Source of the DNA: an uncultured Candidatus Saccharibacteria bacterium
GTDB taxonomy: Bacteria; Patescibacteriota; Minisyncoccia; Phycocordibacterales; DSPV01
Length of the DNA stretch: 64,000 nucleotides
Assembly (NCBI GenBank): GCA_964617735.1
Contig: CAZTXT010000001.1
Coordinates: 331,589 to 395,588, forward strand
Reading direction: 5' to 3'
Shown here: positions 1 through 64,000 of the stretch, piece after piece
Numbering within the stretch: position 1 is the stretch's first letter
Layout: the number at the start of each line of letters is the position of its first letter
The notes under the pieces: generated by a model
Seen by the model: only the letters and a program-made list of their open reading frames with translations
Databases searched by the model: none
What the model was told of the DNA's origin: nothing
Translations under genes and position numbers: made by a program

Positions 1-2
1 TC

Positions 3-668
3 GTGCCGAATCTCATGCGTCTCGCGGGCGACGTGAACGGGAAGAGTGTTTTGGATATAGCCTGTGGACAAGGATTTTTCTCGGAAGTGTTCGCAAAAGT
101 GGGTGCTGCGGTTGTCGGCGTTGATCTTTCGCCGGAATTGGTGCGGCGCGCGTCTTCGCGCGCGCCGCAGGCCCGGTTCCTTGTCGGTTCCGCCGAAAGA
201 CTCCCGAACGAGGTCGCCTCAGGTTCTTTTGACCTCGCGATCTGTGTGCTCGCTCTCCAAAATATCAAAGGTCTCGATGCCTCTGTCAGTGAAGTCGCGC
301 GCTCCCTGAAGGAAAGCGGCAGGTTCCTCATCGTCCTCAATCACCCAGCCTTCCGCATACCCAAGAGCTCGTCCTGGGGCTTTGACGATGCAGCAGCAGT
401 GCAGTACCGACGGCTGGATAGGTATATGTCCGATTCTCAAATAGAGATCGAGATGAATCCGAGTAACAAAAAAGGCGAGACGACCATGTCTTTCCATCGG
501 CCGCTACAGGTATATTTCAAGTCGTTCGCCAAAAATAGTTTTTCCGTGACGCGTCTTGAGGAATGGATATCGAATAAGACGAGCCAGAGCGGGCCGCGGA
601 AGCGCGCCGAGGATACGGCGCGCAAGGAGTTCCCCCTCTTTCTTATGCTAGAGCTTCGGAAGTCTTGA
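3..668 (+). CDS. Class I SAM-dependent methyltransferase (5' partial)
   Basis: Motif I 'LDIACGQGFFS' (GxGxG-like SAM binding) near the N-terminus. The ORF runs off the window start. Confidence 0.65.
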   Translation: MPNLMRLAGDVNGKSVLDIACGQGFFSEVFAKVGAAVVGVDLSPELVRRASSRAPQARFLVGSAERLPNEVASGSFDLAICVLALQNIKGLDASVSEVARSLKESGRFLIVLNHPAFRIPKSSSWGFDDAAAVQYRRLDRYMSDSQIEIEMNPSNKKGETTMSFHRPLQVYFKSFAKNSFSVTRLEEWISNKTSQSGPRKRAEDTARKEFPLFLMLELRKS

Positions 669-765
669 AATTTCGTTAAAGATATTGCCGGAAGAGTTAT
701 GCACAGTTGAAAGCCTTTTTTGCGTCTATATAATCTTCCATTATCGAACGTAATTTTGGGGATGT

Positions 766-957
766 ATGCAGCACTTTGTGTGTACCGGAGATTGTGAAAG
801 TGAATCACCGAAGGCAGGTGTATGCGAGACGGAAGGATGCAGCAAGGAGGGCGATATGCTCGCTGAATGCAACTGCGAAGATGGATTACATGAAGGGGTC
901 GTCTCTTCATCCGATGACCTTGATATGGAAAGTATGGACGATGAAGACTCTTTCTAG
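766..957 (+). CDS. Small Cys-rich acidic protein (9 Cys in 63 aa, D/E-rich tail)
   Basis: ORF 'MQHFVCTGDCESESPKAGVCETEGCSKEGDMLAECNCEDGLHEG...DDEDSF'. A GC hairpin plus T-run terminator follows at 969-993. Confidence 0.4.
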   Translation: MQHFVCTGDCESESPKAGVCETEGCSKEGDMLAECNCEDGLHEGVVSSSDDLDMESMDDEDSF

Positions 958-968
958 GCCCAAGAAAA

Positions 969-993
969 GCCGCCCTTAGAGGCGGTCTTTTTA
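969..993. terminator. Rho-independent terminator (bidirectional hairpin CCGCC-ttaga-GGCGG plus T-run)
   Basis: Seen directly: 'agccgcccttagaggcggtctttttatt' between the convergent ORFs 766..957 (+) and 991..2142 (-). Confidence 0.5.
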
Positions 994-2142
994 TTTGGTG
1001 TCTTTGAGCGTGAACGCGAATCGTAAGGCGTATGCCATGACAAATGCAAGCACCAGAAAAAGACTCTCGATGCCGGCGAGCGGGAGTATGATGGTCGCAA
1101 GCGCTGGGGCGATCACGTTAGCCCAGGGGCGGGTGGTGCGAAAGAGACTGATATAGCCGAGGTCGGTATCTTTGACCTGCTTGAAAAAATACGTTTCACT
1201 CATCGCTTCCACCATCGAGGCTCCGATGCGGCTGACAAAGAGCAGTATAGTCCAGAAAACGAATCCGCGTGAACTAGAAAGACCCATCAAAAGCGTAGTG
1301 AAGGAGAGTATGATGAAACCCGTCGACATGATCTCCTTTTCTCCGAGCCATCGGTCGGCGATCTTTCCGAATGGCAATTCGAAGAGCGCGAACGGCAGGA
1401 GCATCACCGCGAACATCACCCCAATGTGCTTCCAATCGAACCCGAGGTACTGATGCAGATAGATCGGCGAATAGATCACCATCCATGAATAGAAGAATTG
1501 CAAAAGGAAATTGACGATGAGCACGGTCAAGATGTTCCGGTTTTTCGCTGCGGAAGCGAGCGCGTGCAGAGGATTATTGCCGCGGTATTCGCGGTCGCGA
1601 AAACGGTCGAACTGGAAACGGATGATGATAAGCACCGGAATAAGCGCAAGGGCCGCGATCCAGAATATGTTCCGATAATTGGAACCTGAAATGAAGATCG
1701 CCAGTACCACTTGCGAGATGACCCATGCGCTGTTTATGAAAACCAGGTATGTTCCCCGAATACCCCCGGTCGAGGTCTCTTTCGAGTAACGCTCGAGGAA
1801 AATGTCGAGCGGAAGGGCCAAAAGCGAGATCGAGATGATACTGACAATTTCAGCCGTGATGATCGCGGCGCTTGTCTGCCCGCTCGCCAGGGTTACCATC
1901 GCTACGAGCTCTGCCAAAATAAAGACGAGGATCGAGAAGAAGTTGCCGAAACGGTTGAGCATTTGCGGCAGAAGCGCGATCGCCGCGATGGAGAGTGCCG
2001 AGCCGATCGAGTAGATGGCGCCGACGGCAGACTCGGGAACGAACGTCCCCAAAAATGACGAAGTTATATACGCTGGCAGAGCGACATGCACTCCGATGAG
2101 GAAACCCAAGAGGTATATCGCGGTCCGTTTCGTTTTTTGCAT
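991..2142 (-). CDS. MFS-type transporter (polytopic membrane protein)
   Basis: 383 aa with about 12 hydrophobic segments and MFS-like loop motifs ('GKIADRWLG'). Confidence 0.55.
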   Translation of the reverse strand: MQKTKRTAIYLLGFLIGVHVALPAYITSSFLGTFVPESAVGAIYSIGSALSIAAIALLPQMLNRFGNFFSILVFILAELVAMVTLASGQTSAAIITAEIVSIISISLLALPLDIFLERYSKETSTGGIRGTYLVFINSAWVISQVVLAIFISGSNYRNIFWIAALALIPVLIIIRFQFDRFRDREYRGNNPLHALASAAKNRNILTVLIVNFLLQFFYSWMVIYSPIYLHQYLGFDWKHIGVMFAVMLLPFALFELPFGKIADRWLGEKEIMSTGFIILSFTTLLMGLSSSRGFVFWTILLFVSRIGASMVEAMSETYFFKQVKDTDLGYISLFRTTRPWANVIAPALATIILPLAGIESLFLVLAFVMAYALRFAFTLKDTK

Positions 2143-2151
2143 AGGATTTTC

Positions 2152-4035
2152 CTACGCTCCAATTATAACCGGTATTACGATTGGCCGCTTCGCCGTTTTC
2201 TGGAAGAGGAACCGGCTGACGTTGTCGGTGACGTGCTCTTTGACATACTCGAAGTCTATCGGCTTCATGCCGACCGCGATGTCTTCAATGGTCTTTTTGA
2301 TGATGAGGCGGGTTTGGCTCAACAGATCCTGTGATTCGCGCAGATATACGAAGCCGCGTGAGATGATATCCGGAGATTTCTTGAGCCTTCCCGTCTGGAT
2401 GCTGACGTTGGCGATGATGACGAACATCCCGTCTTGGGCGAGCATCTGCCGGTCTCGGATGACGACTTCCTGCACATCGCCGACTGAGAATCCGTCGACG
2501 AGTACAAGTCCTGACGGCGCTTTTTCTTTCAGCTTGATTATTTTCTCGCCTTGATCGCGTATCTCGATGATGGAGCCATTGTCCGGAATGATGATGTTCT
2601 TTTCAGGATTTCCCCGAGCCATTTCGATATCTGCATGCACGCGAAGCATATAGTGATATCCGTGTAGGGGAATGAAGAATCGTGGATTAATGCGGGAATG
2701 AATCCATGCGGTCTCGTCGCGATTGGCGTGACCGCTTGAGTGTACGTCGGCGATCTTGTAGTGGAGGATGCGCGCGCCCTGCCTTGAGAGGCTGTCCTTC
2801 AGTTTCTGCACCGCGCGCTCATTGCCCGGGACTACCGATGAGGAGAGCACGATCGTATCGCGTTTCCCGATCTTGACCTGTTTATGCGTCTTATTGGCCA
2901 TGCGCATGAGCGCGGCGAATTCGTCGCCCTGCGCACCGGTTGCGATCATCACGATCCGATCCGGCGGATAATCATCCATCGCTTCGACGCCGATGATCGT
3001 TTCTTTCTTCGCCTTGAGCATTCCGAGATGTTTGATGATCTCGATATTGGATTTCATGCTCCGACCCTCGATCACCACCTTCTTCCCGTACTTTTCCGAA
3101 AACTCGACGATCTTCATGATACGCTCGAGGAGCGACGAGAAGGTGCCGATGATGAGACGTCCGCGCGTATTTTTGATTATTTCCTCGAGATTTTTCTGCA
3201 CGACGGATTCGGGCGTTGAGAATCCGGGAACATCCGCGTTGGTGGAATCCGCCATGAGAAGGAGTACTTTTTGGTTCTTGAAGATGCCGTATTCCTTTTC
3301 TTCGCGCTCGGTCGGCACGCCATTTTCATGTTCGAGCTTGAGATCACCCGTGTGAACGATCCAGCCCTGCGGTGTCTCGATGATGACGCCCATCGAATCG
3401 GGGATGGTATGGGTCACGGAGAAAAATCGCACTTTCACACTGCCGATGGTGATAACCGAATCCTTCTCGACTACCTTAATATTGAGGGCGGGGTTGTGCG
3501 GGAATTCCTCTTGCCGTTTTTGAATCATCACGGTCGTCAAAAGACGGGAGTAGAGCGGTGGGTTTCCGATCTTCTCCATGATGTACGGAATAGCACCGGT
3601 ATGGTCGAGGTGTCCGTGCGTGACGATGAGCGCACGCACGCGGTCTCTGCGCTCCTCGAGGTAGCGTGTATTGGGGAGAATGTAGTCGATACCGGGTGTG
3701 TTCTCTTCTTTGAATTGCAATCCCGCATCGATGACGATGATATCCTGCCCGATCTCGATAGCAGTCATGTTCTTGCCGATCTCCTCAACGCCTCCCAAGG
3801 GGACGATGCGGATCACCCCGCTGCCCAGCGGCGGTATTTTATCGGCCGGAGCTCTCGGCGGGAGTTTCGGAGGAGGGGGCATACGGTGGCCGCGGCCTCC
3901 GCCGCGCGCCGGCTTTTTCGGACGCCCGAACGCAGGTTTGCGGTCGAAGTTGTTCAAGCGCGCGTGATAGGGCTTGCGGCGCTGGGGCGCGCCGCGCGTT
4001 CCGGAACCCGTTTGATTGGACTGTGACTCATTCAT
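2152..4035 (-). CDS. rnj: Ribonuclease J (metallo-beta-lactamase/beta-CASP RNase) with a roughly 70-aa R/G/P-rich N-terminal extension
   Basis: 'IVPLGGVEEIGKNMTAIE' and the 'THGHLDHTGAIPY' HxHxDH motif. Beta-CASP and C-terminal domain architecture. Confidence 0.85.
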   Translation of the reverse strand: MNESQSNQTGSGTRGAPQRRKPYHARLNNFDRKPAFGRPKKPARGGGRGHRMPPPPKLPPRAPADKIPPLGSGVIRIVPLGGVEEIGKNMTAIEIGQDIIVIDAGLQFKEENTPGIDYILPNTRYLEERRDRVRALIVTHGHLDHTGAIPYIMEKIGNPPLYSRLLTTVMIQKRQEEFPHNPALNIKVVEKDSVITIGSVKVRFFSVTHTIPDSMGVIIETPQGWIVHTGDLKLEHENGVPTEREEKEYGIFKNQKVLLLMADSTNADVPGFSTPESVVQKNLEEIIKNTRGRLIIGTFSSLLERIMKIVEFSEKYGKKVVIEGRSMKSNIEIIKHLGMLKAKKETIIGVEAMDDYPPDRIVMIATGAQGDEFAALMRMANKTHKQVKIGKRDTIVLSSSVVPGNERAVQKLKDSLSRQGARILHYKIADVHSSGHANRDETAWIHSRINPRFFIPLHGYHYMLRVHADIEMARGNPEKNIIIPDNGSIIEIRDQGEKIIKLKEKAPSGLVLVDGFSVGDVQEVVIRDRQMLAQDGMFVIIANVSIQTGRLKKSPDIISRGFVYLRESQDLLSQTRLIIKKTIEDIAVGMKPIDFEYVKEHVTDNVSRFLFQKTAKRPIVIPVIIGA

Positions 4036-4046
4036 GTTCTTATAGT

Positions 4047-5822
4047 CTATTGATTAGTAGTGTCGGACACCGAGAATAATCTCCACACGCGATCGGTTTC
4101 GATGAACCATTCATTGGCATTGAGGAACCGGTCGGAGGGAATGGTAACCGCAGAGATATTCAGACCCTGTATCTCTTTGGGTACGATGTAAATAAAATCG
4201 GGCGAATAAATGAAAGCTGCCGGCATATCCTTTTGAACTTCTTGGGCGAACTCGATGTATTTGTCGATGCGATCAGCGCGTGACGGCGTCGTACGGGCGG
4301 TCTCGAGCAACTTGTCGGCTTTGATATTGGTATAGAGCGCGACGTTGAGTCCTGGATCGTTGCGCTGGGATGAATGCCAGAATGCGAAGAGATCGAGGTC
4401 TCGCCCGATGACTTCGCCGAAGAAGAGGGCATCGTATTCGCGTGGCCGAATGACGTTCTGATTGAGATCGCTCGTGTCAAAGAAGTTCAGCGTCACTTTC
4501 GCGCCGATGCTCTCCCAATTCTCCTTGATGATCTTCGCTGCGGCCTTGAGCTCCGGGGTGTTCGCCGTTGCGATGGAGAATTCGAGTCGGATGGTCTCTT
4601 TTTTTACTGTTTTCTTCAATACGCCGTCGGCAGGGTCGGGCTTCCAGCCGTTGCGCGCGAGCGAGTCGCGCGCTTCCTGCACTGCCGTGGCGAGGTCGGG
4701 TTGCGTTGAAGTGCTCACGGTATTGGCGAACAAATTCTTCGGGAGCGGATTGTCCACCGGGATGCCGTAGCCGGAGAGCACTTCGGAGACGATGCGCTTC
4801 CGGTCGACTGTTTTCGACAGTGCCGCGCGGACCTCCGGGTAGATGAATGCGTGCGCTTTATTCTGATTGAAGAATACGGCAAATATCCTCGGCAATGAGG
4901 TGCTCTCGACGCGCGCGCCGAGGTTTTTGAGGGCCAGTGCCTCATGCGAAGAGATGCTGGAGAGCGCATCGATATCTTTGCGCTCATACGCGTCGATCAG
5001 CGCGACTTCAGTCGGGTAGAATTTCAAGATGATCGAACTAATATGGGCGGTGTCCAGCGCGTAGTCTTTGAACGGGACGAGCGTGTAGGAGAGGGGAATA
5101 CCACCGCTATTGCGTTTGATACTCTTTATCTTGTACGGTCCGGTCCCGATCGGTTCAACATTGAACTGGCTGAAGGCGAACTGCTCGACGTCGACGCTTT
5201 TCCATATATGCGAGGGAAGAATCCCCATCGTGGTGTTCTCAAGGAACGGAGGATAGGGGGTTTTGAGCTTGATCTTTATGGTACGGTCGTCGACCTTCTC
5301 GACGGTGATGCCGTCCCAACTCGCACGGCGGGGGCTCTTGAGGTTCGGGTCCTGCGCTTTCTTGATGGTGAATACTACGTCATCGGCGGTTACCGGTGTT
5401 CCGTCTTGGAATACTATGCCGTCTTTGAGTACGAAGGTGTATTCAAGGCCATTATCCGAGACGTCATATTTTTTTGCGAGGTCTGGTATAAGAATTCCCG
5501 ATGAAGAGACTTTCATGAGACCGGAGTAGACAAGCGACGTCATGTCGCGATCAGCATCGGATATCGCAAGGAGTGGATTGATGAATCGGGGAATGCCGAC
5601 AAGCCCCTCGGTTAACGTACCGCCATTGGCTGGTATCTCGACGGTCAACGCCCGGTTGAGTTTGACGATAAGGGAGACTGATGTGGCAGCGAAGACGCAC
5701 GCGATCGAGAAAAAGATGATCCGCTCGGTGAGAGAAAATGCCGCAAGCACCCGCGCCGCTTTTTCCAGCACCCCGATACGGTACTGTTTTGCTATCGTTT
5801 TCTTGATTTGGCCCGAAATCAC
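4047..5822 (-). CDS. ABC transporter substrate-binding protein, family 5 (peptide/nickel type), membrane-anchored
   Basis: 591 aa with an N-terminal TM segment and SBP_bac_5-like architecture. No adjacent permease genes. Confidence 0.65.
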   Translation of the reverse strand: MISGQIKKTIAKQYRIGVLEKAARVLAAFSLTERIIFFSIACVFAATSVSLIVKLNRALTVEIPANGGTLTEGLVGIPRFINPLLAISDADRDMTSLVYSGLMKVSSSGILIPDLAKKYDVSDNGLEYTFVLKDGIVFQDGTPVTADDVVFTIKKAQDPNLKSPRRASWDGITVEKVDDRTIKIKLKTPYPPFLENTTMGILPSHIWKSVDVEQFAFSQFNVEPIGTGPYKIKSIKRNSGGIPLSYTLVPFKDYALDTAHISSIILKFYPTEVALIDAYERKDIDALSSISSHEALALKNLGARVESTSLPRIFAVFFNQNKAHAFIYPEVRAALSKTVDRKRIVSEVLSGYGIPVDNPLPKNLFANTVSTSTQPDLATAVQEARDSLARNGWKPDPADGVLKKTVKKETIRLEFSIATANTPELKAAAKIIKENWESIGAKVTLNFFDTSDLNQNVIRPREYDALFFGEVIGRDLDLFAFWHSSQRNDPGLNVALYTNIKADKLLETARTTPSRADRIDKYIEFAQEVQKDMPAAFIYSPDFIYIVPKEIQGLNISAVTIPSDRFLNANEWFIETDRVWRLFSVSDTTNQ

Positions 5823-5893
5823 AACAAAAAGATCGAAGATTGAATAAAAATCAAAAGTCAGAGATACGGATCAAGATCGTGAAGGGTCTGTCA

Positions 5894-6142
5894 CTAGCGG
5901 AGCAGCAGGGTGGCGAGCGCTACTGCGGCAAAGAGAACTCCCAGGATGATGGTCCCGATGAACAGAAAACGCTCGGCTCCGCGCCGTGCATGAAAAAACG
6001 AGCTAAAATTCGAGCTCTCGCCGAACGCTCCCCCCAATCCCGCCGATGAGCGTTGGAGGAGGATGGTGGTAATCAGAAGGGCAGAGAGTACGATTTGTAC
6101 GTATGGCAGTATTGAGACTAACGATTGCATTGGAAGTAGCAT
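5894..6142 (-). CDS. secG: Preprotein translocase subunit SecG
   Basis: 82 aa with two TM helices and the 'LLQRSSAGLGGAFGESS' glycine-rich SecG signature. Confidence 0.65.
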   Translation of the reverse strand: MLLPMQSLVSILPYVQIVLSALLITTILLQRSSAGLGGAFGESSNFSSFFHARRGAERFLFIGTIILGVLFAAVALATLLLR

Positions 6143-6208
6143 AGCAGAACAGGGGAGAAATGCAAGAGAATGAAAAGAGCCGGAAACTCCGAATAAGGAA
6201 TTTCCAGC

Positions 6209-6652
6209 TCATGATTGACGCTGGTCATGCCGAGCTTCCTCGGGCAGTTTGTCGAGTATCTTAGCGGAGATATTCTCCACACCTTCTACTAGAGCTCGTA
6301 TAAGACGGTGGGTACCGTCAACAACGTCGCCTTGATAGAGCAGAAGTGGATATCGCCTATCTGCCTGATTAATTCGGCGAATATGATCAGACCAGGTTGG
6401 ATGTTCACCTGCAACCGCTTCCCATGTTCCGAGAGTTCTGTAAGCAGAAAGGAGGTCTCGGGGAGAGAAATCTTTTTGACATGAATCTTTCCAACATTTG
6501 TTGAGTATCTGAGGCTCTAGAGTGCTTATCTTCATCTCGACGTGTTCCGTGTGAGAGGTCAGTCGTATGAGCTTATACACGTCGTAAGATTTTCCTTCTA
6601 CAGTCAGTTTATGAGCATCCTTATCAGTGCTTTCAAATGGCAGGTTCTTCAT
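6209..6652 (-). CDS. ParB/Srx-like nuclease domain protein (hypothetical)
   Basis: 'VVDGTHRLIRALVEG' resembles the ParB N-domain DGxHR motif. The gene sits in a low-GC stretch (about 6150-6800). Confidence 0.4.
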   Translation of the reverse strand: MKNLPFESTDKDAHKLTVEGKSYDVYKLIRLTSHTEHVEMKISTLEPQILNKCWKDSCQKDFSPRDLLSAYRTLGTWEAVAGEHPTWSDHIRRINQADRRYPLLLYQGDVVDGTHRLIRALVEGVENISAKILDKLPEEARHDQRQS

Positions 6653-6818
6653 ACAATGTCTTTCATTTTGTTTTTGGGTGCAGACCTACCCGATAATTTA
6701 GCATATAAGTGGGAGTCTGTCAACTATTTTCAATCGTGAAGCTGACCTATAATGACCACGCCATCAATTCTTTTTATAAGGATCTGAACGGGATTGTTCA
6801 GTAATTTTCCAACTTCGT

Positions 6819-7139
6819 ATGAAGAAACATAGCGCGAAGAAAAATTCTATCAAGGTACGACCGCTCGGCGATCGGGTGCTCATCAAAGAACTTAATAAGA
6901 GCGGAGAAGGAGAAACGAAAAGCGGCATTATCATTCCCGAAACCGTCAGCGATGATAAGGGTGCCAAGAAAGGTACTGTTGTTGCTGTAGGGCCGGGCAG
7001 GATGGAAGACGGGAAGACGATCATGGTGCAGGTTTCAGTTGGGGACACAGTGCTTTTCCAGTGGGGAGATATGATCAAGATCGATGGCGAAGAGTATATG
7101 CTGGTGAGCGAGAGCAATATTATTGCCATTGTGAAATAA
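6819..7139 (+). CDS. groES: Co-chaperonin GroES
   Basis: 'KVRPLGDRVLIK...GIIIPET' Cpn10 signature, immediately upstream of groEL. Confidence 0.9.
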   Translation: MKKHSAKKNSIKVRPLGDRVLIKELNKSGEGETKSGIIIPETVSDDKGAKKGTVVAVGPGRMEDGKTIMVQVSVGDTVLFQWGDMIKIDGEEYMLVSESNIIAIVK

Positions 7140-7146
7140 ACATTAA

Positions 7147-8820
<1,674 letters not shown>

Positions 8821-8913
8821 TGTGAGCAGTCAATCGGACAGTTACGCCCGAAGCCGCCGTTATCAACACCGTATTGATAGCGGCGGTTTTGCTTTTTTCT
8901 TATAATCGAGGGT

Positions 8914-9141
8914 ATGCAAGAACCTAAAAAATCGATGACTGAAGAGGAGTGGTTGGTGTCAAAGCATCCGTCCTTCATCCTGCTTGCGCCGCGCCCGCCG
9001 ATTGTCGCAGCGATGCTCATCATCCTTGCATTGGTAAGTTTCTTGGGCGTTTACGTGGCCTATGTAAAGTATGAACAACTGAAACGGGAGATCAACACTA
9101 AATCACCGCTCGACTCGCACCGCACTCTTTCTCCTCGTTAG
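8914..9141 (+). CDS. Small membrane protein (hypothetical)
   Basis: 75 aa with a single central TM helix. Confidence 0.3.
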   Translation: MQEPKKSMTEEEWLVSKHPSFILLAPRPPIVAAMLIILALVSFLGVYVAYVKYEQLKREINTKSPLDSHRTLSPR

Positions 9142-9233
9142 TCCACCCACTTGCCTAACGGCACTTCACCTGTGCTTTCCGCAATCCACAGCTCTCGGTT
9201 GTGAATTATCGCTCTAAGCGTAAAATAATAGGT

Positions 9234-9347
9234 ATGAAAAACGATCGATATGGGATGAAAAGCGCACAGTTCATTTTGCTGGCCGTTGGGGTCATCATCG
9301 TGGTGTTCGTACTTTCGTACGGGGTCATCACCGGAAAGGCCTTTTAA
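9234..9347 (+). CDS. 37-aa single-TM micro-protein (hypothetical)
   Basis: ATG at 9234 after 'aataggt', ORF 'MKNDRYGMKSAQFILLAVGVIIVVFVLSYGVITGKAF'. Below the cutoff of the ORF track. Confidence 0.25.
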   Translation: MKNDRYGMKSAQFILLAVGVIIVVFVLSYGVITGKAF

Positions 9348-9388
9348 AGCGCGATTGAGGGCTTTTCTTTGCAACGCATTGTGCTACA

Positions 9389-9985
9389 ATGCGTTTGTCT
9401 AGCGCAATCCATAATCATAGAATCATGACTCTCTTCTCTATTCTTTTAGTCATCGTCGTTTTGGTGTTCGCATGGATCGTATTCGCCTACAACCGCTTCG
9501 TTTCTCTCATCAATCGTTCTAAAGAGGCATGGGCGGATATTGATGTACAGCTTAAGCGTCGCTACGATCTCATTCCCAACCTCGTGAACTCCGTGAAAGG
9601 CTATGCAGCGCACGAGAAATCGGCGTTCGAGAATGTTACGAAAGCGCGCGCGAGTGCAATGGGAGCCCAGAGCCTTGCCGATAAGAATCAAGCGGAGAAC
9701 GTGCTCTCGGGAGCGCTTAAATCTTTGTTCGCGGTGGCTGAAGCGTATCCGGAACTGAAAGCGAATCAGAACTTTTTACAGTTACAAAGCGATCTGACCG
9801 ACACGGAGGACAAAATACAGTCAGCCCGCCGTTTCTACAATGGCAATGTTCGCGACCTCAACACCGCGATCGAATCGTTCCCCGGCAATCTCATTGCCTC
9901 TATGTTCCACTTCGAGAAGATGGAACTCTTTGAGCTTAGCGGTGCTGATACCGCTGCGAAAGAGCCAGTTCACGTGAGCTTCTAG
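9389..9985 (+). CDS. lemA: LemA family protein
   Basis: N-terminal TM segment followed by 'NRFVSLINRSKEAWADIDVQLKRRYDLIPNLV', the LemA signature. Paired with htpX as is commonly seen. Confidence 0.8.
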   Translation: MRLSSAIHNHRIMTLFSILLVIVVLVFAWIVFAYNRFVSLINRSKEAWADIDVQLKRRYDLIPNLVNSVKGYAAHEKSAFENVTKARASAMGAQSLADKNQAENVLSGALKSLFAVAEAYPELKANQNFLQLQSDLTDTEDKIQSARRFYNGNVRDLNTAIESFPGNLIASMFHFEKMELFELSGADTAAKEPVHVSF

Positions 9986-10050
9986 CGGCAGAGGAGCCCG
10001 TTTGGCCTGCTGTTATTGTGTTTGCCGTCTCATTCCTATAAGCTATCCTC

Positions 10051-10956
10051 GTGTCTACGCTTTATACCGAGCAATCAAAGAATGTACGCAGGACATGGTT
10101 TCTCATGTCCTTGTTTTTGGCGATAATCATTTGTATCGGCTGGTTCATCAGCTATTACTATCAGAGCCCTGCGATCCTCTATGTCGCGGTAATCTTTTCG
10201 GTAGTGATGAATATCGCCAGTTTCTGGTTTTCGGACAAGATAACCCTCTCGCTCTCCCATGCGATCCCCGCTGACCCTAAGCAGTACCCGGAACTTTTTC
10301 ACATCGTCGAGAATCTTTCCATCACTGCGGGACTTCCTGAACCGCACCTCTATGTCATAAACGATCCTGCCCCCAATGCGTTCGCGACGGGGAGGGATAA
10401 AGAACACGCCGCAATCGCGGTGACGACTGGTCTTCTGCAGATGCTCGACCGCAATGAGCTTGAAGGCGTCATCGCGCACGAACTCTCGCATATCGGCAAC
10501 CGCGACACGCTGCTGCAGACGGTCGTGGTCGTCTTGGTCGGGTTCATCGCGATTTTGGCGCATATCTTCACCCGTTCATCGTTCGGGTTCGGCGGGCGCC
10601 GGCGCGAAGGAGGGAAAGGCGCTGGTATCTTAGTGCTCATCGGCCTTATCTTCGTGATTCTTTCGCCCATCATTGCGCAGTTGATCCAACTTGCTATTTC
10701 GCGGAAACGTGAATTTCTCGCCGATGCCGATGGCGCGCTGTTGACGCGGTTCCCCGAAGGTCTCGCGCGTGCGCTCAAAAAGATCTCCGCCTACGATCAG
10801 CCGATGCAGTATGCCAACCACGCGACCGCGCACCTCTATATATCCAACCCGTTCGGTCCGCATGAGGAGCAGGGGTTTATCACCAAACTGTTTATGACCC
10901 ATCCCCCGATACCGGAGCGGATCAAAGCGCTGTTAGGCAATCAGGCTGTTGTGTAG
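10051..10956 (+). CDS. htpX: Zinc metalloprotease HtpX (M48 family)
   Basis: 'HELSHIGNRD' HExxH motif and four TM segments. Confidence 0.85.
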   Translation: MSTLYTEQSKNVRRTWFLMSLFLAIIICIGWFISYYYQSPAILYVAVIFSVVMNIASFWFSDKITLSLSHAIPADPKQYPELFHIVENLSITAGLPEPHLYVINDPAPNAFATGRDKEHAAIAVTTGLLQMLDRNELEGVIAHELSHIGNRDTLLQTVVVVLVGFIAILAHIFTRSSFGFGGRRREGGKGAGILVLIGLIFVILSPIIAQLIQLAISRKREFLADADGALLTRFPEGLARALKKISAYDQPMQYANHATAHLYISNPFGPHEEQGFITKLFMTHPPIPERIKALLGNQAVV

Positions 10957-11016
10957 TTGAAAGTTGTGGCATTACAGTTTAGAGTGTGAGCGATCACCGC
11001 TGGTCGCAGAAAGACT

Positions 11017-11101
11017 GGAGGAGTCGCATAGTGGCCTAGTGCGCTCGCTTGGAAAGCGAGTAGGGGGAAACCCCTCGAGAGTTCGAATCTCTCCTCCTCC
11101 G
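11017..11101 (+). tRNA. tRNA-Ser(GGA), type II with long variable arm, no encoded CCA
   Basis: Acceptor GGAGGAG/CTCCTCC, D-loop 'agtgg', anticodon loop 'ttGGAaa', long variable arm, T-arm GAGAG-TTCGAAT-CTCTC, discriminator G. Confidence 0.85.
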
Positions 11102-11288
11102 ATGCGATTTTGAGAATACCTTTTGGTATTCGTAATCGCATTTCGTGTGAATGCGAGATTCGAAAGCCGCAGCGCACGGAGCGAGTGGAGCGAGCGAAGT
11201 CCGACCGAAGGTCGGGCGCGAGGCGGGGTCGAGAGTACTTGGATTTTTGGAGTCCGCAGGACGAACAAAAAGCTTAGTAACTCGTGAC

Positions 11289-11345
11289 CGAATCTCTCCT
11301 CCTCCGCCTGAAGAAGAAAGTATCGGAGGTATGCGAAGGCATACC
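11289..11345 (+). repeat. Direct repeat B1 (contains an 18-bp copy of the tRNA-Ser 3' end)
   Basis: Matches 14963-15019 with about 5 mismatches over 57 bp. The first 18 nt equal tRNA-Ser positions 11084-11101. Confidence 0.8.
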
Positions 11346-11409
11346 CCGGTGATGCGCTGCGGAGGGCTAAGTTGGCTTCGCTCGTAGGTTAGGAGTAATG
11401 TGAAAGTCT

Positions 11410-13338
11410 ATGGCATGGGACGACGGTTTAAGCGCAGGAACATCGGCGCATCGGATTGCGGGATCAACCCATCGGCGTATTCGGGTTTTAGCGGGTCCTG
11501 GCACGGGTAAATCCTTCGCAATGAAGCGACGTGTGGCTCGCATACTTGAAGTTGAAGGCATCGATCCTACGCAGGTGCTCGCAGTAACCTTTACACGAGT
11601 TGCTGCTGAAGATATTCAGCGTGAACTTCTGTCCTTGGGTGTGACGGGCGCTGACAGGTTGAAAGCAAAGACACTCCACAGTCTGGCGATGTCGATACTC
11701 ATGCGTAATCATGTGCTTACCGCCTTAGGTCGAGTACCAAGACCTCTCAACAAATATGAACTTGAGCCATTATTGGCAGATTTGAGTAATACACACGGAA
11801 ACAAGCGTGAGCGTAAGCGTTTGATTAGGGCTTACTCTGCCGCATGGGCACGCCTACAAACTCAGGAGCCTGGGTATACTCGCTCTCCAGCAGAACAATC
11901 TTTTGTGGACGATTTGGTTGCCTGGTTACGTTTTCACAAAGCGATGCTCGTCGATGAATTGATACCGCATCTGTACCAATACTTACGAAATAATCCGGGG
12001 GCTCCAGAAAGAAACGAATTTCGACACCTGTTGGTTGATGAATATCAAGATCTAAATCGTGCTGAACAAGACGCCCTCCATTTTCTTGGGGAGAGCGGCT
12101 CTCTTTGCGTTATTGGTGACGACGATCAATCTATTTATAGCTTCAAACACGCACACCCTGAAGGTATTCGTGATTGGAGCACGGTGCACGCGGCAGACGA
12201 TCATGCAATAGAAGAGTGTCGAAGGTGTCCGACCACTGTCGTACGAATGGCGAACGCCCTCATAGCGCGGAACACTGATCGAATTGTGGGCCGTCTGATG
12301 ACCGAGAGACCAGAAAATGGCTCGGGTGAAGTTGTAATACGCCAATACCGGAGTGCCACACAGGAAACGGAGGCAGTTGCCGAAAGAATATCAGCGTTGA
12401 TAGCAAGTGGTATTGCGCCGAGCGAGATTATTGTTCTCACTCAACGCGAAGCATTTGCTACACCAATTTTTGATCAACTGAGAACGAAAAATATCCCAAC
12501 AAAATCCTATTACGCCGAATCGAGCCTCGACACATTGGAGGCCCAGGAGCGCTTCGCGACCCTAAAGCTCCTTTTGGATAACGAGGATCGAATCGCTTTA
12601 CGTTGGCTCCTTGGCTATGGGGCGGCGGATTGGAGAACGAATGCGTATCGACGTTTAATGAATTACGTAAGAGCAAATCACACATCTCCTTGGAATGCCT
12701 TAAATGCGCTGGTGGCAGGTACCGTCAGTGTTCCTTATACAGGCGCTCTCGTGAGTCGATTCAACGTAATCAAAGCTGAACTAGACTCGTTGCAGGGCGC
12801 GGCAAATCTGGATGAATTCATTTCGCGCTGGCTTCCAGAAAACCCCAATACCGCACTTCTCAGTGAAGCTGTCACTCAAAGCAAAGAAGGACTTGAAACT
12901 TCTCAAGAACTTTACGACGCCTTATACGAAGCGATCACGCACCCAGAAATACCATCTGAAGTTTCGGAAGTAAGGATAATGAGTCTACATAAAAGTAAGG
13001 GTCTGAGTGCCCCGTTCGTATTCATTGTTGGCTGCGTTGAGGGCCTCTTACCCGCATCGGCCGATCCGGATCTAACCGAGGACGAGCAAGCCGCAAAACT
13101 CGAAGAGGATCGGCGGCTATTTTATGTCGGAATTACCCGAGTCAAAGCCGACCCTACGGCAAATATAGTAGGGTATTTGGCCCTGACCTATGCCCGTACT
13201 ATGCCTGCGGCCGAAGCATATGTTAGTCAAATTACACCCTCTCAAACCGTAGGAGGAATGGCATATTTGCAGCCGACTCGGTTCATTGCAGAAATGGCTC
13301 CTCACGCCCCTGTGGCACAGACCAACACCCCTCTCTAA
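11410..13338 (+). CDS. UvrD/Rep-like superfamily 1 DNA helicase (short form)
   Basis: Walker A 'VLAGPGTGKS', motif II 'LLVDEYQDLN', 'VLAVTFTRVAAEDIQ', C-terminal 'IMSLHKSKGLSAPFVFIVGC' UvrD_C motif. Confidence 0.8.
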   Translation: MAWDDGLSAGTSAHRIAGSTHRRIRVLAGPGTGKSFAMKRRVARILEVEGIDPTQVLAVTFTRVAAEDIQRELLSLGVTGADRLKAKTLHSLAMSILMRNHVLTALGRVPRPLNKYELEPLLADLSNTHGNKRERKRLIRAYSAAWARLQTQEPGYTRSPAEQSFVDDLVAWLRFHKAMLVDELIPHLYQYLRNNPGAPERNEFRHLLVDEYQDLNRAEQDALHFLGESGSLCVIGDDDQSIYSFKHAHPEGIRDWSTVHAADDHAIEECRRCPTTVVRMANALIARNTDRIVGRLMTERPENGSGEVVIRQYRSATQETEAVAERISALIASGIAPSEIIVLTQREAFATPIFDQLRTKNIPTKSYYAESSLDTLEAQERFATLKLLLDNEDRIALRWLLGYGAADWRTNAYRRLMNYVRANHTSPWNALNALVAGTVSVPYTGALVSRFNVIKAELDSLQGAANLDEFISRWLPENPNTALLSEAVTQSKEGLETSQELYDALYEAITHPEIPSEVSEVRIMSLHKSKGLSAPFVFIVGCVEGLLPASADPDLTEDEQAAKLEEDRRLFYVGITRVKADPTANIVGYLALTYARTMPAAEAYVSQITPSQTVGGMAYLQPTRFIAEMAPHAPVAQTNTPL

Positions 13339-14511
13339 TTGTCTATGAGTAAGGATGATTATTTCTACCAACACTTGCAGAAAAATACCCTAAAAGATAA
13401 GGATGTTTTTTTGTGGGCGGCTTTAAACATTGAAAATAGCTTTTCGGGGCGGGTTGATATTCTTACGACCGGGCTACACCGATTCTTTTTAGAATCATCG
13501 AAGTTAATACTGAATGCGATTAAGCTTTACGAAGAGGGGTTTTTTGATGCCGCCTTCTACAGCACACGCTCTGCCCTTGAACTCGCGAGAGTTGTTACAT
13601 ATTTCTCAAATGAGAATGAACTTCAGGATAGTGAGGAATATAAAAATTGGAGAAAAGGTGGAAAATTCCCTTTTGATGCAGCAATAAGAAAACAACTGGA
13701 AGCAAGTGGAAGTGTGTACACAGAGGTACACACAACATTGAAGGATTTCTTTGACGAGCAGAAGGATCGACTTTCATCCGTTCAAAAATATATACACAAG
13801 CAAGGTTATAGGACCTTTTATGAAAGAGGATTTACGAATCCAGAAAGGGATAAACAACGGCAGGAAGTAATTGCCGATGATTTCTACCAGTTTCTTAAGG
13901 GGACGTTGGCTGAAGTAGCTTTTCTACGTTTATGTATTGATCCGTTCCCAATCCTCTTACGTGATAGTCAGGTAATGTATAAAATTCATTTTCAAGGAAT
14001 GACGGAGCCTTTTAGTGACGATTTTGTTACTAAAATTATTGGAGAAAATAAAATCAAACTGTACCGTTCAACCGAATTTTACGTCTCGCATCTAAATTAT
14101 TTTAGCGACAACGAAGAACTTACCGAAGAGATGTATACATTGGTTAATAACCAATACTACGATAGAAAAACCTGGTCGATTATTCAACCGCAAGTACATT
14201 TACTTTCCAAAAACGACACCGCTGCAGTCAACATATTTAATATCTCAAATAAGATTGCGAAAATATATATGTTTGGCGGGTTTGTTTGGTACTTCAGTGA
14301 TGTTAATTCACCTGGAGACCATACAGGATTTTCTTCAGAAGACTTATTGAGGGTAAAAGAGTCAGAGATAAAAACTAACTCAAAATACAAAGAATCCTAC
14401 ATGTCTTATTTCAACTTCGACGACGATGGTTTATGGGTTGAGCACAACGAGCCGCTAAACAAACCTGAGATCATTGAAATCGAGAAAGTACTCAATCCTA
14501 AGGTTCAATAG
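13339..14511 (+). CDS. Hypothetical 390-aa protein, translationally coupled to the helicase, AT-rich
   Basis: The TTG/ATG start abuts the helicase stop (TAA at 13336-13338). Codon composition differs markedly from the flanking genes. No motif recognised. Confidence 0.55.
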   Translation: MSMSKDDYFYQHLQKNTLKDKDVFLWAALNIENSFSGRVDILTTGLHRFFLESSKLILNAIKLYEEGFFDAAFYSTRSALELARVVTYFSNENELQDSEEYKNWRKGGKFPFDAAIRKQLEASGSVYTEVHTTLKDFFDEQKDRLSSVQKYIHKQGYRTFYERGFTNPERDKQRQEVIADDFYQFLKGTLAEVAFLRLCIDPFPILLRDSQVMYKIHFQGMTEPFSDDFVTKIIGENKIKLYRSTEFYVSHLNYFSDNEELTEEMYTLVNNQYYDRKTWSIIQPQVHLLSKNDTAAVNIFNISNKIAKIYMFGGFVWYFSDVNSPGDHTGFSSEDLLRVKESEIKTNSKYKESYMSYFNFDDDGLWVEHNEPLNKPEIIEIEKVLNPKVQ

Positions 14512-14794
14512 TTACACTACCTTTTGTAATTTTAATCCTGGACTTAAAACACCCCATAAGTTCACGTTTCTCCGCTCCCGTACCTTCTTTCAGAATGTAT
14601 TTCGCGTAGGTCCGTTGATCAACTTCCTCATGTTTCGTCTTGGCTCCGGAGAACCCTAGTACGCTTCGTTGAAACTTGTTGAATCGTTGTAGTTCTTCCT
14701 CGAACTTGTATCTGATGCCCAGCTCGTTGAAATCGACCTTATCCAAGTTTACGTACGAAAGGAAGCCGTGTTTTCGGTTCAAACTTCGGGACAT
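14498..14794 (-). CDS. Hypothetical small protein (about 99 aa) convergent on the helicase operon
   Basis: Internal Met with an upstream purine-rich stretch. The longer ORF reads through repeat B2, so the short form is preferred. Confidence 0.25.
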   Translation of the reverse strand: MSRSLNRKHGFLSYVNLDKVDFNELGIRYKFEEELQRFNKFQRSVLGFSGAKTKHEEVDQRTYAKYILKEGTGAEKRELMGCFKSRIKITKGSVTIEP

Positions 14795-14962
14795 CGTCCC
14801 CGTATTTGCAAAATTGATAGCTTTTGCTATCTCATTTTGCAAACAAGTTGAGGAAGCGGAGCTTCCGTGAGATTCGAACAGCGGAGCGGTGTTTCGCCAG
14901 CAGGCGAAACCGCGAGCTGGTGCCCAGACCGAGCCGAGTGACGACGAGGCGAGAGTTGCGGG

Positions 14963-15019
14963 CGAATCTCTCCTCCTCCGCCCGAAGAAGAAAGTATCGG
15001 AGATATGCGGACGCATAGC
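14963..15019 (+). repeat. Direct repeat B2 (contains an 18-bp copy of the tRNA-Ser 3' end)
   Basis: See B1. Confidence 0.8.
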
Positions 15020-15102
15020 AGCGAGAGGCGTTATGGGTCGGTTCTTGTACATAGAAGTTCAGCCAGCTTGAGAAAGCTTCGTACTAAATGTAATAATTAC
15101 GC

Positions 15103-15526
15103 TATGGCAACAATCAATCCCTACATTAACTTCAATGGAAATGCTGAAGAAGCATTTAATTTCTACAAGTCAGTATTTGGCGGAGAGTTTACGAATATCA
15201 TTCGCTTCAAAGAACTCTCAAGCCCTGAGTTCCCGGTAGCGGCGAATGAAGCGGATAAGATCATGCGCATCGAGTTGCCGATCGGCAAAAACGTTTTGAT
15301 CGCGAATGATGTCCCGGAAAGCATGGGACGAGTGAACGAGAATGAAAACAGATCCAAGATAGCGATTATTACAGAAACTAAAGAAGAAGCCGATAAACTC
15401 TTCAAAGGTCTTTCGGAAGGGGGCAGCGTTGAAATGCCTATGGATGAAAGTCCTTGGGGTACCTATTTTGCCATGTTCAGGGATAAGTATGGCATCGAAT
15501 GGACAGTGGAGTTTAAACGAAACTAA
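15103..15526 (+). CDS. VOC/glyoxalase-fold protein (PhnB-like)
   Basis: 'MATINPYINFNGNAEEAFNFYKSVFGG' is a typical PhnB/3-demethylubiquinone MTase-like VOC N-terminus. Lies between repeat B2 and the outer repeat A'. Confidence 0.55.
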
Positions 15527-15652
15527 TGGCTAACGGCAAGATGTGATTTTGAGAATACCTTTTGGTAGTTGAGGAAGCAAGAAAATCTATTTTCTTAGAG
15601 AGCATGCTTGGTACAAGATTCGATATTCCAAGAAGTGTGCTAGAATACCATT

Positions 15653-16057
15653 ATGAAAAAACCGAGCAAAGAAGAACTGAAGAAAAAACTTTCCGAAGAG
15701 GCCTATCAGGTTACGCAAGAGAAGGGGACTGAAGCGCCCTTCAGCGGGCAATACTGGAATAATCACGATAGGGGTATGTATCGGTGCGTTGTCTGCGGTA
15801 CTGAACTCTTTTCTTCAGATGCGAAATTCGATTCCGGAACAGGGTGGCCGTCATTCACCGATCCGATGAATCTCGAACATGTAGAACTCAAACCTGACAC
15901 TAGTCACGGCATGTTGCGAACCGAAGTCGTGTGCAGAAACTGTGGCGCGCACCTCGGCCATGTCTTTGATGATGGACCGGCGGAGAAGGGAGGAAAACGC
16001 TATTGCATCAATTCTGTCTGTTTGGAATTTGAAAAAGGAGACGAAGCGAAGCACTAA
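15653..16057 (+). CDS. msrB: Peptide-methionine (R)-S-oxide reductase MsrB
   Basis: 'YRCVVCGTELFSSDAKFDSGTGWPSF' and 'CRNCGAHLGHVFDDGP' motifs, 134 aa. Confidence 0.9.
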   Translation: MKKPSKEELKKKLSEEAYQVTQEKGTEAPFSGQYWNNHDRGMYRCVVCGTELFSSDAKFDSGTGWPSFTDPMNLEHVELKPDTSHGMLRTEVVCRNCGAHLGHVFDDGPAEKGGKRYCINSVCLEFEKGDEAKH

Positions 16058-16121
16058 GAGGTTTTGTTCTTGTCCTGTTGTCAAGCCGCAGTCGCGGCCG
16101 CCGTTGTGTTAGAATTTCGTC

Positions 16122-17066
16122 ATGCGACCCTCATCGATCTTAGTCACCGGCTCCGCCGGTTTTATCGGCGGGAATTTCGTGCGCGTCTTTAAGCGCGAGT
16201 TCCCGCAGACAGCGCTGGTCGGTCTCGACATCAGGGAGAGCAAGAACGGCGAATCGGTTTTTTATCGCGGCTCGATCACCGACCCCAAACTTCTCGATGC
16301 GATCTTTACGCAGCATAAGCCGGAATACGTCTTTCACTTCGCAGCCATACCGCGCGTAACATATTCGGTCTTGCACCTTTCGGAGACGACCGAGGTGAAT
16401 GTTTACGGCACCACGGTGCTTTTAGAAAAGTCTCGGGATCATGGCGTCAAGCGATTCATCTTTTCATCGTCGTCATCCGTGTATGGCGGTGCAAAGAAAT
16501 TGCCGACCAAAGAGAGCGAGAATCCTCCCAATCCGCAGTCGCCGTATGCCGCACATAAATATGTGTGTGAGATTTTCTGCCGGCAGGCAGCCAAGCTCTA
16601 CGGAATGGACGCTCTCTCCCTGCGCTACTTCAATGTCTACGGGCCGGGTCAGTACGGGAACGCGCCGTACTCGACGGTGATCTCCGCGTGGCTCGAAGCG
16701 CTCTATTTTCCAAATGGTGAGAAACCCTACCTTGAGGGAGATGGTGACCAGTCGAGAGACTTCTCTTATGTTGATGATGTGGTGGCGGCTAATATCGCTG
16801 CGATGCGCTCTGAAAAGAGATTTGATGGGGATGTCTTCAATATCGGTGCCCAATCGCGCACCGATCTGCGCACCGTCAAACGATTGATCGAGCAGCATAC
16901 CGGGAAAACGCTCGATCTAGACCTCCGGCCGCCGCGGATAGGTGATGTGCAGCATACGTTTGCCGATATATCCAAAGCCTCGGAGCGATTCGGCTTTAAG
17001 CCAGCCTTTTCCTTCGAAGCGGGCCTCTCCCGGACAGTGGATTGGTTTAAAAACAGAACCCGTTAG
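16122..17066 (+). CDS. NAD-dependent epimerase/dehydratase (SDR family)
   Basis: 'ILVTGSAGFIGGNFV' Rossmann motif and a YxxxK catalytic pair. Confidence 0.8.
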   Translation: MRPSSILVTGSAGFIGGNFVRVFKREFPQTALVGLDIRESKNGESVFYRGSITDPKLLDAIFTQHKPEYVFHFAAIPRVTYSVLHLSETTEVNVYGTTVLLEKSRDHGVKRFIFSSSSSVYGGAKKLPTKESENPPNPQSPYAAHKYVCEIFCRQAAKLYGMDALSLRYFNVYGPGQYGNAPYSTVISAWLEALYFPNGEKPYLEGDGDQSRDFSYVDDVVAANIAAMRSEKRFDGDVFNIGAQSRTDLRTVKRLIEQHTGKTLDLDLRPPRIGDVQHTFADISKASERFGFKPAFSFEAGLSRTVDWFKNRTR

Positions 17067-17075
17067 CCATTTTCC

Positions 17076-17864
17076 ATGAACACCGAAACATTCGATCCAT
17101 CGGCGTATGTTAGGGAGAATTCCCGGCCTCTCTCCCTAACCCATAAAGGCCCGATCGGCCTGCGTTTGCGCTGTATCGACGATCGCGCGTCCGACTCGGA
17201 CGATTGCGACCGGCCGATAGCCATTCCGGGCGGCGGTTTGGGGCTCGTGATGGATGTGCTGGGAGCCTGTACGCTGCTACGACGCGCCGGCAAACACGTT
17301 TCTATCGAACCAAAAGAGGCGATAGCATTGGTCGAGCGCGCTATCGGATCCATCAACTTCCATACAGATGAAAAGAGCGTGCAGAATCATGGCGTCGTGT
17401 GCGGCGGGTGCGGTCACTGCAATGGAGCGCTCGTCGATCCCGTCAAATATCTGCTTTCGGAATCGGACGCGAGATTTTTTATGGAGAGCGGACTCGCCGA
17501 GCTCAAAGAAAAATTGAAAGCATCGGGTATCAAGCCGACAGTCTACACCGGAGCGCATGCGGCGGCGGGTGTGATGGTGGTGATGGGCGAGGATGTCGAT
17601 CTTCCCTCTGTCGGAGTGTCGGGCGAGCATGTGTATGTGTACCACCAAGATCTTCACCAGATGATCTTGAAACTGATCGCGCATGAGTTGCATCGGTCGC
17701 TTGCACATCATTCTCAACGTTTGAGCGAACAAGAATTAGAAACGGCGCTTGTGCAATCCGCACAACAGCGGCTTGCGGTCACACTCGAGAAACTCGCGAA
17801 AGATCTCCCGCAGTTTCTGGTGCACCGGAAGCCGGAGCTTGTTGTAACTACTCTCTCGCGATGA
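17076..17864 (+). CDS. Hypothetical Cys/His-motif protein ('CIDDR'...'HGVVCGGCGHC'), possibly beta-carbonic-anhydrase-like
   Basis: Motifs seen by eye only. Operonic with the epimerase and DUF192 genes. Confidence 0.45.
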   Translation: MNTETFDPSAYVRENSRPLSLTHKGPIGLRLRCIDDRASDSDDCDRPIAIPGGGLGLVMDVLGACTLLRRAGKHVSIEPKEAIALVERAIGSINFHTDEKSVQNHGVVCGGCGHCNGALVDPVKYLLSESDARFFMESGLAELKEKLKASGIKPTVYTGAHAAAGVMVVMGEDVDLPSVGVSGEHVYVYHQDLHQMILKLIAHELHRSLAHHSQRLSEQELETALVQSAQQRLAVTLEKLAKDLPQFLVHRKPELVVTTLSR

Positions 17865-18337
17865 CTTCACGCATTTTTAAAGTCGTTCTACTTATAGGTG
17901 TGCTCACGACCGTCTTTTTATTTCTGTGGCCCCGTCCTATTCAGGCTCCGGTGACCTCTCCACTGCCCCCTACAGAGCCCGAAAAGGTAGAGATTTCCTT
18001 TAAAAATAGACAGGTTCAAGCGGAAATCGCCTCGACGACCCCCGAACTGGTGAGAGGTCTTAGCGGAAGGGATGCGCTTGCCCCTGATACGGGCATGTGG
18101 TTTGAATTCGGGTGGAAAAATAAGTGGGGAATTTGGATGAAAGAGATGCGATTCCCCATCGACATCATCTGGTTCGACGAAAATCTTTCTGTCGTGACCG
18201 TTGCCGAGAAAATTTCTCCCCAAACGTATCCGAAAATCTTTTATCCGACGAACGATGCGCGATTCGTACTCGAAGTGCCCTCCGGATTTGTGGAAAACTC
18301 GGGTTTGAAGGTGGGCGACAGCGTTTCGATGCGCTAA
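17861..18337 (+). CDS. DUF192 family protein
   Basis: N-terminal TM segment and the 'MWFEFGW...MKEMRFPIDIIWFDENLSVV' DUF192 signature. ATGA overlap with the upstream ORF. Confidence 0.6.
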   Translation: MTSRIFKVVLLIGVLTTVFLFLWPRPIQAPVTSPLPPTEPEKVEISFKNRQVQAEIASTTPELVRGLSGRDALAPDTGMWFEFGWKNKWGIWMKEMRFPIDIIWFDENLSVVTVAEKISPQTYPKIFYPTNDARFVLEVPSGFVENSGLKVGDSVSMR

Positions 18338-18555
18338 AAATCTTTCTTCTTTCCAGAAAAAATATTTTTCGGTGGCAAAGCGCGCTTCTACTTGCGTTTC
18401 TTTTACCGAAGCTCTTTACATGATCGTGTTTTCGTTACCTTCATTGTTTTTAGGTCGGTTTCCCACTTTCATTCCATTCGCTGTGCGCTAAAATAGTAGA
18501 GCAAATTCTTTTTTTCTAAATCGTTTTCATTCTCAAGAAATATTTTCTCTGATCC

Positions 18556-21267
18556 ATGTCGCCGACAATCTTTATCAGCAAGCGCGATGGCACGAAGGAG
18601 CTCTTTAACGCTGACAAGATCAACCGCTCCATCGAGCGTGCCTGCGCAGGACTCTCCGATCCGGTCGCGATGGTGACGCAAGTTGCCACCGACACGCGTC
18701 TTACTCTCTATGATGGCATTACTACCGAGGAAATGGACAAAGCGACCATCAATGCGGCCGTACAAAACATAAAAGATGACATAGAATATGACAAAGTAGC
18801 TACCCGCCTCTTCCTCAAGACGATCTACCGACGGGTGATCGGGGAATACGATCTCGATGATCCTGCTGACCTTGCGAAAAAGCATCGCGCCGCATTCATT
18901 CGTTACATCCGCGACGGCGTTGCCAACCATCGTCTGCATGCATACATGGTGACGAAGTACGACCTCGAGCGGCTCGCGGATGCGCTGATGCTTGACCGCG
19001 ATGATCTGTTCCTCTACTCGGGAGTGGACACCCTGATGAATCGCTATGCGATCAAAGATGAGAACCAGCAGCCGACCGAGACGCCGCAGTTTCTGTTCAT
19101 GCGTATCGCGATGGGGCTCTCTTATCACGAAGCCGATCCGACTGCGCAGGCGATCCGCTTCTATGACAAGATGTCCAAGCATGAATATATCGCCGGCGGT
19201 TCGACGAATGTCGCAGCGGGCACGATGCGTCCGGCGCTCTCCAACTGTTTTCTACTTGAGATTCACGATGACATGGATCACATCGCGAAGTCGGTATCCG
19301 ACATCATGCTTCTCTCCAAGGGTTCGGGCGGCATCGGTGCATCATTAACCAAATTGCGCGCGGCCGGCTCTCCCCTGAAGTCGAATTTTGGTGGTGCGTC
19401 CACTGGACCTACTCCATTCGCGAAGATCATCGACACCGCGATACGCGCGATCCAGCGCGGCGGCAAGAAAAAAGGCGCGCTCTGTTTTTACATGGAGAAC
19501 TGGCACCTGGATTTTCCTGAATTCATTGATTGGAAGCACAATGCGGGCGATGACTACATGCGCATGCGCACCGCGAATACCGCCGTGTTCCTCTCCGATG
19601 AGTTTATGAAGCGCGTCGTGGGTGGGCAAGACTGGTATATGTTCGATCCGGCCGAAGCAGGTGAACTCAACGAGCTTTACGGCTCGGCGTTTTCCGAGAA
19701 ATACAAGGAGTATGTTGCGAAAGCGGAGCGCGGCGAACTGCGTGTGTACAAAAAAGCGCCGGCCCGGGAGCAATTCCGGCAGATTCTGGTTTCTCTGCAG
19801 TCAACGTCGCATCCGTGGCTGACGTGGAAGGACCCCATGAACCTCCGGGCGCTCAACAATAACACCGGTACGATCCATATGTCGAATCTCTGCACCGAGA
19901 TCTGTTTGCCGCAAGACAGAAACAACGTTGCCGTTTGTAACTTGATCTCAATAAACCTTGCTAAGCATGTCTACAATCGTGAGATGAACTGGGCGAAGCT
20001 CGAAGAATCGGTACGACTTTCCGTGCGGCAACTCGATAACCTGATCGACATCAACCAACTCGCGATCCCCGAAGCACGCCGTTCGGATTCCGAGAATCGC
20101 GCGATCGGGCTCGGGGTGATGGGATTTTCGGATACAATCGAGCAGTTCGGTATGAGCTACGACAGCACGCATGCGCACGATTTTGCCGACCGGATTTTTG
20201 AATTCATCAGCTACATGGCGATCGACGAGAGCGCGAACCTCGCCCGCGAGCGCGGTGCGTACAAGAATTTCCCCGGCTCACGCTGGTCCTTGGGCATGGT
20301 ACCGTTCGACACTATCCAAGTTCTTGAAGATGACCGCGCCCGTCCCGTAACCGTATCGCGGGAGAGCAAACACAAAGGACTCAACTGGGATCTGCTTCGT
20401 GCGAAAGTGAAGTCAGGTATCCGCAACGCAACCCTGATGGCGGTGGCACCGAACGCGAACATCGGACTGGTCGCCGGCACGACGCCGGGCATCGATCCGC
20501 GGTTTGCACAGGTCTTCTCGCGCAACAAAATCTCCGGCAAGTACATCGATATCAACCATAATCTTGTCAAAGATCTTAAAAATATGGGACTGTGGGACAA
20601 GGTGAGGCACGCGATCATCGAAAGTCAAGGAGACATATCGTTGATCGAGGGAATCCCCGAGCACATCAAGGGAATGTACAAAACATCGTTCACAACCTCG
20701 CCGTATGCATTTATCGAAGTTGCCGCACGTGCACAGAAATGGGTTGATCAAGGGCTCTCGCGCAATATGTACCTTGAGACGCGTGACATCGACGAGACGA
20801 TGCAAATTTACACGGCCGCGTGGGAGAAAGGCGTCAAGACTACCTATTACTTACACATGAAGCCACGCCATACCGCCGAGCAGAGTACCGTGCGTGTCAA
20901 CAAAGCAGAGAAGATCGGCAAGATCGGTTTCGGAGCCGTTGCGGCGAAGATGGCTGAACGGAAGCTCGGCTTCGCAGCGCCTTTACAAAAGTCCCTTGAA
21001 ATAGAGACGCCGGTTGAAATCCCGGTCGCTAAGCCTGCGTCTCTCCCACAGGCGGTAAAAATCGAGGAAGTGATCTCGGTAGCGGTTCCAGTTGCGGCGG
21101 CTGCGCCAGCTATAGAGGCAGTTCCGGTGACCGTTCAGCCGCGCCCGAAGCTTACGCCAGAGCAGGTTCAGGAGTTATTGAAAGATTTTGGGAAGAAACC
21201 GATACACAATCCTGGAGATGGTCCGGTGGATCCGGGGGCAGACAATATTTGCATCGGTTGCGAATGA
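18556..21267 (+). CDS. nrdA: Ribonucleotide reductase class I alpha subunit NrdA with ATP-cone and a roughly 110-aa A/P/V-rich C-terminal extension
   Basis: ATP-cone 'ISKRDGTKELFNADKINRSIERA' and catalytic 'NLCTEI'. Followed by nrdB. Confidence 0.9.
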   Translation: MSPTIFISKRDGTKELFNADKINRSIERACAGLSDPVAMVTQVATDTRLTLYDGITTEEMDKATINAAVQNIKDDIEYDKVATRLFLKTIYRRVIGEYDLDDPADLAKKHRAAFIRYIRDGVANHRLHAYMVTKYDLERLADALMLDRDDLFLYSGVDTLMNRYAIKDENQQPTETPQFLFMRIAMGLSYHEADPTAQAIRFYDKMSKHEYIAGGSTNVAAGTMRPALSNCFLLEIHDDMDHIAKSVSDIMLLSKGSGGIGASLTKLRAAGSPLKSNFGGASTGPTPFAKIIDTAIRAIQRGGKKKGALCFYMENWHLDFPEFIDWKHNAGDDYMRMRTANTAVFLSDEFMKRVVGGQDWYMFDPAEAGELNELYGSAFSEKYKEYVAKAERGELRVYKKAPAREQFRQILVSLQSTSHPWLTWKDPMNLRALNNNTGTIHMSNLCTEICLPQDRNNVAVCNLISINLAKHVYNREMNWAKLEESVRLSVRQLDNLIDINQLAIPEARRSDSENRAIGLGVMGFSDTIEQFGMSYDSTHAHDFADRIFEFISYMAIDESANLARERGAYKNFPGSRWSLGMVPFDTIQVLEDDRARPVTVSRESKHKGLNWDLLRAKVKSGIRNATLMAVAPNANIGLVAGTTPGIDPRFAQVFSRNKISGKYIDINHNLVKDLKNMGLWDKVRHAIIESQGDISLIEGIPEHIKGMYKTSFTTSPYAFIEVAARAQKWVDQGLSRNMYLETRDIDETMQIYTAAWEKGVKTTYYLHMKPRHTAEQSTVRVNKAEKIGKIGFGAVAAKMAERKLGFAAPLQKSLEIETPVEIPVAKPASLPQAVKIEEVISVAVPVAAAAPAIEAVPVTVQPRPKLTPEQVQELLKDFGKKPIHNPGDGPVDPGADNICIGCE

Positions 21268-21272
21268 GGCTC

Positions 21273-21401
21273 GGGAGGTTATTTTGAAAGACCGGAAAAA
21301 TCCCCCAGCGGGGATTTTTCCTAATCCGCTCGGCTCGCTCTCAGGTGCCCAGGATAGGGCACCTGAACCGGCCTCCTCGCCGTCTTTCAAAATAACCTCC
21401 C
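21273..21401 (+). repeat. 129-bp structured inverted-repeat element with embedded intrinsic terminator (copy 1)
   Basis: Terminal inverted repeat 'gggaggttattttgaaagaccgg' / 'ccgtctttcaaaataacctccc'. Inner hairpins 'gaaaaatcccc-cagc-ggggatttttc' and 'caggtgccc-aggata-gggcacctg'. A second copy lies at 51427-51548. Confidence 0.75.
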
Positions 21402-21598
21402 TCGCTTTGAGGGTTTATACAAGTAATTTGTGCGCGTTTTTCAATTGCGACGGTTAAGTAAAGATGCTACTATTTCAATCACTATGAAAGTTCAGAAGTT
21501 ACTGGAGATGCTTTCTGAGCGGAATAATAATTTTATCTTTTATAGCCTCTTTGTTTTCTCGGTCATAATTTATTACTCCTAATTCTTAACCCATTCCC

Positions 21599-22603
21599 AT
21601 GCTCATCGGGAAAGCATCGCCGGAGGATATGAACCTTCACCCACTGCGCTACAAGTGGGCGTATGATTTGTACAATCAGGCCGTGAGGAACACGTGGTTC
21701 CCGCATGAGATCGCACTCAAGGAAGATTTAGACGATTGGCAGAAGATGACCGAAGACGAGCGGCATGCAGTCAAATTTACGATGGCGTTCTTCAATCCGG
21801 CGGAGCTGATCGTCAATCGCTCAATAGCTCTCGGCATCTATCCGTACCTCAAGTCGCCCGAGTGCCATCTCTACCTTGCCAAACAGATGTGGGAGGAGGC
21901 GAACCACTGCGTCGCATTCGAGTATGTGCTCGAGACGTTCCCCTTTGATCGCGAGAAGATCTTCACTTTGCACCTCGAAGTTCCCTCGATGCACAAGAAA
22001 GAAGAATATGTCACGCGCTACACCAAGCGCATGACGGAGGAAAACTTGGATATTACAACGACCGAAGGCAAAAAAGATTTTATCCGAAACCTGGTGGCCA
22101 CTAACATTGTGATGGAAGGTGTCTGGTTCTATTCGGGTTTCATGGTCTCGCTTAGCTTTCGCCAGAGAAATCAATTGCGCAACTTTGGCTCCATGATCAA
22201 CTGGGTACTGCGCGACGAGTCTTTACATCTGAAGTTCGGCATTAACCTCATCCACAATATCTTGGAAGAGAACTCTGACCTCTTGACCGAGGAATTTGCC
22301 GACGAGATACGCACTATCATCATTGAAGGGGTTGATTTGGACACCGCGTACAACCGTGACCTCTTTCCGAATGGCATCCTCGGTCTCAACGCTGACTATG
22401 TCAATCAATACGTCCAATATGTCGCCGACCGCCGGCTTGAAGAGCTAGGGCTCCCCAAGCACTACAATGTCACTAACCCCGCCAAGTGGATGTCCGCTGC
22501 GACCGATGTCTTTGAACTCGTCAATTTCTTTGAAGCGCAAAACACGTCGTACGAAGTGGATTCTCACGCGCACGAGACGAAGAAGAAAGAAGAAGCAAAA
22601 TAA
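21599..22603 (+). CDS. nrdB: Ribonucleotide reductase class I beta subunit NrdB
   Basis: Diiron ferritin-like motifs 'EEANHCVAFEY', 'EGVWFYSGF' and 'DESLHLKFG'. Confidence 0.9.
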   Translation: MLIGKASPEDMNLHPLRYKWAYDLYNQAVRNTWFPHEIALKEDLDDWQKMTEDERHAVKFTMAFFNPAELIVNRSIALGIYPYLKSPECHLYLAKQMWEEANHCVAFEYVLETFPFDREKIFTLHLEVPSMHKKEEYVTRYTKRMTEENLDITTTEGKKDFIRNLVATNIVMEGVWFYSGFMVSLSFRQRNQLRNFGSMINWVLRDESLHLKFGINLIHNILEENSDLLTEEFADEIRTIIIEGVDLDTAYNRDLFPNGILGLNADYVNQYVQYVADRRLEELGLPKHYNVTNPAKWMSAATDVFELVNFFEAQNTSYEVDSHAHETKKKEEAK

Positions 22604-22656
22604 AGACACCCCGACTCTAAGCGAGTCAGGGTGAGTGTAGAAGCAGAAGACTCTTT

Positions 22657-23469
22657 TTATTTTTCTCGGTTCAGTTCTTCCACCAGGGTTGCAGCCTTTC
22701 GGTGTTTTAGTTTGTCATGTTGTCGCCTGTATATATCGATTAACAGTCTTTTTGCTGATGCTCGAGCATCATTTGAGAGCCTTCTTCTACCTACAAAAAG
22801 ACATTTGCCAGTCATTGCTGCACCATAGCCATAGCGAACAGAACTTTCGCCTCTAAATGCTAGGGGTTCCTCAAGCCGGACAGAGAGGGTGTCATCCCAA
22901 GCTGAGACGATGCGTCCTTTGAGGATAATCGACCCAAAATTTGTTTGGATCGGTATATTAGAGTTTCTCTCGAACTCTTCGTCTTTTCTACGTTTTTTAT
23001 CCTCCTTTGCGATGTAACCTTTGACTCGATTTTTCACATAGGTGAGTACAGCTTTTTTGCTACGCTGGACTATGTTGGCTGGCACTATCCCCTTGAGAGA
23101 ATAGATATAATGCGCTCTGGAATCAGGCACTGGTATATCTTCGTTGTATTTGAATGTCACTTTTCCACCCTTACGTTCAAACTCAATGTCTTCCCCAAAA
23201 GCTCCCCATATCGGGATATTAAGTTCTATTCTCAGTTTTTCGATCTCTTCGCTGCTTGGACTTTGGTGTGGCCATTCAGCCCGCTGAACCATAATCGATG
23301 TTTTCAGTTCAACAAGGCGTCTGACGCATGTCTCATCAGCCATAATCTCTGTGAAGGAGAAACCGTCAGTCTCAAAATTGCGTTCTGAGAGAACTGTGTC
23401 TTTTCCGAACAGTTTTTCGACTTCAAACCGTTTGTCAATCGATGGGAACCGAATTTTTATGAGTCTCAT
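22657..23469 (-). CDS. Hypothetical protein (270 aa), lower-GC
   Basis: Long ORF with no recognised motif. Composition differs from the core genes. Confidence 0.45.
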   Translation of the reverse strand: MRLIKIRFPSIDKRFEVEKLFGKDTVLSERNFETDGFSFTEIMADETCVRRLVELKTSIMVQRAEWPHQSPSSEEIEKLRIELNIPIWGAFGEDIEFERKGGKVTFKYNEDIPVPDSRAHYIYSLKGIVPANIVQRSKKAVLTYVKNRVKGYIAKEDKKRRKDEEFERNSNIPIQTNFGSIILKGRIVSAWDDTLSVRLEEPLAFRGESSVRYGYGAAMTGKCLFVGRRRLSNDARASAKRLLIDIYRRQHDKLKHRKAATLVEELNREK

Positions 23470-23764
23470 TATTTTCCTTTCAACGAACTAAAAACACTCC
23501 CGAGAGGGGAGTACATCAAGTAGGTTTCCGAACAAACGAAAAATAGTTTCGTTGTATCTTTTCCGCCGGAGGCGGACTGGAATTGGCACTTCATTCGCCC
23601 TAGGGCGGACAAGTTGCCGATGGAGATTGGGCCAGAGCCCTTAACACTCCATACTCTTGATACACTGTGTTTGCTGGTGGGTAGTCTATACAAGGTCATG
23701 TATTTTGTCAAATTAAGAAAAGAAAAGCCCAGCTGGTTGAACCGGTTGGGCTTTTTGAGTTTCG

Positions 23765-24466
23765 TTAGAGTTTTCCTTTCCATGGAACGAAAGCTTGGTC
23801 AACCAAGGTGAGCCTTGAATAATTATTCACCGCCATACCTTGGTAAATAGTGACTGAAGCATTTTCGAAAACTCCCTCTTGGTATCGTCGAAGCACTTCT
23901 TCAATTGAGAGGTGGTGTACTAGTCGTTGAAAAAGATTCAGCCAATGACCATGTACTACTATTAGTACATTTTGGTCGCCATAGTCACGGTTCAGGGTCC
24001 CCATGAAGCTGTGGATGCGAAGTTCGATGTCGGGCCAATTTTCTCCTCCGAGCGGTCGGTAATGGTAGAGTCCTTCGCGTTCTCTACGTTCTAATTCTTC
24101 AGGAAACCGAGTTCGAATCTGTTCAAGTGTCATCGTATGGAAGATTCCACGCTGGCCTTCTGCAAGGCGGGGGTCTTCATACGTTTTCACTTCTGGATAC
24201 ATGATTTGCATTGTTTCTTTTGAACGTTCGTAATACGAAACGTAATAGGCGTCAAAAGAACCGAATGTATTGTGTAAATATTCCCCGGTGATCTTTGCTT
24301 GTTCTCGTCCACGGGACGTGAGAGGATAGGCATATGTTGCCATCCCAAATTGTGCACGCTCATCAACCCCGCGAACATTTCCCTCAGATTCTGCGTGTCT
24401 AACCAAAACTAACTGTGTAGGCCAAGCCATAACTACCTTTCTGTTAAAGTTCAAATTTATTTGCAT
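23765..24466 (-). CDS. Histidine phosphatase family protein (phosphoglycerate mutase-like)
   Basis: 'LVLVRHAESEGN' RHG motif near the N-terminus. Confidence 0.7.
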   Translation of the reverse strand: MQINLNFNRKVVMAWPTQLVLVRHAESEGNVRGVDERAQFGMATYAYPLTSRGREQAKITGEYLHNTFGSFDAYYVSYYERSKETMQIMYPEVKTYEDPRLAEGQRGIFHTMTLEQIRTRFPEELERREREGLYHYRPLGGENWPDIELRIHSFMGTLNRDYGDQNVLIVVHGHWLNLFQRLVHHLSIEEVLRRYQEGVFENASVTIYQGMAVNNYSRLTLVDQAFVPWKGKL

Positions 24467-24520
24467 ACTACTTGAGTGGCATTTGATGTCAAATGAAAAA
24501 CTCCGCCTTTGGGGCGGAGT

Positions 24521-24987
24521 CTCTCATGTCTACCTTGCGTCTATAAGCCGAATTCTGTCGTTCAATCTTGCGATTGAACGGATAGCCATTTATCTAGGCA
24601 CTCCATTACTGAAGAGCTCAAGCGGCACTCCCCATGAACACTTCCATGTTGGGGCTCGACCTTGCAGCTGGGTAAGGATTTAGCCGTTTCACTTCTTCTG
24701 TTGCCAAAAGAACTCGCCCCATGAAGTAGACTTTCGTCACTTAACGGGGCGGTCATTCGCTTTCGCTCATGACCGTCTCTGTTCGCACCTCGCACTTTGC
24801 AGTGGACGGGCGTTACCCGCTACCTTCTTAACCGAGCACCTTTCAAGTCATCTTAATCATCTTGATCAACACGACCTAAAAGGTGCTCGGTAGCAGTTCG
24901 GACTTTCCTCCGAGCACCTTTCAAGTCATCTTAATCATCTTGATCAACACGACCTAAGAGGTGCTCGGCGGCTACCCGACGCAGGGC
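24521..24987 (-). ncRNA. rnpB: RNase P RNA (bacterial type A) carrying a duplicated 59-nt P3-like hairpin module
   Basis: On the minus strand: 'GGAGGAAAGTCCGAAC' (P4 5'), 'GGTAACGCC', 'GCTTGAGC', 'CCTAGATAAATGGCT', 'ACGACAGAATTCGGCTTATAG' (P4 3'). A terminator hairpin plus T-run sits at 24496-24519. A sigma70-like promoter (TTGCAG-17-TACAAT) sits at 24994-25022 on the minus strand. Confidence 0.75.
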
Positions 24988-24993
24988 AGGGGA

Positions 24994-25022
24994 ATTGTAC
25001 AACATTTGTTTTGCGTCTGCAA
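24994..25022 (-). promoter_or_regulatory. Sigma70-like promoter for rnpB (-35 TTGCAG, 17-nt spacer, -10 TACAAT)
   Basis: Read on the minus strand. The -10 lies about 7 nt upstream of the predicted RNase P RNA 5' end. Confidence 0.45.
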
Positions 25023-25114
25023 TGCTTCATGAACTGTGAGAAAGTCATTGAAAGCGAAGCAGAGCTAGTATATACTTTCCGAAAGCGTAATTAACAGCCT
25101 CTCGTTATTTTGTT

Positions 25115-27571
25115 ATGGAAAAAATCAAAGTGAGGATAGAGGAGTCGATGGACAGCGTGTCACGTCTCGAGAATATCGCCTATTACATCTTGTTAGTGGC
25201 CGCATTTTTGTTGCCTATCTTCTTTATCCCCTCGGCGTCGTTCCCGTTCCAGTTTAGTAAAATAGTCTTTGTATCGTTAACGGTGCTGGTCTCCTTCGCC
25301 CTCTGGCTCATCGCGCGTCTCAAAGACGGCAAGTATCTTCTGCCCAACAATTCAGCATTCATAGCGGCAGGTCTCGTGATACTGGCGGTACTACTCTCGA
25401 CTCTGACCTCTCCCGCCTTGAGCGTTTCCTTCATCGGCCAAGGTTTTGAGATTGGCACATGGACCAATGTCGTTATTCTGTTCCTAGTGATGTTCCTTTT
25501 TTCGGCGCTGTTTAGGCCCAAGGAGCGCGTATTCTATCTCTATCTTTCTCTCTTTGCCTCGTCGTTCCTCATCGTCGTGTTCCATGCCCTGCGTTTCGTG
25601 TTCGGTCCGCAGTTTTTGAGCTTTGGGATCTTTACCGACATCACCTCGAATCTTATCGGGAAATGGAATGACCTCGGTATCTTCTTTGGGCTTGTCGCGT
25701 TGCTCTCGCTCATCACGCTCGAGCTCATGGAGTTCAATCAGATCTTCAAGGTGCTTCTCTGGATCGTCTTTGTACTCTCGGTCATCTCGTTGATCATCGT
25801 GAACTTCCCGACGCTCTGGTATGTGCTTGCGGCGCTGTGCCTCTTTTATTTCGTATACGCGTATGCCTTCAAAAGGGATTTCTCGGCGGTTTCTTCCGCT
25901 GGAACAGTCGAGGAAGAGATGTCGTCGATGCAGGATGCAGGAACCTCAAGCCCCGTCCGCAGGTGGCGCGGCAGTATCCTCGCGCTTATCCTTATCGTCA
26001 TCTCGGTAGCACTGTTGACTGATTACTATACTCCGAGCCGGAATTTCGCCAATTGGGTATCGGGTAAATTCAACATCGCGCAGCTTGAGGTCCGTCCGAA
26101 CTGGACTTCAACGACGAAGGTCGCTATTGCGACACTTAAGAGCGATCCAGTGTTCGGTTCTGGTCCGAATCGCTTCGTCAATGAATGGCTGATGAACAAA
26201 CCCGAAGGCATCAATCAGAGCATCTTTTGGAACACCGATTTCTCGTTCGGCATCGGCTATCTCCCGACCCAACTTATCTCAAGCGGGATCGTTGGTTTCC
26301 TTGCGTGGCTCGCTTTTATCCTCTCGATCGTCTATTTGGGAGTGAAGAATCTGCTCACGCCGATCACCGACCGCTTGCACCGCTATCTCTCGGTCTCTTC
26401 CTTCTTCGCATCGCTTTTCTTGTGGACTTTCTTTATCTTCTATATACCGAGCGCGGTAATCCTGACGCTGACGTTTCTGTTCACGGGAGTTTTTATCGCT
26501 TCGCTCTATAACGAGCGTCTGCTGCGCGCAAAGACCATTTCGTTCACGGATGAATCGAGAGTCGGCTTTGTCTCCGCGCTCGTGCTAACGGCCTTTTTGG
26601 TAGGCGTCGTCGCACTCTCGTACGGTTTTGGAAGAAAATTCGTCGCGTCAGCCTATTTCCAAGGAGCAGGCATCGCGTTCAACAATGAAGGCAATGCGGA
26701 TAAGGCCGAAACCCTGGCCGTCAAGGCAGCCAGTCTTTCGAAGAACGATCTGTATGATCGATTCTTAGCTGTGCTCACGCTCAATAAGATCAACACCTTG
26801 CTCTCCAATCCTCCCACGGGTGTTTCCGCCGATCAGATCCGTTCTGATTTCCAGTCGCTGATGGGTAAGGCACTCAATTATGCGCGCGCCGCAACCGAGC
26901 TCGACAAGACCAACTATCAGGATTGGGTTTCCCTCGGCCGAGTGTACGAAGCGGTAGTACCCCTCAATATCCAGGGGGCGTATGAAAGCGCAAAGACTGC
27001 CTATGACCAAGCGTCCCTTCTTAATCCGCACAGTCCGGAGATCGAACTTATTAAGGCCCGGCTCGAGCTTGCACGCAATGACCGCACCAAGGCAAAGGAG
27101 CATATCGATGCCGCTCTTAAGATGAAGAATAACTATACCGAAGCGATCTTCCTGCTCTCGCAGATCCAGGCTGCTGACGGAAAGGTGAAAGATGCGATCG
27201 CTTCAGTTGAATCTGCAGCGGTCCTTGCGCCGAATGATCCGACGGTATTCTTCCAACTCGGTCTCTTGAAGTACAATGCCCACGATTATCGCGGCTCGGT
27301 ACAGGCACTCGAGCGCGCGGTCTTTCTTGCCCCATCGTATTCGAACGCTAAATATTTCTTGGGCCTTGGCTATTATCAGATCGGGAAGACGAGCAACGCG
27401 CTCACGCAGTTCAACGATATACTCACCTTAAATCCGGGCAATGCGGATATTCCGGTCATCATAAAGAATATCCAGAATGGGCGTGATCCTTTTAGCACGC
27501 TGAAAGATTCTGAAAAGCCTGACAAACGCGAGACTCTGCCGGTCGAGGAGAAACCGGTGAAGGACGAATAG
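25115..27571 (+). CDS. O-antigen ligase-like polytopic membrane protein with C-terminal TPR repeats
   Basis: About 12 TM segments followed by TPR-like repeats ('...AHDYRGSVQALERAVFLAPSYSNAKYFLGLGYYQIGK...'). Confidence 0.6.
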   Translation: MEKIKVRIEESMDSVSRLENIAYYILLVAAFLLPIFFIPSASFPFQFSKIVFVSLTVLVSFALWLIARLKDGKYLLPNNSAFIAAGLVILAVLLSTLTSPALSVSFIGQGFEIGTWTNVVILFLVMFLFSALFRPKERVFYLYLSLFASSFLIVVFHALRFVFGPQFLSFGIFTDITSNLIGKWNDLGIFFGLVALLSLITLELMEFNQIFKVLLWIVFVLSVISLIIVNFPTLWYVLAALCLFYFVYAYAFKRDFSAVSSAGTVEEEMSSMQDAGTSSPVRRWRGSILALILIVISVALLTDYYTPSRNFANWVSGKFNIAQLEVRPNWTSTTKVAIATLKSDPVFGSGPNRFVNEWLMNKPEGINQSIFWNTDFSFGIGYLPTQLISSGIVGFLAWLAFILSIVYLGVKNLLTPITDRLHRYLSVSSFFASLFLWTFFIFYIPSAVILTLTFLFTGVFIASLYNERLLRAKTISFTDESRVGFVSALVLTAFLVGVVALSYGFGRKFVASAYFQGAGIAFNNEGNADKAETLAVKAASLSKNDLYDRFLAVLTLNKINTLLSNPPTGVSADQIRSDFQSLMGKALNYARAATELDKTNYQDWVSLGRVYEAVVPLNIQGAYESAKTAYDQASLLNPHSPEIELIKARLELARNDRTKAKEHIDAALKMKNNYTEAIFLLSQIQAADGKVKDAIASVESAAVLAPNDPTVFFQLGLLKYNAHDYRGSVQALERAVFLAPSYSNAKYFLGLGYYQIGKTSNALTQFNDILTLNPGNADIPVIIKNIQNGRDPFSTLKDSEKPDKRETLPVEEKPVKDE

Positions 27572-27591
27572 CTCATGACCGGCGGATTGTA

Positions 27592-29271
27592 ATGGTCAAA
27601 AAGATATTCGCCGTTCTGGGCAGGGAGATACGCGGCCTCCATGAGGCCGCGTATCTTCTCGCCACGTTTGCATTCCTCTCGCAGTTGCTCGCGCTCCTGC
27701 GCGACAAACTACTCGCGTTCACCTTCGGCGCTGGACATGCGCTCGATGTCTACTACGCTTCATTTCGGATCCCCGACCTCATCTTCGCATCCATCGGGTC
27801 GCTGGTCTCTGCATCGATCCTCTTGCCCTACTTCATCGAGCGCTTTGAGGTCGACCCGGCACGGGGCAGGGCATTCGCCGATCAGATGTTCACCGTTTTT
27901 TTCGCCGCCATGGCCGCGGTCAGCATCGCGGTCTTTTTTCTTGTACCTCTGCTCGTGCCGTATCTTATGCCCGGGTTCGCACATGATCCAGCGCTTCCCA
28001 CGCTCATTGTCTGCGTGCGCATCATGCTACTCTCGCCGTTCCTCTTGGGGCTCTCAAATCTCTTCTCGAGTCTGACGCAGATGCATCACCGGTTCTTGGT
28101 GTATGCGGCGAGCCCTGTGCTCTATAATGCGGGTATCATCGCCGGCGTGCTCTTGTTCTATCCTATCTTGGGCATCCCGGGACTTGCGTGGGGCGTGGTG
28201 GTCGGGGCATTCCTGCATATGGCAGTGCAGCTTCCTTTTATTGCGAGCGAACGACTGCTACCGCGTTTTACGGCGGTGTTTAGCTTAGGGAGCATCAAAC
28301 AGATCGTGCTGACCTCGCTGCCGCGGACGGTAACTTTGTCAGCAAATCAGCTCGCATCTTTCTTTCTGATATCGCTCGCATCCTTGATGAGTGCGGGCTC
28401 GATCTCGGTGTTCAACTTCGCCTTCAATCTGCAGTCGGTGCCGCTCACTATCATCGGCGCGAGCTACTCCTCGGCAGTATTCCCGACACTGTCACGTTTG
28501 TATGTAAAAGGGAATACGCAAGAGTTTCTGGATAAAATGATCGCGTCGGCACAGCATATCATCTTTTGGTCGATGCCCCTGATGGTACTCTTCGTCGTCT
28601 TGCGCGCGCAGATCGTGCGCGTGATACTCGGCGCAGGAAAATTCGATTGGGCGGATACGCGCCTTACCGCGGCCGCGCTCGCGCTCTTCACCGTCTCGAC
28701 CATCGGCCAGTCTCTTATCGTGCTCTTCGTCCGGAGCTTTTACGCGGAAGGGAAAACTGCGCGGCCGCTCTTCATTAATGCGATCTCGGCGGCGCTTATC
28801 GTCGTGTCGGGATATCTGCTGACCAAATTGTTCTACGCATTCCCGCTTTTCCGATTCTTTATCGAGGATCTGCTCAAGGTCAGTGGACAGAGTGGAACGA
28901 GCGTTCTGGTCCTCTCCCTCTCCTATACGCTCGGCGTGCTCGTCAATACGATATTGCACTGGTGGGTCTTCGAGCGATCCTATCGGGGGTTCACAGCGCC
29001 GGTGTTCTCGACCCTTTTCCATACATTCTGTGCGGCGGTTATCACGGGATATGTGGCGTTCATCGGTTTGCGCGTCTTCTCTTTTTTTCCGCTTGAGAAA
29101 GTCTGGGGTATCTTCATGCAAGGTTTCTGTGCCGGTATCATGGGTCTTCTTGCGGGTGTCCTCGTATTGACCATGCTTAAGAATCGCGAGCTCGCCGAAG
29201 TGCGCCGGACGCTTCATCAAAAGATTTGGAAGAGTGCCGTGCCGCCAGCGGAAGTGGAGCATCTTCCGTAA
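27592..29271 (+). CDS. murJ: Lipid II flippase MurJ (MviN family)
   Basis: 559 aa, 14 TM segments, 'FGAGHALDVYYASFRIPDL' MurJ N-terminal signature. Confidence 0.85.
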   Translation: MVKKIFAVLGREIRGLHEAAYLLATFAFLSQLLALLRDKLLAFTFGAGHALDVYYASFRIPDLIFASIGSLVSASILLPYFIERFEVDPARGRAFADQMFTVFFAAMAAVSIAVFFLVPLLVPYLMPGFAHDPALPTLIVCVRIMLLSPFLLGLSNLFSSLTQMHHRFLVYAASPVLYNAGIIAGVLLFYPILGIPGLAWGVVVGAFLHMAVQLPFIASERLLPRFTAVFSLGSIKQIVLTSLPRTVTLSANQLASFFLISLASLMSAGSISVFNFAFNLQSVPLTIIGASYSSAVFPTLSRLYVKGNTQEFLDKMIASAQHIIFWSMPLMVLFVVLRAQIVRVILGAGKFDWADTRLTAAALALFTVSTIGQSLIVLFVRSFYAEGKTARPLFINAISAALIVVSGYLLTKLFYAFPLFRFFIEDLLKVSGQSGTSVLVLSLSYTLGVLVNTILHWWVFERSYRGFTAPVFSTLFHTFCAAVITGYVAFIGLRVFSFFPLEKVWGIFMQGFCAGIMGLLAGVLVLTMLKNRELAEVRRTLHQKIWKSAVPPAEVEHLP

Positions 29272-29342
29272 CTGCTTCGTGGTGCAGTGGGTTGACTGAA
29301 GAGTTGCAAAACGCTTATGATTGGGGAAGAAAGGATATCCGT

Positions 29343-29651
29343 ATGCACACATCTCTTCAGCAACGAATGGCAGCACTACCGTCTCGTGAACTTTTAAGCC
29401 CGCTTCGCGAGCAATGGCCAGACCTCTGCGGGTGCAGTTATCAAATAAAGGACACCGTATGGGCCGTGGTCATTTTTTCAACGGACCGCCACGATAAGAT
29501 AGCAGACATCATCCCTCAGGTAGATGGCCTGCTCGAAAGACTCCGTCTTTCGCAGTTTGTTCGTTGCAAGGAGATTGCAGCGGAGCACTATACGTTCCAG
29601 TTGGTTGATGCCCCGGGAGCAGCCCCACCGATCCCGACAAGTCTTTTGTAG
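29343..29651 (+). CDS. Hypothetical protein (about 102 aa)
   Basis: Internal ATG with a GAAAGGA Shine-Dalgarno sequence. Followed by the terminator at 29658-29690. Confidence 0.35.
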   Translation: MHTSLQQRMAALPSRELLSPLREQWPDLCGCSYQIKDTVWAVVIFSTDRHDKIADIIPQVDGLLERLRLSQFVRCKEIAAEHYTFQLVDAPGAAPPIPTSLL

Positions 29652-29657
29652 AGCACA

Positions 29658-29690
29658 CCGCCCGATCAGTTCGGGCGGTTTTGTATTTTT
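29658..29690 (+). terminator. Rho-independent terminator
   Basis: 'ccgcccga-tcagt-tcgggcgg' followed by ttttgtattttt. Confidence 0.6.
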
Positions 29691-29720
29691 TAGACCCATC
29701 CTGTACTATACGAGGACGAA

Positions 29721-31508
29721 ATGGAAAACATAAGAAATTTCTCAATCATTGCACATATCGATCATGGGAAATCGACGCTGGCCGATCGGATGCTTGAGAT
29801 AACCCAAACGATCGAAAAGCGCCAGATGCGCGAGCAATTTCTGGATTCGATGGAGCTTGAACGCGAGCGCGGTATCACGATAAAAATGAAGCCGGTACGC
29901 ATGCTCTATACCCACAATAATGCGCGCTACACGCTCAATCTTATCGATACTCCGGGCCATATAGACTTCTATTATGAGGTCTCGCGTGCCTTGAAAGCGG
30001 TTGAAGGTGTCGTGCTTCTTGTGGATGCGACCCAGGGCGTCCAGGCGCAGACCTTGACGACGCTTGGCATGGCGCGCGAGGCAAAACTCTCGATTATCCC
30101 CGTTGTTTCAAAGATCGATTCGCCCCTTGCGCGAACGGCAGAGGTCAAAAAGGAGATCGCAAAGATCGTCGGGTGCACCGAACCCGAAGTTCTTGAAGTT
30201 TCCGGTAAAACGGGGGAGGGAGTGGAGAAACTTCTACAAGAGATCATCGCACGGGTGCCGCCGCCCCGGGCAGAGTCGTCAGAGCGAGGTTTCCGCGGTC
30301 TTATTTTTGATTTTCACTACTCAAATCATACGGGTGTCATCGTATACCTGCGGGTGTTCGACGGATCGGTCAATGCCCGCGAACCCTTAAAATTCTGCGC
30401 TTCGGGTACTCGTTTCGTGCCGATAGAGGTTGGTGTCTTCTCGCCCAACGAAACACCGGCGGACACGCTCTCGGCGGGGGAGATCGGCTACGTCGTCACC
30501 GGCATCAAAGAGCCCGGCATTGCATCAGTCGGCGATACCATTACCTCGTTCAAGCACTCCCTGCCGGCGCTTCCCGGATACAGTCAGCCAAAGCCGGTCG
30601 TTTGGGCCTCGGTGTATCCCGAGAGCCAAGATGATTTTGATGCACTACGGCAAGCGATCTCACGCCTCAAACTATCCGATTCATCGCTTACCAGCGAGGA
30701 AGAGAGCTCGGGAGTCCTCGGGCGCGGCTTCCGTTGCGGTTTTCTCGGTATGCTTCATTTAGAGATTATAACCGAACGCCTGCGGCGCGAGTTCGGTCTG
30801 ACGCTCGTGGTTACGACACCCAGCGTCACCTATGACGTTGTCCTCAAAGATGGGAAGCGCATCACGGCATACTCTCCGATACAGTTCCCTGACTATGGAC
30901 AAATTGCCAAAGTCTACGAGCCTATGGTGGACGTTACGATCATCACACCGCCCGATTACCTCGGGCCCATCATGCAATTGCTTTATGAGCATGAAGCGCA
31001 GGTGGGAGAAACCATGGATTTCAGTGACAATCGAACATCTATTGCGCTTACAATGCCCTTACGCGAGCTCATGCGGAATTTTTTTGATGAGATAAAGAGC
31101 ATTACCTCCGGCTTTGCGTCGCTCTCCTACACACTCTCGACTATGGCCGAAGCTGATGTGGTCAGGCTCGATCTCATGGTCGCCGAGGAAGTGGTCCCGG
31201 CGTTTTCCCGTATCATCTCGCGCCGGAAAGCAGAGCAAGAGGCGGAAGCCGTGGCGGAAAAATTGTTCAAAATCTTGCCGAAGCAGCTTTTTGTCACCAA
31301 GATCCAGTCGGTTGCGTTGGGGCGCATCATCGCCGCGCGCCGGCTTGCAGCCCTTAAAAAAGATGTTACCGGATATCTCTATGGCGGCGATAGGACGCGG
31401 AAAATGAAACTATGGCAGAAACAGAAGAAAGGGAAAAAGAAGCTCCTTGAGCGGGGCAGAGTGAGCATCTCTCACGATGTTTTTCTCAAGATGATGCAAA
31501 AAGATTAG
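29721..31508 (+). CDS. lepA: Translation elongation factor 4 (LepA)
   Basis: 'NFSIIAHIDHGKSTLADR' G1 motif and an EF-G-like domain series with the LepA C-terminal domain. Confidence 0.95.
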   Translation: MENIRNFSIIAHIDHGKSTLADRMLEITQTIEKRQMREQFLDSMELERERGITIKMKPVRMLYTHNNARYTLNLIDTPGHIDFYYEVSRALKAVEGVVLLVDATQGVQAQTLTTLGMAREAKLSIIPVVSKIDSPLARTAEVKKEIAKIVGCTEPEVLEVSGKTGEGVEKLLQEIIARVPPPRAESSERGFRGLIFDFHYSNHTGVIVYLRVFDGSVNAREPLKFCASGTRFVPIEVGVFSPNETPADTLSAGEIGYVVTGIKEPGIASVGDTITSFKHSLPALPGYSQPKPVVWASVYPESQDDFDALRQAISRLKLSDSSLTSEEESSGVLGRGFRCGFLGMLHLEIITERLRREFGLTLVVTTPSVTYDVVLKDGKRITAYSPIQFPDYGQIAKVYEPMVDVTIITPPDYLGPIMQLLYEHEAQVGETMDFSDNRTSIALTMPLRELMRNFFDEIKSITSGFASLSYTLSTMAEADVVRLDLMVAEEVVPAFSRIISRRKAEQEAEAVAEKLFKILPKQLFVTKIQSVALGRIIAARRLAALKKDVTGYLYGGDRTRKMKLWQKQKKGKKKLLERGRVSISHDVFLKMMQKD

Positions 31509-31669
31509 CGTAGGTACGTCCGGTCGGTCTCAACTTCTGTCTCGGCTGCATTAGCGGAACAGTGCCGGGAAGTAGAGTAGTATCATGCTGATGACCATCA
31601 GGACACATACGATCGCCCACGCGGCGCGGATCATTTTCTGATGTTTCCGGTTCGTAAACATTTTGGTGG

Positions 31670-31678
31670 TGCTATAAT
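31670..31678 (+). promoter_or_regulatory. Extended -10 promoter element (TGcTATAAT) 8 nt upstream of the ftsB-like ATG (probably a leaderless or near-leaderless mRNA)
   Basis: Seen directly in 'ggtgctataatagcacacaATG'. Confidence 0.4.
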
Positions 31679-31686
31679 AGCACACA

Positions 31687-32064
31687 ATGAAAGATTTTAA
31701 ACGCCGACGGAGCCTCAAGCGTCTTCTGAAAAAACCGTGGATAATCGGCATCTTGGCAGTGATATTCTTTTTTCTTGCGCGCGCGGCGTTTGGAGTCTAC
31801 AAAAGTGAGCAGATAAGCCAGCAGGAGCTTGAGAACGCGCGGCGACAGGAGCAGGAATTGAGCGATCGGGAGGCGTTTTTGCAAAGTCAGATACAGAAAT
31901 TCGGCTCCGAGCGCGGATTGGAGGAAGAACTGCGGACAAAATTCCCGGTTGTCAAAGAGGGAGAGAAGATGGTAATAATAGTTGAGCCGGAGGAGCAAAA
32001 TCCTGGCTCTACCGATTCCGGGAACACTTCAGTATGGCAGAAGTTTATCAATTTCTTCAGATAA
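31687..32064 (+). CDS. Septum formation initiator-like protein (FtsB/DivIC family)
   Basis: N-terminal TM segment followed by a coiled-coil region 'QQELENARRQEQELSDREAFLQSQIQKFG'. Confidence 0.5.
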   Translation: MKDFKRRRSLKRLLKKPWIIGILAVIFFFLARAAFGVYKSEQISQQELENARRQEQELSDREAFLQSQIQKFGSERGLEEELRTKFPVVKEGEKMVIIVEPEEQNPGSTDSGNTSVWQKFINFFR

Positions 32065-32084
32065 TCGGCAGCAGTGAATAGCAC

Positions 32085-32155
32085 GCGAGCGTAGTTTAGT
32101 GGCAAAACGAGTGCTTCCCAAGCATTAGTTGCGGGTTCGATTCCCGCCGCTCGCA
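32085..32155 (+). tRNA. tRNA-Gly(CCC), no encoded CCA
   Basis: Acceptor GCGAGCG/CGCTCGC, anticodon loop 'ttCCCaa', T-arm GCGGG-TTCGATT-CCCGC. Confidence 0.85.
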
Positions 32156-32225
32156 GCGGGTGTATAGAAGCACTATAGAACAATTGTTTTTGATTGTGCA
32201 CAAGGTATTTCTGGCGGTATAATGT

Positions 32226-32507
32226 ATGGCAACCAACGAGCCAATTGATATGCCAGAAGCAACAGCGACAAAAAAGGTAACCATCTATTCGACTCCGACC
32301 TGCGTATTCTGCGGTGCGGTGAAGAAATTCTTTAAAGCGCATAGTGTTGCGTACGAGGAATACAATGTTGCGTCGGATCTCGCGCGGCGGCAGGAAATGG
32401 TAGAGAAAAGCGGGCAGCTCGGAGTACCCGTCATCGACATCGGAGGTGACATCGTCGTTGGATATAACGAGCGCAAGATCGCAGAGCTTTTGGGTATCGG
32501 GCGATAA
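32226..32507 (+). CDS. Glutaredoxin-like protein
   Basis: 'KVTIYSTPTCVFCGAVKKFF' CxxC thioredoxin-fold motif, 93 aa. Confidence 0.7.
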   Translation: MATNEPIDMPEATATKKVTIYSTPTCVFCGAVKKFFKAHSVAYEEYNVASDLARRQEMVEKSGQLGVPVIDIGGDIVVGYNERKIAELLGIGR

Positions 32508-32514
32508 AGATTAA

Positions 32515-32546
32515 AAACTGCCGCTTTCCAAGCGGCAGTTTTTGTA
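32515..32546 (+). terminator. Rho-independent terminator
   Basis: 'ctgccgct-ttcca-agcggcag' followed by ttttt. Confidence 0.6.
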
Positions 32547-32567
32547 CTACATTGGTGACGTTAGTCT

Positions 32568-32639
32568 GCCCCTGTAGTTAAATGGATATAACAGCGCCGT
32601 CCTAAGGCGTTATTGCATGTTCGATTCATGCCAGGGGCA
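32568..32639 (+). tRNA. tRNA-Arg(CCT), no encoded CCA
   Basis: Acceptor GCCCCTG/CAGGGGC, anticodon loop 'gtCCTaa', T-arm GCATG-TTCGATT-CATGC. Confidence 0.8.
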
Positions 32640-32676
32640 ATTGAGAAAACCTCCGGCATTTGCTAAGATTCCTTTT

Positions 32677-32916
32677 ATGGAGGAAAAAGATAGGGAATTG
32701 CTTCGGGCGACCCTGAAGCTTGCCGAAGAGAACAATCGAATACTTGCGAAACTTTATCGGAGCTGGTGGTGGTCGCGAGCATGGAAGTGGTTCTATTGGT
32801 TGGTCATTGTCGGCGTCGCACTCGGGGCGTTCTATTTCCTTCAGCCATACGTTGATCGCCTCAAACAGCTCTACTATTCTTCGGAGAGCCAACTTGAGAA
32901 CGTTCGTCCCAAATAA
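32677..32916 (+). CDS. Small membrane protein (hypothetical, about 79 aa)
   Basis: Start taken at the internal Met 'MEEKDRELL' because the longer ORF would begin inside tRNA-Arg. Trp-rich TM helix. Confidence 0.4.
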   Translation: MEEKDRELLRATLKLAEENNRILAKLYRSWWWSRAWKWFYWLVIVGVALGAFYFLQPYVDRLKQLYYSSESQLENVRPK

Positions 32917-32943
32917 TAGAGGTTGGTGGAGAAACGTATCCTT

Positions 32944-33020
32944 GCCGGGGTAGCTCAGTTGGTTAGAGCGTCCGCCTGAAGAGCGGTAGGTCGCCAGTTC
33001 GACTCTGGCCCCCGGCACCA
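32944..33020 (+). tRNA. tRNA-Phe(GAA) with encoded CCA
   Basis: Acceptor GCCGGGG/CCCCGGC, D-arm 'agctcagttggttagagc', anticodon loop 'ctGAAga', T-arm GCCAG-TTCGACT-CTGGC, CCA at 33018-33020. Confidence 0.9.
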
Positions 33021-34475
33021 GTTGGGAAAAGTCAAAGAATCTTTATTCGCCTCGCTTCGCTCGGCGAGCACTTCGCGCGGCCTGTTCAGCGTAAAATGCA
33101 GTTTCCGATCTTCCAGACAAAAGTTCGAGCCGATGGTTTTAAGAAATGTTGTCATTCCTGCAAAGTTCTCCGAACTTTGCAGAATAAAGGCTTGATTCAA
33201 GGATTTTACGAACTCACGAGCTAGTTCGAGCCACGACAATCCTTTCTGTTCAAAATCAGTGATTTGTTCCTGAAGTTGTAACTTTTGGGAAATGAATTTT
33301 TCTTTTTTCCTCGCGTACTCTTCATGCGTCAACCCCTCACTCAAATACAAGTCTACAAGCTTGTCCAGCTTTTTCTCGACATCGGCTAACTCGACTTTAA
33401 GATTTTGAACAGAAAGGACAGCTTGTTGCCTTGCTCGCCTTTCGTCTTTTTCAAGTTCTGCTAATACCTTCTCCATGTCGTGGCTCGGCAAGGAAACTTT
33501 TCGTAAGAGATTTCTGATTTGCTCGGCTAACTTTTCCTCCCGCACAAAATGCTTTTCTTGGCAGTTTCCTTTTTTCTTGGTGCATCGGTAGTAGTGGTGT
33601 CCTTTCTGTATTTCGGCGGTGATTGAACATCCGCAACTTTTGCATTTCATAAGTCCAAGAAAAGCAAAGTGGTGTTTCTTTATCTCGCAGACCTTGCCGC
33701 GTTTTTCCAAAACCTCCTGCACCTTGTCGAAAAGTTTCTTTGATATGATCGGCTCGTGAGTTCCTTCGAAAATTTCCCCCTTCCACCTCATGAGTCCGGT
33801 GTAGAAAATATTTTGTAGCATGACAGGAATATGGCTCATGGCGATATTGCCGTTTGTATTGCTTTTCAGACCATTTTCCTTGCACCAATTTGCGAGAGAG
33901 TGGAGAGTGTAGTTTCCGGTGGAATACAGTTCAAATAACCTCCTCACTTTTGGGGCTTTCTCCGCATCAACATCAATTCCTCTCGTCTTTGGGTTGTTCA
34001 GGTATCCCACCGGAGCCCAGCCAGGCCAAACGCCATTTCGTATTTTTTGTCTCAAACCTCGCTTCACATTCTCTCGCAAATTGTCTACAAAATATTTTGA
34101 TTGGCCGAAAGCGATATTGAGCATAAACGAACCTTGCGGTGTCGGTTCGAACCAGAAGGTGGGAAATTTCAAAGATCTAATCAAGCCTTTATCAATCATG
34201 TAAATGATGCGTCCACCATCTACACTGTTTCTCGCAAGACGATCGGGGTGCCATGAGACAATACCCTCGGCTTTTCCTTTCTCAATCAATGACAACATTT
34301 CTTGAAACTTGGGACGGCCAGTCTCTTTGGCTGTTTGTGCCTCGCAAAGCGAGGCGACAATTTCAAGTTTTTCTTTGGCGCAATACAAAGACAGCTCAGC
34401 AAGCTGAGCTTGAATTGAAAGCACTTGTCGGTCATCTTCCTCGGTTGATTTCCGAGCGTAGAGGATGTATTTCAT
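32955..34475 (-). CDS. Large serine recombinase (resolvase catalytic domain, recombinase domain and zinc ribbon)
   Basis: N-terminal 'YARKSTEEDD' catalytic Ser motif, zinc-ribbon 'CKSCGCS...YYRC'. The last roughly 20 codons run antisense through tRNA-Phe. Confidence 0.85.
   Translation of the reverse strand: MKYILYARKSTEEDDRQVLSIQAQLAELSLYCAKEKLEIVASLCEAQTAKETGRPKFQEMLSLIEKGKAEGIVSWHPDRLARNSVDGGRIIYMIDKGLIRSLKFPTFWFEPTPQGSFMLNIAFGQSKYFVDNLRENVKRGLRQKIRNGVWPGWAPVGYLNNPKTRGIDVDAEKAPKVRRLFELYSTGNYTLHSLANWCKENGLKSNTNGNIAMSHIPVMLQNIFYTGLMRWKGEIFEGTHEPIISKKLFDKVQEVLEKRGKVCEIKKHHFAFLGLMKCKSCGCSITAEIQKGHHYYRCTKKKGNCQEKHFVREEKLAEQIRNLLRKVSLPSHDMEKVLAELEKDERRARQQAVLSVQNLKVELADVEKKLDKLVDLYLSEGLTHEEYARKKEKFISQKLQLQEQITDFEQKGLSWLELAREFVKSLNQAFILQSSENFAGMTTFLKTIGSNFCLEDRKLHFTLNRPREVLAERSEANKDSLTFPNWCRGPESNWRPTALQADALTN
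33014..33094. repeat. Inverted repeat a, left copy (includes the tRNA-Phe CCA end)
   Basis: Reverse complement of 34530-34610. Confidence 0.8.
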
Positions 34476-34529
34476 GGTTTTGGTGAGAGTTAGTTGATAA
34501 AAATGTTCTTGTATTCTTCCCTAGGGAAT

Positions 34530-34610
34530 TTCACGCTGAACAGGCCGCACGAAGTGCTCGCCGAGCGAAGCGAGGCGAATAAAGATTCTTTGACTTTTCC
34601 CAACTGGTGC
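34530..34610. repeat. Inverted repeat a, right copy
   Basis: Contains a copy of the recombinase C-terminal coding segment (ORF 34494..34679 shares '...FTLNRP.EVLAERSEANKDSLTFPNWC'). Confidence 0.8.
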
Positions 34611-34695
34611 ACTACTCTTGAATTAGTCCGAACGCATTTTGCCGCCGCAGGCGGCGAGGACTGTCCGCGCGAGAATTGAGCGGGCGGAGCCCGCA
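34607..34695. repeat. Inverted repeat b, left copy
   Basis: Reverse complement matches 35995-36085 over about 55 bp at the outer ends, with a variable centre. Confidence 0.7.
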
Positions 34696-35008
34696 TCTTT
34701 TCAAACAGCCAAAGAGGACTAATTCAAGAAAACCATCGACTCGAACTTTTGTCTGGAAGATCGGAGGGAAGAACACAAGAACATTTTTATCTGATTTAAC
34801 GGCCTAGAAAGGCCGTATTTTGATGGTTGTTCTGTACCTTGACTAAACACAAGCTATATGTTATTCTCTCTGCAGTTCGTTGTAAGCGAGTATTTTTGGA
34901 ATTGCCGTAGCATTTGCGGGCTTGTTGGCTTTGTCTAACACGTTTAACTAACAAAGGACTATCGCATGTGAAAGATGACTTGAGTGAGTCATCTAAGTCA
35001 ACGTAGCA

Positions 35009-35722
35009 GTGCACTATAAGCCTATGGATCCAAAAAAGACTCATAGGTTACCTCATCTCCCTCGTCGTCCACGTCCGGCTGGAGAAGCTGAACGCTTGTC
35101 TCGCTGGTTTCGTGACAGGGATATGGAGCTGCAGATTCGCCGAAACCAGGAACGTCGTGGAGAAATACACAACGTTCCGGTCCCTCTAAAAGATCGGATT
35201 CGAAAGAAGACTGATCCGAAAGAGTGGGCTGGCCCTTTTCACAAGGGGGTCAAGGTTGGTGAGATCCGCTCACTCGTGGTTGGGTATACCGCAGTAATGG
35301 TAGACCCAGTGTTTGTTGCAGTGCTGAGCGAATGGCCGCCGAACCCAGAAGTTAAGGAACCCTACTCGAAAGAGAAACGGTTTCTGATCGCAAAGTTCAG
35401 CAGCAAGCGCTACAGTGAACCCGCAACAACAACCGAGTGGATTACTGGCATTGAGAAGCGACCGTGGCTACACGTTTTATCCGTGTGGAACAGTTGCGAC
35501 GTCAGTGCCGGTTTCCTTGAGGAAGGTTGGGTCGAGGGGAAACTCTCGACTGAACAGCTCGCTGACGCATGGGAAGTATTCAGACATGCGTTGACGGGAG
35601 TTCCTCTGTCTGATCGAGTTCGTGCTCAAGTGGGTGCGCCAATAATTCACCCACGAGATCCACGCATTCAGTATCAGATCGAGGAGGCTTCAAGGTTTGC
35701 GGTTCTCTGCGAAGGCAGCTAA
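35009..35722 (+). CDS. Hypothetical 237-aa protein (cargo of the tRNA-Phe element)
   Basis: ORF enclosed by the inverted repeat b pair. No motif recognised. An upstream sigma70-like 'TTGACT...TATATG' lies at about 34840-34868. Confidence 0.45.
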   Translation: MHYKPMDPKKTHRLPHLPRRPRPAGEAERLSRWFRDRDMELQIRRNQERRGEIHNVPVPLKDRIRKKTDPKEWAGPFHKGVKVGEIRSLVVGYTAVMVDPVFVAVLSEWPPNPEVKEPYSKEKRFLIAKFSSKRYSEPATTTEWITGIEKRPWLHVLSVWNSCDVSAGFLEEGWVEGKLSTEQLADAWEVFRHALTGVPLSDRVRAQVGAPIIHPRDPRIQYQIEEASRFAVLCEGS

Positions 35723-35994
35723 CCCATGTGAGGTAACCAATACTGGGAGATCAGAGCATCTGATCGGTTGAACCAGCGGGGGACGGAGAAAACGCCCTGG
35801 CAACAGAAGCTAGTACGGGATCATAAGCTACATACATTCCCGAAAGCACAACTAGGTACGGCAACTACCTCAATCGTTGCATTCAAGGAGCGAGGTTCTA
35901 TCCCAAACTCCGCCGCACACATAAGTGTGCGGTTTTTCGTATTCGCTTGGCGAATGCTAGAATTAGTTTGCGCCAAAGAAAAACTTGAAATTGT

Positions 35995-36085
35995 CAAAGA
36001 TCGCGGGCTCCGCCCGCTCCGTTTTTACGGGGGGTGTCCTCGCCGCCTACGGCGGCGAAATGCGTTCGGACTAATTCAAGAGTAG
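35995..36085. repeat. Inverted repeat b, right copy
   Basis: See inverted repeat b, left copy. Confidence 0.7.
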
Positions 36086-36226
36086 TGCACAAGAAAATCG
36101 GCGCAAGCCGATTTTGCGTGATGGGGGCCAGAGGGGGAAGGGGTCGGGGAACAGGGACGTTCCCCGATGAGGAGAGCAGTCTGCCGAAGGCGAGACGTTG
36201 AGAACCGCGGGTTCTCAAGGAGCGTA

Positions 36227-36248
36227 GCGACTCTGTGCCCCGGCACAA
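36227..36248 (+). repeat. Partial copy of the tRNA-Phe 3' end (attR-like)
   Basis: 'gcgactctgtgccccggcacaa' vs tRNA 'ttcgactctggcccccggcacca' (20 of 22 identical). Confidence 0.6.
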
Positions 36249-36268
36249 GAAAATCGGCGCAAGGATAT

Positions 36269-36739
36269 TTAAGTAGTTTTTACCCGGAGCTTCGTCTGCC
36301 TGCCTTTATCTACTTTCGGCAAACGAATGATGAGAAGCCCGTGCTTTTCTATCGCTTCCGCTTCCTCGACTTCGATTTCCTGCGGCAGGACTATCGTGCG
36401 TGAAAAAGTCCCCCAGTAGAGTTCCTTGAAGAAGAAGTTGTCTTCGGTAACTTCGTTAGCAGCCTCGCGCGTGCCTTTTATCGTGACCATATCGCGCGTT
36501 ATCGAAATGTCGAGATCCTCGGGTCGCACGCCGGCCACCATCGTTTTAATGACGATATCCTCCGGTGTTTGATACACATCAACACCCAATTGGCCGGTCT
36601 CTCCATTCTCGTCTTCTTCCGCCCAGCCATTTTTCTGTGGTTGAAGAATGACTTTCGAATTTTCAGCGGCTTCTTCGGCCTCCGCAAGATTGACGGCTCC
36701 GGTCAATCGTTCAAAAAAAGATCGTTTTCCTTTAGCCAT
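36269..36739 (-). CDS. Small heat-shock protein (Hsp20/alpha-crystallin family)
   Basis: Alpha-crystallin domain '...DVYQTPEDIVIKTMVAGVRPEDLDISI...LPKV'. Confidence 0.85.
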   Translation of the reverse strand: MAKGKRSFFERLTGAVNLAEAEEAAENSKVILQPQKNGWAEEDENGETGQLGVDVYQTPEDIVIKTMVAGVRPEDLDISITRDMVTIKGTREAANEVTEDNFFFKELYWGTFSRTIVLPQEIEVEEAEAIEKHGLLIIRLPKVDKGRQTKLRVKTT

Positions 36740-36749
36740 AGTTGTGTGG

Positions 36750-37463
36750 TTATGAGTAATCCTTGGTAGGGTGGATCTTTTTCACTTTTTCCAAGAGCAG
36801 TATGATAACGATGATCGCGATCCAAACCAGTGAAGATACCAGAAGATTATTCTCACCCATCATTATAGATAAGTTGAATGCCGCGTGCAATACGAATGCG
36901 AGGATAAGTCCGAAGGCTATATGAAGATATTTTGAAACGCGATTCTTGTAGAACGCAAGGGCCATTGAAATGCCCATCGCCGATGACGCACCGATATGCA
37001 GGAGTGTGGGGCCCAAGAAGCGTTCTACGCCGACGAGAATAGTAGCGCTGGTCGCGAAACCGTGGGAAAGGGGATTGAAGATGAAGAGCGTATTCTCTAC
37101 CGCCGCGAAACCGAGCGCTGTGGTAACGAGATAAATAACGTAGTCGATCGGCTCATCGACCTCCTTTCTCCAGAGCACGATGACCGCTGCCGCCGTGAGT
37201 TTCCCAACCTCTTCGATGAGAGACCAGAGGATGATCCATGCGGTTTGATTCTGTAAGTTCTCATAGACGATCGTTTCGAGTTTAAGCACGGGGATGACCA
37301 TGAGCATCCCGGTTGCAAATGTCAGGAACAAAAGCCGCTTCGGTTCAGGATGTTTCCGGTCTTCTTCGAGCCAGAAGAGAAGCCAAATGAGCGCCGGCAG
37401 AATGCCGCCGAGTGCCGAGATCAAGACTTGTTGCGAGAACATCATGCGATTGTACGAGGCCAC
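36750..37463 (-). CDS. PrsW-like intramembrane metalloprotease
   Basis: Multi-TM protein with an 'EEVGK' motif and 'FxxxH'/'HAAFN' motifs consistent with PrsW. Confidence 0.5.
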   Translation of the reverse strand: MASYNRMMFSQQVLISALGGILPALIWLLFWLEEDRKHPEPKRLLFLTFATGMLMVIPVLKLETIVYENLQNQTAWIILWSLIEEVGKLTAAAVIVLWRKEVDEPIDYVIYLVTTALGFAAVENTLFIFNPLSHGFATSATILVGVERFLGPTLLHIGASSAMGISMALAFYKNRVSKYLHIAFGLILAFVLHAAFNLSIMMGENNLLVSSLVWIAIIVIILLLEKVKKIHPTKDYS

Positions 37464-39718
37464 GACCGAGCTATCAGCAGCGTCTTTTCTTCTCTAGGAG
37501 CGTTTTTTGCGAGGACCGACCATAACTCCTCGGTGATAAAAGGCATAAAAGGGTGGAGTAAGATAAGTATATCGATAAGTGTCTCGCGCAGAAAGTGGCG
37601 GCGTGAACTCTGTTCGAGCGCTGTTCCGTTTCCGAGGACCAGCTTGCTTTCTTCGAGGATCTTGTCTGCGAACGTATGCCATACGTACTGATAGAGCTTG
37701 TCCGCAGCAAGGTGCAGTCGGTACTGCTGCATATCTTCAGTCACATCGGCGATCAGCGCATCGAATTCCGCGCGTAGCTTAAGGTCAGTCTCGCTTTCTT
37801 CTGACCTCGGCTCGGAGGAAGGGGCGTTGTGCAGCACGAACCGTGTGATATTCCAGAGCTTGTTGGCGAAATGCTTGTACGCTTTCAATTTTTCTTCTGA
37901 TAGCTTTGAATCGTTCCCCGGCCCGGTCCCTATGATAAGGCTCATGCGCATCGCGTCGGCGCCGTACTTGGCGATGATCTCTTGAGGATCGATATTGTTG
38001 CCCAGCGACTTGCTGATCTTGTTCCCGTTTTTATCGCGCACAAGCCCATGCAGATAGACCGTTTCAAAGGGAATGTCGCCGAGCAGGTAAGTGCTCATCA
38101 GTATCATGCGGGCAACCCAGAAGAATAAGATATCGTAGCCGGTTTCGAGCACTGTCATCGGATGGTATCTTTCTAAGTCGGCAGTCTCCTCGGGCCATCC
38201 TAAGGTCGAGAATGTCCAGAGACCCGATGAGAACCACGTATCGAGCGTGTCCGGGTCTTGCTCCCAACCTTCTCCTTCTGGTTTTTCGATCCCGCAGTAC
38301 ACTTCCTGTCCACTCTTGCCATCGGCGCTTCGATACCAGACCGGAATCCGATGTCCGTACCAGATCTGTCGAGAGATGCACCAATCCCTCAAGTTTTCTG
38401 CCCAATGGAAATATACTTTCTCGAAACGCTCGGGGACGATCCGTATCTGCCCGTTTTTTACTGGAGCGAGGATGAGTTCTTTGAGCGAGACCTGCTGTCC
38501 CTTTTTGATACCCTTGATCTTTTCGCTTTGATTCTTGAATTTCTTGTTGACGTCGATGAACCATTGGAGCTTGGGCAGCGGTTCGACGATGCCGCCGGTC
38601 CGCTCGGCTGTGGCCACGTTGTGCTCTATCGCTTCCTGTTTTTCTATGAGTCCTTCTTTGGTAAGCCAGTCGACGACGATGCTCCGTGCTTCCGATGCTT
38701 TCTTCCCCTGCAGGGCTTCGGAGGTGACAGCCATGCGTGCATATTCATCTATAACGGGAACGAGCGGCAAGTGATGGCGCGCGGCTATTTCCCAGTCAGC
38801 CACTGAATGGGCTGGGGTTACCCCGACTGCGCCGGTGCCGAACGCCGGATCTACTGCCTCGTCCGCGACAATCTTTAGGTGCAGCATCTCGCCCGCGAAT
38901 CGCACGTCGAATTCCTTGCCGACGAATTTCTGGTACCGCTTATCCGAAGGATGCACTGCAACGGCAGTGTCCCCAACCTTCGTTTCGGGACGGGTCGTGG
39001 CGATTGCGATCGGGAAATCTTTCGAATATCTGAAGGTATAGAGCGTGGTCTTCTCCGGCTGATAAATGATCTCGTCGTCGGAAATAGTGGTCTGACCTTT
39101 CGGGTCCCAGTTGACGATCCGATATCCACGATAGATCAAGCCGCTTTCATAGAGGCGTTTGAATGCAGTGCGCACCGCGAGGCTCCTCTTTTCGTCGAGT
39201 GTGAATGCTTCGCGACTCCAGTCTATCGAACAACCAGTCTTTCTGATCTGCCCGATGATAGCATCGTGACTTTCCGTGGCGAACGCCTCCACGCGCTTGA
39301 GGAATGCTTCCCGTCCAATATCATGACGGCGCTTGTGTTCTTCTTTATAGAGCATAGTCTCGACCTTTGCCTGCGTCGCTATAGCTGCATGGTCGGTTCC
39401 CGGTATCCAGAGTGTCGGACGCCCCTGCATTCGCGCAAAACGCACCATGACATCTTCGATAGCGAGCATGAACGCCGAGCCCATATGGAGGCTGCCGGTT
39501 ACGTTGGGGGGAGGTAAAACCATCGCAAAAGGAGGGCGCGAGAGGTCGGCGACCCCGTCCTTGATGCACTGCTCGGGATTGAAATAACCGCTTTTCTCCC
39601 AGAGCTGGTAGATCCGATTTTCGACTTCGGAAGGGTTATAGGGTTTGAGCAGACGCTCGTCTATATCGGCGGCCCCTGCTCGTTTCTCTGGCTCTGGCAT
39701 GATGTTGTATAGTAGCAA
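37442..39718 (-). CDS. valS: Valyl-tRNA synthetase (short form lacking the C-terminal coiled coil)
   Basis: 'PPPNVTGSLHMGSAF' HIGH region and 'KISKSLGN' KMSKS motif. Confidence 0.9.
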   Translation of the reverse strand: MLLYNIMPEPEKRAGAADIDERLLKPYNPSEVENRIYQLWEKSGYFNPEQCIKDGVADLSRPPFAMVLPPPNVTGSLHMGSAFMLAIEDVMVRFARMQGRPTLWIPGTDHAAIATQAKVETMLYKEEHKRRHDIGREAFLKRVEAFATESHDAIIGQIRKTGCSIDWSREAFTLDEKRSLAVRTAFKRLYESGLIYRGYRIVNWDPKGQTTISDDEIIYQPEKTTLYTFRYSKDFPIAIATTRPETKVGDTAVAVHPSDKRYQKFVGKEFDVRFAGEMLHLKIVADEAVDPAFGTGAVGVTPAHSVADWEIAARHHLPLVPVIDEYARMAVTSEALQGKKASEARSIVVDWLTKEGLIEKQEAIEHNVATAERTGGIVEPLPKLQWFIDVNKKFKNQSEKIKGIKKGQQVSLKELILAPVKNGQIRIVPERFEKVYFHWAENLRDWCISRQIWYGHRIPVWYRSADGKSGQEVYCGIEKPEGEGWEQDPDTLDTWFSSGLWTFSTLGWPEETADLERYHPMTVLETGYDILFFWVARMILMSTYLLGDIPFETVYLHGLVRDKNGNKISKSLGNNIDPQEIIAKYGADAMRMSLIIGTGPGNDSKLSEEKLKAYKHFANKLWNITRFVLHNAPSSEPRSEESETDLKLRAEFDALIADVTEDMQQYRLHLAADKLYQYVWHTFADKILEESKLVLGNGTALEQSSRRHFLRETLIDILILLHPFMPFITEELWSVLAKNAPREEKTLLIARSWPRTIA

Positions 39719-39750
39719 ACTGAAGGGCTGTTTTCAAAAAAGAAAGATAA

Positions 39751-39784
39751 AAGAAAAAGGCGCCGTCGCGTGCGACGGCGCCTT
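39751..39784 (-). terminator. Rho-independent terminator downstream of tsaD (GC stem 'ggcgccgtcgc'/'gcgacggcgcc', T-run on the minus strand)
   Basis: Seen in 'aagaaaaaggcgccgtcgcgtgcgacggcgcctt'. Confidence 0.55.
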
Positions 39785-39931
39785 GGCCTGCAGGCAAGCG
39801 CCTCTTATAGTCAGTGAATCCCCTTAGTATGGGATCTTGGTTTAGTCGAGTTATTTTGCAAACTCGTACGGCGATGCCAGGCGGACCTTAGATACACCTG
39901 ATGGATCATTGTAGGCGGGCGGCGGAGTTTG

Positions 39932-41098
39932 TCAAGCGTGCAGTTTGAGATTTCCCTGTGCGCGAATCTCGGGATTTTGGTGCAAAGTCGAGGGTATGCA
40001 GTGCAGGTATCCGGCGGCCGCGATCATGGTCGCGTTGTCAGTTGAGTGTTTAAACTGCGGCACAAACAGTTTCACTTCGGGCATTTCTTTGAGGAGCCGT
40101 GCAAATGAATTTCTTAACCATTCGTTTGCGACAACGCCACCTCCGATGACGAGGCTTTTAGCGCCATATTCGACGATCGCGCGCCTAGTTTTTTCTACGA
40201 GCACTTGTGTGACCGCGTCTTCGAATTCGCGTGCAATGGCGGCTTTTTGTTCATAAGAGAGCACACCGAGCTTTCTCATCTGGTAGAGCACCGACGTTTT
40301 GATCCCCGAAAATGAGAAATCGTAATCTTTTGAATGTAGCATCGGCCGCGGCAGAGCAAAGACCATCGGAAGGTCCCTTTCGCGTGCTTCTTTCGCCAGT
40401 CGCGAGATCTGGGGACCACCGGGGTAGGGGAGGTTCAGCAAGCGCGCAACCTTGTCGAATGCTTCACCGACCGCATCGTCGTGCGTTTGTCCGATGAGAG
40501 AATAGTGCAGAAGGTCTCTGATCGCTATCAATTCCGTATGGCCTCCGGAGATCAGCAATGCGACGGCGGGAGTGACGAGCTCGGTTGTCTCTCGACCGGC
40601 ATCAGGCAAGAGCACTGAAGCGATATGCCCTTCCATATGGTTAGTCGGGATCACGGGAATACTCCAGATCGCACCCAATGCGGTTGCGAAGTTGATGCCA
40701 ACCCAGAGCGCCGGCTCGAGCCCGGGGCCGTGAGTGACCGCGATCGCGTCTATAGGCGGTTTTTCGATCGAGGGAATTGATTCGAGGAATTGTTTGAGCA
40801 ACTCCGGCTCCCGCTTGAGCGTTGCACTGATACGCTTAGTATCGTAGACATGCGGTGATGGAGAGATGGTAAGCCATCCTGCTTTGATGAGGAGTTCTTT
40901 GAAGAGCGGTATGAGATTTTTGGCATGCTCGCGCTTTGCCATCATAGGGAACACGCCGCCGAACGGTTTATGGGTTTCTATCTGGGAATGCACGACTTCC
41001 GCGCGCACCGTAAAATGCGGTTTGGGAAGTTGACCGGCACCTTCAAGCAATGCCAGCGCGGTCTCGTCGCAGGATGTTTCTATTCCTAAGATTTTCAT
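39932..41098 (-). CDS. tsaD: tRNA N6-adenosine threonylcarbamoyltransferase TsaD (Kae1 family)
   Basis: 'MKILGIETSCDETALALL' N-terminus. Start placed at the internal Met 13 codons into the longer ORF. Confidence 0.85.
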   Translation of the reverse strand: MKILGIETSCDETALALLEGAGQLPKPHFTVRAEVVHSQIETHKPFGGVFPMMAKREHAKNLIPLFKELLIKAGWLTISPSPHVYDTKRISATLKREPELLKQFLESIPSIEKPPIDAIAVTHGPGLEPALWVGINFATALGAIWSIPVIPTNHMEGHIASVLLPDAGRETTELVTPAVALLISGGHTELIAIRDLLHYSLIGQTHDDAVGEAFDKVARLLNLPYPGGPQISRLAKEARERDLPMVFALPRPMLHSKDYDFSFSGIKTSVLYQMRKLGVLSYEQKAAIAREFEDAVTQVLVEKTRRAIVEYGAKSLVIGGGVVANEWLRNSFARLLKEMPEVKLFVPQFKHSTDNATMIAAAGYLHCIPSTLHQNPEIRAQGNLKLHA

Positions 41099-41199
41099 GG
41101 CGTTTGTTACTCTACCGCGCGTTTTTTGCAAATGCAATTAATAGCAGGATTGCTGTAAATATATTCTAGATGTAATATGAGTATGAAAACGTTCTTTTC

Positions 41200-41529
41200 A
41201 TGAGCGTCAAACGAGAAAGGATAGTTATGGATATCTATATTCCTATTCCTACTAAAGAAGAGGCAGGTGAGTTATGGCAGGAGGTCGAGACCTTGCGGAG
41301 GAATCTCGACGAGGTGCTCAAACATCCGGGCGAATTTGTCCTGATCAAGGGTGATGACATCATTGGTTACTATAAGGATTTCAAGGCGTGCATGGAGGAG
41401 GGTTATAGGCGATTCCTGAATGAGGTCTTTATGGCGCAATCGGTGGATGCAATTACAAATCCAATCATCCATCGTTTGGGTGCGCGGTCCTTTTTACCGC
41501 CTAAACATTTTGAAGCCCCGCCCGCGTGA
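41200..41529 (+). CDS. Hypothetical protein (109 aa)
   Basis: ORF followed by the terminator at 41554-41587. Confidence 0.4.
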   Translation: MSVKRERIVMDIYIPIPTKEEAGELWQEVETLRRNLDEVLKHPGEFVLIKGDDIIGYYKDFKACMEEGYRRFLNEVFMAQSVDAITNPIIHRLGARSFLPPKHFEAPPA

Positions 41530-41553
41530 CTCTTTTTCACGGCGTTATCGTAC

Positions 41554-41587
41554 AAAGCGGCGACCTTTGGTCGCCGCTTTTATATTC
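41554..41587. terminator. Bidirectional rho-independent terminator
   Basis: 'aaagcggcgacc-tttg-gtcgccgcttt' followed by tatatt, between convergent genes. Confidence 0.6.
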
Positions 41588-42338
41588 AGTATCCCTCGAT
41601 GAGACGCTCCAGTGTTTCCAGTTGTTCCGGGGTGTTCGCTCCGAGCGCGGTCATGGGGTCGATCGAGACACTAGTGATGGGCTCACCGTGTCTGCGCGCC
41701 ATTTCCGGCAGGGCCGTCAGATAGTATTCGCCCTGGGCATTGTCGGTGTCCAAGAGCTTCAGGGCATTCCACAGCCACGATGCGCGGAAGCAGAAATAGG
41801 AAGGATTTACCTCGGTTATCAGAAGTTCTTTTTCATTTGCATCTTTAGTTTCGACGATGCGCTCCACGTCTCCTTCGGCGTTTCGTATGATACGCCCGAA
41901 GTCTTTAAACGATGCCCGCCAGCCATCGAAATCTTCGAGGGGAACGGTTGCCATAGTGATCGGGGACTGTTTGGCAAGGTGCGCTTCGGCGATGCGGTTT
42001 ATCGTCTCGGTATTCATCAGCGGATGATCTCCGTAGAGTACCATGATGTGTTCAGCTACTCCTCGGAGGGATTTTTCGGCACAGAGCACGGCGTGCCCCG
42101 TACCAAGTTGTTCCGACTGCAGTACATAGTGGTATTCAGGGCCGCAGGCAGCTTTCACCTGCTCGCTCTCGACGCCAACGATGATCGTTGCTGGTTTTGA
42201 GACTCGTGCGGGTGTGAGCGCCTCAAGAAGATGCGTTATCAGCGATTTTCCGCGCATCGGCAGAAGCACTTTGGGCAATTCAGAGCGCATCCGCTTGCCC
42301 TTTCCTGCGGCTAAGATGATTGGTTTGATTGAATCCAT
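41586..42338 (-). CDS. Sugar-1-phosphate nucleotidyltransferase (GlmU N-terminal uridyltransferase-like domain only)
   Basis: 'ILAAGKGKRMRSELPKVLLPMRGKSL' and 'EQLGTGHAV' motifs, 250 aa, no acetyltransferase hexapeptide domain. Confidence 0.7.
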   Translation of the reverse strand: MDSIKPIILAAGKGKRMRSELPKVLLPMRGKSLITHLLEALTPARVSKPATIIVGVESEQVKAACGPEYHYVLQSEQLGTGHAVLCAEKSLRGVAEHIMVLYGDHPLMNTETINRIAEAHLAKQSPITMATVPLEDFDGWRASFKDFGRIIRNAEGDVERIVETKDANEKELLITEVNPSYFCFRASWLWNALKLLDTDNAQGEYYLTALPEMARRHGEPITSVSIDPMTALGANTPEQLETLERLIEGY

Positions 42339-42342
42339 TTTG

Positions 42343-42364
42343 GTGCGCGGTGAGGGACTTGGTC
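42343..42364. repeat. Direct duplicate of the tRNA-Val 3' end (att-like remnant)
   Basis: 'tggtgcgcggtgagggacttgg' vs 'tgtgcgcggtgagggacttga' at 42491-42511. Confidence 0.6.
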
Positions 42365-42493
42365 ACCCATAATCTTCTGGTGAAGATTTGTGCGACCCCG
42401 CCTCGCGCGCCGTCGCGCTCCGGCTTTCAAGTCCCGGATGAAGCTTACTAATGCCCCCTCGGACAGCCATCTGGCTGTCCTCGCGGATCATTG

Positions 42494-42566
42494 TGCGCGG
42501 TGAGGGACTTGAACCCCCGACCCTCCCTACGTCAAAGGGATGCTCTACCAACTGAGCTAACCGCGC
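42494..42566 (-). tRNA. tRNA-Val(GAC), no encoded CCA
   Basis: Minus-strand read 'gcgcggttagctcagttggtagagcatccctttGACgtagggagggtcgggggttcaagtccctcaccgcgca'. Confidence 0.85.
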
Positions 42567-42608
42567 ATTTTGTTATCAAACCGCACGTTCGAATCAGGAG
42601 CTATCCTA

Positions 42609-43034
42609 TCACAAATTCTTTAACTCAAACAAGACGTTATGAAAGAACTCTTTGTCTCTAGGGTGGGTCAGTAACGCCGAAACATCTTCTTTGTTGACCC
42701 AGCGAGCTTCCGGGTTGTCCGGGTCTTGCGGTGCAAGCTTGATCTGCGTGGTCTTGAACAAGAACATATGGATGAGCTTGAGCTCATTTTTATCTTCGCC
42801 TCCGTCTTTCCCGATCTTATACCGCTTGTAACTCCCGAGCGCCTTTATGAACGTGACTTCATTGATTCCGCTTTCTTCACCGATCTCGCGCTTCGCCGCC
42901 GAAAGGGCATCCTCGCCCTCGTCGATGTGTCCTTTAGGCAGAGACCATGAATTGCCATGCTGACTTACAACCAGAATCTCTCCGTTGGGATTCACTACCA
43001 CCCCGCCCGCAGATTTTGTTTCTCGCGAGTACAT
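42609..43034 (-). CDS. NUDIX hydrolase
   Basis: Nudix box 'GHIDEGEDALSAAKREIGEESGI'. Confidence 0.8.
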   Translation of the reverse strand: MYSRETKSAGGVVVNPNGEILVVSQHGNSWSLPKGHIDEGEDALSAAKREIGEESGINEVTFIKALGSYKRYKIGKDGGEDKNELKLIHMFLFKTTQIKLAPQDPDNPEARWVNKEDVSALLTHPRDKEFFHNVLFELKNL

Positions 43035-43071
43035 CAGAGCTTCTTTATGGGCGAGATTGGATTGATTCGTC

Positions 43072-43377
43072 TCATTTTTTAGCTCTTCTTTTGAGTACAG
43101 ACTTCTGCGAAGGACTCAATGCCTTATCTGTTCGATGAGTGCAACCATACCAACAACACGGACGGCGCATCCCTTCCTTTAGTTCCGAGATAACCCTGTC
43201 GACATGCTCTTTCCTTTTCTCTGGAGTCTTAACGGAGATAGTCCAACAAATCCATTCATTGCGGGAAAGTGGTGTAACGTCTTCCCAAGCCTCCAAAGCT
43301 TTAGAATCAGACGACAGCGCTTTCCGCAAGTCTGACGGTAGTTCATGCACTACTCCACTGGAGATTTTTCTGCTCAT
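43072..43377 (-). CDS. YdeI/OmdA-domain protein (hypothetical)
   Basis: 'WEDVTPLSRNEWICWTISVKTPEKRKEHVDRVISELKEG' resembles the OmdA family signature. Confidence 0.45.
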   Translation of the reverse strand: MSRKISSGVVHELPSDLRKALSSDSKALEAWEDVTPLSRNEWICWTISVKTPEKRKEHVDRVISELKEGMRRPCCWYGCTHRTDKALSPSQKSVLKRRAKK

Positions 43378-43634
43378 ACATTCATTATACCAATTCCGAG
43401 GTTCTTGGGTCTGTCGATCTGTCTGCTAGCAGGCAGGTACAAAAGTCTTCGGGTGGAGAGAGTGGGTTAAGTACTAGAGTGGTGAGACACCACAAAGTTA
43501 TTTAGTAGAGTTTTGAGCATTGAAATGATGTGTGTGGGTCAGGTTCGATTTCTGGCTATTTCAAACAATTCTTGGTAGTATCCAGCGCAGACAGCAAACC
43601 ATCAACCAGAAAGGACAACAACGTGGGAGTCAGC

Positions 43635-44015
43635 ATGATTACCGCCCTGGAAATATTCACGAATCCAAGCGACCTTGAAATCACTATCGAGCAGGAGAAG
43701 GAAGGAGCGAAGTTCGCCGTTGGGATCTTCCGTGGCCCCGGCCACAACTTCAAGCCGATGCTCACCTCACAGCCGTTCGCCGAAAAGCTGGAAGACGCTG
43801 TGGAAACGATCAAAAGAACGCTCGAATCAATCCATGAAGCCCTGACAAAGGATTTCGCGGACCGCAAGAGCCTTCCATCGCAATACCTAAATCCTGACGG
43901 TCTGGAAATCGATCAGTCAAAAGTCTTGAATCCCAAGCTGATCGCCCGGATTCTCAACGAGCTTCGGCAACACCGAGTCGCGAGCACCTACAAGATGCTC
44001 GCTTCAGTGGGTTGA
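43635..44015 (+). CDS. Hypothetical protein (about 126 aa)
   Basis: GGGAG Shine-Dalgarno sequence before the internal ATG. No motif recognised. Confidence 0.4.
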   Translation: MITALEIFTNPSDLEITIEQEKEGAKFAVGIFRGPGHNFKPMLTSQPFAEKLEDAVETIKRTLESIHEALTKDFADRKSLPSQYLNPDGLEIDQSKVLNPKLIARILNELRQHRVASTYKMLASVG

Positions 44016-44140
44016 ACAATCCCTACGAACATACAAAGCCAGTAATGCAAAATTGTTACTGGTCTTTTTTTATTCATTTATATGTTTATAGGTTGCCCCA
44101 CCGTCCCAACCACTCGGATCATGCCGATAATATGTTTTAT

Positions 44141-44230
44141 TGGCGGAGGAGGTGAGATTCGAACTCACGAGAGGATTTCTCCCCTACCGCATTTCGAGTG
44201 CGGCGCGTTAGACCACTCTGCCACTCCTCC
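44141..44230 (-). tRNA. tRNA-Ser(CGA), type II, with encoded CCA
   Basis: Minus-strand read 'ggaggagtggcagagtggtctaacgcgccgcactCGAaatgcggtaggggagaaatcctctcgtgagttcgaatctcacctcctccgcca'. Confidence 0.85.
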
Positions 44231-44307
44231 TTCATACTGCACAGACCGAAAGAATATAGCATTTTTTGCGGAATCTTCAAAAAATGTTATTATTTTCCAG
44301 CCGAAGC

Positions 44308-44382
44308 GGCCCTATCGTCTAACGGTTAGGACGTGGGCTTTTCAAGCCTAAAATCCGGGTTCGATTCCCGGTAGGGTCACCA
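44308..44382 (+). tRNA. tRNA-Glu(UUC) with encoded CCA
   Basis: Acceptor GGCCCTA/TAGGGTC, anticodon loop 'ttTTCaa', T-arm CCGGG-TTCGATT-CCCGG. Confidence 0.85.
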
Positions 44383-46084
44383 GTTGGGTTTTATCCCGTT
44401 TGAAATCTTCAGATAGCTTGAAGAGTGGCTGTAATTTTGGTGTTCCATTAACTATCTCGGAGTAGGTCGGAACTTCCTCAAAAAATAAGCTCAATAGGGC
44501 TCGGCGTGACTGCAGATTGTCTGCGTTTGCAATGATTTCTGCGGGGTGTTCCATTATGCGTCGCGCGTAGCTAATAAACCCTTTGATGCTTCTCTCGGTG
44601 ATTTCAATCTGACCGCGTTTGCTTTCTGCCTCCTTAATACGGGCATCAAGCTCGTGCACTTGCTCTTCGAGCATGCGCCGCACTGTCGCATTGTCGGTCA
44701 ACGTAAGTGCATCAAGTTTGCGGACTTGTTCGGCTTTTAAATCTCCAACGTTGTGGCTAATTCGAGAGGACTGTTCAACGATTTCCTTCTCACGTTCGCG
44801 GTATTTTTTAATCAGCTTTTCGTGTAGCTTGTCGATAAAAGATTTATCAAATCGCAAACTGTCCAAATAATTCTTGATATTTTCTTCGAACTCTTTCTTT
44901 GGGACTCTGAAGCCGACATGCGCTCGCTTACTAACTTTTGCGCCGCCGCAATGATAAGCGGGAAACGTCTCACCGGATTTACCTCGAGACGCGCTCCCGA
45001 GGCATTCGGCTCTGCAGTGAGGGCATGGAATCACTTTCCATGGATATAAGGGATTGTCCTTCATTCGCTTCACTTTGCCCCATGGAGTGTAGTTATGAAC
45101 GACTTGAACGGTATTGTCGGCATTTTCTTTAATAAAAATTGCTCCGCGGTTTGCGCGATTAAACTTGTCGATGGAAACGATGCCTGTGAATTGCTGCATC
45201 CGTACGGGTTGGTGCTTTGTCCATTTTTCGTAATTTATTCCCGCATATTCTGTCTGAAGCACGAAACGCTGAAGCTGCTTCACTGTTAAAGATTTGCCCC
45301 CTCTTTTGCCGACGATTTTATAGTTCTCTACGTCACTTCTATCCCAACGCCTGTATGCGCGTGTCTTAAAGCCCTCTGCGTTTAGTTGCTTAACAATTTC
45401 TTTGTCGTCAACGCCAGCCGCTCGCAAGTCAAACATTTTGACGAAGAAATGTGCTCTTTCGGGGTCTGCCTCTCGGACAACGCGCTCTCGTCGGCCAATG
45501 ATAATCTTTTTATTTTTGAGACCGTCAGGAGCACGTCTCCCAGCGTAACCATCACGTACGTAACCAATTTCTGCCCCGACCATTCGCGTAAGGATATCTC
45601 TTGCTTCGGCCTTGCCTCTATGCGCTTCTAGCATCTCGGCTGCTTCACTCGGGTAGAACCTACTCCACTCGTATTCAACTCCAAGATGCTCCAGCGTATT
45701 CTTTTCAGGTTGGATTATTCCGTAGCTATCGCAAATTTGTACGCCGATTTTCGCAAAATCTTTTTTTAGGCGGTCGTATTCTGGGAAACCCTCGCGCGTG
45801 AGGCGGTCGATGGATTTAAAAATATAATACTGGATTGGTCTTGAAGCGTTCTTGCGGTTCCATCCTGAAATAAATTGCTTAATCATTTCGATATCTTCTC
45901 GCTCTGCGGTCGTCGCAGAGTGCGGTTTCTTAAAGACCTTGGCAACATCCCAATTACGACCCTCGGCATAACGACGTCCGATAATTTCTTGGTCTTCCAA
46001 ACTGCTTCCGCCCACTTGGCTGATATCACTCACGCGACAGTCGATTACGCAGTATTCTTTTTTGTCTTCAGTCGCCATACTCAA
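44348..46084 (-). CDS. Large serine recombinase
   Basis: N-terminal 'CVIDCRVSDISQ' catalytic Ser motif, recombinase domain and a Cys-rich zinc ribbon ('CPHCRAEC...YHCGG'). The C-terminus overlaps tRNA-Glu antisense. Confidence 0.85.
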   Translation of the reverse strand: MSMATEDKKEYCVIDCRVSDISQVGGSSLEDQEIIGRRYAEGRNWDVAKVFKKPHSATTAEREDIEMIKQFISGWNRKNASRPIQYYIFKSIDRLTREGFPEYDRLKKDFAKIGVQICDSYGIIQPEKNTLEHLGVEYEWSRFYPSEAAEMLEAHRGKAEARDILTRMVGAEIGYVRDGYAGRRAPDGLKNKKIIIGRRERVVREADPERAHFFVKMFDLRAAGVDDKEIVKQLNAEGFKTRAYRRWDRSDVENYKIVGKRGGKSLTVKQLQRFVLQTEYAGINYEKWTKHQPVRMQQFTGIVSIDKFNRANRGAIFIKENADNTVQVVHNYTPWGKVKRMKDNPLYPWKVIPCPHCRAECLGSASRGKSGETFPAYHCGGAKVSKRAHVGFRVPKKEFEENIKNYLDSLRFDKSFIDKLHEKLIKKYREREKEIVEQSSRISHNVGDLKAEQVRKLDALTLTDNATVRRMLEEQVHELDARIKEAESKRGQIEITERSIKGFISYARRIMEHPAEIIANADNLQSRRALLSLFFEEVPTYSEIVNGTPKLQPLFKLSEDFKRDKTQLVTLPGIEPGF

Positions 46085-46326
46085 ATGTTATCAGTTTCTA
46101 CCGGAAGAGCGGAACCGTTTTTTAGCTCGCGTAGCCACGAGTCGAAAAGCACGTCGGATAGTTGTTCCAACAATAAATCGACCCGTTCGACCGACGGAAA
46201 GTCGCTGCTGCCTTTGATTTCGTCTTTAGGTGCCACAGAAGCCCGCTCATGGCCTTGCAGGTGTCGGGAGAGACCCACAAAGCCATAAAAGGGCTTCGGT
46301 TCTCCCAACTTCTTGAAATGGGGCAA
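46081..46326 (-). CDS. Small protein translationally coupled to the recombinase (possible RDF/excisionase-like)
   Basis: ATGA overlap with the recombinase start. No motif recognised. Confidence 0.3.
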   Translation of the reverse strand: MPHFKKLGEPKPFYGFVGLSRHLQGHERASVAPKDEIKGSSDFPSVERVDLLLEQLSDVLFDSWLRELKNGSALPVETDNI

Positions 46327-46439
46327 TAAAAAAGCCCCGACCTCAAATCGGCATTTCTCAGGCCAGAGCGGACTCTGCGAGAAATAGCCGATTTCCTTGG
46401 CGTGGCTCGCTTTGTCCTGTGGCAGTTAGTCCAATTCTA

Positions 46440-47195
46440 TCACGCAGCGTGGGCAGCTGTCACTGCGCCCTTTTGTCGTTCATAGGCGCGTATTATGGCC
46501 TCCTTCAATTCATTCGGCTTAACCTCGTATATTTGGAAATCTTTGATATTGTCCTCCTTCAAGTGCAATTGGCCTTCTCCAACGTTCCCGCGATGCTGCC
46601 CCTTGGAATAGTATTTATTGCTCTTTACCTCATCTGAAGATAAGACCCAGTACTTGATAACGTCGCGCCAAACGGCTACCCATACAAAAACGTCACAGTG
46701 TGCCGGCTTGATTTGCTGAAAATTCATCCAAAACGAATGCTTACTTTCAAAAGAAAGGGCTTTAACGTAAAGCGCCTCTGAACTATCGCCATTGACAGCA
46801 CGGGACGCTTTAACCTCAATGCGTATCAAATTACTGCCATCATTGAGCAAAAAGTCGTAGTCACCTTTGTAATTTTGCTCAATTTTTTTCGTGGGCTTAA
46901 CTAGGTCAGGAACAAGCTCCTTTAAATGACCTTGTGCCCACTGTTCGCCAAATCCTCGTGGTGAACTTATCTCGAATATGTAAAGGTACATATTTCGAGC
47001 AATATATTCGTCTCTGATTTCGTAATAATCGTCCAGCGTTATTTTTCCAAATCCCATGAGTGACGAAATGATGTATTCGTACTCGTTAAATGGGTACACT
47101 GACACCAAGTCAGTTAAGCGTGAGCGAATAATTTCCCGCTTATCTGCCGACAGCTCGTCAATCAGCTTGTTCAGTTTTTCTTTCAGGTACTCCAT
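46440..47195 (-). CDS. PD-(D/E)xK nuclease-like protein (candidate restriction endonuclease)
   Basis: 'GDYDFLLNDGSNLIRIEVKAS' fits D...(E/D)xK. Lies immediately downstream of the MTase with a 3-nt gap. Confidence 0.45.
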   Translation of the reverse strand: MEYLKEKLNKLIDELSADKREIIRSRLTDLVSVYPFNEYEYIISSLMGFGKITLDDYYEIRDEYIARNMYLYIFEISSPRGFGEQWAQGHLKELVPDLVKPTKKIEQNYKGDYDFLLNDGSNLIRIEVKASRAVNGDSSEALYVKALSFESKHSFWMNFQQIKPAHCDVFVWVAVWRDVIKYWVLSSDEVKSNKYYSKGQHRGNVGEGQLHLKEDNIKDFQIYEVKPNELKEAIIRAYERQKGAVTAAHAA

Positions 47196-47198
47196 TGT

Positions 47199-49136
47199 TT
47201 ATTCGTATGTTAATAATTTCTCGGATGATTTAATGCCTTGCCTGACAAACTCCTGCTCACCCTTGGTTAGGTTAAACAGTTCCATTATAGAACAGTCGAG
47301 TTTATTGTGCATTTCTGCGCGTTCCTGTGCAGGGGTCTCTTTTCGCAGGAGTACTTCAAGCATTTTTGCAATTATTTTATGCTGACTTTCAGAAATAAGT
47401 GGTAGGGGCAGCTTCTCGACATCGCTTCGCAAAATCTTTATCGAGCGGAATTTCTTTTGATATACAAACTGGTAAAGAGAAGAATTAAATAATGCGAGTA
47501 CGGTCTTTATAGGATAGTTGGGAACTTTTGGAATTAAAATGTTGGCACTATTCAGAGTAAGCGTCTGCTTGTCGTCATAAGCAAAAACCAAATCCTTCGA
47601 AATGAATTTGTATATCAGTTTCTCCGCCGCTCTATATTTGCCTACGGGTGCTACCTGTTGAAATTTATCTGGCTCGAACTTAATGAAATGTTTTGGTGAA
47701 TTAAACAAGTATCGCTTTATCTCCTTACCGGTCAAAATGGCTTCGCTTCCAGCTTCTTTTTTGGGAAGAAGATACTTCTTATTATCACCAGTTACTACTC
47801 CAAGAGCCCACTCCGATTGACCTGCAAGTGAGGTGTGCTTTACGGCGAAAAACTTGTCGATGATGGCAAGTTCGTTGTTTCCGTTGAACACATCGAACGT
47901 AAAGTCAGGGTTCGACTTTAGCCGTGCTTGCAGCACTTTGTGAACAGTGCCGTTTTCCACCTCAAATTCGGAATTTTCGCTTGGCATTTTCTTGCGGACG
48001 TCCAAACGTATTACCGGTGTGAATACTTTCTTAAAAACGCGATTTAGGTGCTTTACTCTCGCGATTTCTGTCTGATGCAGTATTAAATTTCGAACATCCC
48101 TATGGATTTTTACGTGGAGGATTGCTTCGGGCAATATATAAGCCAAAACCCCACCATCCTTAAGCATGTCACGCCCCTTTGATATAAAAAGTGAAAATGC
48201 TTCGTCGGAGCTTATGTGCGGATAATTCTCCTGAATTTGTACAATCTCCGAGGGAGAGAAATGGACTCCCCATGGTGGGTTTGTCATCACAACATCAAAT
48301 TCTGGGAGCGCTTCCGAGTCAGAAAATAGAGTGTCTTTTAAAAATATATTTGGTTCGAAATCTGTGTCAGCAAATTTAATCAGAAGGTTAATACGTGCAA
48401 TTTTGACGGCAGTTTCGTCGATATCAAACCCCCACAATTGTGATGGATGTTTTACTGCGGTCGCAGCAGAAAGTAAAAATTGTCCGGTGCCACAGCATGG
48501 GTCTAAAACGATGCCAGAGGGTTGGACATATTCCTGCACGATATCTTCTACGACCCAGCGTGGAGTATAGTAAGACCCGCCTTGTGCCTTTTTTCCTTCC
48601 AACGAAAGAGATTGGTAAATGAGTCCGAGAAAATCACCGGTCTTTGGCAACTTATATTTGAGCAAGTCAGAATATTCAGTTTCAGAAAAAGTATTTTTTG
48701 TCCGCTCTTTCCACCAATTCAGTTCTTGCTTTAAACTTTTGCTTTTGAGCCCAGCTGCTTTAACTGCATTGAATACAAGTGCATAAAGCAGCGCATGTTT
48801 ATCTAATTCTCGGGAATGAAATTCATCCAGTACGTACTGAACAAAATGCAACATTTCCTCGCTGTCCGCGTATTCTTCGGGGATAAACATGCCTTGAGCA
48901 TGCTTTTTGTTCGCTCGCTTATTAAGTCGACCGAGTTCGCCATTGGCTATCTTTTCCTTCAGGTCTCGAACTTGTTGGTAGTCGAATAAAACCTTTCTTC
49001 CTTGGGTTGTCGGGACAAGATAATCGTGCCTTATCCAATTACGAACAGTGGCCGAAGAAACGCCTAAAAGCGACACTGCTTCTTTAAGGTCTATTTCTCT
49101 TTGTGGCGCACTTTGCATGTAACCATTGTAATACAA
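47199..49136 (-). CDS. N6-adenine DNA methyltransferase (gamma class) with N-terminal HTH_17/MerR-like domain
   Basis: Motif I 'VLDPCCGTGQFLLSA' precedes motif IV 'VVMTNPPWG'. N-terminal 'LKEAVSLLGVSSATVRNWIRHDYLVP'. Confidence 0.8.
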   Translation of the reverse strand: MYYNGYMQSAPQREIDLKEAVSLLGVSSATVRNWIRHDYLVPTTQGRKVLFDYQQVRDLKEKIANGELGRLNKRANKKHAQGMFIPEEYADSEEMLHFVQYVLDEFHSRELDKHALLYALVFNAVKAAGLKSKSLKQELNWWKERTKNTFSETEYSDLLKYKLPKTGDFLGLIYQSLSLEGKKAQGGSYYTPRWVVEDIVQEYVQPSGIVLDPCCGTGQFLLSAATAVKHPSQLWGFDIDETAVKIARINLLIKFADTDFEPNIFLKDTLFSDSEALPEFDVVMTNPPWGVHFSPSEIVQIQENYPHISSDEAFSLFISKGRDMLKDGGVLAYILPEAILHVKIHRDVRNLILHQTEIARVKHLNRVFKKVFTPVIRLDVRKKMPSENSEFEVENGTVHKVLQARLKSNPDFTFDVFNGNNELAIIDKFFAVKHTSLAGQSEWALGVVTGDNKKYLLPKKEAGSEAILTGKEIKRYLFNSPKHFIKFEPDKFQQVAPVGKYRAAEKLIYKFISKDLVFAYDDKQTLTLNSANILIPKVPNYPIKTVLALFNSSLYQFVYQKKFRSIKILRSDVEKLPLPLISESQHKIIAKMLEVLLRKETPAQERAEMHNKLDCSIMELFNLTKGEQEFVRQGIKSSEKLLTYE

Positions 49137-49145
49137 CGCCTAAAT

Positions 49146-49598
49146 TCATGCCTTTTGTTTACGACCCCAGACAAGCTTTTGACGCAGTTTTTCTTCAAAT
49201 TCATCCACAAGGGCTTGAACTTCAGGACTAGGTGAAGGGTCGCTATGGGCGTCTCGACTTGTAATCTCTACTTTTTGCCGTACCCCAAATTCATATGGTC
49301 TTTTACGCTCAAGATACCGAAATGCGTATACCGGATTATCAAGATTTTGTACCATTGTTTGCCGAGCTTTTAATATTGGCTGCGTTCGTATGGCTTCAAA
49401 CCTCTCCAAAAGGTCTCTATTTTGACTTATCCAGTGATAGTAGGTTGAAGGGGAGATGTTGGCATAAAAACAAGCTTCTTCGACTGTTGCGTCGAGCGCA
49501 AATGCTTGTTCGAGCTTTTGTATGGTTTCGGGTTTGAACTTACTCACTGCTCGCGAGATTCGCTGTCTTCGAAGCTGTTCGTTAGATGGCCTAGTCAT
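49146..49598 (-). CDS. Terminase small subunit-like HTH protein
   Basis: 'KFKPETIQKLEQAFALDATVEEACFYANISPSTYYHWISQNRDLLERFEAIR' resembles the Terminase_2 (TerS) N-terminal HTH pattern. Confidence 0.45.
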   Translation of the reverse strand: MTRPSNEQLRRQRISRAVSKFKPETIQKLEQAFALDATVEEACFYANISPSTYYHWISQNRDLLERFEAIRTQPILKARQTMVQNLDNPVYAFRYLERKRPYEFGVRQKVEITSRDAHSDPSPSPEVQALVDEFEEKLRQKLVWGRKQKA

Positions 49599-50160
49599 AG
49601 TGTTCTATTACACAATGGTGAGAATCTTTAATCGAAAAAAGTCGACTTTACGCGGGCGATAAGTTCAACGCGTTGGTGGTTTCAAACACGCGGTTCCAAG
49701 AAATTATCATGCTTTCCATAGTGTTCCATTGGAAGTACACTGGGCTCAAAAAGCGTCAGAAATCGCAAAGCAATTTGCGATTTTAGCTTTTGACGGGCGC
49801 AGTGATGTTTCGTTAGCAAACGAAACCACGAGCCGGGGTCGCGAAATTTCCGAGCGACGGCGAGGAAATATTCGTGACCATATATAATCTGTAAAAAATT
49901 ACCCAACCGAGGTTGGGTAATTGACTGGCTGTGTCAGTGCCGCAGCCGAGCTTTTTGTTTACGCTCAATCAGTTTGGTCGCCGTTGCAACGAGCCAGGCG
50001 TAGCAGTAAACGAACAGTAGCATACCGGCGTCTATCACGGAATGTCGGCGCATCTTCATAGAACCTCCGTTGATATTCTAGTCTCTGGAATTCTTTTTTC
50101 AAGAAGCCCCCTGATGATGCAGAGACTGTATGCATCGGTCCTAGATACTCTTCTATCCGA

Positions 50161-51120
50161 TTATTTCGCGTGCAGATATAGGTAAATATCCTCCAATGCT
50201 TTGACCGCGTCCCCAGCGGCGATGTTGTTCTGGTGGTAGAGACCATCGGTTGAATCGCCAGCGGCCCAGACGCCTGCCACAGAAGTGCGTTGGGTTCGAG
50301 GGTCTACGATGATATGTGCCCACTGATCTAGCTTCACGAGGTTTTTGACGAAATCAGTCGAGGGGATAAGGCCGATCTCGACAAAGATGCCATCCATCGG
50401 CATTTCTTTCGTCTCGCCGGTCTTAGTGTTCTCATAGACGATCGATGAGACGAATTTTTCGCCTTTGACCTCCGCGACTCGAGCATTCTTGAACAGCTTG
50501 AATTTCGGGTTGGCAGAGACTTTCTGTACGGTTATCTCATCAGCGCGGAAATTCTCGCCGCGAATGAACATCGTCACGCTTTTGCAATAGGCGAGAAGTT
50601 GAGCAGCACTCTCGAATGCGGAGTTGCCACCGCCGACGACGAGGACGTCTTTGTCGCTGAAGAGTGGTCCGTCGCAGGAGGCACAATAGGTCAGCCCCTT
50701 ATTTTCGAACGCAACTGCATTTTTCGCATCTAACTTGCGGCGGGTTGAGCCCGTCGCGATGAGCACGGTTTTTGCGCTGAAATCTCCATCGGAAGTCTTT
50801 ATAGAGAACCCATCTTTCGCTTTTTCAACCGATTCTACCCAGAGGCCGTCTTTGATATCAACAGCGCCTTTCGCGTATGCCTCAAGGTGGTTTTTGAAGT
50901 TAGCGGCGAGCTCTACACCTGGAATGGAGACTGTTCCTATCCAGTTCTGTACGTCCAAAGACTCGGTGCTCTGCCCGCCAAAATCTTTGGTGAGAAAAAC
51001 GGTTTTCAGGCGCTTGCGCGCGGCGTACACCCCCGCCGCAACGCCTGCCGGACCGCCGCCGATGATCGCAAGATCATAAAACATAGCGTATAGCGTACAG
51101 CGAATGTCAGTGGGGGGCAA
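50161..51120 (-). CDS. trxB: Thioredoxin-disulfide reductase
   Basis: 'DLAIIGGGPAGVAAGVYAAR' FAD motif and the 'CASCDG' redox-active CxxC. Confidence 0.9.
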   Translation of the reverse strand: MPPTDIRCTLYAMFYDLAIIGGGPAGVAAGVYAARKRLKTVFLTKDFGGQSTESLDVQNWIGTVSIPGVELAANFKNHLEAYAKGAVDIKDGLWVESVEKAKDGFSIKTSDGDFSAKTVLIATGSTRRKLDAKNAVAFENKGLTYCASCDGPLFSDKDVLVVGGGNSAFESAAQLLAYCKSVTMFIRGENFRADEITVQKVSANPKFKLFKNARVAEVKGEKFVSSIVYENTKTGETKEMPMDGIFVEIGLIPSTDFVKNLVKLDQWAHIIVDPRTQRTSVAGVWAAGDSTDGLYHQNNIAAGDAVKALEDIYLYLHAK

Positions 51121-51183
51121 GGGATTTGACCCCCGTTCACTGCTTATGTAGAGTGATACTGAACCTCAACAGAAAGGAACGAT

Positions 51184-51354
51184 ATGTGGGTGTTCATTGC
51201 CATGAGTGCGTTTCTCGCGGGATTGGTGTTAGGACGCGCAAGTAAGGAGCCTGATAAAAATATTGGCCCCTGTCCGAACTGTGGTACCGCGATGAACTTG
51301 GAAGAGCGGAAATGCGGATCGTGCGGTAATATTCTGCACGCGCATGAACCGTAA
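51184..51354 (+). CDS. 56-aa membrane-anchored zinc-ribbon micro-protein (hypothetical)
   Basis: AAAGGAA Shine-Dalgarno sequence, ORF 'MWVFIAMSAFLAGLVLGRASKEPDKNIGPCPNCGTAMNLEERKCGSCGNILHAHEP'. Confidence 0.35.
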   Translation: MWVFIAMSAFLAGLVLGRASKEPDKNIGPCPNCGTAMNLEERKCGSCGNILHAHEP

Positions 51355-51426
51355 TTCACTGTCCCCATCGAAAAGGCCGAAAGCGGAATCCGCGAGTAGG
51401 TCTTTTTCTTTCAAACTCTAACCGAG

Positions 51427-51548
51427 AAAGTTATTTTGAAAGACGGCGAGGAGGCGAGCGGGCATGGTTTTTGCGAAGCAAAAGAGCAAGCCGAGCGGAT
51501 AAGGAAAAACTGCCCGCTGGGGCAGTTTTTCCGGTCTTTCAAAATAAT
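51427..51548 (-). repeat. 122-bp structured inverted-repeat element with embedded intrinsic terminator (copy 2, inverted relative to copy 1)
   Basis: 'gttattttgaaagacggcgaggaggc...ggaaaaactgcccgctggggcagtttttccggtctttcaaaataa'. Same architecture as 21273-21401 with compensatory stem changes. Lies 15 nt past the ftsZ stop. Confidence 0.75.
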
Positions 51549-51562
51549 CTTTTGAGCGGCCT

Positions 51563-52726
51563 TTATTTTTTGCGCCGCAAGAAAGCGGGAACTGCTCCCC
51601 AGTCATCCTCATCTTCACCTGCGCCTCCGGGAGCTGGTACTTTGAGCTCTTTTTTGTCTTCCATCTTCGTTTCTTCTTTTTCCCGCGAAGATGCGCCCGT
51701 CAATGCGTTGAAAATACTGCCGCCCTTGCGTTCCGGTACGGCTTCGCTGAATAGTTTTCGGTGTCCGACGTTTTCAGGGAAACCCGAAGCGATAACGGTG
51801 ATCTTGATCTCGTCTTTCTTCAGCCGGTCGTCGCGGACCGTGCCGAAGATGACCTTAGCTTCCGGATCAACCGATTCAGTGATGACCTTCGCTGCGTCTT
51901 GTATTTCAAACATAGTGAGATCGTCGCCGCCGGCAATGGAGAAGAGCACGCCCTTCGCACCCTGAATGGAGAGGTCGAGGAGAGGAGAATTGATGGCGGT
52001 TTTGGCGGCTTCTTCCGCGCGCTTCTCTCCCGATGCGCTGCCGATGCCCATCAGTGCCGAGCCCGCATTCTGGAGGATGGATTTGATGTCCGCGAAGTCG
52101 GTATTGATGATGCCCGGGATGGTGATGAGGTCGGAGATGCCTTCGACTGCTTGTTTAAGTACGTCATCACACATGGCGAACGCGGTCTTCGCCGTCGTTT
52201 CTTTGCTGACGTTGGCGAGCAAGCGGTCGTTGGGGATGACGACGGTCGCATCGACGGCCTTGCGCAGTTCGTTGAGGCCCTGTTCCGCGAATCGAGAGCG
52301 CTGCTGGCCTTCGAATGCGAATGGTTTGGTGACAACCGCTACAGTCAACGCGCCGAGTTCCTTGGCGATCTTCGCGACGATCGGTGCCGCGCCCGTGCAG
52401 GTGCCGCCGCCCATTCCGCCGGCGATGAATATCATATCGGCTCCCTTGATGGCTTCCTGGATCTCTTCGCGATTTTCCTCGACCGAGCGTTTGCCGAGCT
52501 CCGGGTCCATGCCCGTGCCGAGACCGTGGGTCAAATTCTTTCCGATGTGGATCTTTTTCTTGGGAAGGGAGTTTTGAAGATCTTGCGCGTCGGTGTTTAT
52601 GGCGATGAATTCAACGCCGCGGACCTTCGAATTTATCATATGGTTGACCGCGTTCTTGCCGGACCCGCCGATACCTAAGACTTTGATCCGTGCGAACGCT
52701 TCTACCTCTGGTTTGATTTGTGGCAT
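51563..52726 (-). CDS. ftsZ: Cell division GTPase FtsZ
   Basis: 'GIGGSGKNAVNHM' tubulin signature and an acidic/K-rich C-terminal tail. Confidence 0.95.
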   Translation of the reverse strand: MPQIKPEVEAFARIKVLGIGGSGKNAVNHMINSKVRGVEFIAINTDAQDLQNSLPKKKIHIGKNLTHGLGTGMDPELGKRSVEENREEIQEAIKGADMIFIAGGMGGGTCTGAAPIVAKIAKELGALTVAVVTKPFAFEGQQRSRFAEQGLNELRKAVDATVVIPNDRLLANVSKETTAKTAFAMCDDVLKQAVEGISDLITIPGIINTDFADIKSILQNAGSALMGIGSASGEKRAEEAAKTAINSPLLDLSIQGAKGVLFSIAGGDDLTMFEIQDAAKVITESVDPEAKVIFGTVRDDRLKKDEIKITVIASGFPENVGHRKLFSEAVPERKGGSIFNALTGASSREKEETKMEDKKELKVPAPGGAGEDEDDWGAVPAFLRRKK

Positions 52727-52916
52727 ACGTGAGATACACCTCGGCTAATCATATCAGCCAAAGCGCAGTTTTAGTGTTAAGACTGGCGCTACTTTGATAT
52801 TTGCCCGTATCATACTGGAACCAGTCAAAAAGAAAAGGGTTGCGCCCTTTTGAGTATGTGTCGTAGTTTATGTTCAACGAAATGCCGTTCTTCGGGGGAA
52901 ACACCGGAGGGTAACG

Positions 52917-54107
52917 TTAGGGCAAGAGCTGACGCAGAAGGTTTTTGAGCGTACCGCGGGCTTTATGCGCGAGCCCGACGCCGAGCGTCTGCTCCTCATC
53001 TTCCTGTGAAAGTCCGATCCGGCAGAGCCCGTAGGCAACGGACCATGATGCGTCCTTGATGGGCTCGCGCATGCCGCCGCTCCAATTCATTGACGCGATG
53101 CGCGAGGGAAGATTGAGGGAGGATCTCGCGAGCTCTTCGAGCGCAGAAATTCCCGAGCCACCGCCGGTGAGAATGATCCCCGCCGGTAGCAGTCCGCTCC
53201 GTCCGATCTTTTTTAAATGCGCTTCGATAAGATCGAGAATGTCCGAGAGGCGCGCTTCGATAATGTCGTCGAGTTTTTTCTTCGGATACGTCGCGCCAGT
53301 GATCGCTCCCAATTTTACACGCTCCGCCTCTTCAAGCGGGATCTTGAGACCCAGTGCGATATCGTTCGTGATATCGTTGGAGCCGATCGGGAACGTTTCG
53401 AGCGAGATAGGGATGTTGTTTTCGAATACGACGATGGAGACCGTTTCTGCGCCGATGTTGGCGAGGACCGAGCCCGCGATCTTTTGGCTCTTAGTGAGTG
53501 TGACGAGACTGGCCGCCAATGGCGCTGCGATCACCTGTGGCACTTCAACACCTGCGTCCTCGACCGCTTGTATGAGGTCTTGGAGATGATTTTCGATGGC
53601 GGTAACGAAGAGTACTTTCGCTTCGAGTTTGTTGCCTTTCATGCCGGTCGGTTTGTTGCCAAGAACTGGTTTTCCATCAACGCGATACTGGATGGGAATC
53701 GTGTGGATGACTCGACGATTGACCGACAGCGATGCCGGTATCGCGGCGCGACTTGCGTCGATTGCTTTATCAACGTCGAGGTCGCTGATCTCGGAGTCTG
53801 CCCGCGACACCGCGACCGTGCCGGTCGAAGTCATGGATGAAAGGCCGATGCCGCCAACGGAGAGATAGGCGCTTTTAATGCGAAACCCCGATGTTTTCTC
53901 GGCCTGCGCGACAGCGGCTTGGATTGCCTTGGTGACGTCGGTTTGATTGATGATATAGCCGTGGCGAAGGCCTTTGGATTCGGCGAATCCAGTCCCCGTG
54001 ACGCGGGGTGCTATGCGCTCACCGACGTGCGCGTTCTCGGCGGCCATGACCTTTACCTGGTATGTGCCGATGTCTATTCCTGCGGATATCTTTTTTGCCA
54101 TGGACAA
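52917..54107 (-). CDS. ftsA: Cell division protein FtsA
   Basis: 'MAKKISAGIDIGTYQVKV' actin-fold N-terminus, upstream of ftsZ. Confidence 0.9.
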   Translation of the reverse strand: MSMAKKISAGIDIGTYQVKVMAAENAHVGERIAPRVTGTGFAESKGLRHGYIINQTDVTKAIQAAVAQAEKTSGFRIKSAYLSVGGIGLSSMTSTGTVAVSRADSEISDLDVDKAIDASRAAIPASLSVNRRVIHTIPIQYRVDGKPVLGNKPTGMKGNKLEAKVLFVTAIENHLQDLIQAVEDAGVEVPQVIAAPLAASLVTLTKSQKIAGSVLANIGAETVSIVVFENNIPISLETFPIGSNDITNDIALGLKIPLEEAERVKLGAITGATYPKKKLDDIIEARLSDILDLIEAHLKKIGRSGLLPAGIILTGGGSGISALEELARSSLNLPSRIASMNWSGGMREPIKDASWSVAYGLCRIGLSQEDEEQTLGVGLAHKARGTLKNLLRQLLP

Positions 54108-54519
54108 AATAGGGAGACTTCGTTTTTTCCAGAAACTGCGAGCAAAACTCGTTCTCCTTTTGCTCCATTGTACTACCGTGGTGGTATCCCTTCAAATGCA
54201 AGAGACCGTGGATAAATAGGTATCCGATAAAATCTTTCTTCGAGCGGCCGAAACCCGCCGCTTGCCGGTTCGCGTACCGGGAACAGATGACGATCTGCCC
54301 CTCGCGCCTTGCGAGCGGGAAGGCCAGCACGTTTGCCGGCTTGTTCTTTCCGCGGTAGATGCGGTTTAAGTTCCGTGATTGCGTCTCGTTGACGAATATC
54401 AGTTCGAGCGAGAAGCTTTTCCCCAACACGGCGTTTTTCGTGGGCTCAAAAGGCAACCCCGCTTCGGCGGGGTTGGTTGCAGTGAGGTGTACGATCGAGA
54501 ATCTTTTTTCCGTCCGCAT
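54019..54519 (-). CDS. ybeY: rRNA maturation endoribonuclease YbeY
   Basis: 'HGLLHLKGYHH' H3xH5xH zinc motif. The 3' end overlaps the ftsA start by about 88 nt in another frame. Confidence 0.7.
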   Translation of the reverse strand: MRTEKRFSIVHLTATNPAEAGLPFEPTKNAVLGKSFSLELIFVNETQSRNLNRIYRGKNKPANVLAFPLARREGQIVICSRYANRQAAGFGRSKKDFIGYLFIHGLLHLKGYHHGSTMEQKENEFCSQFLEKTKSPYFVHGKKDIRRNRHRHIPGKGHGRRERARR

Positions 54520-54530
54520 TCTCCGTGAGG

Positions 54531-54776
54531 CTAGTTCGAGCGGCCGCTCATCCTATCCGGTAATTTCCCGAGCTTAACGAGCGTCAGTACTTCATGCCGC
54601 CGCGCGAGGGAATTGAGCGCGCGCTTTTTGCGCGTGAGACGCGATCTATTGCGTTCTTTGTATCGGTTGCCGCGGACTACTTTGACCATGCCCGCTCCCT
54701 GGACGCGCTTGTTGAAGCGTCGCAGAAGCGAGAGCGAGTTTTCGTTGCTATTCCGTTCGACTTGGACGTTTATCAT
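54531..54776 (-). CDS. rpsU: 30S ribosomal protein S21
   Basis: 'MINVQVERNSNENSLSLLRRFNKRVQGAGMVKVVRGNRYKERNRSRLTRKKR' bS21 pattern. Confidence 0.75.
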   Translation of the reverse strand: MINVQVERNSNENSLSLLRRFNKRVQGAGMVKVVRGNRYKERNRSRLTRKKRALNSLARRHEVLTLVKLGKLPDRMSGRSN

Positions 54777-54835
54777 GTGAGCGCAAAATATAACACAGCC
54801 GTTTGCGTTTTGCAAAGTGGCCCTAGGAACCTGCC

Positions 54836-56089
54836 TTATTTGAGCTTCTTTAAATAGTCTGCGAGCCCTACGATCGGGACGATTTCCTGGAATCGCGTCA
54901 TCATATCCCGGACGATCACGCTCCCTTCAAGCGCCTCTTTTTGTCCCATGATGAGCACATAGGGGATCTTGAGATTTTCGGCAGTCTGTATCTGGCTCGT
55001 GAGCTTGTCTTTCGCGAGTGCCTGGTAGAGCGGGATCTTCGCGTGCCGCAAGACTTCGATGACCTGCAAACTTTTAAGCTTGGCTTCAAAACCGAGCTGA
55101 ATGAAATAAACTTTCGGTTTCTTAGGCATGCGGCACTTTTTCTGCTTGCTCGCACTGCGCTTGAACAAAAGTGTTACGCCTATCGCAGGAATCTCCCGCT
55201 TCATATCCAATTTCTTCGCGAGTCCGTTGTAGCGGTATCCGAGGGCCAGTGTCTCTTCGGGCGCCTCGGCCGAACCGGAGGCGTTGAGGGTTTTTATGAG
55301 AAAGATCGTATGCGAACAGATGCGGCGATTGCCGAGCACATGGTTGTCTATCTTGTACGGGATATTCATGGACTCGAGATATTCGAGCACTTCCTTGAAG
55401 TGCAGGCGGCTCAATTCGGTGAGCGTCGCGATGGATTTAGGCGCCGATTCGGTGACCTCGCGACACTTTTTATTGTCGCATTCGAGCGGTGCGAACAAGT
55501 CTTTTTTCATTTGTGCGCGGCAGTGAGCCAAGTCCTGCATGTGGGAGCGGTAATACTGATTGAGCTCGCGGACGAAGTATGCGGCCGAGTCCTTATCCCC
55601 GATGCTATTGAGGTCTACATAGAGATCTTCGAACCCTTCATCTTTCAAGATCTCGATGGAGGTTTTGATGAGCTCAGCTTCTGCAATGCTTTTGGCAGTT
55701 CCTACGATGTCGAGATTGATCCGTCGCAGAGAATTGTGCGTTGCGCGCTCTCCGTCGCGCAGCGGCGCCCCTTCGGAATAGAGCAACGCTGGCTGGGAGG
55801 GATTGAGTAGTCTTTTCTCCTCGGTATAGCGCAGAAGCGCGATCTTTTCTTCGGCGGAGATACGCAAGGGGCATTCCGTTGAACCGTAATTCTTGTCATG
55901 GTGTTCGTATTCGAGCACATGCTTCGCTTTGGAAATATCGTCCTTGCTTATCGGAGGCGTTTTGATGGGCATGAAGCCGTAATAGTAGGCGATCTCGGCG
56001 GAACGCTGTAGTTGGGTGAACGGCAAAAAGGGAGAACGCTCGTCCGATGACGCGCTCCGGCTGACGGGTTTTGCGGGTGCGACCGGCAT
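54836..56089 (-). CDS. Histidyl-tRNA synthetase-like class II protein (HisS/HisZ family, divergent)
   Basis: Class II core with 'GYRYNGL' (motif-3/HisA-like) and a C-terminal anticodon-binding-like domain 'VYFIQLG...IPYVLIMGQKE'. Confidence 0.5.
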   Translation of the reverse strand: MPVAPAKPVSRSASSDERSPFLPFTQLQRSAEIAYYYGFMPIKTPPISKDDISKAKHVLEYEHHDKNYGSTECPLRISAEEKIALLRYTEEKRLLNPSQPALLYSEGAPLRDGERATHNSLRRINLDIVGTAKSIAEAELIKTSIEILKDEGFEDLYVDLNSIGDKDSAAYFVRELNQYYRSHMQDLAHCRAQMKKDLFAPLECDNKKCREVTESAPKSIATLTELSRLHFKEVLEYLESMNIPYKIDNHVLGNRRICSHTIFLIKTLNASGSAEAPEETLALGYRYNGLAKKLDMKREIPAIGVTLLFKRSASKQKKCRMPKKPKVYFIQLGFEAKLKSLQVIEVLRHAKIPLYQALAKDKLTSQIQTAENLKIPYVLIMGQKEALEGSVIVRDMMTRFQEIVPIVGLADYLKKLK

Positions 56090-56091
56090 GA

Positions 56092-56673
56092 TTAGGGATT
56101 AGCGGAACCAGGTGTCCACGAGATCCTCGAGACCGGCAGGAGCCGTATGACGGGGCGACCGACGATATCCCCAGCAGGAAGGGGACCCCAGCGTCGCGAG
56201 TCGGAGCTCGCGGCGCGATTATCTCCAAGCACATAATATTCGTCGTCTTTGAGCGTTACCGTGATGAAATCACTGCGCTCATTTTTCACATACGATTCGA
56301 TGAGTGTGATCTTCTTCCCCTCGGTGGTAGTCACCGTGATCTCTGACCCGTTGAATGAGAGCGTTTCCCCCGGAAGCCCAATGATGCGTTTGATGAAGAA
56401 TTTTGAAGGATCTACCGGATAGCGCAGGATGATCACGTCTCCGCGGGAGGGTTTCTCGAAGCGATAGGAGATCTCATCTACCACCAAATAGTCGCCGTCC
56501 TGAAAGGTGGGGATCATCGAATCGCCGCTGACAATAAATGGCTGGGCTACGAAATAGCGAAACCCGAGGACAAGGGCGAGCGAGATCAAAATAAAACGGA
56601 CCGTGTCGAGAAGACCAGTCTTTTTGGATGAGCTTTCAGCGGAGGCCACTTCGGGCGTCTCGGGGGGATTCAT
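56092..56673 (-). CDS. lepB: Signal peptidase I
   Basis: 'VSGDSMIPTFQDGDYLVVDEI' Ser/Lys dyad region and an N-terminal TM segment. Confidence 0.85.
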   Translation of the reverse strand: MNPPETPEVASAESSSKKTGLLDTVRFILISLALVLGFRYFVAQPFIVSGDSMIPTFQDGDYLVVDEISYRFEKPSRGDVIILRYPVDPSKFFIKRIIGLPGETLSFNGSEITVTTTEGKKITLIESYVKNERSDFITVTLKDDEYYVLGDNRAASSDSRRWGPLPAGDIVGRPVIRLLPVSRISWTPGSANP

Positions 56674-56863
56674 GATGGTCTCTATCTTAGTATATAAGCC
56701 TATTTGACACCATAGGAGTGCTTGTGTTCCTTATCTGTATGGATGAGTTTGAACATAGAGGCGACGTATTTGTCCAATGCCGCATGCGCTGATGCTAGCC
56801 GTACGCTTCGGTCGTAATCTTGATTCAAAGAACGCTCCACTATACGCTATAGGTAATATGCGA

Positions 56864-57454
56864 TATGTAATTCTTGGTTTAGGAAATCCTGGAGAAGAGT
56901 ATGAGGGGACGCGGCACAATACGGGACGCATGATCGTCTCCGCTTTCTCGCGTAAGCAAGAGTTGCCGGATTTTGAATTTGACCAGAAGATCAATGCAGA
57001 GGTCGCAGAGGGAAAGATCGGAGGCGAGAAGGTCACAGTGGTCCTACCCGATACCTTTATGAATAAATCCGGCGCCGCCGCGGCCAAGTTTGTACCATCG
57101 AAAAAGGCGGCGGAGACTCTCGTGGTCGTCCATGATGATCTGGATCTTCCGCTGGGGCGTTTCAAAATATCGTTCAATCGTGGCTCCGGTGGGCACCGCG
57201 GCGTTGAGTCCATCATTCGCGCGTTGAAAACCGAAGGTTTTGTTCGCATTCGTGTTGGTATTTCGAAAGACGCCGGAAAGGGGAAGGTCAAGAAACCGCA
57301 GGGTGAAAAAGCGGTGGGAGATTTCATTCTGGGTACATTTACCCCGGATCAACAGAAAGAATTCAAGAAAGTCTCTAAAAAGATCGGTGAGGCACTGGAG
57401 ATGCTTGTGTCCGAAGGCCGCGAAAAGGCGATGGGAGAGTTTAACGGCCTCTAG
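56864..57454 (+). CDS. pth: Peptidyl-tRNA hydrolase
   Basis: 'MRYVILGLGNPGEEYEGTRHNTGR' Pth signature. Start taken at the internal Met. Confidence 0.9.
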   Translation, partial: YVILGLGNPGEEYEGTRHNTGRMIVSAFSRKQELPDFEFDQKINAEVAEGKIGGEKVTVVLPDTFMNKSGAAAAKFVPSKKAAETLVVVHDDLDLPLGRFKISFNRGSGGHRGVESIIRALKTEGFVRIRVGISKDAGKGKVKKPQGEKAVGDFILGTFTPDQQKEFKKVSKKIGEALEMLVSEGREKAMGEFNGL

Positions 57455-57470
57455 AGAAAGAAAAAAGAAA

Positions 57471-57495
57471 AGCCGAGCGCTCGCTCGGCTTTTTC
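57471..57495 (+). terminator. Rho-independent terminator after pth
   Basis: 'agccgagcgctcgctcggct' followed by ttttcg. Confidence 0.6.
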
Positions 57496-57936
57496 GCTCT
57501 CGCTAACCGCACTCACTTCTTTTTCCCCTAGGTGATAGGATCGGGGTCGGGATGTTTCTTGTCCCATTTTATGGCGCATACTTGGAGATGCTCGTGACGA
57601 GCTAGTGCCCGTAATAGCTTCTTGTTTTCACGTTCCCTTTCTGCTTCGCGGATTTTTCTGCTTTCTGCTATAGGTCGGTAGTTTTCGGCACGTATAATCT
57701 CCGCGAGCTTTTCGGGGAGCGGCTCTCCAGGGTTTTTTGTAGGTGTTGTTTGATTTGACCGCAGAGGTCCTCAAGGAATTCAACCCTGCATTCATTGTGG
57801 TAAGTGCTGTTAACAAGAGTCCGGTTGCAATATATGCATGTGTAGATCTTTGCCATAGAACGTTTCCTTTCCTTGCCACAGCCTACGTGGTCCGGCTCCT
57901 TTGTCAAACATAAAGTCCGAGGAAAACCCTCGGACT

Positions 57937-58161
57937 TTAGGTTTGAGACGCGCTCTGGACGAGCCAGAACTGGTTTATGTGTTCCCAGGGAATAACTGAC
58001 GATTCGGCCTTCCCGTTGATCCTGATGAGAATACCTTTATCGACTTCACCGATAAAGGTAACGTCCTTGCCGTTGCCAACGGTGGTGGTACGCAGGTGCA
58101 CCAAATCTCCCGCTCGTATACCGGATGCGCGCAACTCATCCACATCGAGTATGTTTTTCAT
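57937..58161 (-). CDS. Hypothetical 74-aa protein
   Basis: Strong Shine-Dalgarno sequence 'aaaggaga' 7 nt before 'ATGaaaaacata'. ORF 'MKNILDVDELRASGIRAGDLVHLRTT...'. Confidence 0.4.
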   Translation of the reverse strand: MKNILDVDELRASGIRAGDLVHLRTTTVGNGKDVTFIGEVDKGILIRINGKAESSVIPWEHINQFWLVQSASQT

Positions 58162-58249
58162 ACGTCTCCTTTCTGCTTTAAGCATAGACAAAGTAGGATG
58201 TGTGTCAACCAAAAGCCGCCTCTTCTGTCTCGGGCGGCTTCGGGTTTTC

Positions 58250-59398
58250 CTATTTGTTGATGTACGAGAGGGTCATCCGCTGTTCTTTGGGTTCGAAGAG
58301 CGTGATTTTGAAATTGTAAGTCTTGCCGAGCTCGAGTTTCTCGCGCAGTTTGTCTTCGCCGCCGAACTCGGAGACGTGCACCAGCCCCGCGACACCCTCT
58401 TCGATCGAAGCGAGCGCGCCGTGCTTGTTGAATTTGATGACGACGCCTTTGACCTCGTCTCCCTTTTTATATTTCTTTTCAGCCGGTCCCCACGGATTTT
58501 CCTTCAGCGCTTTGATCGAAAGCGAGACCTTCCCGTCTTTGATCTCGATGATGCGCACGCGCACCGCGTCGCCCACCTTGAAGCGCGCCCGCGGGTCGTC
58601 CACCAGCGCCCAGTCTATCTCGCTGATATGCACGAGTCCTTCAAGGCCTTCTTCGAGTTTTACGAATACCCCGAAGTCGACGGCGCCGGTGATCGTGCCT
58701 TCGAGTTCGTCACCGACCGCATACTTCTCAATGATCTTCTCTTTTTCTTTTTCCGTCTGATTTTTCTCCGAGAAGATGAGTTTTCCTTCCTGCGGCGAGG
58801 CGGTGATGATGGAGACCGAAAGATGCGTGCCCACGAGCTTCTTCAGTTCATCGAGGATGCGGTCTTTGTTTCCATCAGTGACGCGCGGATAATGTTCGGG
58901 TTTAAGTTGCGAAGCAGGCAAGAATCCCTGCAGTCCCTGCCATTCAAGAATGAGACCGCCCTTGTTCGCCTCCTTGACGATCAGATCCATGACCGTCTTT
59001 TCTTTGATCGCTTGTTCGGCTTCGCCCCAGACGAGCGCCTTGCGCGCTTCTTTGAGTGACAGCTCGATATAGCCGTCGGTATTGTCGAGCCCGACGATCT
59101 TGGCGGCGATGACGTCGCCGGGATTTATCTTTTTGATGAGGTCGCGGGCGTTGATGTACTCGCGGCCGTAAATGATGCCCGTGCCAAACGGCGGCAGGTC
59201 CACGAAAACCGCGGCGCGCGCGATGCCAAGCACTTTTCCTTCAACGACGTCGCCGAGAGAGGGCGGGGTCGAAACCGTATGAATCATTCGCCCCATCAGT
59301 GTCTCCTTTTGGCGGCGAGCTTCGAGTTCTTCTAAGGTTGGTTCTTCTGCGTTCCGTTCCGTTTCTGCGGAAGTCAGCGTTTTCTGATTGCTATGCAT
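58250..59398 (-). CDS. rpsA: 30S ribosomal protein S1 (four S1 domains)
   Basis: Repeated S1 OB-fold motifs ('GDVVEGKVLGIARAAVFVDL', 'GDELEGTITGAVDFGVFVKL', 'GDEVKGVVIKFNKHGALASI'). Confidence 0.85.
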   Translation of the reverse strand: MHSNQKTLTSAETERNAEEPTLEELEARRQKETLMGRMIHTVSTPPSLGDVVEGKVLGIARAAVFVDLPPFGTGIIYGREYINARDLIKKINPGDVIAAKIVGLDNTDGYIELSLKEARKALVWGEAEQAIKEKTVMDLIVKEANKGGLILEWQGLQGFLPASQLKPEHYPRVTDGNKDRILDELKKLVGTHLSVSIITASPQEGKLIFSEKNQTEKEKEKIIEKYAVGDELEGTITGAVDFGVFVKLEEGLEGLVHISEIDWALVDDPRARFKVGDAVRVRIIEIKDGKVSLSIKALKENPWGPAEKKYKKGDEVKGVVIKFNKHGALASIEEGVAGLVHVSEFGGEDKLREKLELGKTYNFKITLFEPKEQRMTLSYINK

Positions 59399-59609
59399 TA
59401 TAAAAACTTCAGAAAAGGGGCTCTGGCCTAAGACTGCGAGAGGTTACTCCTTCTCTATATGTTGTTAATCGCCTTGGGTATTGACCGAGAGAAATCCTCG
59501 GCAGGCGCAGAAGGGTAAGTATACTCATTTTCTTTTGGATGGCAAGGTGGCTTTTTCTTCGCGTTTGCGCTACAGTCCTCGCAGAAATCTCTAAAGAGAA
59601 AGGATTGTT

Positions 59610-59873
59610 ATGGTTGAGGATTCTTATGATTCTCAAGATCACCGGTATATACTCAAATTGACACCAGGCGCGCAGGAGCAGATGCAATTGCTTCAGCAGA
59701 AGACCGAGCAGAGAAATTTGTCGCTTTTGATTCAAAGCGCGCTGTCCCTTTACGATCAGCTTGCCGATATCGTTCTTGAAGGAGGTAGATTATATGTCGA
59801 GAATTCGGATGGTGTTCGGCGGGAAGTTATCATTCGCGGACTCTCCGGATCCGATACTGAAAGGTCCGGCTGA
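59610..59873 (+). CDS. Hypothetical 87-aa protein
   Basis: ORF only. No motif recognised. Confidence 0.3.
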   Translation: MVEDSYDSQDHRYILKLTPGAQEQMQLLQQKTEQRNLSLLIQSALSLYDQLADIVLEGGRLYVENSDGVRREVIIRGLSGSDTERSG

Positions 59874-59961
59874 AAGACCGGGAGTGCGCCCGCGGCGACA
59901 ATACTGTCGCCGCGGGCTTCTTCGCTTGCCTCTGCACGCTTTAGGCTATAGGCTATAGCGT

Positions 59962-60603
59962 ATGATCATCACCTTTGAAGGCGCGGAGTTTTTCAAAGTG
60001 CAGTACGGCGACGTGACGCTCGCGTTCAATCCTATTTCTAAACGCTCGAAACTCAAGGGTTCTCGGTTTGGCGCTGACCTTGCGCTGATCAGTGCCAATA
60101 ACCCGGATCTCAACGGCGCGGAGTCGGTGTCGCTCGGTGATAAAAAGCCCTTCGTCATCTCCGGTCCCGGAGAATATGAGTATAAGGGTGTGCTGGTCCG
60201 CGGATTTACTTCTGAAACGCAGTACGGTGGCGAGAAAAGCATCAACACGATTTATGTGGTGTCGCTTGAGAATATCAATCTCTGTTTCTTGGGTGCGCTT
60301 TCAAAAAAAGATTTGCCTGCCGAGACGTCCGAGGGCATCGACGAGGTGGATATTTTGTTCGTGCCGATCGGCGGGAGCGGAGTGCTTGCCCCGACCGAGG
60401 CATATGAGCTTGCCGTCTCCCTTGAACCGAAGCTCATCATCCCGATGCACTTCGGTGCCGTGGGGGCAAAGAATGCTCTGGAGGTCTTTCTGAAAGAAGG
60501 TGGCATCAAGAACGGCTCTGACAAGACCGACAAGCTGACGATAAAGAAAAAGGACTTGGAGGGAAGGGAGGGGGATATTGTCGTACTATTTCCCGTGAGT
60601 TAA
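59962..60603 (+). CDS. MBL-fold metal-dependent hydrolase (UPF0173-like)
   Basis: 'VDILFVPIGGSGVLAPTEAYELAVSLEPKLIIPMHF' resembles the C-terminal region of UPF0173/UlaG-like MBL-fold hydrolases (His of the second metal site). Confidence 0.55.
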   Translation: MIITFEGAEFFKVQYGDVTLAFNPISKRSKLKGSRFGADLALISANNPDLNGAESVSLGDKKPFVISGPGEYEYKGVLVRGFTSETQYGGEKSINTIYVVSLENINLCFLGALSKKDLPAETSEGIDEVDILFVPIGGSGVLAPTEAYELAVSLEPKLIIPMHFGAVGAKNALEVFLKEGGIKNGSDKTDKLTIKKKDLEGREGDIVVLFPVS

Positions 60604-60612
60604 TTCGCCGCT

Positions 60613-60945
60613 ATGTTTAAGTTTATCGAACGATTGAGGCAGGAATCCGAACCGCACCGGCGACGGACGGCGCTTATAAGCGCGCTTTCGATAACCGGAG
60701 TTATCTTTATCGCATGGCTTATGCTCGTGACGAGCGGTTCGATCGAGACTTACCACCGAACCGCCGATGTCATCTCTACGAGCACCTCTCCGGTAGCGGC
60801 CGCGCGCGCGGCGCTCCTTGATACGGTAGGTGCCTTCAAGGATTTCGTCGGTATGTTCAAAGAAGCGAAAGTCATATTCGATGCCGCAAGCTCTTCGAGT
60901 CCTGTGATCGCGTCGTCTACCATACCCGCTTCGCTTCCCCGATAG
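60613..60945 (+). CDS. Hypothetical membrane-anchored protein (110 aa)
   Basis: One TM segment followed by an Ala/Ser-rich tail. Confidence 0.35.
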   Translation: MFKFIERLRQESEPHRRRTALISALSITGVIFIAWLMLVTSGSIETYHRTADVISTSTSPVAAARAALLDTVGAFKDFVGMFKEAKVIFDAASSSSPVIASSTIPASLPR

Positions 60946-61032
60946 TGACCATTTCTCGGGAGATTAAGAGAGTGCTTTGTACAGCCGCAACGGCTTTATT
61001 TTAGGGTTGTTTTTTGATACAATAGAGGCACT

Positions 61033-63486
61033 ATGGCAGAAAAGAAGGAGCCATCCAAAGAGGCCCCCAAGCTATCGGTTTTGCCCCGCAGTATCACCGC
61101 CGAGATGCGCGAGTCGTATCTCGACTACGCGATGTCAGTCATTACCGCGCGCGCGCTGCCTGACGTCCGTGATGGCCTCAAACCGGTCCATCGCCGCATA
61201 CTGTATGCGATGCAGGAAGCGGGGCTCACCGCCTCGGCGCGTTTTCGCAAATCGGCGACTGTGGTCGGCGATGTGCTCGGCAAATATCATCCTCACGGCG
61301 ACATGGCCGTGTATGACGCGATGGTCAAAATGGCCCAGGATTTTTCGTTCCGCTACCCACTGATCGTTGGCCAGGGAAATTTCGGTTCGGTTGACGGGGA
61401 TTCTCCGGCAGCCATGCGTTACACCGAGGCCAAGATGTCGCGACTTGCGGGCGAACTCCTCAAAGATCTCGATAAAGAAACCGTTGAGTGGAGACCCAAT
61501 TACGACGGACGGCTGAAAGAGCCCTCCGTGCTTCCCTCGGCAGTTCCGAATCTGCTTCTCAATGGCACGCTCGGTATCGCGGTTGGCATGGCAACCAACA
61601 TTCCCCCGCACAACCTTCGCGAGGTCGCGCAGGCGCTCACGCATCTCGTCGACCACAAAGACGCCACCACAGAGGACCTCTTAGAATTCGTCAAAGGACC
61701 CGATTTTCCGACCGGCGGCATCGCGTACGGGCAGAAAGATATCAGCCATGCCTATGCTAACGGCAAAGGAGGTGTCGTTGTGCGTGGCGAGGCCGAGATC
61801 ACCGAGGCGAAAAGCGGTGCGTTTCAGATCGTTATCTCATCGCTGCCGTATCGGGTGAACAAAGCCGATCTCATTGTTTCTATTGCTGATCTGGTCCGCG
61901 AGAAGAAGCTCGAGGGCATCAAGGCCCTGCGGGATGAATCCACCAAAGAGATACGTATTGTCATAGACCTCAAGTCGGGCAGCCACCCGCAAACGGTGCT
62001 CAATTACCTCTACAAACACACCCAGCTTGAGGAAGCGTTCCACTACAACTGCGTCGCGCTCGTGGACGGCGTTCCCCAGACGCTCTCTCTCAAATCCCTG
62101 CTTGAGAATTTCCTCAAACATCGGCGTGAAGTCATCCGTCGCCGGACCGAATTCGAACTCAAAACCGCACAGGCGCGCGAGCATATCCTCTTAGGCCTCA
62201 CCAAAGCGCTCGATCACATCGACCGTATCATCAAGCTCATCAAAGCGGCCAAGGATGTTGATTCCGCCCGCGCGGCGCTCATGAAAGAATTCAAATTCAG
62301 CGATCTACAGGCCAACGCGATCTTGGATATGAAGCTTCAGAGGCTTGCAGGCCTCGAGCGCAAGAAGATCGAGGATGAGCTCAAAGCGGTGCAGGTTCTC
62401 ATCAAGGACTTGAAAGACATTTTGGCCAATCCCAAACGCATCCCGGCTATCATCAAGACGGAACTCTCTGAACTTTCGGAGAAGTACGGCAATGATCGGC
62501 TCACCAAGATCGTCAAACACGAGGCCAAAGCGTTTTCCATCGAAGACACGATCGCAGACACCGACTCGGTACTGGTTTTGACCTCCGGTGGGTATGTCAA
62601 ACGGACCGACCCCGAAGAATACCGCAAGCAGCGCCGCGGCGGGGTGGGCGTCGTTGACCTCGATACTAAAGAAGAGGATTTCGTCTCCATCTTTTTGACC
62701 GCTTCGACACACTCCGATCTCCTCTTTTTCTCGGATAAGGGAAAGGCGTATCAGATAAAGATGTACGAGATCCCCGAAGGCAGGCGCGCGACTAAAGGCA
62801 AGTCCATTATGAATTATCTCGCGCTCTCGCAAGGCGAGCAGATCACGTCGATATTGCCCATGCCCAAGGTGGCAAAGCAGTCCAACCTTTCTTTGATGAT
62901 GGTCACTACGCATGGTGTCGCTAAAAAGGTAGATGCGAAAAGTTTCCATGATGTTCGGCGCTCGGGGCTCATCGCCATCAAACTCGATTCGGGGGATGCG
63001 CTCCAAGTGGTCGCGTTCGTCGATAAAGGCGATAGCATCGCGGTCGCGACGGCGCACGGACAATCCATACGATTCAAGGAATCCGACGTCCGGGCGATGG
63101 GGAGAGCCGCGGGTGGCGTCCGGGCGATTAAATTGAAGAAGGGGGACAAGGTGGTGGGCGCCGATATCGTCAGGAAAGACGAGAAAGATCCGCTCTTTTT
63201 GGTCGTCTCATCCAACGGCTATGGCAAAGTCACCCCCCTCAAAGAGTATAAGATCCAGCGCCGTGGCGGCTCGGGTATCAAGACTGCGAAGGTTACGGCG
63301 AAGACTGGCCCGCTGATCGCCTCAAAAGTGCTCTCCGACGAGATGGAGATCGTCGCGATATCGAAAAAGAGCCAGGTTATTCGCGTGGATGCCAAAGAGA
63401 TTCCGGAGCTCGGGCGTCAGACGCAGGGCGTTCGCATCATGCGCCTGCGTGAGGGGGATAGCCTCGCGTCGGTTACCTGTTTGTAA
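61033..63486 (+). CDS. gyrA: DNA gyrase subunit A
   Basis: '[15 protein letters not shown]' and the active-site Tyr region, 'GKYHPHGD', C-terminal beta-pinwheel repeats. Confidence 0.95.
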
Positions 63487-63559
63487 TAAGGCCTAAGCTT
63501 CGGTGCCAACAGACTTCCGTTATACACACCAGCTCTCCTTCGTACACGATATAATAGAT

Positions 63560-64000
63560 ATGCCAGCCGCGGTTGGCATAGCGATGTTCGCTCGTCCAGG
63601 CTCCAACTTAGTGCAGTTCGACATCTATCCGGGGGCGCACGTTGCCGATCTGGGTGCCGGATCAGGTTTTTATGCTCTTGCCGCTGGACGTATGGCAGGT
63701 CCTCGGGGCAAGGTCTTTGCGATAGATGTCCAGCAGGAGCTCTTGGATCGCATCAAGAAAGAAGCGGATCACGAAGGCTTGCGCAACATAGAAGTCATTT
63801 GGGGAGATATCGAGCAGCCGGGAGGCACCCGTTTGCGCGATGGTTCGGTGGATCGGGTCATTCTCTCCGACGTACTCTCGCAGGCGGATGATAGGGGAGG
63901 AGCGCTCTCGGAGAGCTTCAGGATCTTAAAGTCCGGCGGAAGGCTTCTGATCGTTGACTGGTCCGATACATCCGATCTTTCCGGTCCTGACGCAGCCCAT
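63560..64000 (+). CDS. Class I SAM-dependent methyltransferase (3' partial)
   Basis: 'VADLGAGSGFYALAA' motif I and 'LLIVDW' motif. The ORF runs off the window end. TATAAT at 63549-63554. Confidence 0.55.
   Translation, partial: MPAAVGIAMFARPGSNLVQFDIYPGAHVADLGAGSGFYALAAGRMAGPRGKVFAIDVQQELLDRIKKEADHEGLRNIEVIWGDIEQPGGTRLRDGSVDRVILSDVLSQADDRGGALSESFRILKSGGRLLIVDWSDTSDLSGPDAAH

Follow-up and report, generated by a model that had tools for sequence, protein, structure and literature searches.

Additional tRNA-Ser(GGA) 3' ends in a Candidatus Saccharibacteria islet are parts of a folded, multi-copy element of Patescibacteria

The window analysed here is a 64,000-nucleotide stretch of contig CAZTXT010000001.1 (GenBank assembly GCA_964617735.1) from an uncultured Candidatus Saccharibacteria bacterium, in which a tRNA-Ser(GGA) gene is followed by an islet of repeats and accessory genes (Table 1). 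The last 18 nt of the tRNA (CGAATCTCTCCTCCTCCG) occur exactly three times, at 11084-11101, 11289-11306 and 14963-14980, as the original prediction had stated; tRNA-Ser(CGA) supplies the only other near match, with a single mismatch, in its native 3' end. Shuffled sequences are expected to yield 0.06 such matches, and none of 100 shuffles reaches four. The two extra ends open longer direct repeats, X2 and X3 (B1 and B2 in the original prediction), that extend over 57-68 nt and show 5 mismatches across the first 57 nt, in line with the roughly five announced, and 85% identity over 68 nt. The three 18-mers are identical, whereas the X2 and X3 flanks diverge by 15%, a sign of constraint on the 18-mer. 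The outer repeat pair, described earlier as abutting the tRNA and bracketing the whole region, is also real; it measures 28 nt, its copies differ by one mismatch, zero shuffles contain two copies, and the inner units follow a pattern that it does not share. The junctions running from the element called E(B2) below through the repeat and the VOC gene to msrB were assembled as well in Logan contigs from two sequencing runs (L002 and L123), so the locus is not an assembly artefact.

Table 1. Features of the tRNA-Ser(GGA) islet and copies of element E in the window
Feature	Position	Strand	Evidence and remarks
tRNA-Ser(GGA)	11017..11101	+	Rfam tRNA 55 bits; ARAGORN span 11016-11102
Repeat copy X1	11084-11101	+	tRNA-Ser positions 56-73, final 18 nt; repeat family D2
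Outer direct repeat GATGYGATTTTGAGAATACCTTTTGGTA, left copy, 28 nt	11101..11128	+	5' half of hairpin 11104-11139 directly after the tRNA
E(A), ORF-less, divergent	11155..11296	+	Covariance model 11157-11294, 32.4 bits, E=1.7e-7; fold z-score -3.85
Repeat X2 (B1)	11289..11356	+	Copy of tRNA positions 56-73, CCTGAAGAAGAAAGTATCGGAG, hairpin; repeat families D1 and D2
UvrD/PcrA-superfamily helicase, accessory, GajB-like cargo	11410..13338	+	Pfam UvrD-helicase 1.1e-40; PADLOC GajB 1.2e-49
390-aa cargo protein	13339..14511	+	Weak DUF5677 match; low-GC stretch (0.34-0.40)
98-aa cargo ORF	14498..14794	-	Convergent with the 390-aa gene
Terminator-like hairpin separating cargo from E(B2)	14816..14831	+	Comparable hairpin ahead of the L102 element
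E(B2), canonical core	14852..14970	+	Covariance model 116.2 bits, E=4e-32
Repeat X3 (B2)	14963..15030	+	Repeats tRNA positions 56-73; its flank shares 85% identity with X2
VOC/YjdN-like (PhnB-like) gene	15104..15526	+	Promoter-like site 15068-15097
Outer direct repeat GATGYGATTTTGAGAATACCTTTTGGTA, right copy, 28 nt	15540..15567	+	msrB next
msrB	15653-16057		Downstream of the right outer repeat
E(Val), behind tRNA-Val(GAC) 42493-42566 (-)	42343..42442	-	Covariance model 52 bits, E=3e-13; fold z-score -3.4
Orphan E, without tRNA-derived helix	49760..49897	+	Covariance model 86.9 bits, E=1.7e-23; P2 compensatory changes

The cargo of about 3.7 kb comprises the helicase, the 390-aa protein and the 98-aa protein. 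The helicase scores 180 bits against the NCBIfam pcrA model, whose cut-off is 911, and thus lies far under the cut-offs of housekeeping PcrA/UvrD. Homologues of the 390-aa protein occur in other Patescibacteria islands devoid of the helicase. The 98-aa ORF returns no match in family searches, and a tRNA-Gln island (L120/L121) carries a homologue (36% over 84 aa) at its far end; a longer call of 184 aa at this gene is an artefact that reads across E(B2). Family searches assign no islet gene to any recombinase, transposase or reverse-transcriptase family, in agreement with the predicted absence of an integrase.

The extra tRNA-Ser 3' ends are parts of two copies of a multi-copy, structure-defined element of Patescibacteria, hereafter E. 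This element is a conserved folded three-way junction of ~120-150 nt (about 146 nt in its canonical form), in which each extra tRNA-end copy supplies the 3' strand of the closing helix, the 5' strand being the reverse complement of the T-loop and T-stem of the local tRNA. The 5' side of canonical E consists of an arm complementary to tRNA positions 66-72, a hairpin P0, a second complementary segment (positions 56-65) and the triplet GAA; its 3' side consists of a conserved hairpin P2, a hairpin P3 with the loop GCGACGGC, and the copy of positions 56-73 of the neighbouring tRNA. We hold this anatomy, and the membership of the extra ends in the family, to be very probably correct. In the alignment, 90.8% of cells are paired as compared with 78.5% in shuffles and 47.7% at most in slid controls, and double-change cells number 144 against 49.7 expected, a value reached by 0 of 500 shuffles. 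Helix P1 tracks the identity of the tRNA, with ATTCG/CGAAT in Ser and ACTTG/CAAGT in Val. Conservation extends to the loops and the junction bases, and the loop of P0 (CUGC) is able to pair with that of P2 (GCAG). Mispairs of the G-T type exceed those of the A-C type (34 vs 26 in P1-P3, 15 vs 7 in P0), a weak strand bias. A second sequence family displays an E-like frame around a different core (L023, L072).

A covariance model of E reports four copies in the window. In E(A), which is degenerate at 32 bits, the 5' strand GAGATTCG, at 11155-11162, is base-paired to 11289-11296, hairpins P2 and P3 are both enlarged, and the tRNA-end copy is preceded by the conserved GTGACC. E(B2) comprises P0 (14852-14866), the same 5' strand GAGATTCG (14869-14876), P2, P3 and the 3' strand of P1 (14963-14970). 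In E(Val), GGGACTT pairs with AAGTCCC and an 18-nt copy of the 3' end of tRNA-Val (42344-42361) closes the element; CCA and then the beginning of the next gene come after it. The orphan copy, whose P0 covers 49760-49783, lies at the far end of a serine-recombinase island beside tRNA-Glu; a hairpin follows it and a perfect palindrome adjoins it. The original prediction had overlooked that the sequences just 5' of both extra ends are homologous structured elements, and that tRNA-Val(GAC) is arranged likewise. Canonical E folds into a tRNA-like shape that is closed by the copied 3' strand and has both an acceptor-like stem and an overhanging discriminator: a 7-bp stem of this kind with the overhang appears in the folds of 8/8 canonical copies, and at least 6 of its 7 pairs form in 6/16 copies as compared with 2.9% of controls. 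The window copies display no convincing acceptor-like stem.

To survey the family, metagenome contigs were searched with an exact 20-mer from the E core, and 86 contigs matched; the conservation of this stretch is partly ascertainment, since the same 20-mer was used to find the copies. A same-strand tRNA is present within 600 nt upstream of the 20-mer in 62 of the 86 contigs (distance given as 50-400 nt). These 62 contigs represent 27 anticodons, the upstream tRNA lies on the strand of E in all of them, and E is often located between tRNAs of one cluster. The last 14 nt of the tRNA recur with at most two mismatches in 42/62, mostly 66-90 nt past the start of the 20-mer. The repeat begins exactly at C56 in 19 of 32 unique cases with a locatable T-loop (37 analysed), which matches T-loop-type tRNA integration, while its other end is variable and sometimes includes the tRNA terminator; CCA often follows the distal copy. 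The insertion leaves the tRNA intact and is flanked by a direct duplication, which starts in the T-loop (56/57) and continues beyond the tRNA end for a variable distance, 18 to ~88 nt. Between the proximal repeat and E there can be 0 to 3.8 kb of DNA. Most copies are free of cargo, dozens of units measuring only 127-205 nt. In L102, small accessory genes occupy the 3.8 kb that separates two E copies, and a third copy has a different tail; in L060, a 373-aa gene separates the E copies, and the N-terminus of its product looks Fic-like by sequence. In some loci a terminator separates the tRNA from E, which is awkward for simple co-transcription. E has no match in Rfam or in the tRNA clan, searches of viral, phage and plasmid collections did not recover it, and nothing matching it appears in the searched literature.

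Comparison with related genomes indicates that the DNA behind tRNA-Ser(GGA) is inserted and variable, as the original prediction had anticipated. Among 24 tRNA-Ser(GGA) genes in 27 related loci, a downstream tRNA-end copy is present only in L004, L023 and L026, and the gene content 3' of the tRNA varies between genomes. The tRNAs of L013 and L004 are identical, L004 has one extra block of 135 nt, and the flank past its distal copy is homologous to the flank of L013. L013 is the empty site and L004 the filled one, and the refutation set out in the original prediction, an ancestral arrangement around conserved housekeeping content, therefore fails. The filled site fits equally well an insertion, between positions 56 and 57, of a unit that brings along a tRNA end, an insertion after position 73 with target duplication, or a single crossover of a circle within the repeat. 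E(B2) and the element of L004 (L004:8669-8762) share 90% identity, yet HtpX of the two genomes is only 66% identical, and each element ends in the tRNA sequence of its own host. In L003, the closest relative, a large serine recombinase directly follows tRNA-Ser(GGA).

Since each extra tRNA end belongs to an E copy flanked by a direct duplication, the islet is an array of two units. The tRNA is followed by an ORF-less unit of 205 nt with E(A) at its end, then by a cargo unit of 3,674 nt with E(B2) at its end; distal to the latter are the displaced tRNA end with its flank, the VOC gene and msrB. Serial integration into the tRNA 3' end, as first proposed, holds for the two nested units, the start at C56 in the T-loop and the variable inserted DNA. 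It does not hold for the nature of the extra ends: as passive att scars of an integrase-borne island they were rejected, each being base-paired into a conserved covarying element. The alternative of an element plus a remnant is abandoned as well, the A segment (11102-11288) being a complete ORF-less unit of the E family and not the remnant of a large element.

We propose that E is mobile and that its target would be chosen by base-pairing of the 5' arm with the sequence just 3' of the insertion point, in most cases the T-loop, T-stem and acceptor 3' strand of a tRNA gene and, in a subgroup, the tRNA trailer. E would act as a folded single strand, as attC sites of integrons and the attP hairpin of CTX phage do, with an insertion enzyme encoded elsewhere in the genome, and only insertions that restore the tRNA would persist. 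Repeated insertion and recombination between units may then stack accessory, defence-like cassettes behind the tRNA promoter. We put forward the single-strand, pairing-directed mechanism itself only tentatively, and consider the chances evenly balanced for the whole statement, namely the family anatomy together with a complementarity-directed insertion element behaving as a cassette. Among the window ORFs scanned, the only recombinases, transposases or reverse transcriptases are two large serine recombinases, whose junctions look different.

It is conceivable, although unlikely, that E is primarily the gene for a tRNA-shaped small RNA derived from transcripts of tRNA operons. Its acceptor-like and T-stem-like helix would permit trimming by RNase P, RNase Z and the CCA-adding enzyme, P2 and P3 would carry the function, for instance as a ribozyme or a module that binds protein, and the tRNA ends would be repeated because the RNA must mimic the neighbouring tRNA, with occasional spread to new tRNAs, possibly via an RNA intermediate. 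The acceptor-like stem and overhang of the canonical folds, enriched over controls, the conserved loops and junction bases with the possible CUGC-GCAG pairing, the shared strand in 62/62 contigs and frequent position inside tRNA clusters, the hairpin after the orphan copy, the second family with the same frame and another core, the CCA often following the distal copy and the unchanged 18-mers amid diverged flanks all agree with such an RNA. However, the duplication extends into the terminator at several loci, which together with the L013/L004 pair points to DNA insertion and not to slow evolution of an RNA gene; moreover, the G-U bias is weak, terminators stand upstream of E in some loci, and the acceptor-like stem is missing from the window copies.

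Successive ordinary islands, entering the T-loop via a tyrosine or serine integrase that was later deleted and leaving E as the attP arm beside attR, are an improbable explanation. An intact tRNA with partial 3' repeats starting in the T-loop is their classical signature, the cargo consists of accessory genes with low GC in part, large serine recombinases are present at tRNA-Phe and tRNA-Glu of the window and behind tRNA-Ser(GGA) of L003, and the orphan copy marks the distal end of the tRNA-Glu island, beside the palindrome. On the other hand, the window serine recombinases have their junctions after CCA (CACCA followed by GTTGGG), with no duplication of tRNA sequence, a double-stranded protein-binding arm is not expected to show compensatory changes in P0, P2 and P3, and the internal segment tracks the tRNA although it is located ~100 nt from the crossover, so that recombination would be unable to reset it. 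Dozens of units span only 127-205 nt, sequence clustering detects no recurrent recombinase-like family among ORFs within 4 kb of E, and the viral, phage and plasmid collections gave no match to the element; its recurrence behind 27 anticodons in other Patescibacteria, mostly devoid of cargo, further weakens this reading. Very improbable is a miniature non-autonomous derivative of an HUH-type single-stranded DNA transposon (IS200/IS605 PATEs, REP/RAYT, IS91) or of an RNA-guided IS110-type element, with the conserved T-loop GTTC as target and an internal guide pairing with the flank: the insertion point at or beside G53-T54-T55-C56, present in every tRNA, the multi-copy family without coding capacity, the weak G-T bias expected of DNA hairpins and the conserved-loop hairpins combined with guide-flank pairing, as at IS608 ends, are in its favour, but 18-88 nt are duplicated here whereas those transposons give no long target duplication, the pairing covers 8-19 bp as compared with about 4 nt in IS608, no TnpA, TnpB, Y2 or DEDD transposase is found in the scanned window ORFs, and no recombinase-like family recurs near E.

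Among known systems, integron attC sites and CALINs resemble E in having a folded site-like element at the 3' end of the cassette, an inverted start core that pairs just past the junction, a structure kept across two unrelated cores, ORF-less cassettes, and same-orientation arrays behind a fixed platform. In contrast, E lacks RYYYAAC/GTTRRRY cores and IntI, forms a branched junction, in which the P2 sequence is strongly conserved, where attC is a single imperfect hairpin, and has a tRNA gene as platform and a paired segment that varies with the tRNA. The folded attP of CTX phage and other Xer-dependent elements likewise presents an inverted target half-site, ~90-100 nt and then a hybrid site at the right junction; E differs in targeting the tRNA T-arm and not dif, in carrying no phage genome, and in showing no sign of Xer involvement. 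Guide-directed elements (group II intron EBS/IBS, IS608, IS110 bridge RNA, R2 ribozyme) share a copy-specific internal segment complementary to the target, and P1 of the R2 ribozyme includes target rRNA, but the size, fold and long-duplication junction of E match none of them and none of their proteins is present. Islands formed in tRNA genes by T-loop-type crossover include tandem, integrase-less "cargo-only" arrays, for example tycheposon islands. These have in common with the E loci a tRNA that stays intact on one side, a repeat of part of its 3' end on the opposite side, an identity block starting in the T-loop, units stacked behind one tRNA, and accessory or defence-like cargo, some being without integrase. 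Unlike theirs, the distal repeat of E always lies within a covarying three-way junction whose 5' arm is complementary to it, most E units are gene-free (127-205 nt), none has been found with an integrase, and all tRNA types are used. Finally, tRNA-like RNAs (the tRNA-like domain of tmRNA, YrlA, viral tRNA-like structures, mascRNA) also pair their ends into an acceptor-like stem that stacks on a T-stem-like helix, and they bear a discriminator and, in many cases, CCA. E differs from them in having no T-loop, because positions 56-60 are base-paired, and in matching neither the tRNA clan nor any Rfam family; its stems copy the adjacent tRNA, and it is multi-copy and tied to insertion polymorphism.

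The 3' end of tRNA-Ser(GGA) occurs three times, within nested direct repeats, just as the original prediction described. The last 18 nt of the tRNA, CGAATCTCTCCTCCTCCG (tRNA positions 56-73), are found again twice without any mismatch (18/18; 0.06 matches expected from shuffles), and a single further near match within the 64 kb belongs to tRNA-Ser(CGA), at its native end. Each copy opens one of the two long repeats X2 and X3, which differ by 5 mismatches in their first 57 nt and are 85% identical over 68 nt, while a 28-nt outer repeat abuts the tRNA and recurs beyond them. Shuffles rule out a chance origin of these repeats, and an assembly artefact is ruled out by independent contigs from two sequencing runs that carry the same junctions. 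The array thus delimited comprises tRNA-Ser, an ORF-less unit of 205 nt terminating in E(A), a cargo unit of 3,674 nt between the 68-nt repeats X2 and X3 terminating in E(B2), and finally the VOC gene and msrB, E(A) and E(B2) being two copies of a structured element, E, that resides behind tRNA genes. The flanks of X2 and X3 are 15% different, yet all three 18-mers are identical, which is mild evidence (about 0.05) that the copies are maintained. The outer repeat starts with the discriminator G and spans half of the hairpin behind the tRNA; its distal copy is preceded by neither E nor the rest of the tRNA end.

The element E is made up of a closing helix P1 and two hairpins, P2 and P3, the tRNA-end copy forming its 3' strand. 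The 95 nt preceding the 14963 copy exhibit 90% identity to L004:8669-8762, a locus from a second Patescibacteria genome, with no more than 66% identity in HtpX. In L004, E is located directly behind that genome's own tRNA-Ser and terminates in a copy of its own 3' end, CGAATCTCCTACCCTCTG, unlike that of the window. A related element, E(Val), follows the window tRNA-Val(GAC) and ends with an 18-nt copy of the tRNA-Val end. Each E begins as the reverse complement of its copy's T-loop/T-stem part (GAGATTCG...CGAATCTC for Ser, GGGACTT...AAGTCCC for Val), its 5' arm thereby corresponding to the adjacent tRNA, and all these elements fold into P1 and two hairpins. The start sequence is GAGATTCGAA(C/A), and the distal junction joins GTGAC or GCGGG to CGAATC. 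In a 31-copy alignment, 90.8% of the cells are paired versus 78.5% in shuffles, and double-change cells number 144 versus 49.7 expected (0 of 500 shuffles as high), with compensatory changes in P1, the outer part of P2, and P3; sliding the partner strand as a control leaves at most 47.7% of the cells paired.

Most copies possess an additional hairpin, P0, upstream of P1 (e.g. GCAAGCCAA-CTGC-TTGGCTTGC in L074 and L077, GCAACGCGC-CTGC-GCGCGTTGC in L039), the loop of which is able to pair with the P2 loop. The 7-nt stretch preceding P0 is the complement of the copy's acceptor 3' strand, at least 6 of the 7 acceptor-like pairs being present in 6 of 16 copies versus 2.9% in controls. Since all eight canonical copies (144-148 nt) fold into an acceptor-like stem, P0, P1, P2, P3, and an overhanging discriminator, E can be described as tRNA-shaped, with P2 and P3 replacing the T-loop. 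By inspection, the acceptor-like stem is weak or absent in the window copies, E(B2) reaching 5 of 7 pairs at most. The fold is branched, P2 is conserved in sequence, and two core families have a common frame. The frame of the second family (L023 11066-11166; 3' part of L072) consists of P0, GU, a T-arm-complementary segment, GAA, two hairpins, and the tRNA-end copy, around an AT-rich core unrelated to that of the first. In L072, a second-family copy lies behind a family-1 copy, both downstream of one tRNA-Lys. Inspection also sets apart some copies that follow Glu, Arg, Lys, and Ala tRNAs, a subgroup whose 5' arm pairs with an A/C-rich trailer-like stretch and not with the T-arm. Strand bias is weak, with G-T versus A-C mispairs of 34 versus 26 and 15 versus 7.

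An exact 20-mer from hairpin P2, used as the family query, matches 86 metagenome contigs. In 62 of them, a tRNA on the same strand stands 50-400 nt ahead of the 20-mer, representing 27 anticodons and 14 amino acids, and in 42 of these 62 the last 14 nt of the same tRNA are found downstream with at most 2 mismatches (34 exact). The boundary of the duplication within the tRNA is fixed at 56/57, C56 being the first position of the repeat in 19 of 32 unique cases with a locatable T-loop. The other boundary is variable, from position 73 to ~70 nt past it, and the tRNA terminator can be included. A covariance model of E, R1, reports four copies in the window (see table), among them an orphan copy. 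The distal tRNA-end copy often precedes CCA where the working tRNA gene is devoid of it (window Val, L055, L064, L092, L050), a pattern consistent with displacement of the original tRNA end to the distal position. Regarding the seven window tRNAs (11017, 32085, 32567, 32944, 42493, 44141, 44308), CCA is encoded in three (Phe, Glu, Ser-CGA) and not in four. In both E-bearing ones the working gene is without CCA, and after the displaced copy comes CCA (Val) or CCT/CCC (Ser).

Window positions of the tRNA-Ser(GGA) locus, the copies of E, and the serine-recombinase units
Feature	Position	Strand	Remark
tRNA-Ser(GGA)	11017-11101
28-nt outer repeat, proximal	11101-11128
E(A)	11157-11294	+	R1 match, 32 bits
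18-nt tRNA-Ser end, second copy	11289
E(B2)	14862-14981	+	R1 match, 116 bits
18-nt tRNA-Ser end, third copy	14963
28-nt outer repeat, distal	15540-15567
tRNA-Phe unit	32944-34610
tRNA-Phe unit: large serine recombinase	32955-34475	-
tRNA-Phe unit: inverted repeats	33016-33100 and 34525-34609		~85 nt
E(Val)	42343-42442	-	R1 match, 52 bits
tRNA-Glu island	44308-49918
tRNA-Glu island: serine recombinase	44348-46084	-
tRNA-Glu island: 251-aa protein			no assigned function
tRNA-Glu island: methyltransferase	47199-49136	-	Eco57I/TaqI-like
tRNA-Glu island: 150-aa protein			HTH
tRNA-Glu island: orphan E	49778-49897	+	R1 match, 87 bits
tRNA-Glu island: perfect palindrome	49901-49918		ACCCAACCGAGGTTGGGT

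The comparison with related genomes that had been proposed for identifying an empty site did yield such a pair. The tRNAs of L013 and L004 are identical, and L004 has one additional 135-nt block comprising the tRNA-end copy, a 25-nt spacer, and E; the flank past the distal copy of L004 is homologous to the L013 flank. Among 27 genomes with the htpX-tRNA-Ser arrangement, L004 alone returns a strong R1 match, and a tRNA-end copy downstream of tRNA-Ser(GGA) is confined to L004, L023, and L026 among the 24 genomes in which that tRNA is called. The genes behind the tRNA differ from genome to genome. As for the species of the window, look-ups with LemA, HtpX, MsrB, VOC, the helicase, and the 390-aa protein did not find the empty allele, in which either the X3 flank or ATGTGATTTTGAG would directly follow tRNA-Ser; they returned only fragments of the same arrangement, breaking at the repeats. 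Many related contigs (L007, L010, L012, L021, L022, L026, L116) end within ~400 nt past tRNA-Ser(GGA); the one of the same species as the window, L116, appears to end inside the tRNA, which fits assemblies broken at this site by repeats or strain variation.

The islet behind tRNA-Ser(GGA) encodes a UvrD/GajB-like helicase and, where GC is low, a 390-aa protein that matches DUF5677 weakly; a 98-aa ORF in convergent orientation and a VOC/YjdN-like gene complete it. The helicase matches GajB models at 1.2e-49 and is an accessory paralogue. It does not belong to a Gabija system, as the GajA ATPase-TOPRIM nuclease is absent and the adjoining 390-aa protein has no PADLOC match. Neither is it an ancestral gene of the locus, the 990-aa helicase behind tRNA-Ser in L004 and L013 being only 21% identical versus ~65% for HtpX. 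A conserved pair of helicase and 390-aa protein is not supported, since 390-aa homologues occur without the helicase; this family is present in other island-like contexts, and Bifidobacterium and Methanobrevibacter have members as well. A tRNA-Gln island (L120 7734-11500; L121) contains a 390-aa homologue, a Shedu-type SduA_C gene, and, at its far end, a 98-aa ORF homologue, with neither E nor a tRNA-end repeat. The 98-aa ORF is not a recombinase fragment, bearing no similarity to the window's serine recombinase. Other loci also form arrays. In L102, two copies of E are separated by 3.8 kb containing six small accessory genes, and the tail of a third copy is different. In L060, a 373-aa gene whose N-terminus reads as Fic-like stands between E copies and a predicted ATPase lies just past them, both judged from sequence outside any family search. 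A module shared past the tail was considered for GAAGAAAGTAT, common to L053, but this is probably a coincidence.

The islet had been reported to lack an integrase, and indeed Pfam, PADLOC, and NCBIfam return no recombinase among its four proteins. Pfam analysis of 29 window proteins (the genome is 675 kb) gives no Phage_integrase match, and no Y1/Y2 transposase was identified among the window ORFs scanned, in which two large serine recombinases are the sole recombinases. These are located at tRNA-Phe and tRNA-Glu, and a third occurs at tRNA-Ser in L003; the junctions fall after CCA, and those in the window duplicate no tRNA sequence. In sequence clustering, no recombinase-like family recurs among the ORFs within 4 kb of E, and a protein partner was not retained, the recurring neighbours being syntenic housekeeping genes only.

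The proposal of serial integration into the tRNA 3' end holds insofar as inserted DNA is stacked at the tRNA; the repeats, however, are not ordinary att scars, the tRNA-end copies being built into the structured E. Among known kinds, those nearest to E are T-loop-type tRNA islands made of tandem units without an integrase, integron attC cassettes, folded attP sites that depend on Xer, tRNA-like RNAs, and mobile elements bearing a guide; each has some features in common with E, yet each departs from it in a defining feature that was tested. As in tRNA-integrated islands, where identity starts in the anticodon loop or the T-loop, the locus keeps its tRNA intact and repeats the 3' portion directly from the T-loop onward, whereas the integrase that such islands carry inside, usually by the tRNA, is absent. 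For excision as a circle that restores the empty site, the L013/L004 pair is indirect evidence. Integron attC is defined by a single-strand fold and not by sequence, with an inverted core that pairs across the junction; E may resemble it, its fold and pairing being supported, but it is branched, its P2 is sequence-conserved, and its strand bias is weak. No IntI-type tyrosine recombinase, which would have an adjacent attI, is present among the 29 window proteins, the R'' RYYYAAC and R' GTTRRRY cores are missing, and no GTT stands ahead of the E repeat. As for tRNAs and tRNA-like domains, an acceptor-like stem with a discriminator is seen in the canonical metagenome copies and is weak or absent in the window copies. 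The T-arm and its GTTCRANNC loop are missing from E: P1 pairs positions 56-60, T54-T55 are absent, and the tRNA models of ARAGORN and Rfam make no call on E. Large-serine-recombinase elements have the recombinase at the tRNA-proximal end, a 2-bp crossover, and no long repeat, unlike the islet. IS200/IS605-type miniatures and REP/RAYT elements make no target duplication and depend on an HUH transposase, whereas E loci duplicate 18-88 nt. A hammerhead ribozyme fits in the strand order of its three-way junction, but its CUGANGA and UH core positions are not observed and Rfam reports no ribozyme. A group I intron is dismissed, E being too small and devoid of a terminal G and of the P1/P10 logic.

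Rfam 15 scores only tRNAs, thresholds of E<=10 (window) and E<=1 (nine canonical loci) giving no match that overlaps the element, and E is absent from phage, plasmid, and viral collections, the one viral match being a chance hit in a coding region. The literature searched holds no description of E, subscription journals falling outside this search, such that an earlier description is possible. The introns of a study on Patescibacteria tRNA introns are at position 35/36 and are unrelated to E.

We infer that E is mobile and that its target is set by pairing. In a first model, E would act as a folded single-strand recombination site, like integron attC or CTX phage attP, which are ordered as inverted core, intervening structure, and junction. 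In a second, E would be joined as RNA to the 3' part of the (pre-)tRNA between positions 56 and 57 and the product copied back to DNA, a route that would account for the frequent coincidence of the variable boundary with terminators. A third would involve a transposon-like insertion followed by tRNA rescue. The three models lead to the same final arrangement, which does not separate them. The locus is best regarded as a new variety of tRNA-linked integrative cassette, its hallmark being a structured element that mimics the tRNA end, is widespread in Patescibacteria and is unmatched in the collections and literature searched. A bolder reading, possible though rather doubtful, would make E a class of programmable tRNA-shaped mobile element not recognised before. 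As a small structured RNA or as single-stranded DNA, E would use a bipartite 5' arm to pair with the last 17 nt of the tRNA and to direct joining at T-loop 56/57; it might catalyse this step itself or rely on a reverse transcriptase or recombinase in trans. Any Patescibacteria tRNA gene could then serve as an integron-like cassette platform with no need for a dedicated integrase in cis.

Patescibacteria account for a substantial part of bacterial diversity and have tiny genomes in which few mobile elements have been recognised. If mobility with pairing-based targeting holds, their tRNA genes would be hot spots for an overlooked non-coding element, accounting for integrase-less accessory or defence islets behind tRNAs and for many metagenome contigs breaking just past a tRNA. 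The targeting rule would be simple, a 5' arm complementary to the post-junction sequence, as well as directly testable and possibly re-programmable. The covariance model together with the 20-mer makes a census of the family easy. Even if E were only an RNA gene, it would be an unusual tRNA-shaped multi-copy RNA that copies the stems of the neighbouring tRNA.

In the tRNA-Phe unit of the window, the 3' end of the recombinase gene overlaps tRNA-Phe and the inverted repeats start with CACCAGTTGGG; it looks like a compact invertible or IS-like element. The tRNA-Glu island has the same junction, CACCAGTTGGG, and the palindrome at its far end may be the att site of its recombinase. In L003, the closest relative (HtpX 71% identical), a serine recombinase with long inverted repeats on both sides (10932-12932) and 49% identity to the tRNA-Phe one is located directly behind tRNA-Ser(GGA). 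As this recombinase uses the same tRNA, the tRNA-Ser(GGA) locus is a hot spot for more than one type of element.

Follow-up and report, generated by a model that had tools for sequence, protein, structure and literature searches.

A UvrD-type helicase gene followed within a few nucleotides by an AT-rich gene, both lying in a small islet beside a tRNA gene, raises the question of whether the two genes form an undescribed two-gene defence system or are separate passengers of the same mobile element. The locus was analysed within a stretch of DNA of 64,000 nucleotides, hereafter the window. The reading that we favour, with slightly better than even confidence, is that helicase and partner are separate genes stacked as cargo in a fossil serine-recombinase islet, and that the partner is a HEPN-like effector. 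The features on which the argument depends are as follows.

11016..11102, + strand: tRNA-Ser(GGA), the integration target (ARAGORN; Rfam tRNA, 55 bits)
11084-11101, + strand: att core copy 1, the last 18 nt of tRNA-Ser(GGA) (repeat family D2)
11101..11128, + strand: first copy of the 28-nt tRNA flank, GATGCGATTTTGAGAATACCTTTTGGTA, left limit of the proposed composite insert (repeat D3, 96% identical to 15540-15567)
11289..11356, + strand: att core copy 2 with a 50-nt island-end sequence, left end of the helicase islet (repeats D1/D2)
11410..13338, + strand: 642-aa UvrD-type SF1 helicase (Pfam UvrD-helicase 1e-40, UvrD_C 5e-27)
13345..14511, + strand: partner gene, 388 aa (390 aa if started at TTG 13339), GC 0.374
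about aa 46-200 of the partner: N-terminal HEPN-like, DUF5677-related helical domain
about aa 300-390 of the partner: C-terminal Roadblock/LC7-like alpha/beta domain
14498..14790, − strand: recombinase remnant, ~82-130 aa from the C-terminus of a large serine recombinase (blastp matches to the recombinases of L080 and L075)
14963..15030, + strand: att core copy 3 with the island-end extension, right boundary of the helicase islet (repeats D1/D2)
15104..15526, + strand: 140-aa glyoxalase/VOC-family gene (Pfam Glyoxalase 4e-12; GC 0.434)
15540..15567, + strand: second copy of the 28-nt tRNA flank, right limit of the proposed composite insert (repeat D3)

The islet is indeed bounded by repeats beside a tRNA gene, as the original prediction had it: tRNA-derived direct repeats flank the helicase and its partner, with an 18-nt core present three times and a 68-nt repeat present twice. 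The core, CGAATCTCTCCTCCTCCG, is the 3′ end of tRNA-Ser and is found at 11084, 11289 and 14963 (0 copies expected by chance). At the second and third positions the match is longer, giving a 68-nt direct repeat with 85% identity between its two occurrences, and this repeat brackets both genes. A 23-nt core of the tRNA flank likewise occurs exactly twice in the window, with 0 expected, and just upstream of att copy 3 the sequence cgagagtt..cgaatctctcctcctccg mimics a further part of the tRNA 3′ half. A second, gutted islet apparently starts at this third att copy, and the glyoxalase/VOC gene, sitting between that copy and the second tRNA flank, is probably its cargo. The flanking genes are of housekeeping type, with LemA, an M48 peptidase and the tRNA upstream, and MsrB and an epimerase beyond 15567. 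Rfam returned nothing but the tRNA, and neither a target-site duplication nor a cassette repeat was seen at the junctions of the partner ORF. How the three att copies and the duplicated tRNA flank arose could be only partly reconstructed.

A convergent ORF at 14498..15052, absent from the original prediction, carries the C-terminal remnant of a recombinase; as called mechanically, this ORF runs through the att repeat to 15052. Full-length homologs of the recombinase, encoded at the loci L084, L119, L118 and L080, have the Pfam architecture Resolvase, Recombinase and Zn_ribbon_recom. Alignment with the full-length proteins of L118, L119 and L084 revealed that the catalytic N-terminal domain is missing from the window recombinase, while its remaining tail is 77% identical in amino acid sequence to that of L119. 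The islet of the window is a decayed member of the island family, lacking a complete Resolvase, Recombinase and Zn-ribbon gene, and would no longer be mobile by itself because its recombinase is reduced to a C-terminal stump. We propose that positions 11102-15567 are the fossil of a composite insertion into the tRNA-Ser(GGA) 3′ end. The family of small islands behind it would be mobilised by a large serine recombinase, with one to three defence-type genes as cargo. The islet at 11289-15030 now consists of an accessory helicase, a HEPN-like protein and the recombinase stump.

Several sibling islands can be compared with that of the window. At L118, which encodes the closest relative of the helicase (91% amino acid identity), the helicase gene is followed directly by a convergent large serine recombinase gene, with no partner between them. 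Its alignment with the window falls into two blocks, 11367-13342 (80.6% nucleotide identity) and 14515-14746, and the partner exactly fills the gap. As L118 has the recombinase where the window has the partner, the latter amounts to an ORF-sized indel of 1.17 kb, and could have been inserted between the stop codons of the helicase and the recombinase. L080 and L084 share the helicase and convergent recombinase layout of L118, and L080 adjoins a tRNA-Gln gene. The left end of the L119 island consists of the same tRNA end and extension as are found at 11289..11356 (79% identical), followed by HamA, HamB, a partner homolog of 76% identity and the convergent recombinase; this island is collinear with window positions 13344-14745. 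At L075, the order is tRNA-Gln, partner, Shedu and a recombinase stump.

The original prediction of a two-gene module is not supported by synteny. A set of 129 related loci comprises 90 with a homolog of the partner and 39 with one of the helicase, and the sole overlap (L001) is 100% identical to the window. The helicase family is thus found beside the partner in none of the 89 other partner loci, nor the partner family beside the helicase in any of the 38 other helicase loci, and the pair is never syntenic outside the window's own sequence, one of the outcomes that the original prediction named as refuting it. The base composition of the partner, correctly predicted to be AT-rich (GC 0.374, compared with 0.497 in the helicase and 0.507 across the window), argues for separate origins of the two genes, since they differ by 12 points in GC. 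We lean modestly towards the view that they are two independent, separately mobile defence-island genes whose pairing is specific to the lineage of the window.

The two genes are nevertheless closely spaced. The helicase stop codon (TAA) is located at 13336-13338, as predicted, and is followed by a TTG at 13339 and an ATG at 13345. The partner almost certainly starts at this ATG and is 388 aa long; it is the start called in the database for the window protein (P0001), and every homolog begins there with M-[STN]-K/E-x-D. The genes do not abut as had been predicted but are separated by 6 nt, given the start at ATG 13345. With such a spacer, co-transcription of the partner with the helicase is very likely in the window. 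No promoter-like site was found within the 3′ end of the helicase gene, and a scan of the islet for promoters and terminators gave fewer sites than shuffled sequence and was not informative.

Rather than an orphan without a recognisable motif, as originally described, the partner belongs to a family that forms 207 clusters at 90% identity and has 391 representatives at 50%, with weak matches to DUF5677 and a strongly conserved signature, GxFDAAFYSxRxAxE ... [NQ]KY[IV]H[KR]QG ... RLxxDPFP. The window partner scores 18.1 bits (E 0.003) against DUF5677 (PF18928), below the Pfam gathering threshold of 27.1 bits. The same model is matched at E<0.05 by 20 of 30 family members over their N-terminal ~110 residues (best 2.6e-6), and one member (P0053) has a precomputed PF18928 match. 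Judged by its sequences, the family is a distinct, small sister of DUF5677, related to it without being a clear member of the mainstream family, because its profile retrieves just 391 representatives among 1.84 billion. All of these have a single architecture of ~380-410 aa, and no fusions, including fusions to helicases, were found among them. Searches of PADLOC, NCBIfam and PHROGs gave no usable match to the partner. The family had no match in the INPHARED phages and a single, unannotated one in PLSDB plasmids, on a 2.7-Mb Paenibacillus replicon; as only 5 loci were found in IMG/VR, it is not mainly phage-borne. Both the partner and the helicase families are distributed patchily across phyla. 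Relatives in Nomurabacteria/Parcubacteria, together with the 675-kb contig, suggest that the host is a CPR-type bacterium with a small genome.

The N-terminal domain of the partner is a helical bundle with the four-helix up-down arrangement of HEPN proteins. A Foldseek search against the PDB returned no significant match (best E 0.2, though with a probability of 0.97 for 2hsb), and the family profile gave only chance matches among all PDB chains (E >= 0.34) when searched by sequence. The Rx4-6H endoribonuclease motif is not intact in the family, in which the conserved version reads x-[NQ]-K-Y-[IV]-H153-[KR]-Q-G. There is no Arg 4-6 residues ahead of H153, and the Arg position is occupied by a hydrophobic or small residue, while R77, E81 and K150 are invariant at sites outside it. 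RNase activity of the partner is uncertain, since the canonical motif is not intact. Some HEPN families, for example Parep1/8 and c2405, also keep the His without the Arg (PMC3710099).

The original prediction placed the pair in a defence context, and for the partner family this is borne out by the neighbours in 28 non-redundant homolog loci. These include type I R subunits, Schlafen/AlbA_2 (4), HD-CE (2), HamAB (2), AbiEii (2), Mrr, GIY-YIG, DUF4145 and serine/tyrosine integrases. One homolog lies between TerL and portal in the morphogenesis module of a prophage, and one in Bifidobacterium lies 39 nt after a small resolvase. Within the close clade (>=57% identity), the partner is found 2-13 nt after a helicase gene in 4 of 11 contexts, and the helicases concerned are of three unrelated classes: the UvrD-like SF1 helicase of the window, HamB of Hachiman (L119 and L120) and a DinG-like PDC-S28 protein (L122, E 6e-107). 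The two closest homologs are those located 2-6 nt after the hamB gene of complete HamA+HamB systems at L119 and L120; HamC was rejected as an identity for the gene after hamB, since HamC is a DUF3223 protein. The other seven close contexts have no upstream helicase, and the partner there is accompanied by DUF4145, Fic, a Y1 transposase or an AAA/Ppl-like operon, lies at a contig end, or is solitary. More remote homologs are placed two genes behind a type I R subunit at L018 or behind a UvrD-like helicase at L014.

The helicase ORF encodes 642 aa and contains the predicted Walker A motif (GPGTGKS), the DEYQD motif and the UvrD_C region. It is not a core UvrD, PcrA or Rep protein, which agrees with the original prediction: against these NCBIfam equivalogs it scores 180, 166 and 165 bits, where the cut-offs are 911, 1144 and 951. 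Its relatives at 65-72% identity have a scattered distribution, with members in CPR, Gemmatimonadaceae, Bradyrhizobium and Mesorhizobium. Both the helicase and the partner gene are intact and under purifying selection, with a dN/dS of 0.03 for the helicase against L118. More distant members of the helicase family (35-50% identity) have no adjoining recombinase, and their contexts are defence-island-like, with N6/N4 DNA methylase, AbiJ-like and GIY-YIG proteins, DUF3800 and an AAA_21/Ppl-like ATPase as neighbours. The window helicase may be an accessory, orphan GajB-like motor.

As the original prediction stated, the pair does not resemble Gabija or Hachiman, with LemA, the M48 peptidase and the tRNA upstream in place of an OLD/TOPRIM ATPase or a DUF1837 protein. 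The helicase does match many GajB models in PADLOC (best E 1e-49), but a generic PcrA model matches it no worse (9e-53), and these matches indicate UvrD-type helicase homology only, because generic PcrA/UvrD models score equally well. GajA, the OLD-type ATPase-TOPRIM protein, is found nowhere in the islet, and the partner has neither an ATPase or TOPRIM domain nor a PADLOC match. Similarly, the window contains no HamA (DUF1837) or HamB (SF2 DEAD/ResIII), its helicase being of SF1 UvrD type. Extra genes attached to Hachiman have precedent in HamC (DUF3223, type II) and in PezAT of Streptococcus (PMC8565338, PMC13064477), but the partner is neither a DUF3223/HamC nor a Pez protein.

The locus resembles tRNA-integrated genomic islands in general, being inserted at the 3′ end of a tRNA and flanked by direct att repeats, and it resembles serine-recombinase defence islands (RADS; bioRxiv 10.1101/2025.10.07.681051) in having a small defence-type cargo beside a serine recombinase. 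The published islands were surveyed in Bacillota; in the window, the recombinase is of the large serine type, faces the cargo convergently and survives only as a stump. In the same Bacillota survey, DUF5677 was statistically enriched beside serine recombinases, and the one DUF5677 ORF that was challenged with six phages in E. faecalis did not belong to the five protective ORFs (bioRxiv 10.1101/2025.10.07.681051). The partner shares its helical-bundle fold, and its occurrence in defence islands near helicase or restriction components, with HEPN defence proteins such as PrrC/RloC, AbiV, AbiJ/Abi_C, DUF4145 and RnlA/LsoA (PMC3710099). It differs from these in its altered Rx4-6H motif and in having no ABC ATPase, MNT or antitoxin partner; no small antitoxin or MNT ORF was found in 13339-15100, where it is flanked by the helicase and the recombinase stump. 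A Roadblock/LC7-like C-terminal domain is not known among described HEPN partner domains.

How these observations bear on the relationship of the two genes can be considered by weighing several explanations. That helicase and partner are the dedicated sensor/motor and effector of one undescribed defence system would suit their shared strand, the 6-nt spacer, the lack of a promoter-like site in the helicase 3′ end, the maintenance of both genes under purifying selection and the island context. This is very improbable in view of their lack of co-occurrence in all the other partner and helicase loci, the partner-free L118 island with its 91%-identical helicase, the 12-point GC difference and the location of the closest partner homologs behind other systems. 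A housekeeping UvrD/PcrA helicase beside a housekeeping gene is hardly credible: generic PcrA/UvrD/Rep models are the best NCBIfam matches of the helicase, but its scores are five- to seven-fold under the equivalog cut-offs, att repeats in a tRNA gene enclose the two genes, both families are patchy across phyla and the partner has no housekeeping match in Pfam, NCBIfam, PHROGs or PADLOC. The helicase could instead serve the maintenance or replication of the recombinase element, for example as an excised circle, leaving the partner as the sole defence-type cargo. The three closest helicase contexts (L118, L080 and L084), which appear to comprise just a helicase and a convergent large serine recombinase, are consistent with such a role, which we regard as quite unlikely given the recombinase-free, defence-island-like contexts of the relatives at 35-50% identity.

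A different kind of coupling would exist if the partner were a promiscuous plug-in: a second line of defence in the form of a HEPN-type effector or guard, which either docks on the defence helicase encoded immediately upstream, whichever that is, or is set free by it, and which in the window guards the UvrD-type helicase. PrrC, held latent by the EcoprrI restriction enzyme, offers an analogue. The 4 of 11 close contexts behind helicases of three unrelated classes, and the distant homologs near a type I R subunit (L018) or a UvrD-like helicase (L014), are in keeping with this, and fusion or linkage of HEPN domains with helicases of SF1 and SF2 and with restriction subunits is recurrent, a PrrC-type second line being established for one case (PMC3710099). 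Against it stand the 7 of 11 close contexts with no helicase upstream, the 0 helicase fusions in 391 representatives, and the family members found after a small resolvase in Bifidobacterium and in a prophage morphogenesis module. Moreover, 3 independent events in about 10 are only suggestive, because helicases are common in defence islands. We consider the plug-in explanation possible, though on the unlikely side. It is rather doubtful that the 388-aa protein founds an undescribed HEPN-like/Roadblock-like plug-in family, translationally coupled 3′ of unrelated helicase defence genes (UvrD-like, HamB and PDC-S28), which moves as a single ORF and acts as a portable PrrC-like guard, firing when the helicase system is engaged or disabled. 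The independent-cargo reading could nevertheless underrate a real functional coupling, reflected in the 6-nt spacing and in the 4 of 11 close contexts behind helicases.

Under the favoured reading of stacked, independent cargo, the partner probably works as a self-contained effector of HEPN type that is gated by a sensor, and it is possibly a second-line add-on. Its HEPN-type helical domain would bind or cut RNA, while the Roadblock/LC7-like C-terminal domain may act as a sensor or regulatory domain that keeps the protein in check. It may act alone or as an add-on to whichever defence gene is upstream.

The partner family is uncharacterised, and we found no evidence that the pair is a new two-gene system. 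The islet of the window and the islands of L118 and L119 have a recombinase and an att sequence in common, but their cargoes differ: helicase and partner in the window, helicase in L118, and Hachiman and partner in L119. These siblings provide an unusually clean natural case of single-ORF cargo shuffling. The locus also lends itself to testing the old idea that HEPN proteins serve as a backup for helicase or restriction systems. CPR bacteria with small genomes are generally considered to have few known defence systems. Should the partner family prove active, the catalogue of defence genes would gain a compact HEPN-type module encoded by a single ORF.

The locus is a fossil serine-recombinase islet inside a tRNA gene, as indicated by repeats of the tRNA end and the remnant of a recombinase gene. 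The following features are found between housekeeping flanks.

Features of the islet and its flanks (window positions)
Left flank: LemA and M48 peptidase genes, housekeeping
Ending at 11102: tRNA-Ser(GGA)
11410..13338, + strand: helicase, 642-aa ORF in the ORF list
13339..14511, + strand: partner, 390-aa ORF with a TTG start in the ORF list; ATG at 13345
14498..15052, convergent: previously unannotated ORF, recombinase C-terminal remnant
Between the third att copy and 15540-15567: small glyoxalase/VOC gene
Right flank: MsrB and NAD-dependent epimerase genes, housekeeping

The last 18 nt of tRNA-Ser(GGA), the att core, are present in three copies (at 11084, 11289, and 14963; none expected by chance). 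Copies 2 and 3 lengthen into a 68-nt direct repeat (85% identical) on both sides of the helicase and partner genes, which bears out the original prediction of a repeat-bounded islet beside a tRNA gene. The 28 nt directly after the tRNA are found again at 15540-15567. A 187-nt filler (11102-11288) separates the tRNA from att copy 2 and opens with the 28-nt flank of the tRNA itself, so that the history of the insert, with three cores and two flanks, is more complex than a single integration; the islet probably represents one remnant of a tandem pair. In the convergent ORF, the last ~82 residues share 77% identity with the C-terminal end of large serine recombinases that are full-length in related loci; the sequence N-terminal to them has decayed, and no catalytic domain is left.

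Other regions of the window were also observed to have island-like features. A second large serine recombinase, which is full-length (32955-34475, − strand; 506 aa; Resolvase, Recombinase, and Zn_ribbon_recom domains), overlaps tRNA-Phe (32944-33020) with its 3′ end and is followed by ~2 kb of low GC content (0.44-0.45). This region is probably another island of like kind, possibly still mobile. The tRNA-Ser(CGA) gene (44141-44230, − strand) contains the att core with one mismatch (44144-44161) and adjoins a low-GC segment at 44-50 kb (0.41-0.47), which may represent a further insertion site or island. GC content also dips to 0.44-0.48 at 22000-25000, against a backbone of ~0.52-0.55.

The description of a UvrD-type helicase ORF with an AT-rich second gene proved largely right, given the ORF list, Pfam matches (UvrD-helicase, 1e-40; UvrD_C, 5e-27; AAA_19, 4e-17), and GC contents (helicase, 0.497; partner, 0.374; window, 0.507; nearby GroEL, 0.559). 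The TTG codon does lie directly after the helicase stop (TAA, 13336-13338), as part of the TTGTCT that precedes ATG 13345. However, all partner homologs have their first residue at the position of this ATG, as does the 388-aa database copy of the partner (P0001), and the genes are therefore separated by a 6-nt spacer rather than abutting.

We retrieved partner homologs with their surroundings in 66 genome loci and 5 viral ones, helicase homologs in 38 metagenome loci, and the contexts of 13 single proteins. The final census took in 129 loci. A partner homolog was found in 90 of them and a helicase homolog in 39, and the two occurred together in none except L001, a 2.1-kb contig with 100% identity to the window. 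Synteny of the pair in other genomes, proposed earlier as a check, was thus not observed, and the interpretation of a two-gene module is not supported. In L118, which carries the closest helicase relative (P0121, 91% amino acid identity), the convergent recombinase comes directly next. This locus aligns to window positions 11367-13342 and then again to 14515-14746; the partner ORF, which lies between these blocks, is thus a clean 1.17-kb indel.

Sibling islands have a recombinase lineage and att sequence in common and differ in cargo. L118, L080 (adjoining tRNA-Gln), and L084 contain the helicase followed by a convergent recombinase. L119 comprises a tRNA end with an att extension, HamA, HamB, a 76% identical partner, and a convergent recombinase, while L075 comprises tRNA-Gln, the partner, a 161-aa gene, Shedu (SduA_C), and a recombinase stump. 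One alignment pairs L119 collinearly with window 13344-14745, and the window arrangement looks like a mixture of L118-type and L119-type islands. The decayed recombinase islet at this locus holds two stacked, independently mobile accessory genes.

Comparison with NCBIfam models led us to reject a core repair enzyme as the identity of the helicase. It matches GajB models of Gabija, but no better than generic PcrA, and the islet has no GajA, in agreement with its earlier placement outside that system. Relatives at 65-72% identity are scattered across CPR, Gemmatimonadaceae, Bradyrhizobium, and Mesorhizobium. The helicase and recombinase are the sole content of the three closest contexts; more distant members adjoin a DNA methylase, AbiJ-like and GIY-YIG genes, DUF3800, or an AAA_21/Ppl-like ATPase. 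The helicase may be cargo for defence, or may serve the element itself. Relatives of ~41% identity in L086 (844-2991) and L087 (3802-5982) lie 16-19 nt behind a 715-726-aa N6/N4 DNA methyltransferase, and may form a methylase-helicase pair distinct from the window arrangement.

The partner, previously regarded as an orphan, belongs to a family with 207 clusters at the 90% identity level; at 50%, there are 391 representatives, 165 of them with E <= 1e-30. Nearly all have a single architecture and a length of 380-410 aa. Members occur in scattered hosts (Nomurabacteria, Lactococcus, Bifidobacterium, Flavobacteriia, Bacteroidales, Collinsella, Clostridia, Liberiplasma, and Methanobrevibacter), and dN/dS against the L121 homolog is 0.08. 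Two tandem paralogs (403 and 384 aa; the latter shares 30% identity with the window partner) were observed in an archaeon, a Methanobrevibacter MAG (L012, 7959-10415). Nor does the protein lack recognisable motifs. Sub-threshold Pfam matches of the N-terminal ~110-150 residues are to DUF5677 (in 20 of 30 members, with E 2.6e-6 at best; window partner, 18 bits), YaaC-like (7/30), and HEPN (1/30). Invariant residues are E52, N59, G67, R77, E81, W104, K150, H153, Q155, G156, R197, D201, P202, and P204. In the conserved motif [NQ]KY[IV]H[KR]QG, the polar residue and His of the HEPN RNase motif are kept and its Arg is missing, a variation already described for some HEPN families (PMC3710099). Beside a 57% identical homolog in L006, a convergent 426-aa protein (9154-10431, − strand) is weakly similar to the HEPN-like region (E 0.001), and may by sequence be a second divergent HEPN-like protein.

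Within two genes of the homolog, 28 non-redundant loci contained type I restriction R subunits, Schlafen/AlbA_2-HATPase_c_4 (four loci), HD-CE, HamAB, and AbiEii (two each), Mrr, GIY-YIG/DUF4357, DUF4145, SMODS-associated NUDIX, serine and tyrosine recombinases, and, once, prophage TerL and portal genes. The most recurrent single neighbour was Schlafen/AlbA_2 with HATPase_c_4 (and wHTH), immediately adjacent to distant homologs in four non-redundant Bacteroidales/Clostridia loci (upstream in L020 and L023, downstream in L035 and L021). In Liberiplasma polymorphum (L044, 6296-10372), the homolog occupies a moron-like position between the prophage terminase large subunit and portal genes. In Bifidobacterium, the genes ahead of the homolog are a resolvase and a RelB/YafQ pair, with AIPR and MmeI close by. 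In a preprint, DUF5677 was enriched next to serine recombinases in Bacillota, and one DUF5677 ORF tried in E. faecalis was not among the five protective ones (bioRxiv 10.1101/2025.10.07.681051).

The main rival to independent cargo is a link between the partner and upstream helicases. In 4 of 11 close contexts (>=57% identity), the partner gene lies 2-13 nt downstream of a helicase gene, which is UvrD-like in the window, HamB in L119 and L120, and a DinG-like PDC-S28 candidate defence helicase in L122 (E 6e-107). The other seven have no helicase so placed, and because helicases are common in defence islands, the pattern is only suggestive. The link is retained because fusions or links of HEPN domains to SF1/SF2 helicases and to restriction subunits are on record, and PrrC-EcoprrI is the case in which a second-line effector has been worked out (PMC3710099). 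A preference of the family for positions behind helicases is possible. With the two genes read as independently mobile, the partner, an uncharacterised HEPN-like and Roadblock-like protein of defence islands, is the interesting part of the locus.

Follow-up and report, generated by a model that had tools for sequence, protein, structure and literature searches.

A palindromic element with compensating stems at gene 3' ends in Taylorbacteria-like CPR bacteria

ERIC elements are single long imperfect hairpins, conserved across genera, into which extra sequence can insert at internal sites, and to our knowledge no transposase is associated with them. In Correia elements the terminal repeats are 26 bp long and conserved, a TA duplication is present, and the copies number in the hundreds. 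There are 30 ERIC copies in Escherichia coli K-12, a low to moderate density, and they affect the stability of host mRNA (PMC10969869), acting at mRNA 3' ends (PMC10969869, PMC2649163). The Correia elements of Neisseria (CREE or NEMIS) are co-transcribed with their neighbours, their repeat duplex is bound and cut by RNase III, and their mobilisation has been inferred from presence and absence between genomes (PMC2649163, PMC10969869); they can also create promoters and bind IHF (PMC2649163). The SPRITE is a small dispersed repeat with a terminator-like fold that is enriched near the 3' ends of coding sequences and between convergent genes; neither a target-site duplication nor a parent insertion sequence was identified for it, it transposes slowly, and its co-option as a terminator has been proposed (PMC3049150). 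REPINs are doublets of REP sequences of ~20-40 bp (PMC3733652), and a hallmark of MITEs is the presence of direct repeats on their flanks, a target-site duplication (PMC10969869).

The literature searched yielded nothing relevant on MITEs or structured RNA motifs in CPR bacteria, Patescibacteria, or Parcubacteria, nor any account of small dispersed repeats or of structured non-coding elements from the CPR. The CPR genomes are tiny, densely packed, and known almost solely from metagenomes. Here we describe a palindromic unit of ~145 bp, of which two copies lie in the 64,000-nucleotide stretch of DNA analysed (the window), one between nrdA and nrdB and the other on the 3' side of ftsZ (Table 1). 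The host is a Taylorbacteria-like CPR (Patescibacteria) bacterium, whose nearest named relative is Candidatus Taylorbacteria RIFCSPHIGHO2_01_FULL_46_22, with 84% FtsZ identity; the GC content of the window is 50.7%. Both copies are 100% identical to the window in independent Logan read assemblies of SRR12313479/80, and the element is therefore not an assembly artefact.

Table 1. Window coordinates of the two copies, their parts, and the adjoining genes. R1 is the covariance model of the element.
Feature	Position	Strand	Remarks
nrdA, ribonucleotide reductase large subunit	18556..21267	+	ORF; Pfam ATP-cone, Ribonuc_red_lgN, lgC, E = 3.9e-159; stop codon TGA at 21265-21267
Copy 1, whole unit	21270..21413	+	CTC, outer stem, core, outer stem, CTCGCTTTGAGGG; R1 134.6 bits, E = 9e-38
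Copy 1 P1, 5' arm	21273..21292	+	20 nt, GGGAGGTTATTTTGAAAGAC: copy-specific outer GGGAGG and conserved core TTATTTTGAAAGAC; 100% complementary to 21382-21401
Copy 1 P2, A-tract/stem/T-tract hairpin	21294..21321	+	GGAAAAATCCCC-CAGC-GGGGATTTTTCC; from folds
Copy 1 J1, C/T-rich, mostly unpaired	21322..21341	+	TAATCCGCTCGGCTCGCTCT; near-invariant in five copies
Copy 1 P3, hypervariable hairpin	21342..21365	+	CAGGTGCCC-AGGATA-GGGCACCTG; from fold
Copy 1 J2, conserved unpaired tract	21372..21381	+	CCTCCTCGCC; kept in 4 of 5 copies
Copy 1 P1, 3' arm	21382..21401	+	complement of 5' arm
nrdB	21599..22603	+	downstream of copy 1
Zinc-ribbon ORF, 56 aa	51184..51354	+	convergent with ftsZ
A-rich/T-rich hairpin region	51372..51410	-	downstream of copy 2
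Copy 2, whole unit	51416..51556	-	R1 177.6 bits, E = 1.5e-50
Copy 2 P1, 3' arm	51427..51444	-	GTCTTTCAAAATAA then CTTT; core at 51431-51444
Copy 2 J2	51445..51454	-	CCTCCTCGCC
Copy 2 P3, short hairpin	51469..51482	-	TTTGC-TTC-GCAAA; from fold
Copy 2 J1	51483..51502	-	TTATCCGCTCGGCTTGCTCT
Copy 2 P2	51503..51532	-	GGAAAAACTGCCC-CAGC-GGGCAGTTTTTCC
Copy 2 P1, 5' arm	51534..51552	-	AAAG, bulged A, TTATTTTGAAAGAC; core at 51534-51547
ftsZ	51563..52726	-	ORF; FtsZ homologues; upstream of copy 2; stop codon TAA at 51565-51563

Both copies are enclosed by an inverted repeat built on the 14-mer TTATTTTGAAAGAC, which occurs exactly four times in the window, in the four arms, confirming the two oppositely oriented copies that a sequence-only reading of this DNA had proposed. 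Allowing up to two mismatches raises the number of matches to five, compared with a mean of 0.62 in 100 shuffled sequences, none of which reached five. The same reading gave the terminal repeats as 18-22 bp, which suits the perfect 20 bp of copy 1 but not copy 2, in which the perfect repeat is 14 bp long and is lengthened by AAAG/CTTT beyond a one-base bulge; the CGG that it quoted lies outside the repeat. The arms are 89 nt apart in both copies. The inner A-tract-stem-T-tract hairpin (P2) does carry the paired changes it had described, with TCCCC/GGGGA in copy 1 and CTGCCC/GGGCAG in copy 2, and both copies are indeed in sense orientation just past the upstream stop (5-10 nt after the nrdA and ftsZ stops), the whole units as delimited here beginning 2 nt and 6 nt past the respective stop codons. 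The copies have 84% mean column identity in an alignment that includes short flanks and 79% over the element alone, and their GC contents of 56% and 48% show that they are not AT-rich relative to the host.

A scan of the whole window with the covariance model R1, filters off, revealed no third copy; a match at 57420-57503, where the model picks up the region of a hairpin at 57468 with 23 bits, was rejected as a native terminator. The reading frames differ from copy to copy, none being conserved, and on this ground we rejected a conserved small open reading frame or a peptide made by stop-codon read-through; translated open frames were also compared with 5.8 billion predicted proteins, in search of spurious ORFs on other copies, and yielded no candidate. 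There is no GC-skew switch between copies 1 and 2, and replication direction was accordingly rejected as the cause of their opposite orientations.

Homologues are present in three other CPR genomes, with one copy detected in each, so that five copies are known at non-orthologous sites. A strict two-arm pattern (14 + 14 bases) had no matches in the genome-contig and metagenome-contig collections, from which the source genome is therefore absent, and a looser one (14 + 7) gave 23 matches in metagenome contigs, of which 22 are due to chance and one is real (L026, the same locus as L049). A 19-mer shared without change by the five copies matched genome contigs 34 times, three of these being real, with a single exact match per genome in the three species-representative carriers. 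In viral contigs the 19-mer had no match, and a 17-mer hit 13 chance loci, none of which fits the covariance model; phage and plasmid collections, and 5,426 E. coli genomes searched with blastn, also returned no match. The copy in Taylorbacteria RIFCSPHIGHO2_01_FULL_46_22b (L049) lies between rpsG and fusA in sense orientation, 3 nt past the stop, and that in assembly CAYGFK (L043) is likewise in sense orientation 3 nt past the stop of a sugar-transferase gene. The third (L028, assembly CAYJSB) lies between hup and rny, antisense to both genes, and has an extra 18-nt hairpin inserted within J2 and a damaged P2. The FtsZ of the L043 genome is 81% identical to that of the window, and this genome is thus a relative despite its 'Saccharibacteria' label. 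The covariance-model E-values of these copies range from 1e-44 to 1e-46, and similarity between loci ends at the limits of the element. The element is thus a discrete entity that is conserved across four genomes, its five sites being non-orthologous.

Comparison of the five copies defines a common order, read 5' to 3' in the sense orientation, of CTC, P1, P2, J1, P3, J2, P1', and CTCG, with inverted repeats of 14-20 bp in each. P1 consists of 4-6 copy-specific base pairs followed by the conserved 14-bp core, which has one variable pair; the outer pairs are always complementary and differ from copy to copy (GGGAGG/CCTCCC, AAAG/CTTT, GGACAA/TTGTCC, GGAAATT/AATTTCC). P2 has the consensus GGAAAAA, three variable pairs, CCC-CAGC-GGG, and TTTTTCC, whereas P3 is a hairpin in all copies and a different sequence in every one. 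The consensus of J1 is TAATCCGCTCGGCTCGCTCT and that of J2 is (GCCCGCTCG)CCTCCTCGCC. CTCG is a common word in the window, counted 404 times on one strand and 414 times on the other where ~263 and 250 would be expected, and GCTCG/CGCTCG was rejected as a special protein-binding word since it is about two-fold over-represented throughout.

The sites occupied in the window are free of the element in relatives. The ftsZ 3' site lacks it in four of them (L003, L062, L063, and L065), two of which (L003 and L063) carry the element elsewhere in the genome, and the gap between nrdA and nrdB is 12, 19, and 48 nt in three relatives but 331 nt in the window, where an AT-rich stretch of ~185 nt separates copy 1 from nrdB. 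These empty orthologous sites indicate that the element was gained at, or moved between, sites. Downstream of copy 2, the A-rich/T-rich hairpin region is probably the native terminator shared by ftsZ and the zinc-ribbon gene; the alignment of its 3' part, GGCCTTTTCGA(A)TG, to the corresponding empty site in Taylorbacteria 46_22b places copy 2 between the ftsZ stop codon and this probable native terminator. A 55-aa gene occupies the matching convergent position after ftsZ in L065, with no Pfam match recorded.

A search for target-site duplications, as the sequence-only reading had advised, gave an ambiguous result. CTC is present on both flanks in four of the five copies; being identical at every site, it could be part of the element itself or mark a preferred target, and the alignment of copy 2 with the empty site of Taylorbacteria 46_22b is too diverged to define a duplication. 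Insertion into pre-existing palindromic targets is unlikely, because the CTC(G) outside the variable stem pairs is common to the genomes. No insertion sequence with matching terminal repeats is present in the window or in the examined carrier loci, and the outermost 4-6 bp vary between copies, ends that a cut-and-paste transposase would be expected to conserve. The two copies within the window genome (79% identical) are no closer than copies in different genomes (76-83%), so there is no sign of recent transposition. Copy number appears to be very low, with two copies in 64 kb of the window and one 19-mer match per genome elsewhere.

Sequence conservation between the genomes is uneven along the element. 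About 85 of 130 positions, the unpaired tracts included, are near-invariant, while ftsZ DNA is 73-77% identical between these genomes and its third positions at identical amino acids are ~46% identical in the two relatives comparable codon for codon. This degree of conservation looks like functional constraint and would count against the element being simply a mobile palindrome.

Folding and covariation analyses show that the stems change by double, compensatory substitutions while remaining almost purely Watson-Crick. Fold energies of the five copies lie between -46 and -80 kcal/mol and their z-scores between -3.5 and -10; for the window copies the z-scores against dinucleotide shuffles are -10.1 (copy 1) and -7.0 (copy 2), and either strand folds into a three-way junction (z of -6 to -10) in which J1 is unpaired or weakly paired. 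In the five-copy alignment 16 pairs are changed on both sides, compared with 8.9 +/- 2.0 in shuffles, none of 500 reaching 16, and with 4-8 in slid controls; these counts come from a model-fitted alignment, and the fitting favours structure somewhat. All P2 pairs are either invariant or covarying. Sense folds of the five copies contain a single G.U pair among 234, as against 19 of 178 in the tRNAs of the window (Fisher p = 8e-7), and the sense and antisense strands fold about equally well. Compensation free of G.U pairs is what is expected of a strand-symmetric DNA palindrome, thus favouring an element that acts at the DNA level and is also transcribed; together with the one antisense copy, it leads us to lean towards a DNA-level palindrome over a strand-specific RNA. 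Such a palindrome could be recognised as DNA in hairpin or cruciform form, or its arms could be corrected against each other. At the same time, the combination of conserved unpaired tracts and covarying helices looks like that of a selected RNA. A search of Rfam, which had also been advised, matched no family: at gathering thresholds it finds tRNAs only in the window, the best permissive matches, to rsmX (16 bits) and a CRISPR repeat (18 bits), are noise, and the L028, L043, and L049 copies give nothing.

P2 has an A5 / 5-6-bp stem / 4-nt loop / T5 design in copies 1 and 2, L049, and L043, and an A4-5/stem/T4-5 design is shared with hairpins of the window at 32513, 36094, and 57468. This match to the window's own hairpins makes P2 a plausible bidirectional intrinsic terminator, and a terminator scan flags P2 of copy 1 on the minus strand; terminator-like hairpins are kept downstream of copy 2, L049, and L043. 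We propose that P2 stops or attenuates transcription arriving from either side and would provide the upstream mRNA with a protective 3' hairpin. The co-transcribed element would fold into a very stable three-way junction, and on read-through transcripts its 20-bp P1 duplex would be a natural substrate for RNase III, like the repeat duplex of Correia elements (PMC2649163, PMC10969869). If P2 does terminate transcription, then the element has split ancestral operons, as at nrdA and nrdB, which are 12-48 nt apart in relatives. The long AT-rich spacers that follow the operon-internal copies (that between the L049 copy and fusA is ~270 nt) may carry new promoters, and a downstream gene that depended on a promoter of its own would need a spacer of this kind.

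We favour, with a probability of about one half, the interpretation that this is a low-copy, non-autonomous mobile palindrome akin to ERIC, SPRITE, and Correia elements, co-transcribed in 3' untranslated regions and carrying a bidirectional terminator-like hairpin; it most likely represents a new family, so far limited to a few Taylorbacteria-like CPR (Patescibacteria) genomes. Insertion would occur in the tiny gap that separates a stop codon from the native terminator or next gene, and the entity maintained would be a DNA hairpin or cruciform, or a single-stranded intermediate, kept palindromic either by the needs of a trans-acting transposase or by templated correction of one arm against the other; the element would spread rarely and be tolerated because it lands in 3' untranslated regions. 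A possible though considerably less probable account is that the three-way junction is itself the functional unit of a selected cis-acting RNA module in 3' untranslated or intercistronic regions, with P1 as a processing or insulating duplex (for RNase III, for example) like the stems that flank rRNAs, P2 as a terminator or stabiliser, and the C/U-rich junction tracts, which include an anti-Shine-Dalgarno-like CCUCC, binding a protein or a G/A-rich RNA; a small RNA might be released from the 3' untranslated region, and the scatter of sites would reflect ancient paralogues and differential loss. The structured 3'-UTR RNA offered by the sequence-only reading has much the same strengths, in that the element is conserved and its structure kept in five copies, and the same weakness in the rarity of G.U pairs and the antisense copy. 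The 95-100% conservation of the unpaired blocks between genomes with 73-77% identical ftsZ DNA, the full divergence in sequence of outer P1, the middle of P2, and P3 with pairing retained, and the star-like, similar pairwise identities that suggest old copies under constraint all speak for an RNA module, as do the four of five copies that are in sense orientation and start 2-6 nt past a stop codon (an orientation bias that is not significant, p = 0.19) and the presence of only one or two copies per genome. However, a near-complete lack of G.U pairs is unusual for helices selected as RNA, one copy is antisense to both neighbours, no Rfam family matches, and P1 could not close if the terminator-like hairpin, lying mid-unit, had already cut the RNA short; moreover, the distribution is patchy and non-syntenic, orthologous sites being empty even in genomes that have the element elsewhere.

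Strand-symmetric, purely Watson-Crick compensation would also suit a single-strand-DNA element of the HUH/Y1 type, like REPINs or hairpin-ended IS200/IS605 relatives, in which folded DNA hairpins are the recognition signal and the boundary CTC(G), found at both boundaries in four of five copies, is a cleavage or target tetranucleotide rather than a duplication; REPIN hairpin arms are known to evolve by compensation (PMC3116915), and the tetranucleotide CGTC at the foot of the right arm recalls the described class of CGTC-tagged palindromes (PMC3733652). We nevertheless regard this as improbable, because a non-exhaustive search of the window and the examined loci turned up neither a RAYT nor a TnpA-Y1 gene, elements of this kind carry separate subterminal hairpins instead of a long-range inverted repeat of 20 bp, the CPR element has few copies, and CTCG is so frequent a word in the genome. 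An invertible DNA switch flipped by a site-specific recombinase is very improbable: inverted repeats of 14-20 bp do surround an 89-bp segment, and there is a large serine recombinase gene 12 kb from copy 1, but the segment contains no promoter-like site, P2 is symmetric so that inversion would alter little, four of five copies share their orientation relative to the upstream gene, and the Logan assemblies spanning each copy show a single orientation. Finally, P2 alone resembles native terminators, and the sequence-only reading had reserved the possibility of a chance or locally duplicated terminator for the case of two copies without conservation in relatives. This explanation has next to no credence, and is already refuted by the full-length homologues in three other CPR genomes (E of 1e-44 to 1e-46); that copies 30 kb apart are 79% identical and the shuffle statistics of the 14-mer are also contrary to it.

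The mobile palindrome that we favour may have relatives further afield. In a different CPR genome (L071, GCA_040384245.1), whose NrdB is 89% identical to that of the window, the spacer between nrdA and nrdB contains an element of the same architecture with unrelated arms, and there are at least four such elements in 21 kb, in both orientations and with largely unrelated arms. Common to their cores are a hairpin flanked by A/U, with a loop of 4 nt, and a CUCGGCUACCCGCCU(C/G)C motif similar to the J1 and J2 tracts. An unfiltered scan with the model gave 28 and 24 bits for two of them, both in the predicted orientation (E-values of roughly 6e-7 and 9e-6), and ~5 bits for the remaining two, and any homology to the window family is tentative. 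It is doubtful, though conceivable, that all belong to a wider CPR superfamily defined by a ~60-nt core (A/U-flanked hairpin, 4-nt loop, CUCGGCU...CCCGCCUCC) within copy-specific perfect arms of 17-38 bp. If so, some undescribed process acting on DNA, for instance extension of the palindrome or repair of one arm templated by the other, might make or homogenise the arms; alternatively, the transposition chemistry could be blind to the termini, or the arms could be RNase III processing stems around a multi-copy, CPR-specific small RNA.

The positions of the element are telling in themselves: even with a largest contig of ~0.67 Mb, the host genome accommodates a 145-bp palindrome inside its nrdAB operon and another directly past ftsZ, and a relative, Taylorbacteria 46_22b, carries the family inside its str operon. 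The copies provide a clean natural data set in which the complementarity of a palindrome is kept while its sequence drifts, and the element could mark exchange between CPR lineages.

Comparison with the described systems places the element near several of them. The description as a mobile, MITE-like terminator module given by the sequence-only reading holds for its dispersal, its empty sites, and the terminator-like P2, and the MITE likeness extends to the terminal inverted repeats of 14-20 bp in every copy (the outermost 4-6 bp being variable), a non-coding, stable stem-loop of ~145 bp, and presence or absence at orthologous sites (four relatives for the ftsZ 3' site, three for nrdA-nrdB). 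In contrast to MITEs it is not AT-rich (56% and 48% GC, compared with 50.7% for the window), and no parent insertion sequence with these ends is present in the window or examined loci; strict MITE membership is not established. With REPs and REPINs it shares compensatory evolution of hairpin arms, a location outside genes, and a hairpin form that is thought to be recognised (PMC3116915). REPINs have a conserved GTAG or CGTC tag, are linked to a RAYT, and number tens to hundreds of copies, whereas the CPR element lacks GTAG, has a single CGTC, confined to the inner foot of the right arm, and forms a three-way junction with no REP doublet, and no RAYT gene was seen near any copy. Integron attC sites, whose stem base carries the core sites R'' (RYYYAAC) and R' (GTTRRRY) and which occur in cassette arrays, were rejected as an identity; the stem bases of copy 1 are GGGAGGTTATTTT and AAAATAACCTCCC and differ in other copies, and instead of cassettes the element has nrdA, ftsZ, and rpsG on its flanks.

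Like the Correia elements, the CPR element has inverted repeats around a conserved core, but none of their conserved 26-bp ends, TA duplication, high copy number, promoters, or IHF binding was found in it. Like the SPRITE, it is small, dispersed, terminator-like, and located near the 3' ends of coding sequences; the SPRITE, however, has 28% GC, AAAA/TTTT as its sole terminal repeat, a single 18-bp duplex with a U-rich tail, and ~30 copies per genome, whereas the CPR element has 48-56% GC, a 14-20-bp repeat enclosing the terminator-like hairpin, and one or two detectable copies per genome. ERIC (IRU, ~127 bp) resembles it in being an imperfect palindrome of similar size in transcribed intergenic or 3' regions, with presence and absence that vary between strains and species; the two differ in host phylum and are dissimilar in sequence (blastn against 5,426 E. 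coli genomes gave no match), and the CPR element forms a three-way junction that encloses a terminator-like hairpin and has outer stem pairs specific to each copy. A member of none of these families by sequence, the element is functionally and structurally closest to the ERIC, SPRITE, and Correia elements.

Within 21 kb, the CPR contig L071 (GCA_040384245.1) contains at least four inverted-repeat elements, each 110-135 nt long; they lie in both orientations and share the three-way-junction architecture of the window's palindromic element. Their core motif is similar (CUCGGCUACCCGCC) and their arms are largely unrelated. One element occupies the nrdA|nrdB spacer, another is immediately 5' of the RNase P RNA gene, and two neighbouring elements, inverted relative to each other, are situated 3' of murJ.

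Between each operon-internal copy and the next gene lie 100-270 nt of AT-rich spacer, and the corresponding spacers in element-free relatives are just 12-48 nt long. The spacers may carry replacement promoters; those of the window, L071, and the Taylorbacteria 46_22b locus L049 are dissimilar in sequence.

Coordinates of repeat elements and associated features
Sequence	Feature	Position
L071	Inverted-repeat elements	9783-9894; 12219-12352; 16965-17089; 17289-17409
L071	RNase P RNA gene	12378-12737
L071	AT-rich spacer	9895-10000
L049	AT-rich spacer	about 7110-7380
Window	AT-rich spacer	21414-21598
Window	Tandem palindrome	24832-24968
Window	tRNA-associated repeats	11017-15567
Window	tRNA gene 3' end	11084-11101
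Window	Recurrences of tRNA 3' end	11289-11306; 14963-14980
Window	Recombinase-associated region	32944-36093
Window	tRNA gene	32944-33017
Window	Serine recombinase gene (minus strand)	32955-34475
Window	Short inverted-repeat element	34616-34729

The window contains several other repeats. A 59-nt imperfect palindrome (CCGAGCACCTTT...AAAGGTGCTCGG) is present in two tandem copies that are 98% identical and 19 nt apart; it has no Rfam match, and the Logan contig L066 terminates within this repeat. Elsewhere, two further copies of a tRNA gene's 3' end (CGAATCTCTCCTCCTCCG) occur, accompanied by 68-nt and 28-nt flanking repeats, and GC content falls to 0.45 between 12 and 16 kb; this region is suggestive of one or more islands integrated at the tRNA. 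A second tRNA gene is abutted by a gene for a large serine recombinase (506 aa), in a region with 83-91-nt inverted repeats that are 1.3-1.6 kb apart and 98% and 87% complementary, together with several shorter ones. The region has the appearance of an integrated element, or else of a segment that is invertible or duplicated, and it includes a further short inverted-repeat element whose perfect 14-bp arms (TCTTGAATTAGTCC) enclose 86 nt with two G+C-rich hairpins.

The records for assemblies CAYGFK (GCA_964349135.1; element copy L043 and ftsZ site L063) and CAYJSB (element copy L028) are titled 'uncultured Candidatus Saccharibacteria'. This label looks generic or wrong, because the CAYGFK FtsZ is 81% identical to the Taylorbacteria-like FtsZ of the window.

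Follow-up and report, generated by a model that had tools for sequence, protein, structure and literature searches.

The window analysed here, a stretch of 64 kb, belongs by its sequence to a Taylorbacteria-like member of the Patescibacteria (CPR) and carries rnpB on its minus strand at positions 24528-24987 (460 nt). The gene was located with a permissive E-value Rfam scan, in which it aligned to RF00010, the type A RNase P RNA, over model positions 1-367, and type A was the top-scoring member of the clan. The score of 92.8 bits (E 8.6e-29) is lower than the gathering score of 100, and an Rfam scan of the window at gathering thresholds listed tRNAs only and no RNase P. The shortfall is consistent with the presence of two 59-nt insertions in the RNA. 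According to Lui et al. 2021 (PMC8172020), CPR RNase P RNAs have extended helices and score below the thresholds, which had to be lowered.

The strands and helices of the RNA, all of them on the minus strand, were assigned by the RF00010 alignment and by landmark mapping. The 5' strands of P1 (24978-24987) and P2 (24970-24977) are followed by helix P3 (24910-24968), a 27-bp hairpin with one C.A mismatch that aligns to P3 of RF00010 and is the first of two copies of a hairpin module. Next come the P4 5' strand of the catalytic core (AGGAAAGUCCG, 24899-24909), the P5 5' strand (CUGC, 24893-24896; RF00010 alignment) and the second copy of the module (24832-24890), again a 27-bp hairpin, which occupies the hairpin slot in J5/7 and is treated by the model as an insertion between P5 and P7. 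An A-rich linker, UUAAGAA, and the P7 5' strand, GGUAG, together at 24820-24831, correspond to the clade-wide consensus UUAARAAGGUAG and lead into the specificity domain (24692-24819) with P8, P9, J11/12, P12, P13 and P14. The remainder of the RNA contains P15 and one P16/17 hairpin (24624-24661) and, within 24544-24617, P18 (24598-24617), the P2 3' strand (24580-24587), the P19 hairpin (24560-24579) and the P4 3' strand (ACAGAAUUCGGCUUA, 24544-24558). The two P4 strands (AGGAAAGUCC... and ACAGAAnnCGGCUUA, at 24899-24909 and 24544-24558) and the closure of the molecule by paired P1 and P2 are those of a type A RNA, as are, in the RF00010 alignment, P12, P13 and P14 of the S-domain and P18 of the C-domain.

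A -10-like box, TACAAT (24994-24999, minus strand), can be read 6 nt upstream of the first P1 base. A sigma-70 scan did not flag it; it aligns with TGGTAnAAT-type boxes that lie 6-9 nt upstream of P1 in seven of the relatives described below (L007, L128, L130, L132, L133, L136 and L140). Beyond the 3' end of rnpB, at 24496-24521 on the minus strand, the sequence reads as a GC-rich, terminator-like hairpin (GACUCCGCC-CCAAA-GGCGGAG) followed by UUUUU, and an automatic terminator scan reported nothing at the gene, though the hairpin and the five U are visible. The gene is the organism's RNase P RNA gene and is probably functional.

A few genes away, at 18556-22603, the window encodes a 903-aa ribonucleotide reductase ORF and a 334-aa small-subunit ORF, and PF00268 was found on a Logan gene identical to the latter. 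In four of the relatives (L130, L133, L136 and L140) the neighbour is a reductase of ~766 aa with ATP-cone and RNR_Alpha domains, and no small subunit was called in the fetched stretches.

Two copies of a hairpin module within one RNase P RNA

The module is a 59-nt near-palindrome that is present in two direct copies, at 24832-24890 and 24910-24968. Sequence comparison and repeat detection agree that the copies are spaced 78 nt apart and identical at 58 of 59 positions, the sole difference being A at 24880 versus G at 24958. The first-pass annotation had described this pair with its single difference, had placed the reverse complement of the P4 5' strand of a minus-strand rnpB gene between its members, and had recognized one of them as P3. 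The RF00010 alignment bears this out, as it assigns 24910-24968 to P3, the 19-nt spacer (24891-24909, the reverse complement of AGGAAAGUCCGAACUGCUA) to the P4 5' strand and P5, and 24832-24890 to the insertion between P5 and P7. Both copies are therefore inside the RNase P RNA, on either side of the P4 5' strand, and the covariance model gives no placement that would leave the duplicate outside the RNA.

Folded alone, each copy forms a 27-bp hairpin of high predicted stability (copy 1: -37.4 kcal/mol, z -9.9; copy 2: -41.1 kcal/mol, z -12.7). The G at 24958, a C in the RNA, results in the C.A mismatch in P3, and the copy in J5/7 has a U-A pair at this position. A pattern search allowing up to 3 mismatches found exactly two copies of the module in the 64 kb, with 0 expected from shuffles. 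BLAST of the window against itself placed the module in no wider repeat family, and no further copies were found in the window by either search, in the fetched loci or in the viral contigs.

It should be noted that the window is probably derived from a metagenome assembly, that repeats are prone to assembly errors and that the RF00010 score is below the gathering threshold, all of which could point to an assembly artefact or a decaying pseudogene. However, the genes flanking rnpB are present with 100% identity on two Logan contigs of run SRR12313480 (possibly the same reads as those of the window's own assembly), one of which stops at window position 24861 while the other starts at 24928. In a de Bruijn graph with k=31, the last k-mer that holds the unique base 24831 spans 24831-24861, and a contig coming from the low side must stop there; from the high side, every k-mer that holds the differing base 24958 is unique, so that the contig extends down to 24928. 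Both breakpoints match this prediction exactly, and thus the two contexts and the single A/G difference were present in the reads. In addition, the essential P4 strand is located between the copies, and the only path through the graph that includes it crosses both of them. The duplication is not an assembly artefact. Decay of the gene is opposed by the intact core strands, promoter-like box and terminator, and sub-threshold scores are normal for CPR rnpB (PMC8172020). Artefact or pseudogene, taken together, can be given almost no credence.

The hairpin slot between P5 and P7

The gene for a TPR/O-antigen-ligase-like protein (25115-27571) lies upstream of rnpB, which is oriented divergently from it, and this arrangement is conserved in relatives. 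This syntenic gene was used in the search for relatives instead of the downstream histidine phosphatase gene, the homologues of which (L124-L126) are not syntenic with rnpB. (The database protein for the histidine phosphatase begins 12 codons after the first ATG of the window's ORF.) The best non-self match of the TPR/O-antigen-ligase-like protein, at 69%, is from Candidatus Taylorbacteria RIFCSPHIGHO2_02_FULL_46_13. The sample contains rnpB genes from 11 other species (L007, L064, L083, L122, L128, L130, L132, L133, L136, L138 and L140), and the length of rnpB in the clade ranges from about 330 to about 900 nt. A single metagenome scan with a lineage-specific extension yielded three matches, one of which was the Taylorbacteria locus already found and one of which was truncated.

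The rnpB of L007 (CAYJSB010000022.1) is 79% identical to that of the window over 300 nt. This contig is titled Candidatus Saccharibacteria, and its rnpB and its TPR protein (P0125, 62% identical to that of the window) group with Taylorbacteria-like genomes, so that the label is probably wrong. At the upper end of the length range, the gene of L138 (ENA ERZ27254763 k141_1996392, ~1460-2400, plus strand; ~900 nt) has very large expansions of P3, P16/17 and P19. Its J5/7 hairpin is 40 nt long and has the base CCGAGC/GCUCGG, the same six pairs as the window module, and no internal duplicate was detected in this rnpB.

A hairpin is present between P5 and P7 in all 11 relatives. With a length of 16-40 nt and, in most cases, a GNRA or UUCG tetraloop as its cap, it varies in sequence, but the hairpin itself is kept. 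The flanks of the slot are the same in the window, L007 and L064, namely CTGCTA on one side of the hairpin and TTAARAAGGTAG, i.e. TTAA(G/A)AAGGTAG, on the other. The second copy had initially been seen as an extra helix inserted in the P5 region. The insertion relative to the type A model stands; the notion of an additional helix does not, since the slot was not empty before. On this comparison, the slot for a helix in J5/7 dates back to the ancestor of the clade, and the novelty in the window lies in its content, a whole copy of P3.

The comparison with L007 also suggests the direction of copying. The basal CCGAGC/GCUCGG of the window module is the base of P3 in L007, and the J5/7 hairpin of L007, 16 nt in length, is the unrelated CUUCGCGAAAGCGAGG. 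Both copies in the window thus carry the P3 base that is common with L007, which argues that P3 was the donor and that the short ancestral hairpin was overwritten; copying would have proceeded from P3 to J5/7.

The module is a near-perfect palindrome and the window has other local repeats, and therefore one may ask whether a mobile palindromic element of the MITE or REP type inserted independently in the tips of both P3 and the J5/7 hairpin. STRRs, for example, consist of heptamers in short tandem arrays, are scattered over the whole genome and are located in P12 of RNase P RNA. Insertions of such repeats in rnpB of heterocyst-forming cyanobacteria (Vioque 1997, as cited in PMC2858038) resemble the present case in that repetitive sequence is tolerated in a peripheral helix of an essential ribozyme gene. 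In the window, in contrast, the second slot holds a copy of an entire helix from the same RNA, and the copies at unrelated sites that characterize a dispersed palindromic repeat were found neither in the 64 kb (two copies only, at up to 3 mismatches) nor in the fetched loci or the viral contigs. Moreover, the identity spans the entire hairpin down to the basal CCGAGC/GCUCGG, which in L007 is ancestral P3 sequence, whereas two independent insertions into loops would have resulted in helices with different bases. Insertion of a mobile element is thus very unlikely.

[quoted passage not shown] It differs from that form by the lack of a convincing P6, in place of which a local hairpin is found between P5 and P7. 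P6 is a hallmark of the type A C-domain, and P5.1, with a contact between L5.1 and L15.1, is a hallmark of type B (PMC5066622), in which P5.1 stands in place of P6, P16 and P17 (PMC2858038; PMC5066622). When the J5/7 strands were compared with the P16/17 region for complementarity of the P6 type, only weak 4-bp matches containing G.U pairs were retrieved, and one 5-bp match of J5/7 falls on the universally conserved GCUUGAG strand. The P6 pseudoknot of J5/7 with the P16/17 region was therefore not found, and J5/7 contains the hairpin instead.

By its position only, this hairpin (24832-24890 in the window, with counterparts in 11 of 11 relatives) corresponds to P5.1. The RNA is nevertheless not of type B, as it has P13, P14 and a P16/17 hairpin, and neither P15.1 nor P10.1 was seen. 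The J5/7 hairpin of the clade is a positional analogue of the type B P5.1 in an otherwise type-A-like RNA. The likeness to P5.1 of Bacillus and its relatives is that of a hairpin between P5 and P7 in an RNA without P6; the difference is that P5.1 of type B acts via a loop-loop contact with P15.1 (PMC5066622), for which the window RNA has no P15.1 or P10.1, and that the hairpin in the window is far longer and a paralogue of P3. The presence in this clade of a type-A-like RNA with a hairpin at the P5.1 position and no evident P6 blurs the line between the two types.

Recurrence of P3 copying in the clade

The first-pass annotation had regarded a duplicated P3 as unusual. Among 108 rnpB genes used as a control, an internal direct repeat of at least 16 nt and at least 85% identity occurs in only 5, which agrees with this view, and yet the top three of these by E-value are the window, L007 and L064, so that the phenomenon recurs within the clade. 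The control loci were mostly from Planctomycetota and Elusimicrobiota and included some redundant copies; they originated from a contig search with the pattern GAGGAAAGTCCGAACTGC, which was not specific enough and retrieved mostly Planctomycetota.

In L007, the P3 sequence is found again in the P16/17 helix, with 23 of 24 positions identical. In L064 (Candidatus Taylorbacteria RIFCSPHIGHO2_02_FULL_46_13, MHRQ01000016.1), rnpB at 7075-7850 on the minus strand has a length of ~770 nt, and a hairpin module of ~137 nt occupies the P3 position; its paralogue, 74% identical overall, lies between the P2 3' and P4 3' strands, i.e. at the P19 position. The helices of this RNA were assigned by reading the sequence and not from the RF00010 alignment, which scores 45.5 bits, misplaces both ends and is unreliable because of the repeated modules. 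Within the basal ~27 bp, the two L064 modules differ by four fully compensatory pair changes and 0 disruptive ones, and the apical parts have diverged. Both copies have thus been maintained as helices, and each arm fits its own partner better than the arm of the other copy. The rnpB of L064 also has a large P15-17 expansion.

Only matches of at least 24 nt were counted as cases of P3 copying. A likeness between P3 and J5/7 in L083 and L136 was rejected as an additional case, because short GNRA hairpins, e.g. AUCGAAAGAU, recur at unrelated positions and in other species. With this threshold, P3 has been copied in 3 of the 12 sampled clade members (the window, L007 and L064), and the recipient sites were J5/7, P16/17 and P19, respectively.

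Predicted folding and its consequences

Two nearly identical hairpins in one RNA can also pair with each other. In the competing fold, pairing takes place between the 5' arm of one copy and the 3' arm of the other, with the P4 5' strand enclosed in between. For the full RNA, this inter-copy duplex is the minimum free energy (MFE) structure, at -216.6 versus -216.5 kcal/mol for the fold with two hairpins, a difference of 0.1. For the isolated 137-nt segment, it is favoured by 4.3 kcal/mol, and the terminal inter-copy pair has a probability of 0.94. The MFE structures of the nascent transcript show P3 fully formed at 78 and 97 nt, the inter-copy duplex at 130 nt and both hairpins at 156 nt. The two-hairpin form would have to be the active one, as P4 requires that its 5' strand is free to pair with 24544-24558. 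The order of transcription, together with the barrier to the exchange of 27-bp stems, would favour this form.

Could the copies be meant to pair, so that the long duplex sequesters the P4 5' strand and serves as an off state or folding switch for RNase P? The predicted stability of the duplex, both in the whole RNA and in the 137-nt segment with its terminal pair, would be in line with such a role. However, the energy gap in the full RNA is only 0.1 kcal/mol, P3 is the first to form as the RNA is transcribed (at 78 and 97 nt) and the swap of 27-bp stems faces a large kinetic barrier. The compensatory changes in L064 favour pairing within each copy over pairing between copies, and RNase P is a constitutive essential enzyme without a known need for a switch. 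A regulatory switch is therefore highly improbable.

The arms might instead be kept identical because their sameness matters, for example, when a shared protein or a dimer bridges both arms and clamps the P4 region, or when both arms, as long double-stranded substrates, are trimmed by RNase III in the manner of intervening sequences in rRNA. In that case, the copying of P3 would be the adaptive addition of a standard, recognized arm at different sites. Several observations are in favour of this: P3 has been copied in 3 of 12 clade members and was the source every time, both old copies in L064 keep their basal helices via four compensatory changes, and the arrangement persists despite the predicted cost of misfolding. 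Stems of 27 bp that are nearly perfect are in the size range cleaved by RNase III, and the modelled geometry would fit that of an intervening sequence excised by this enzyme. On the other hand, three different landing sites (J5/7, P16/17 and P19) speak against a single fixed geometric role. The modules of the three species show no relationship in sequence, so that a shared recognition motif is not apparent, identity was not maintained in L064, where the copies are down to 74%, and no candidate protein was identified. A requirement for identical arms is the main alternative reading, but an unlikely one.

Other structured and repeated elements of the window

An element of ~135 nt is present in two copies, which are 78% identical, at 21276-21411 on the minus strand and at 51416-51550 on the plus strand. 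A stem of 15 bp (GUUAUUUUGAAAGAC/GUCUUUCAAAAUAAC) closes the element, which has hairpins inside, and four pairs show compensatory changes between the copies. No Rfam match to it was found (best E 0.46), and one copy is situated between the nrdA-like and nrdB-like ORFs. The element may be a structured RNA not described so far. Inverted repeats form a cluster that starts right after the tRNA gene at 32944-33017 and comprises 33015-33140, 34356-34383, 34528-34765 and 35968-36093, with repeats of 83 nt (97.6%), 98 nt (87%), 37 nt (97%) and 28 nt (100%). Direct repeats adjoin the tRNA gene at 11017-11101, which resembles the tRNA at 44144-44230; these are 11289-11343 versus 14963-15017 (55 nt, 93%) and 11101-11128 versus 15540-15567 (28 nt, 96%).

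Discussion

The second hairpin in the rnpB of the window is probably the result of a recent copying event within the gene and at the DNA level, which has been tolerated because the J5/7 slot requires little beyond a stable hairpin. P3 of this lineage would first have grown to a hairpin of 59 nt and 27 bp. Template switching or gene conversion within rnpB, a putative mechanism acting on the DNA, would then have put a complete copy of P3 over the short J5/7 hairpin and left both flanks intact. One substitution since that event would account for the C.A mismatch in P3 versus the U-A pair in the J5/7 copy. The resulting RNA would have two separate arms that project on either side of the P4 5' strand and act as ordinary peripheral helices. 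Under this scenario of recent copying, the near-identity of the arms would be a sign of recency and not of a need for sameness, and identity as such would have no function. As the searched collections contain no relative above ~69% identity in the TPR/O-antigen-ligase-like neighbour protein, a recent duplication cannot be told apart from gene conversion that is still ongoing, nor can the short hairpin be shown in a sister lineage.

Two observations count against a purely neutral copying event. The lineage has kept an RNA with a predicted hazard of misfolding that buries P4, which could hint at a benefit, and in L064 the duplicated modules have been kept as helices for a long time, which would be unexpected under pure neutrality. 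P3 could be a reusable building block in Taylorbacteria-like CPR, and its copies in J5/7, P16/17 and P19 could have been retained under selection. Possible grounds for retention could be a lineage-specific factor that recognizes P3-like arms, or the replacement of lost tertiary contacts. At present, this wider scenario is rather doubtful; if it were true, it would document the ongoing evolution of ribozyme architecture through intramolecular duplication of helices.

Within the literature covered, which is incomplete, no RNase P RNA has been described with paralogous copies of its own helices, and no hairpin at the P5.1 position has been described in type-A-like CPR RNAs. The available portion of PMC8172020 does not mention two helices with 58 of 59 identical positions within one RNase P RNA. 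A likeness exists to the expansion segments and the helix accretion of rRNA, and to the intervening sequences of CPR rRNA, in that peripheral helices are added or extended while the core remains untouched. In rRNA, however, the source of the inserted helices is usually unknown, whereas in the window the donor can be identified as P3 of the same molecule.

The findings have a practical side as well. Internal repeats of this kind interrupt assemblies made from short reads and lower the score of rnpB to below annotation thresholds, as seen for L064 with its 45.5 bits, the rnpB of which would be missed or truncated by standard annotation. In CPR genomes, RNase P RNA may thus be recorded as absent by mistake.

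The RNA of the window also constitutes a natural test of how much risk of misfolding is tolerated by an essential RNA. More generally, the gain of helices in large structured RNAs is mostly inferred from ancient and eroded traces, and here both the donor and the recipient slot can be identified in a present-day essential ribozyme, which looks like a structured RNA caught in the process of gaining helices by internal duplication. The copies at 98%, 96% and, with compensatory changes, 74% identity in three related species form a small time series of the birth, fixation and divergence of a duplicated helix.
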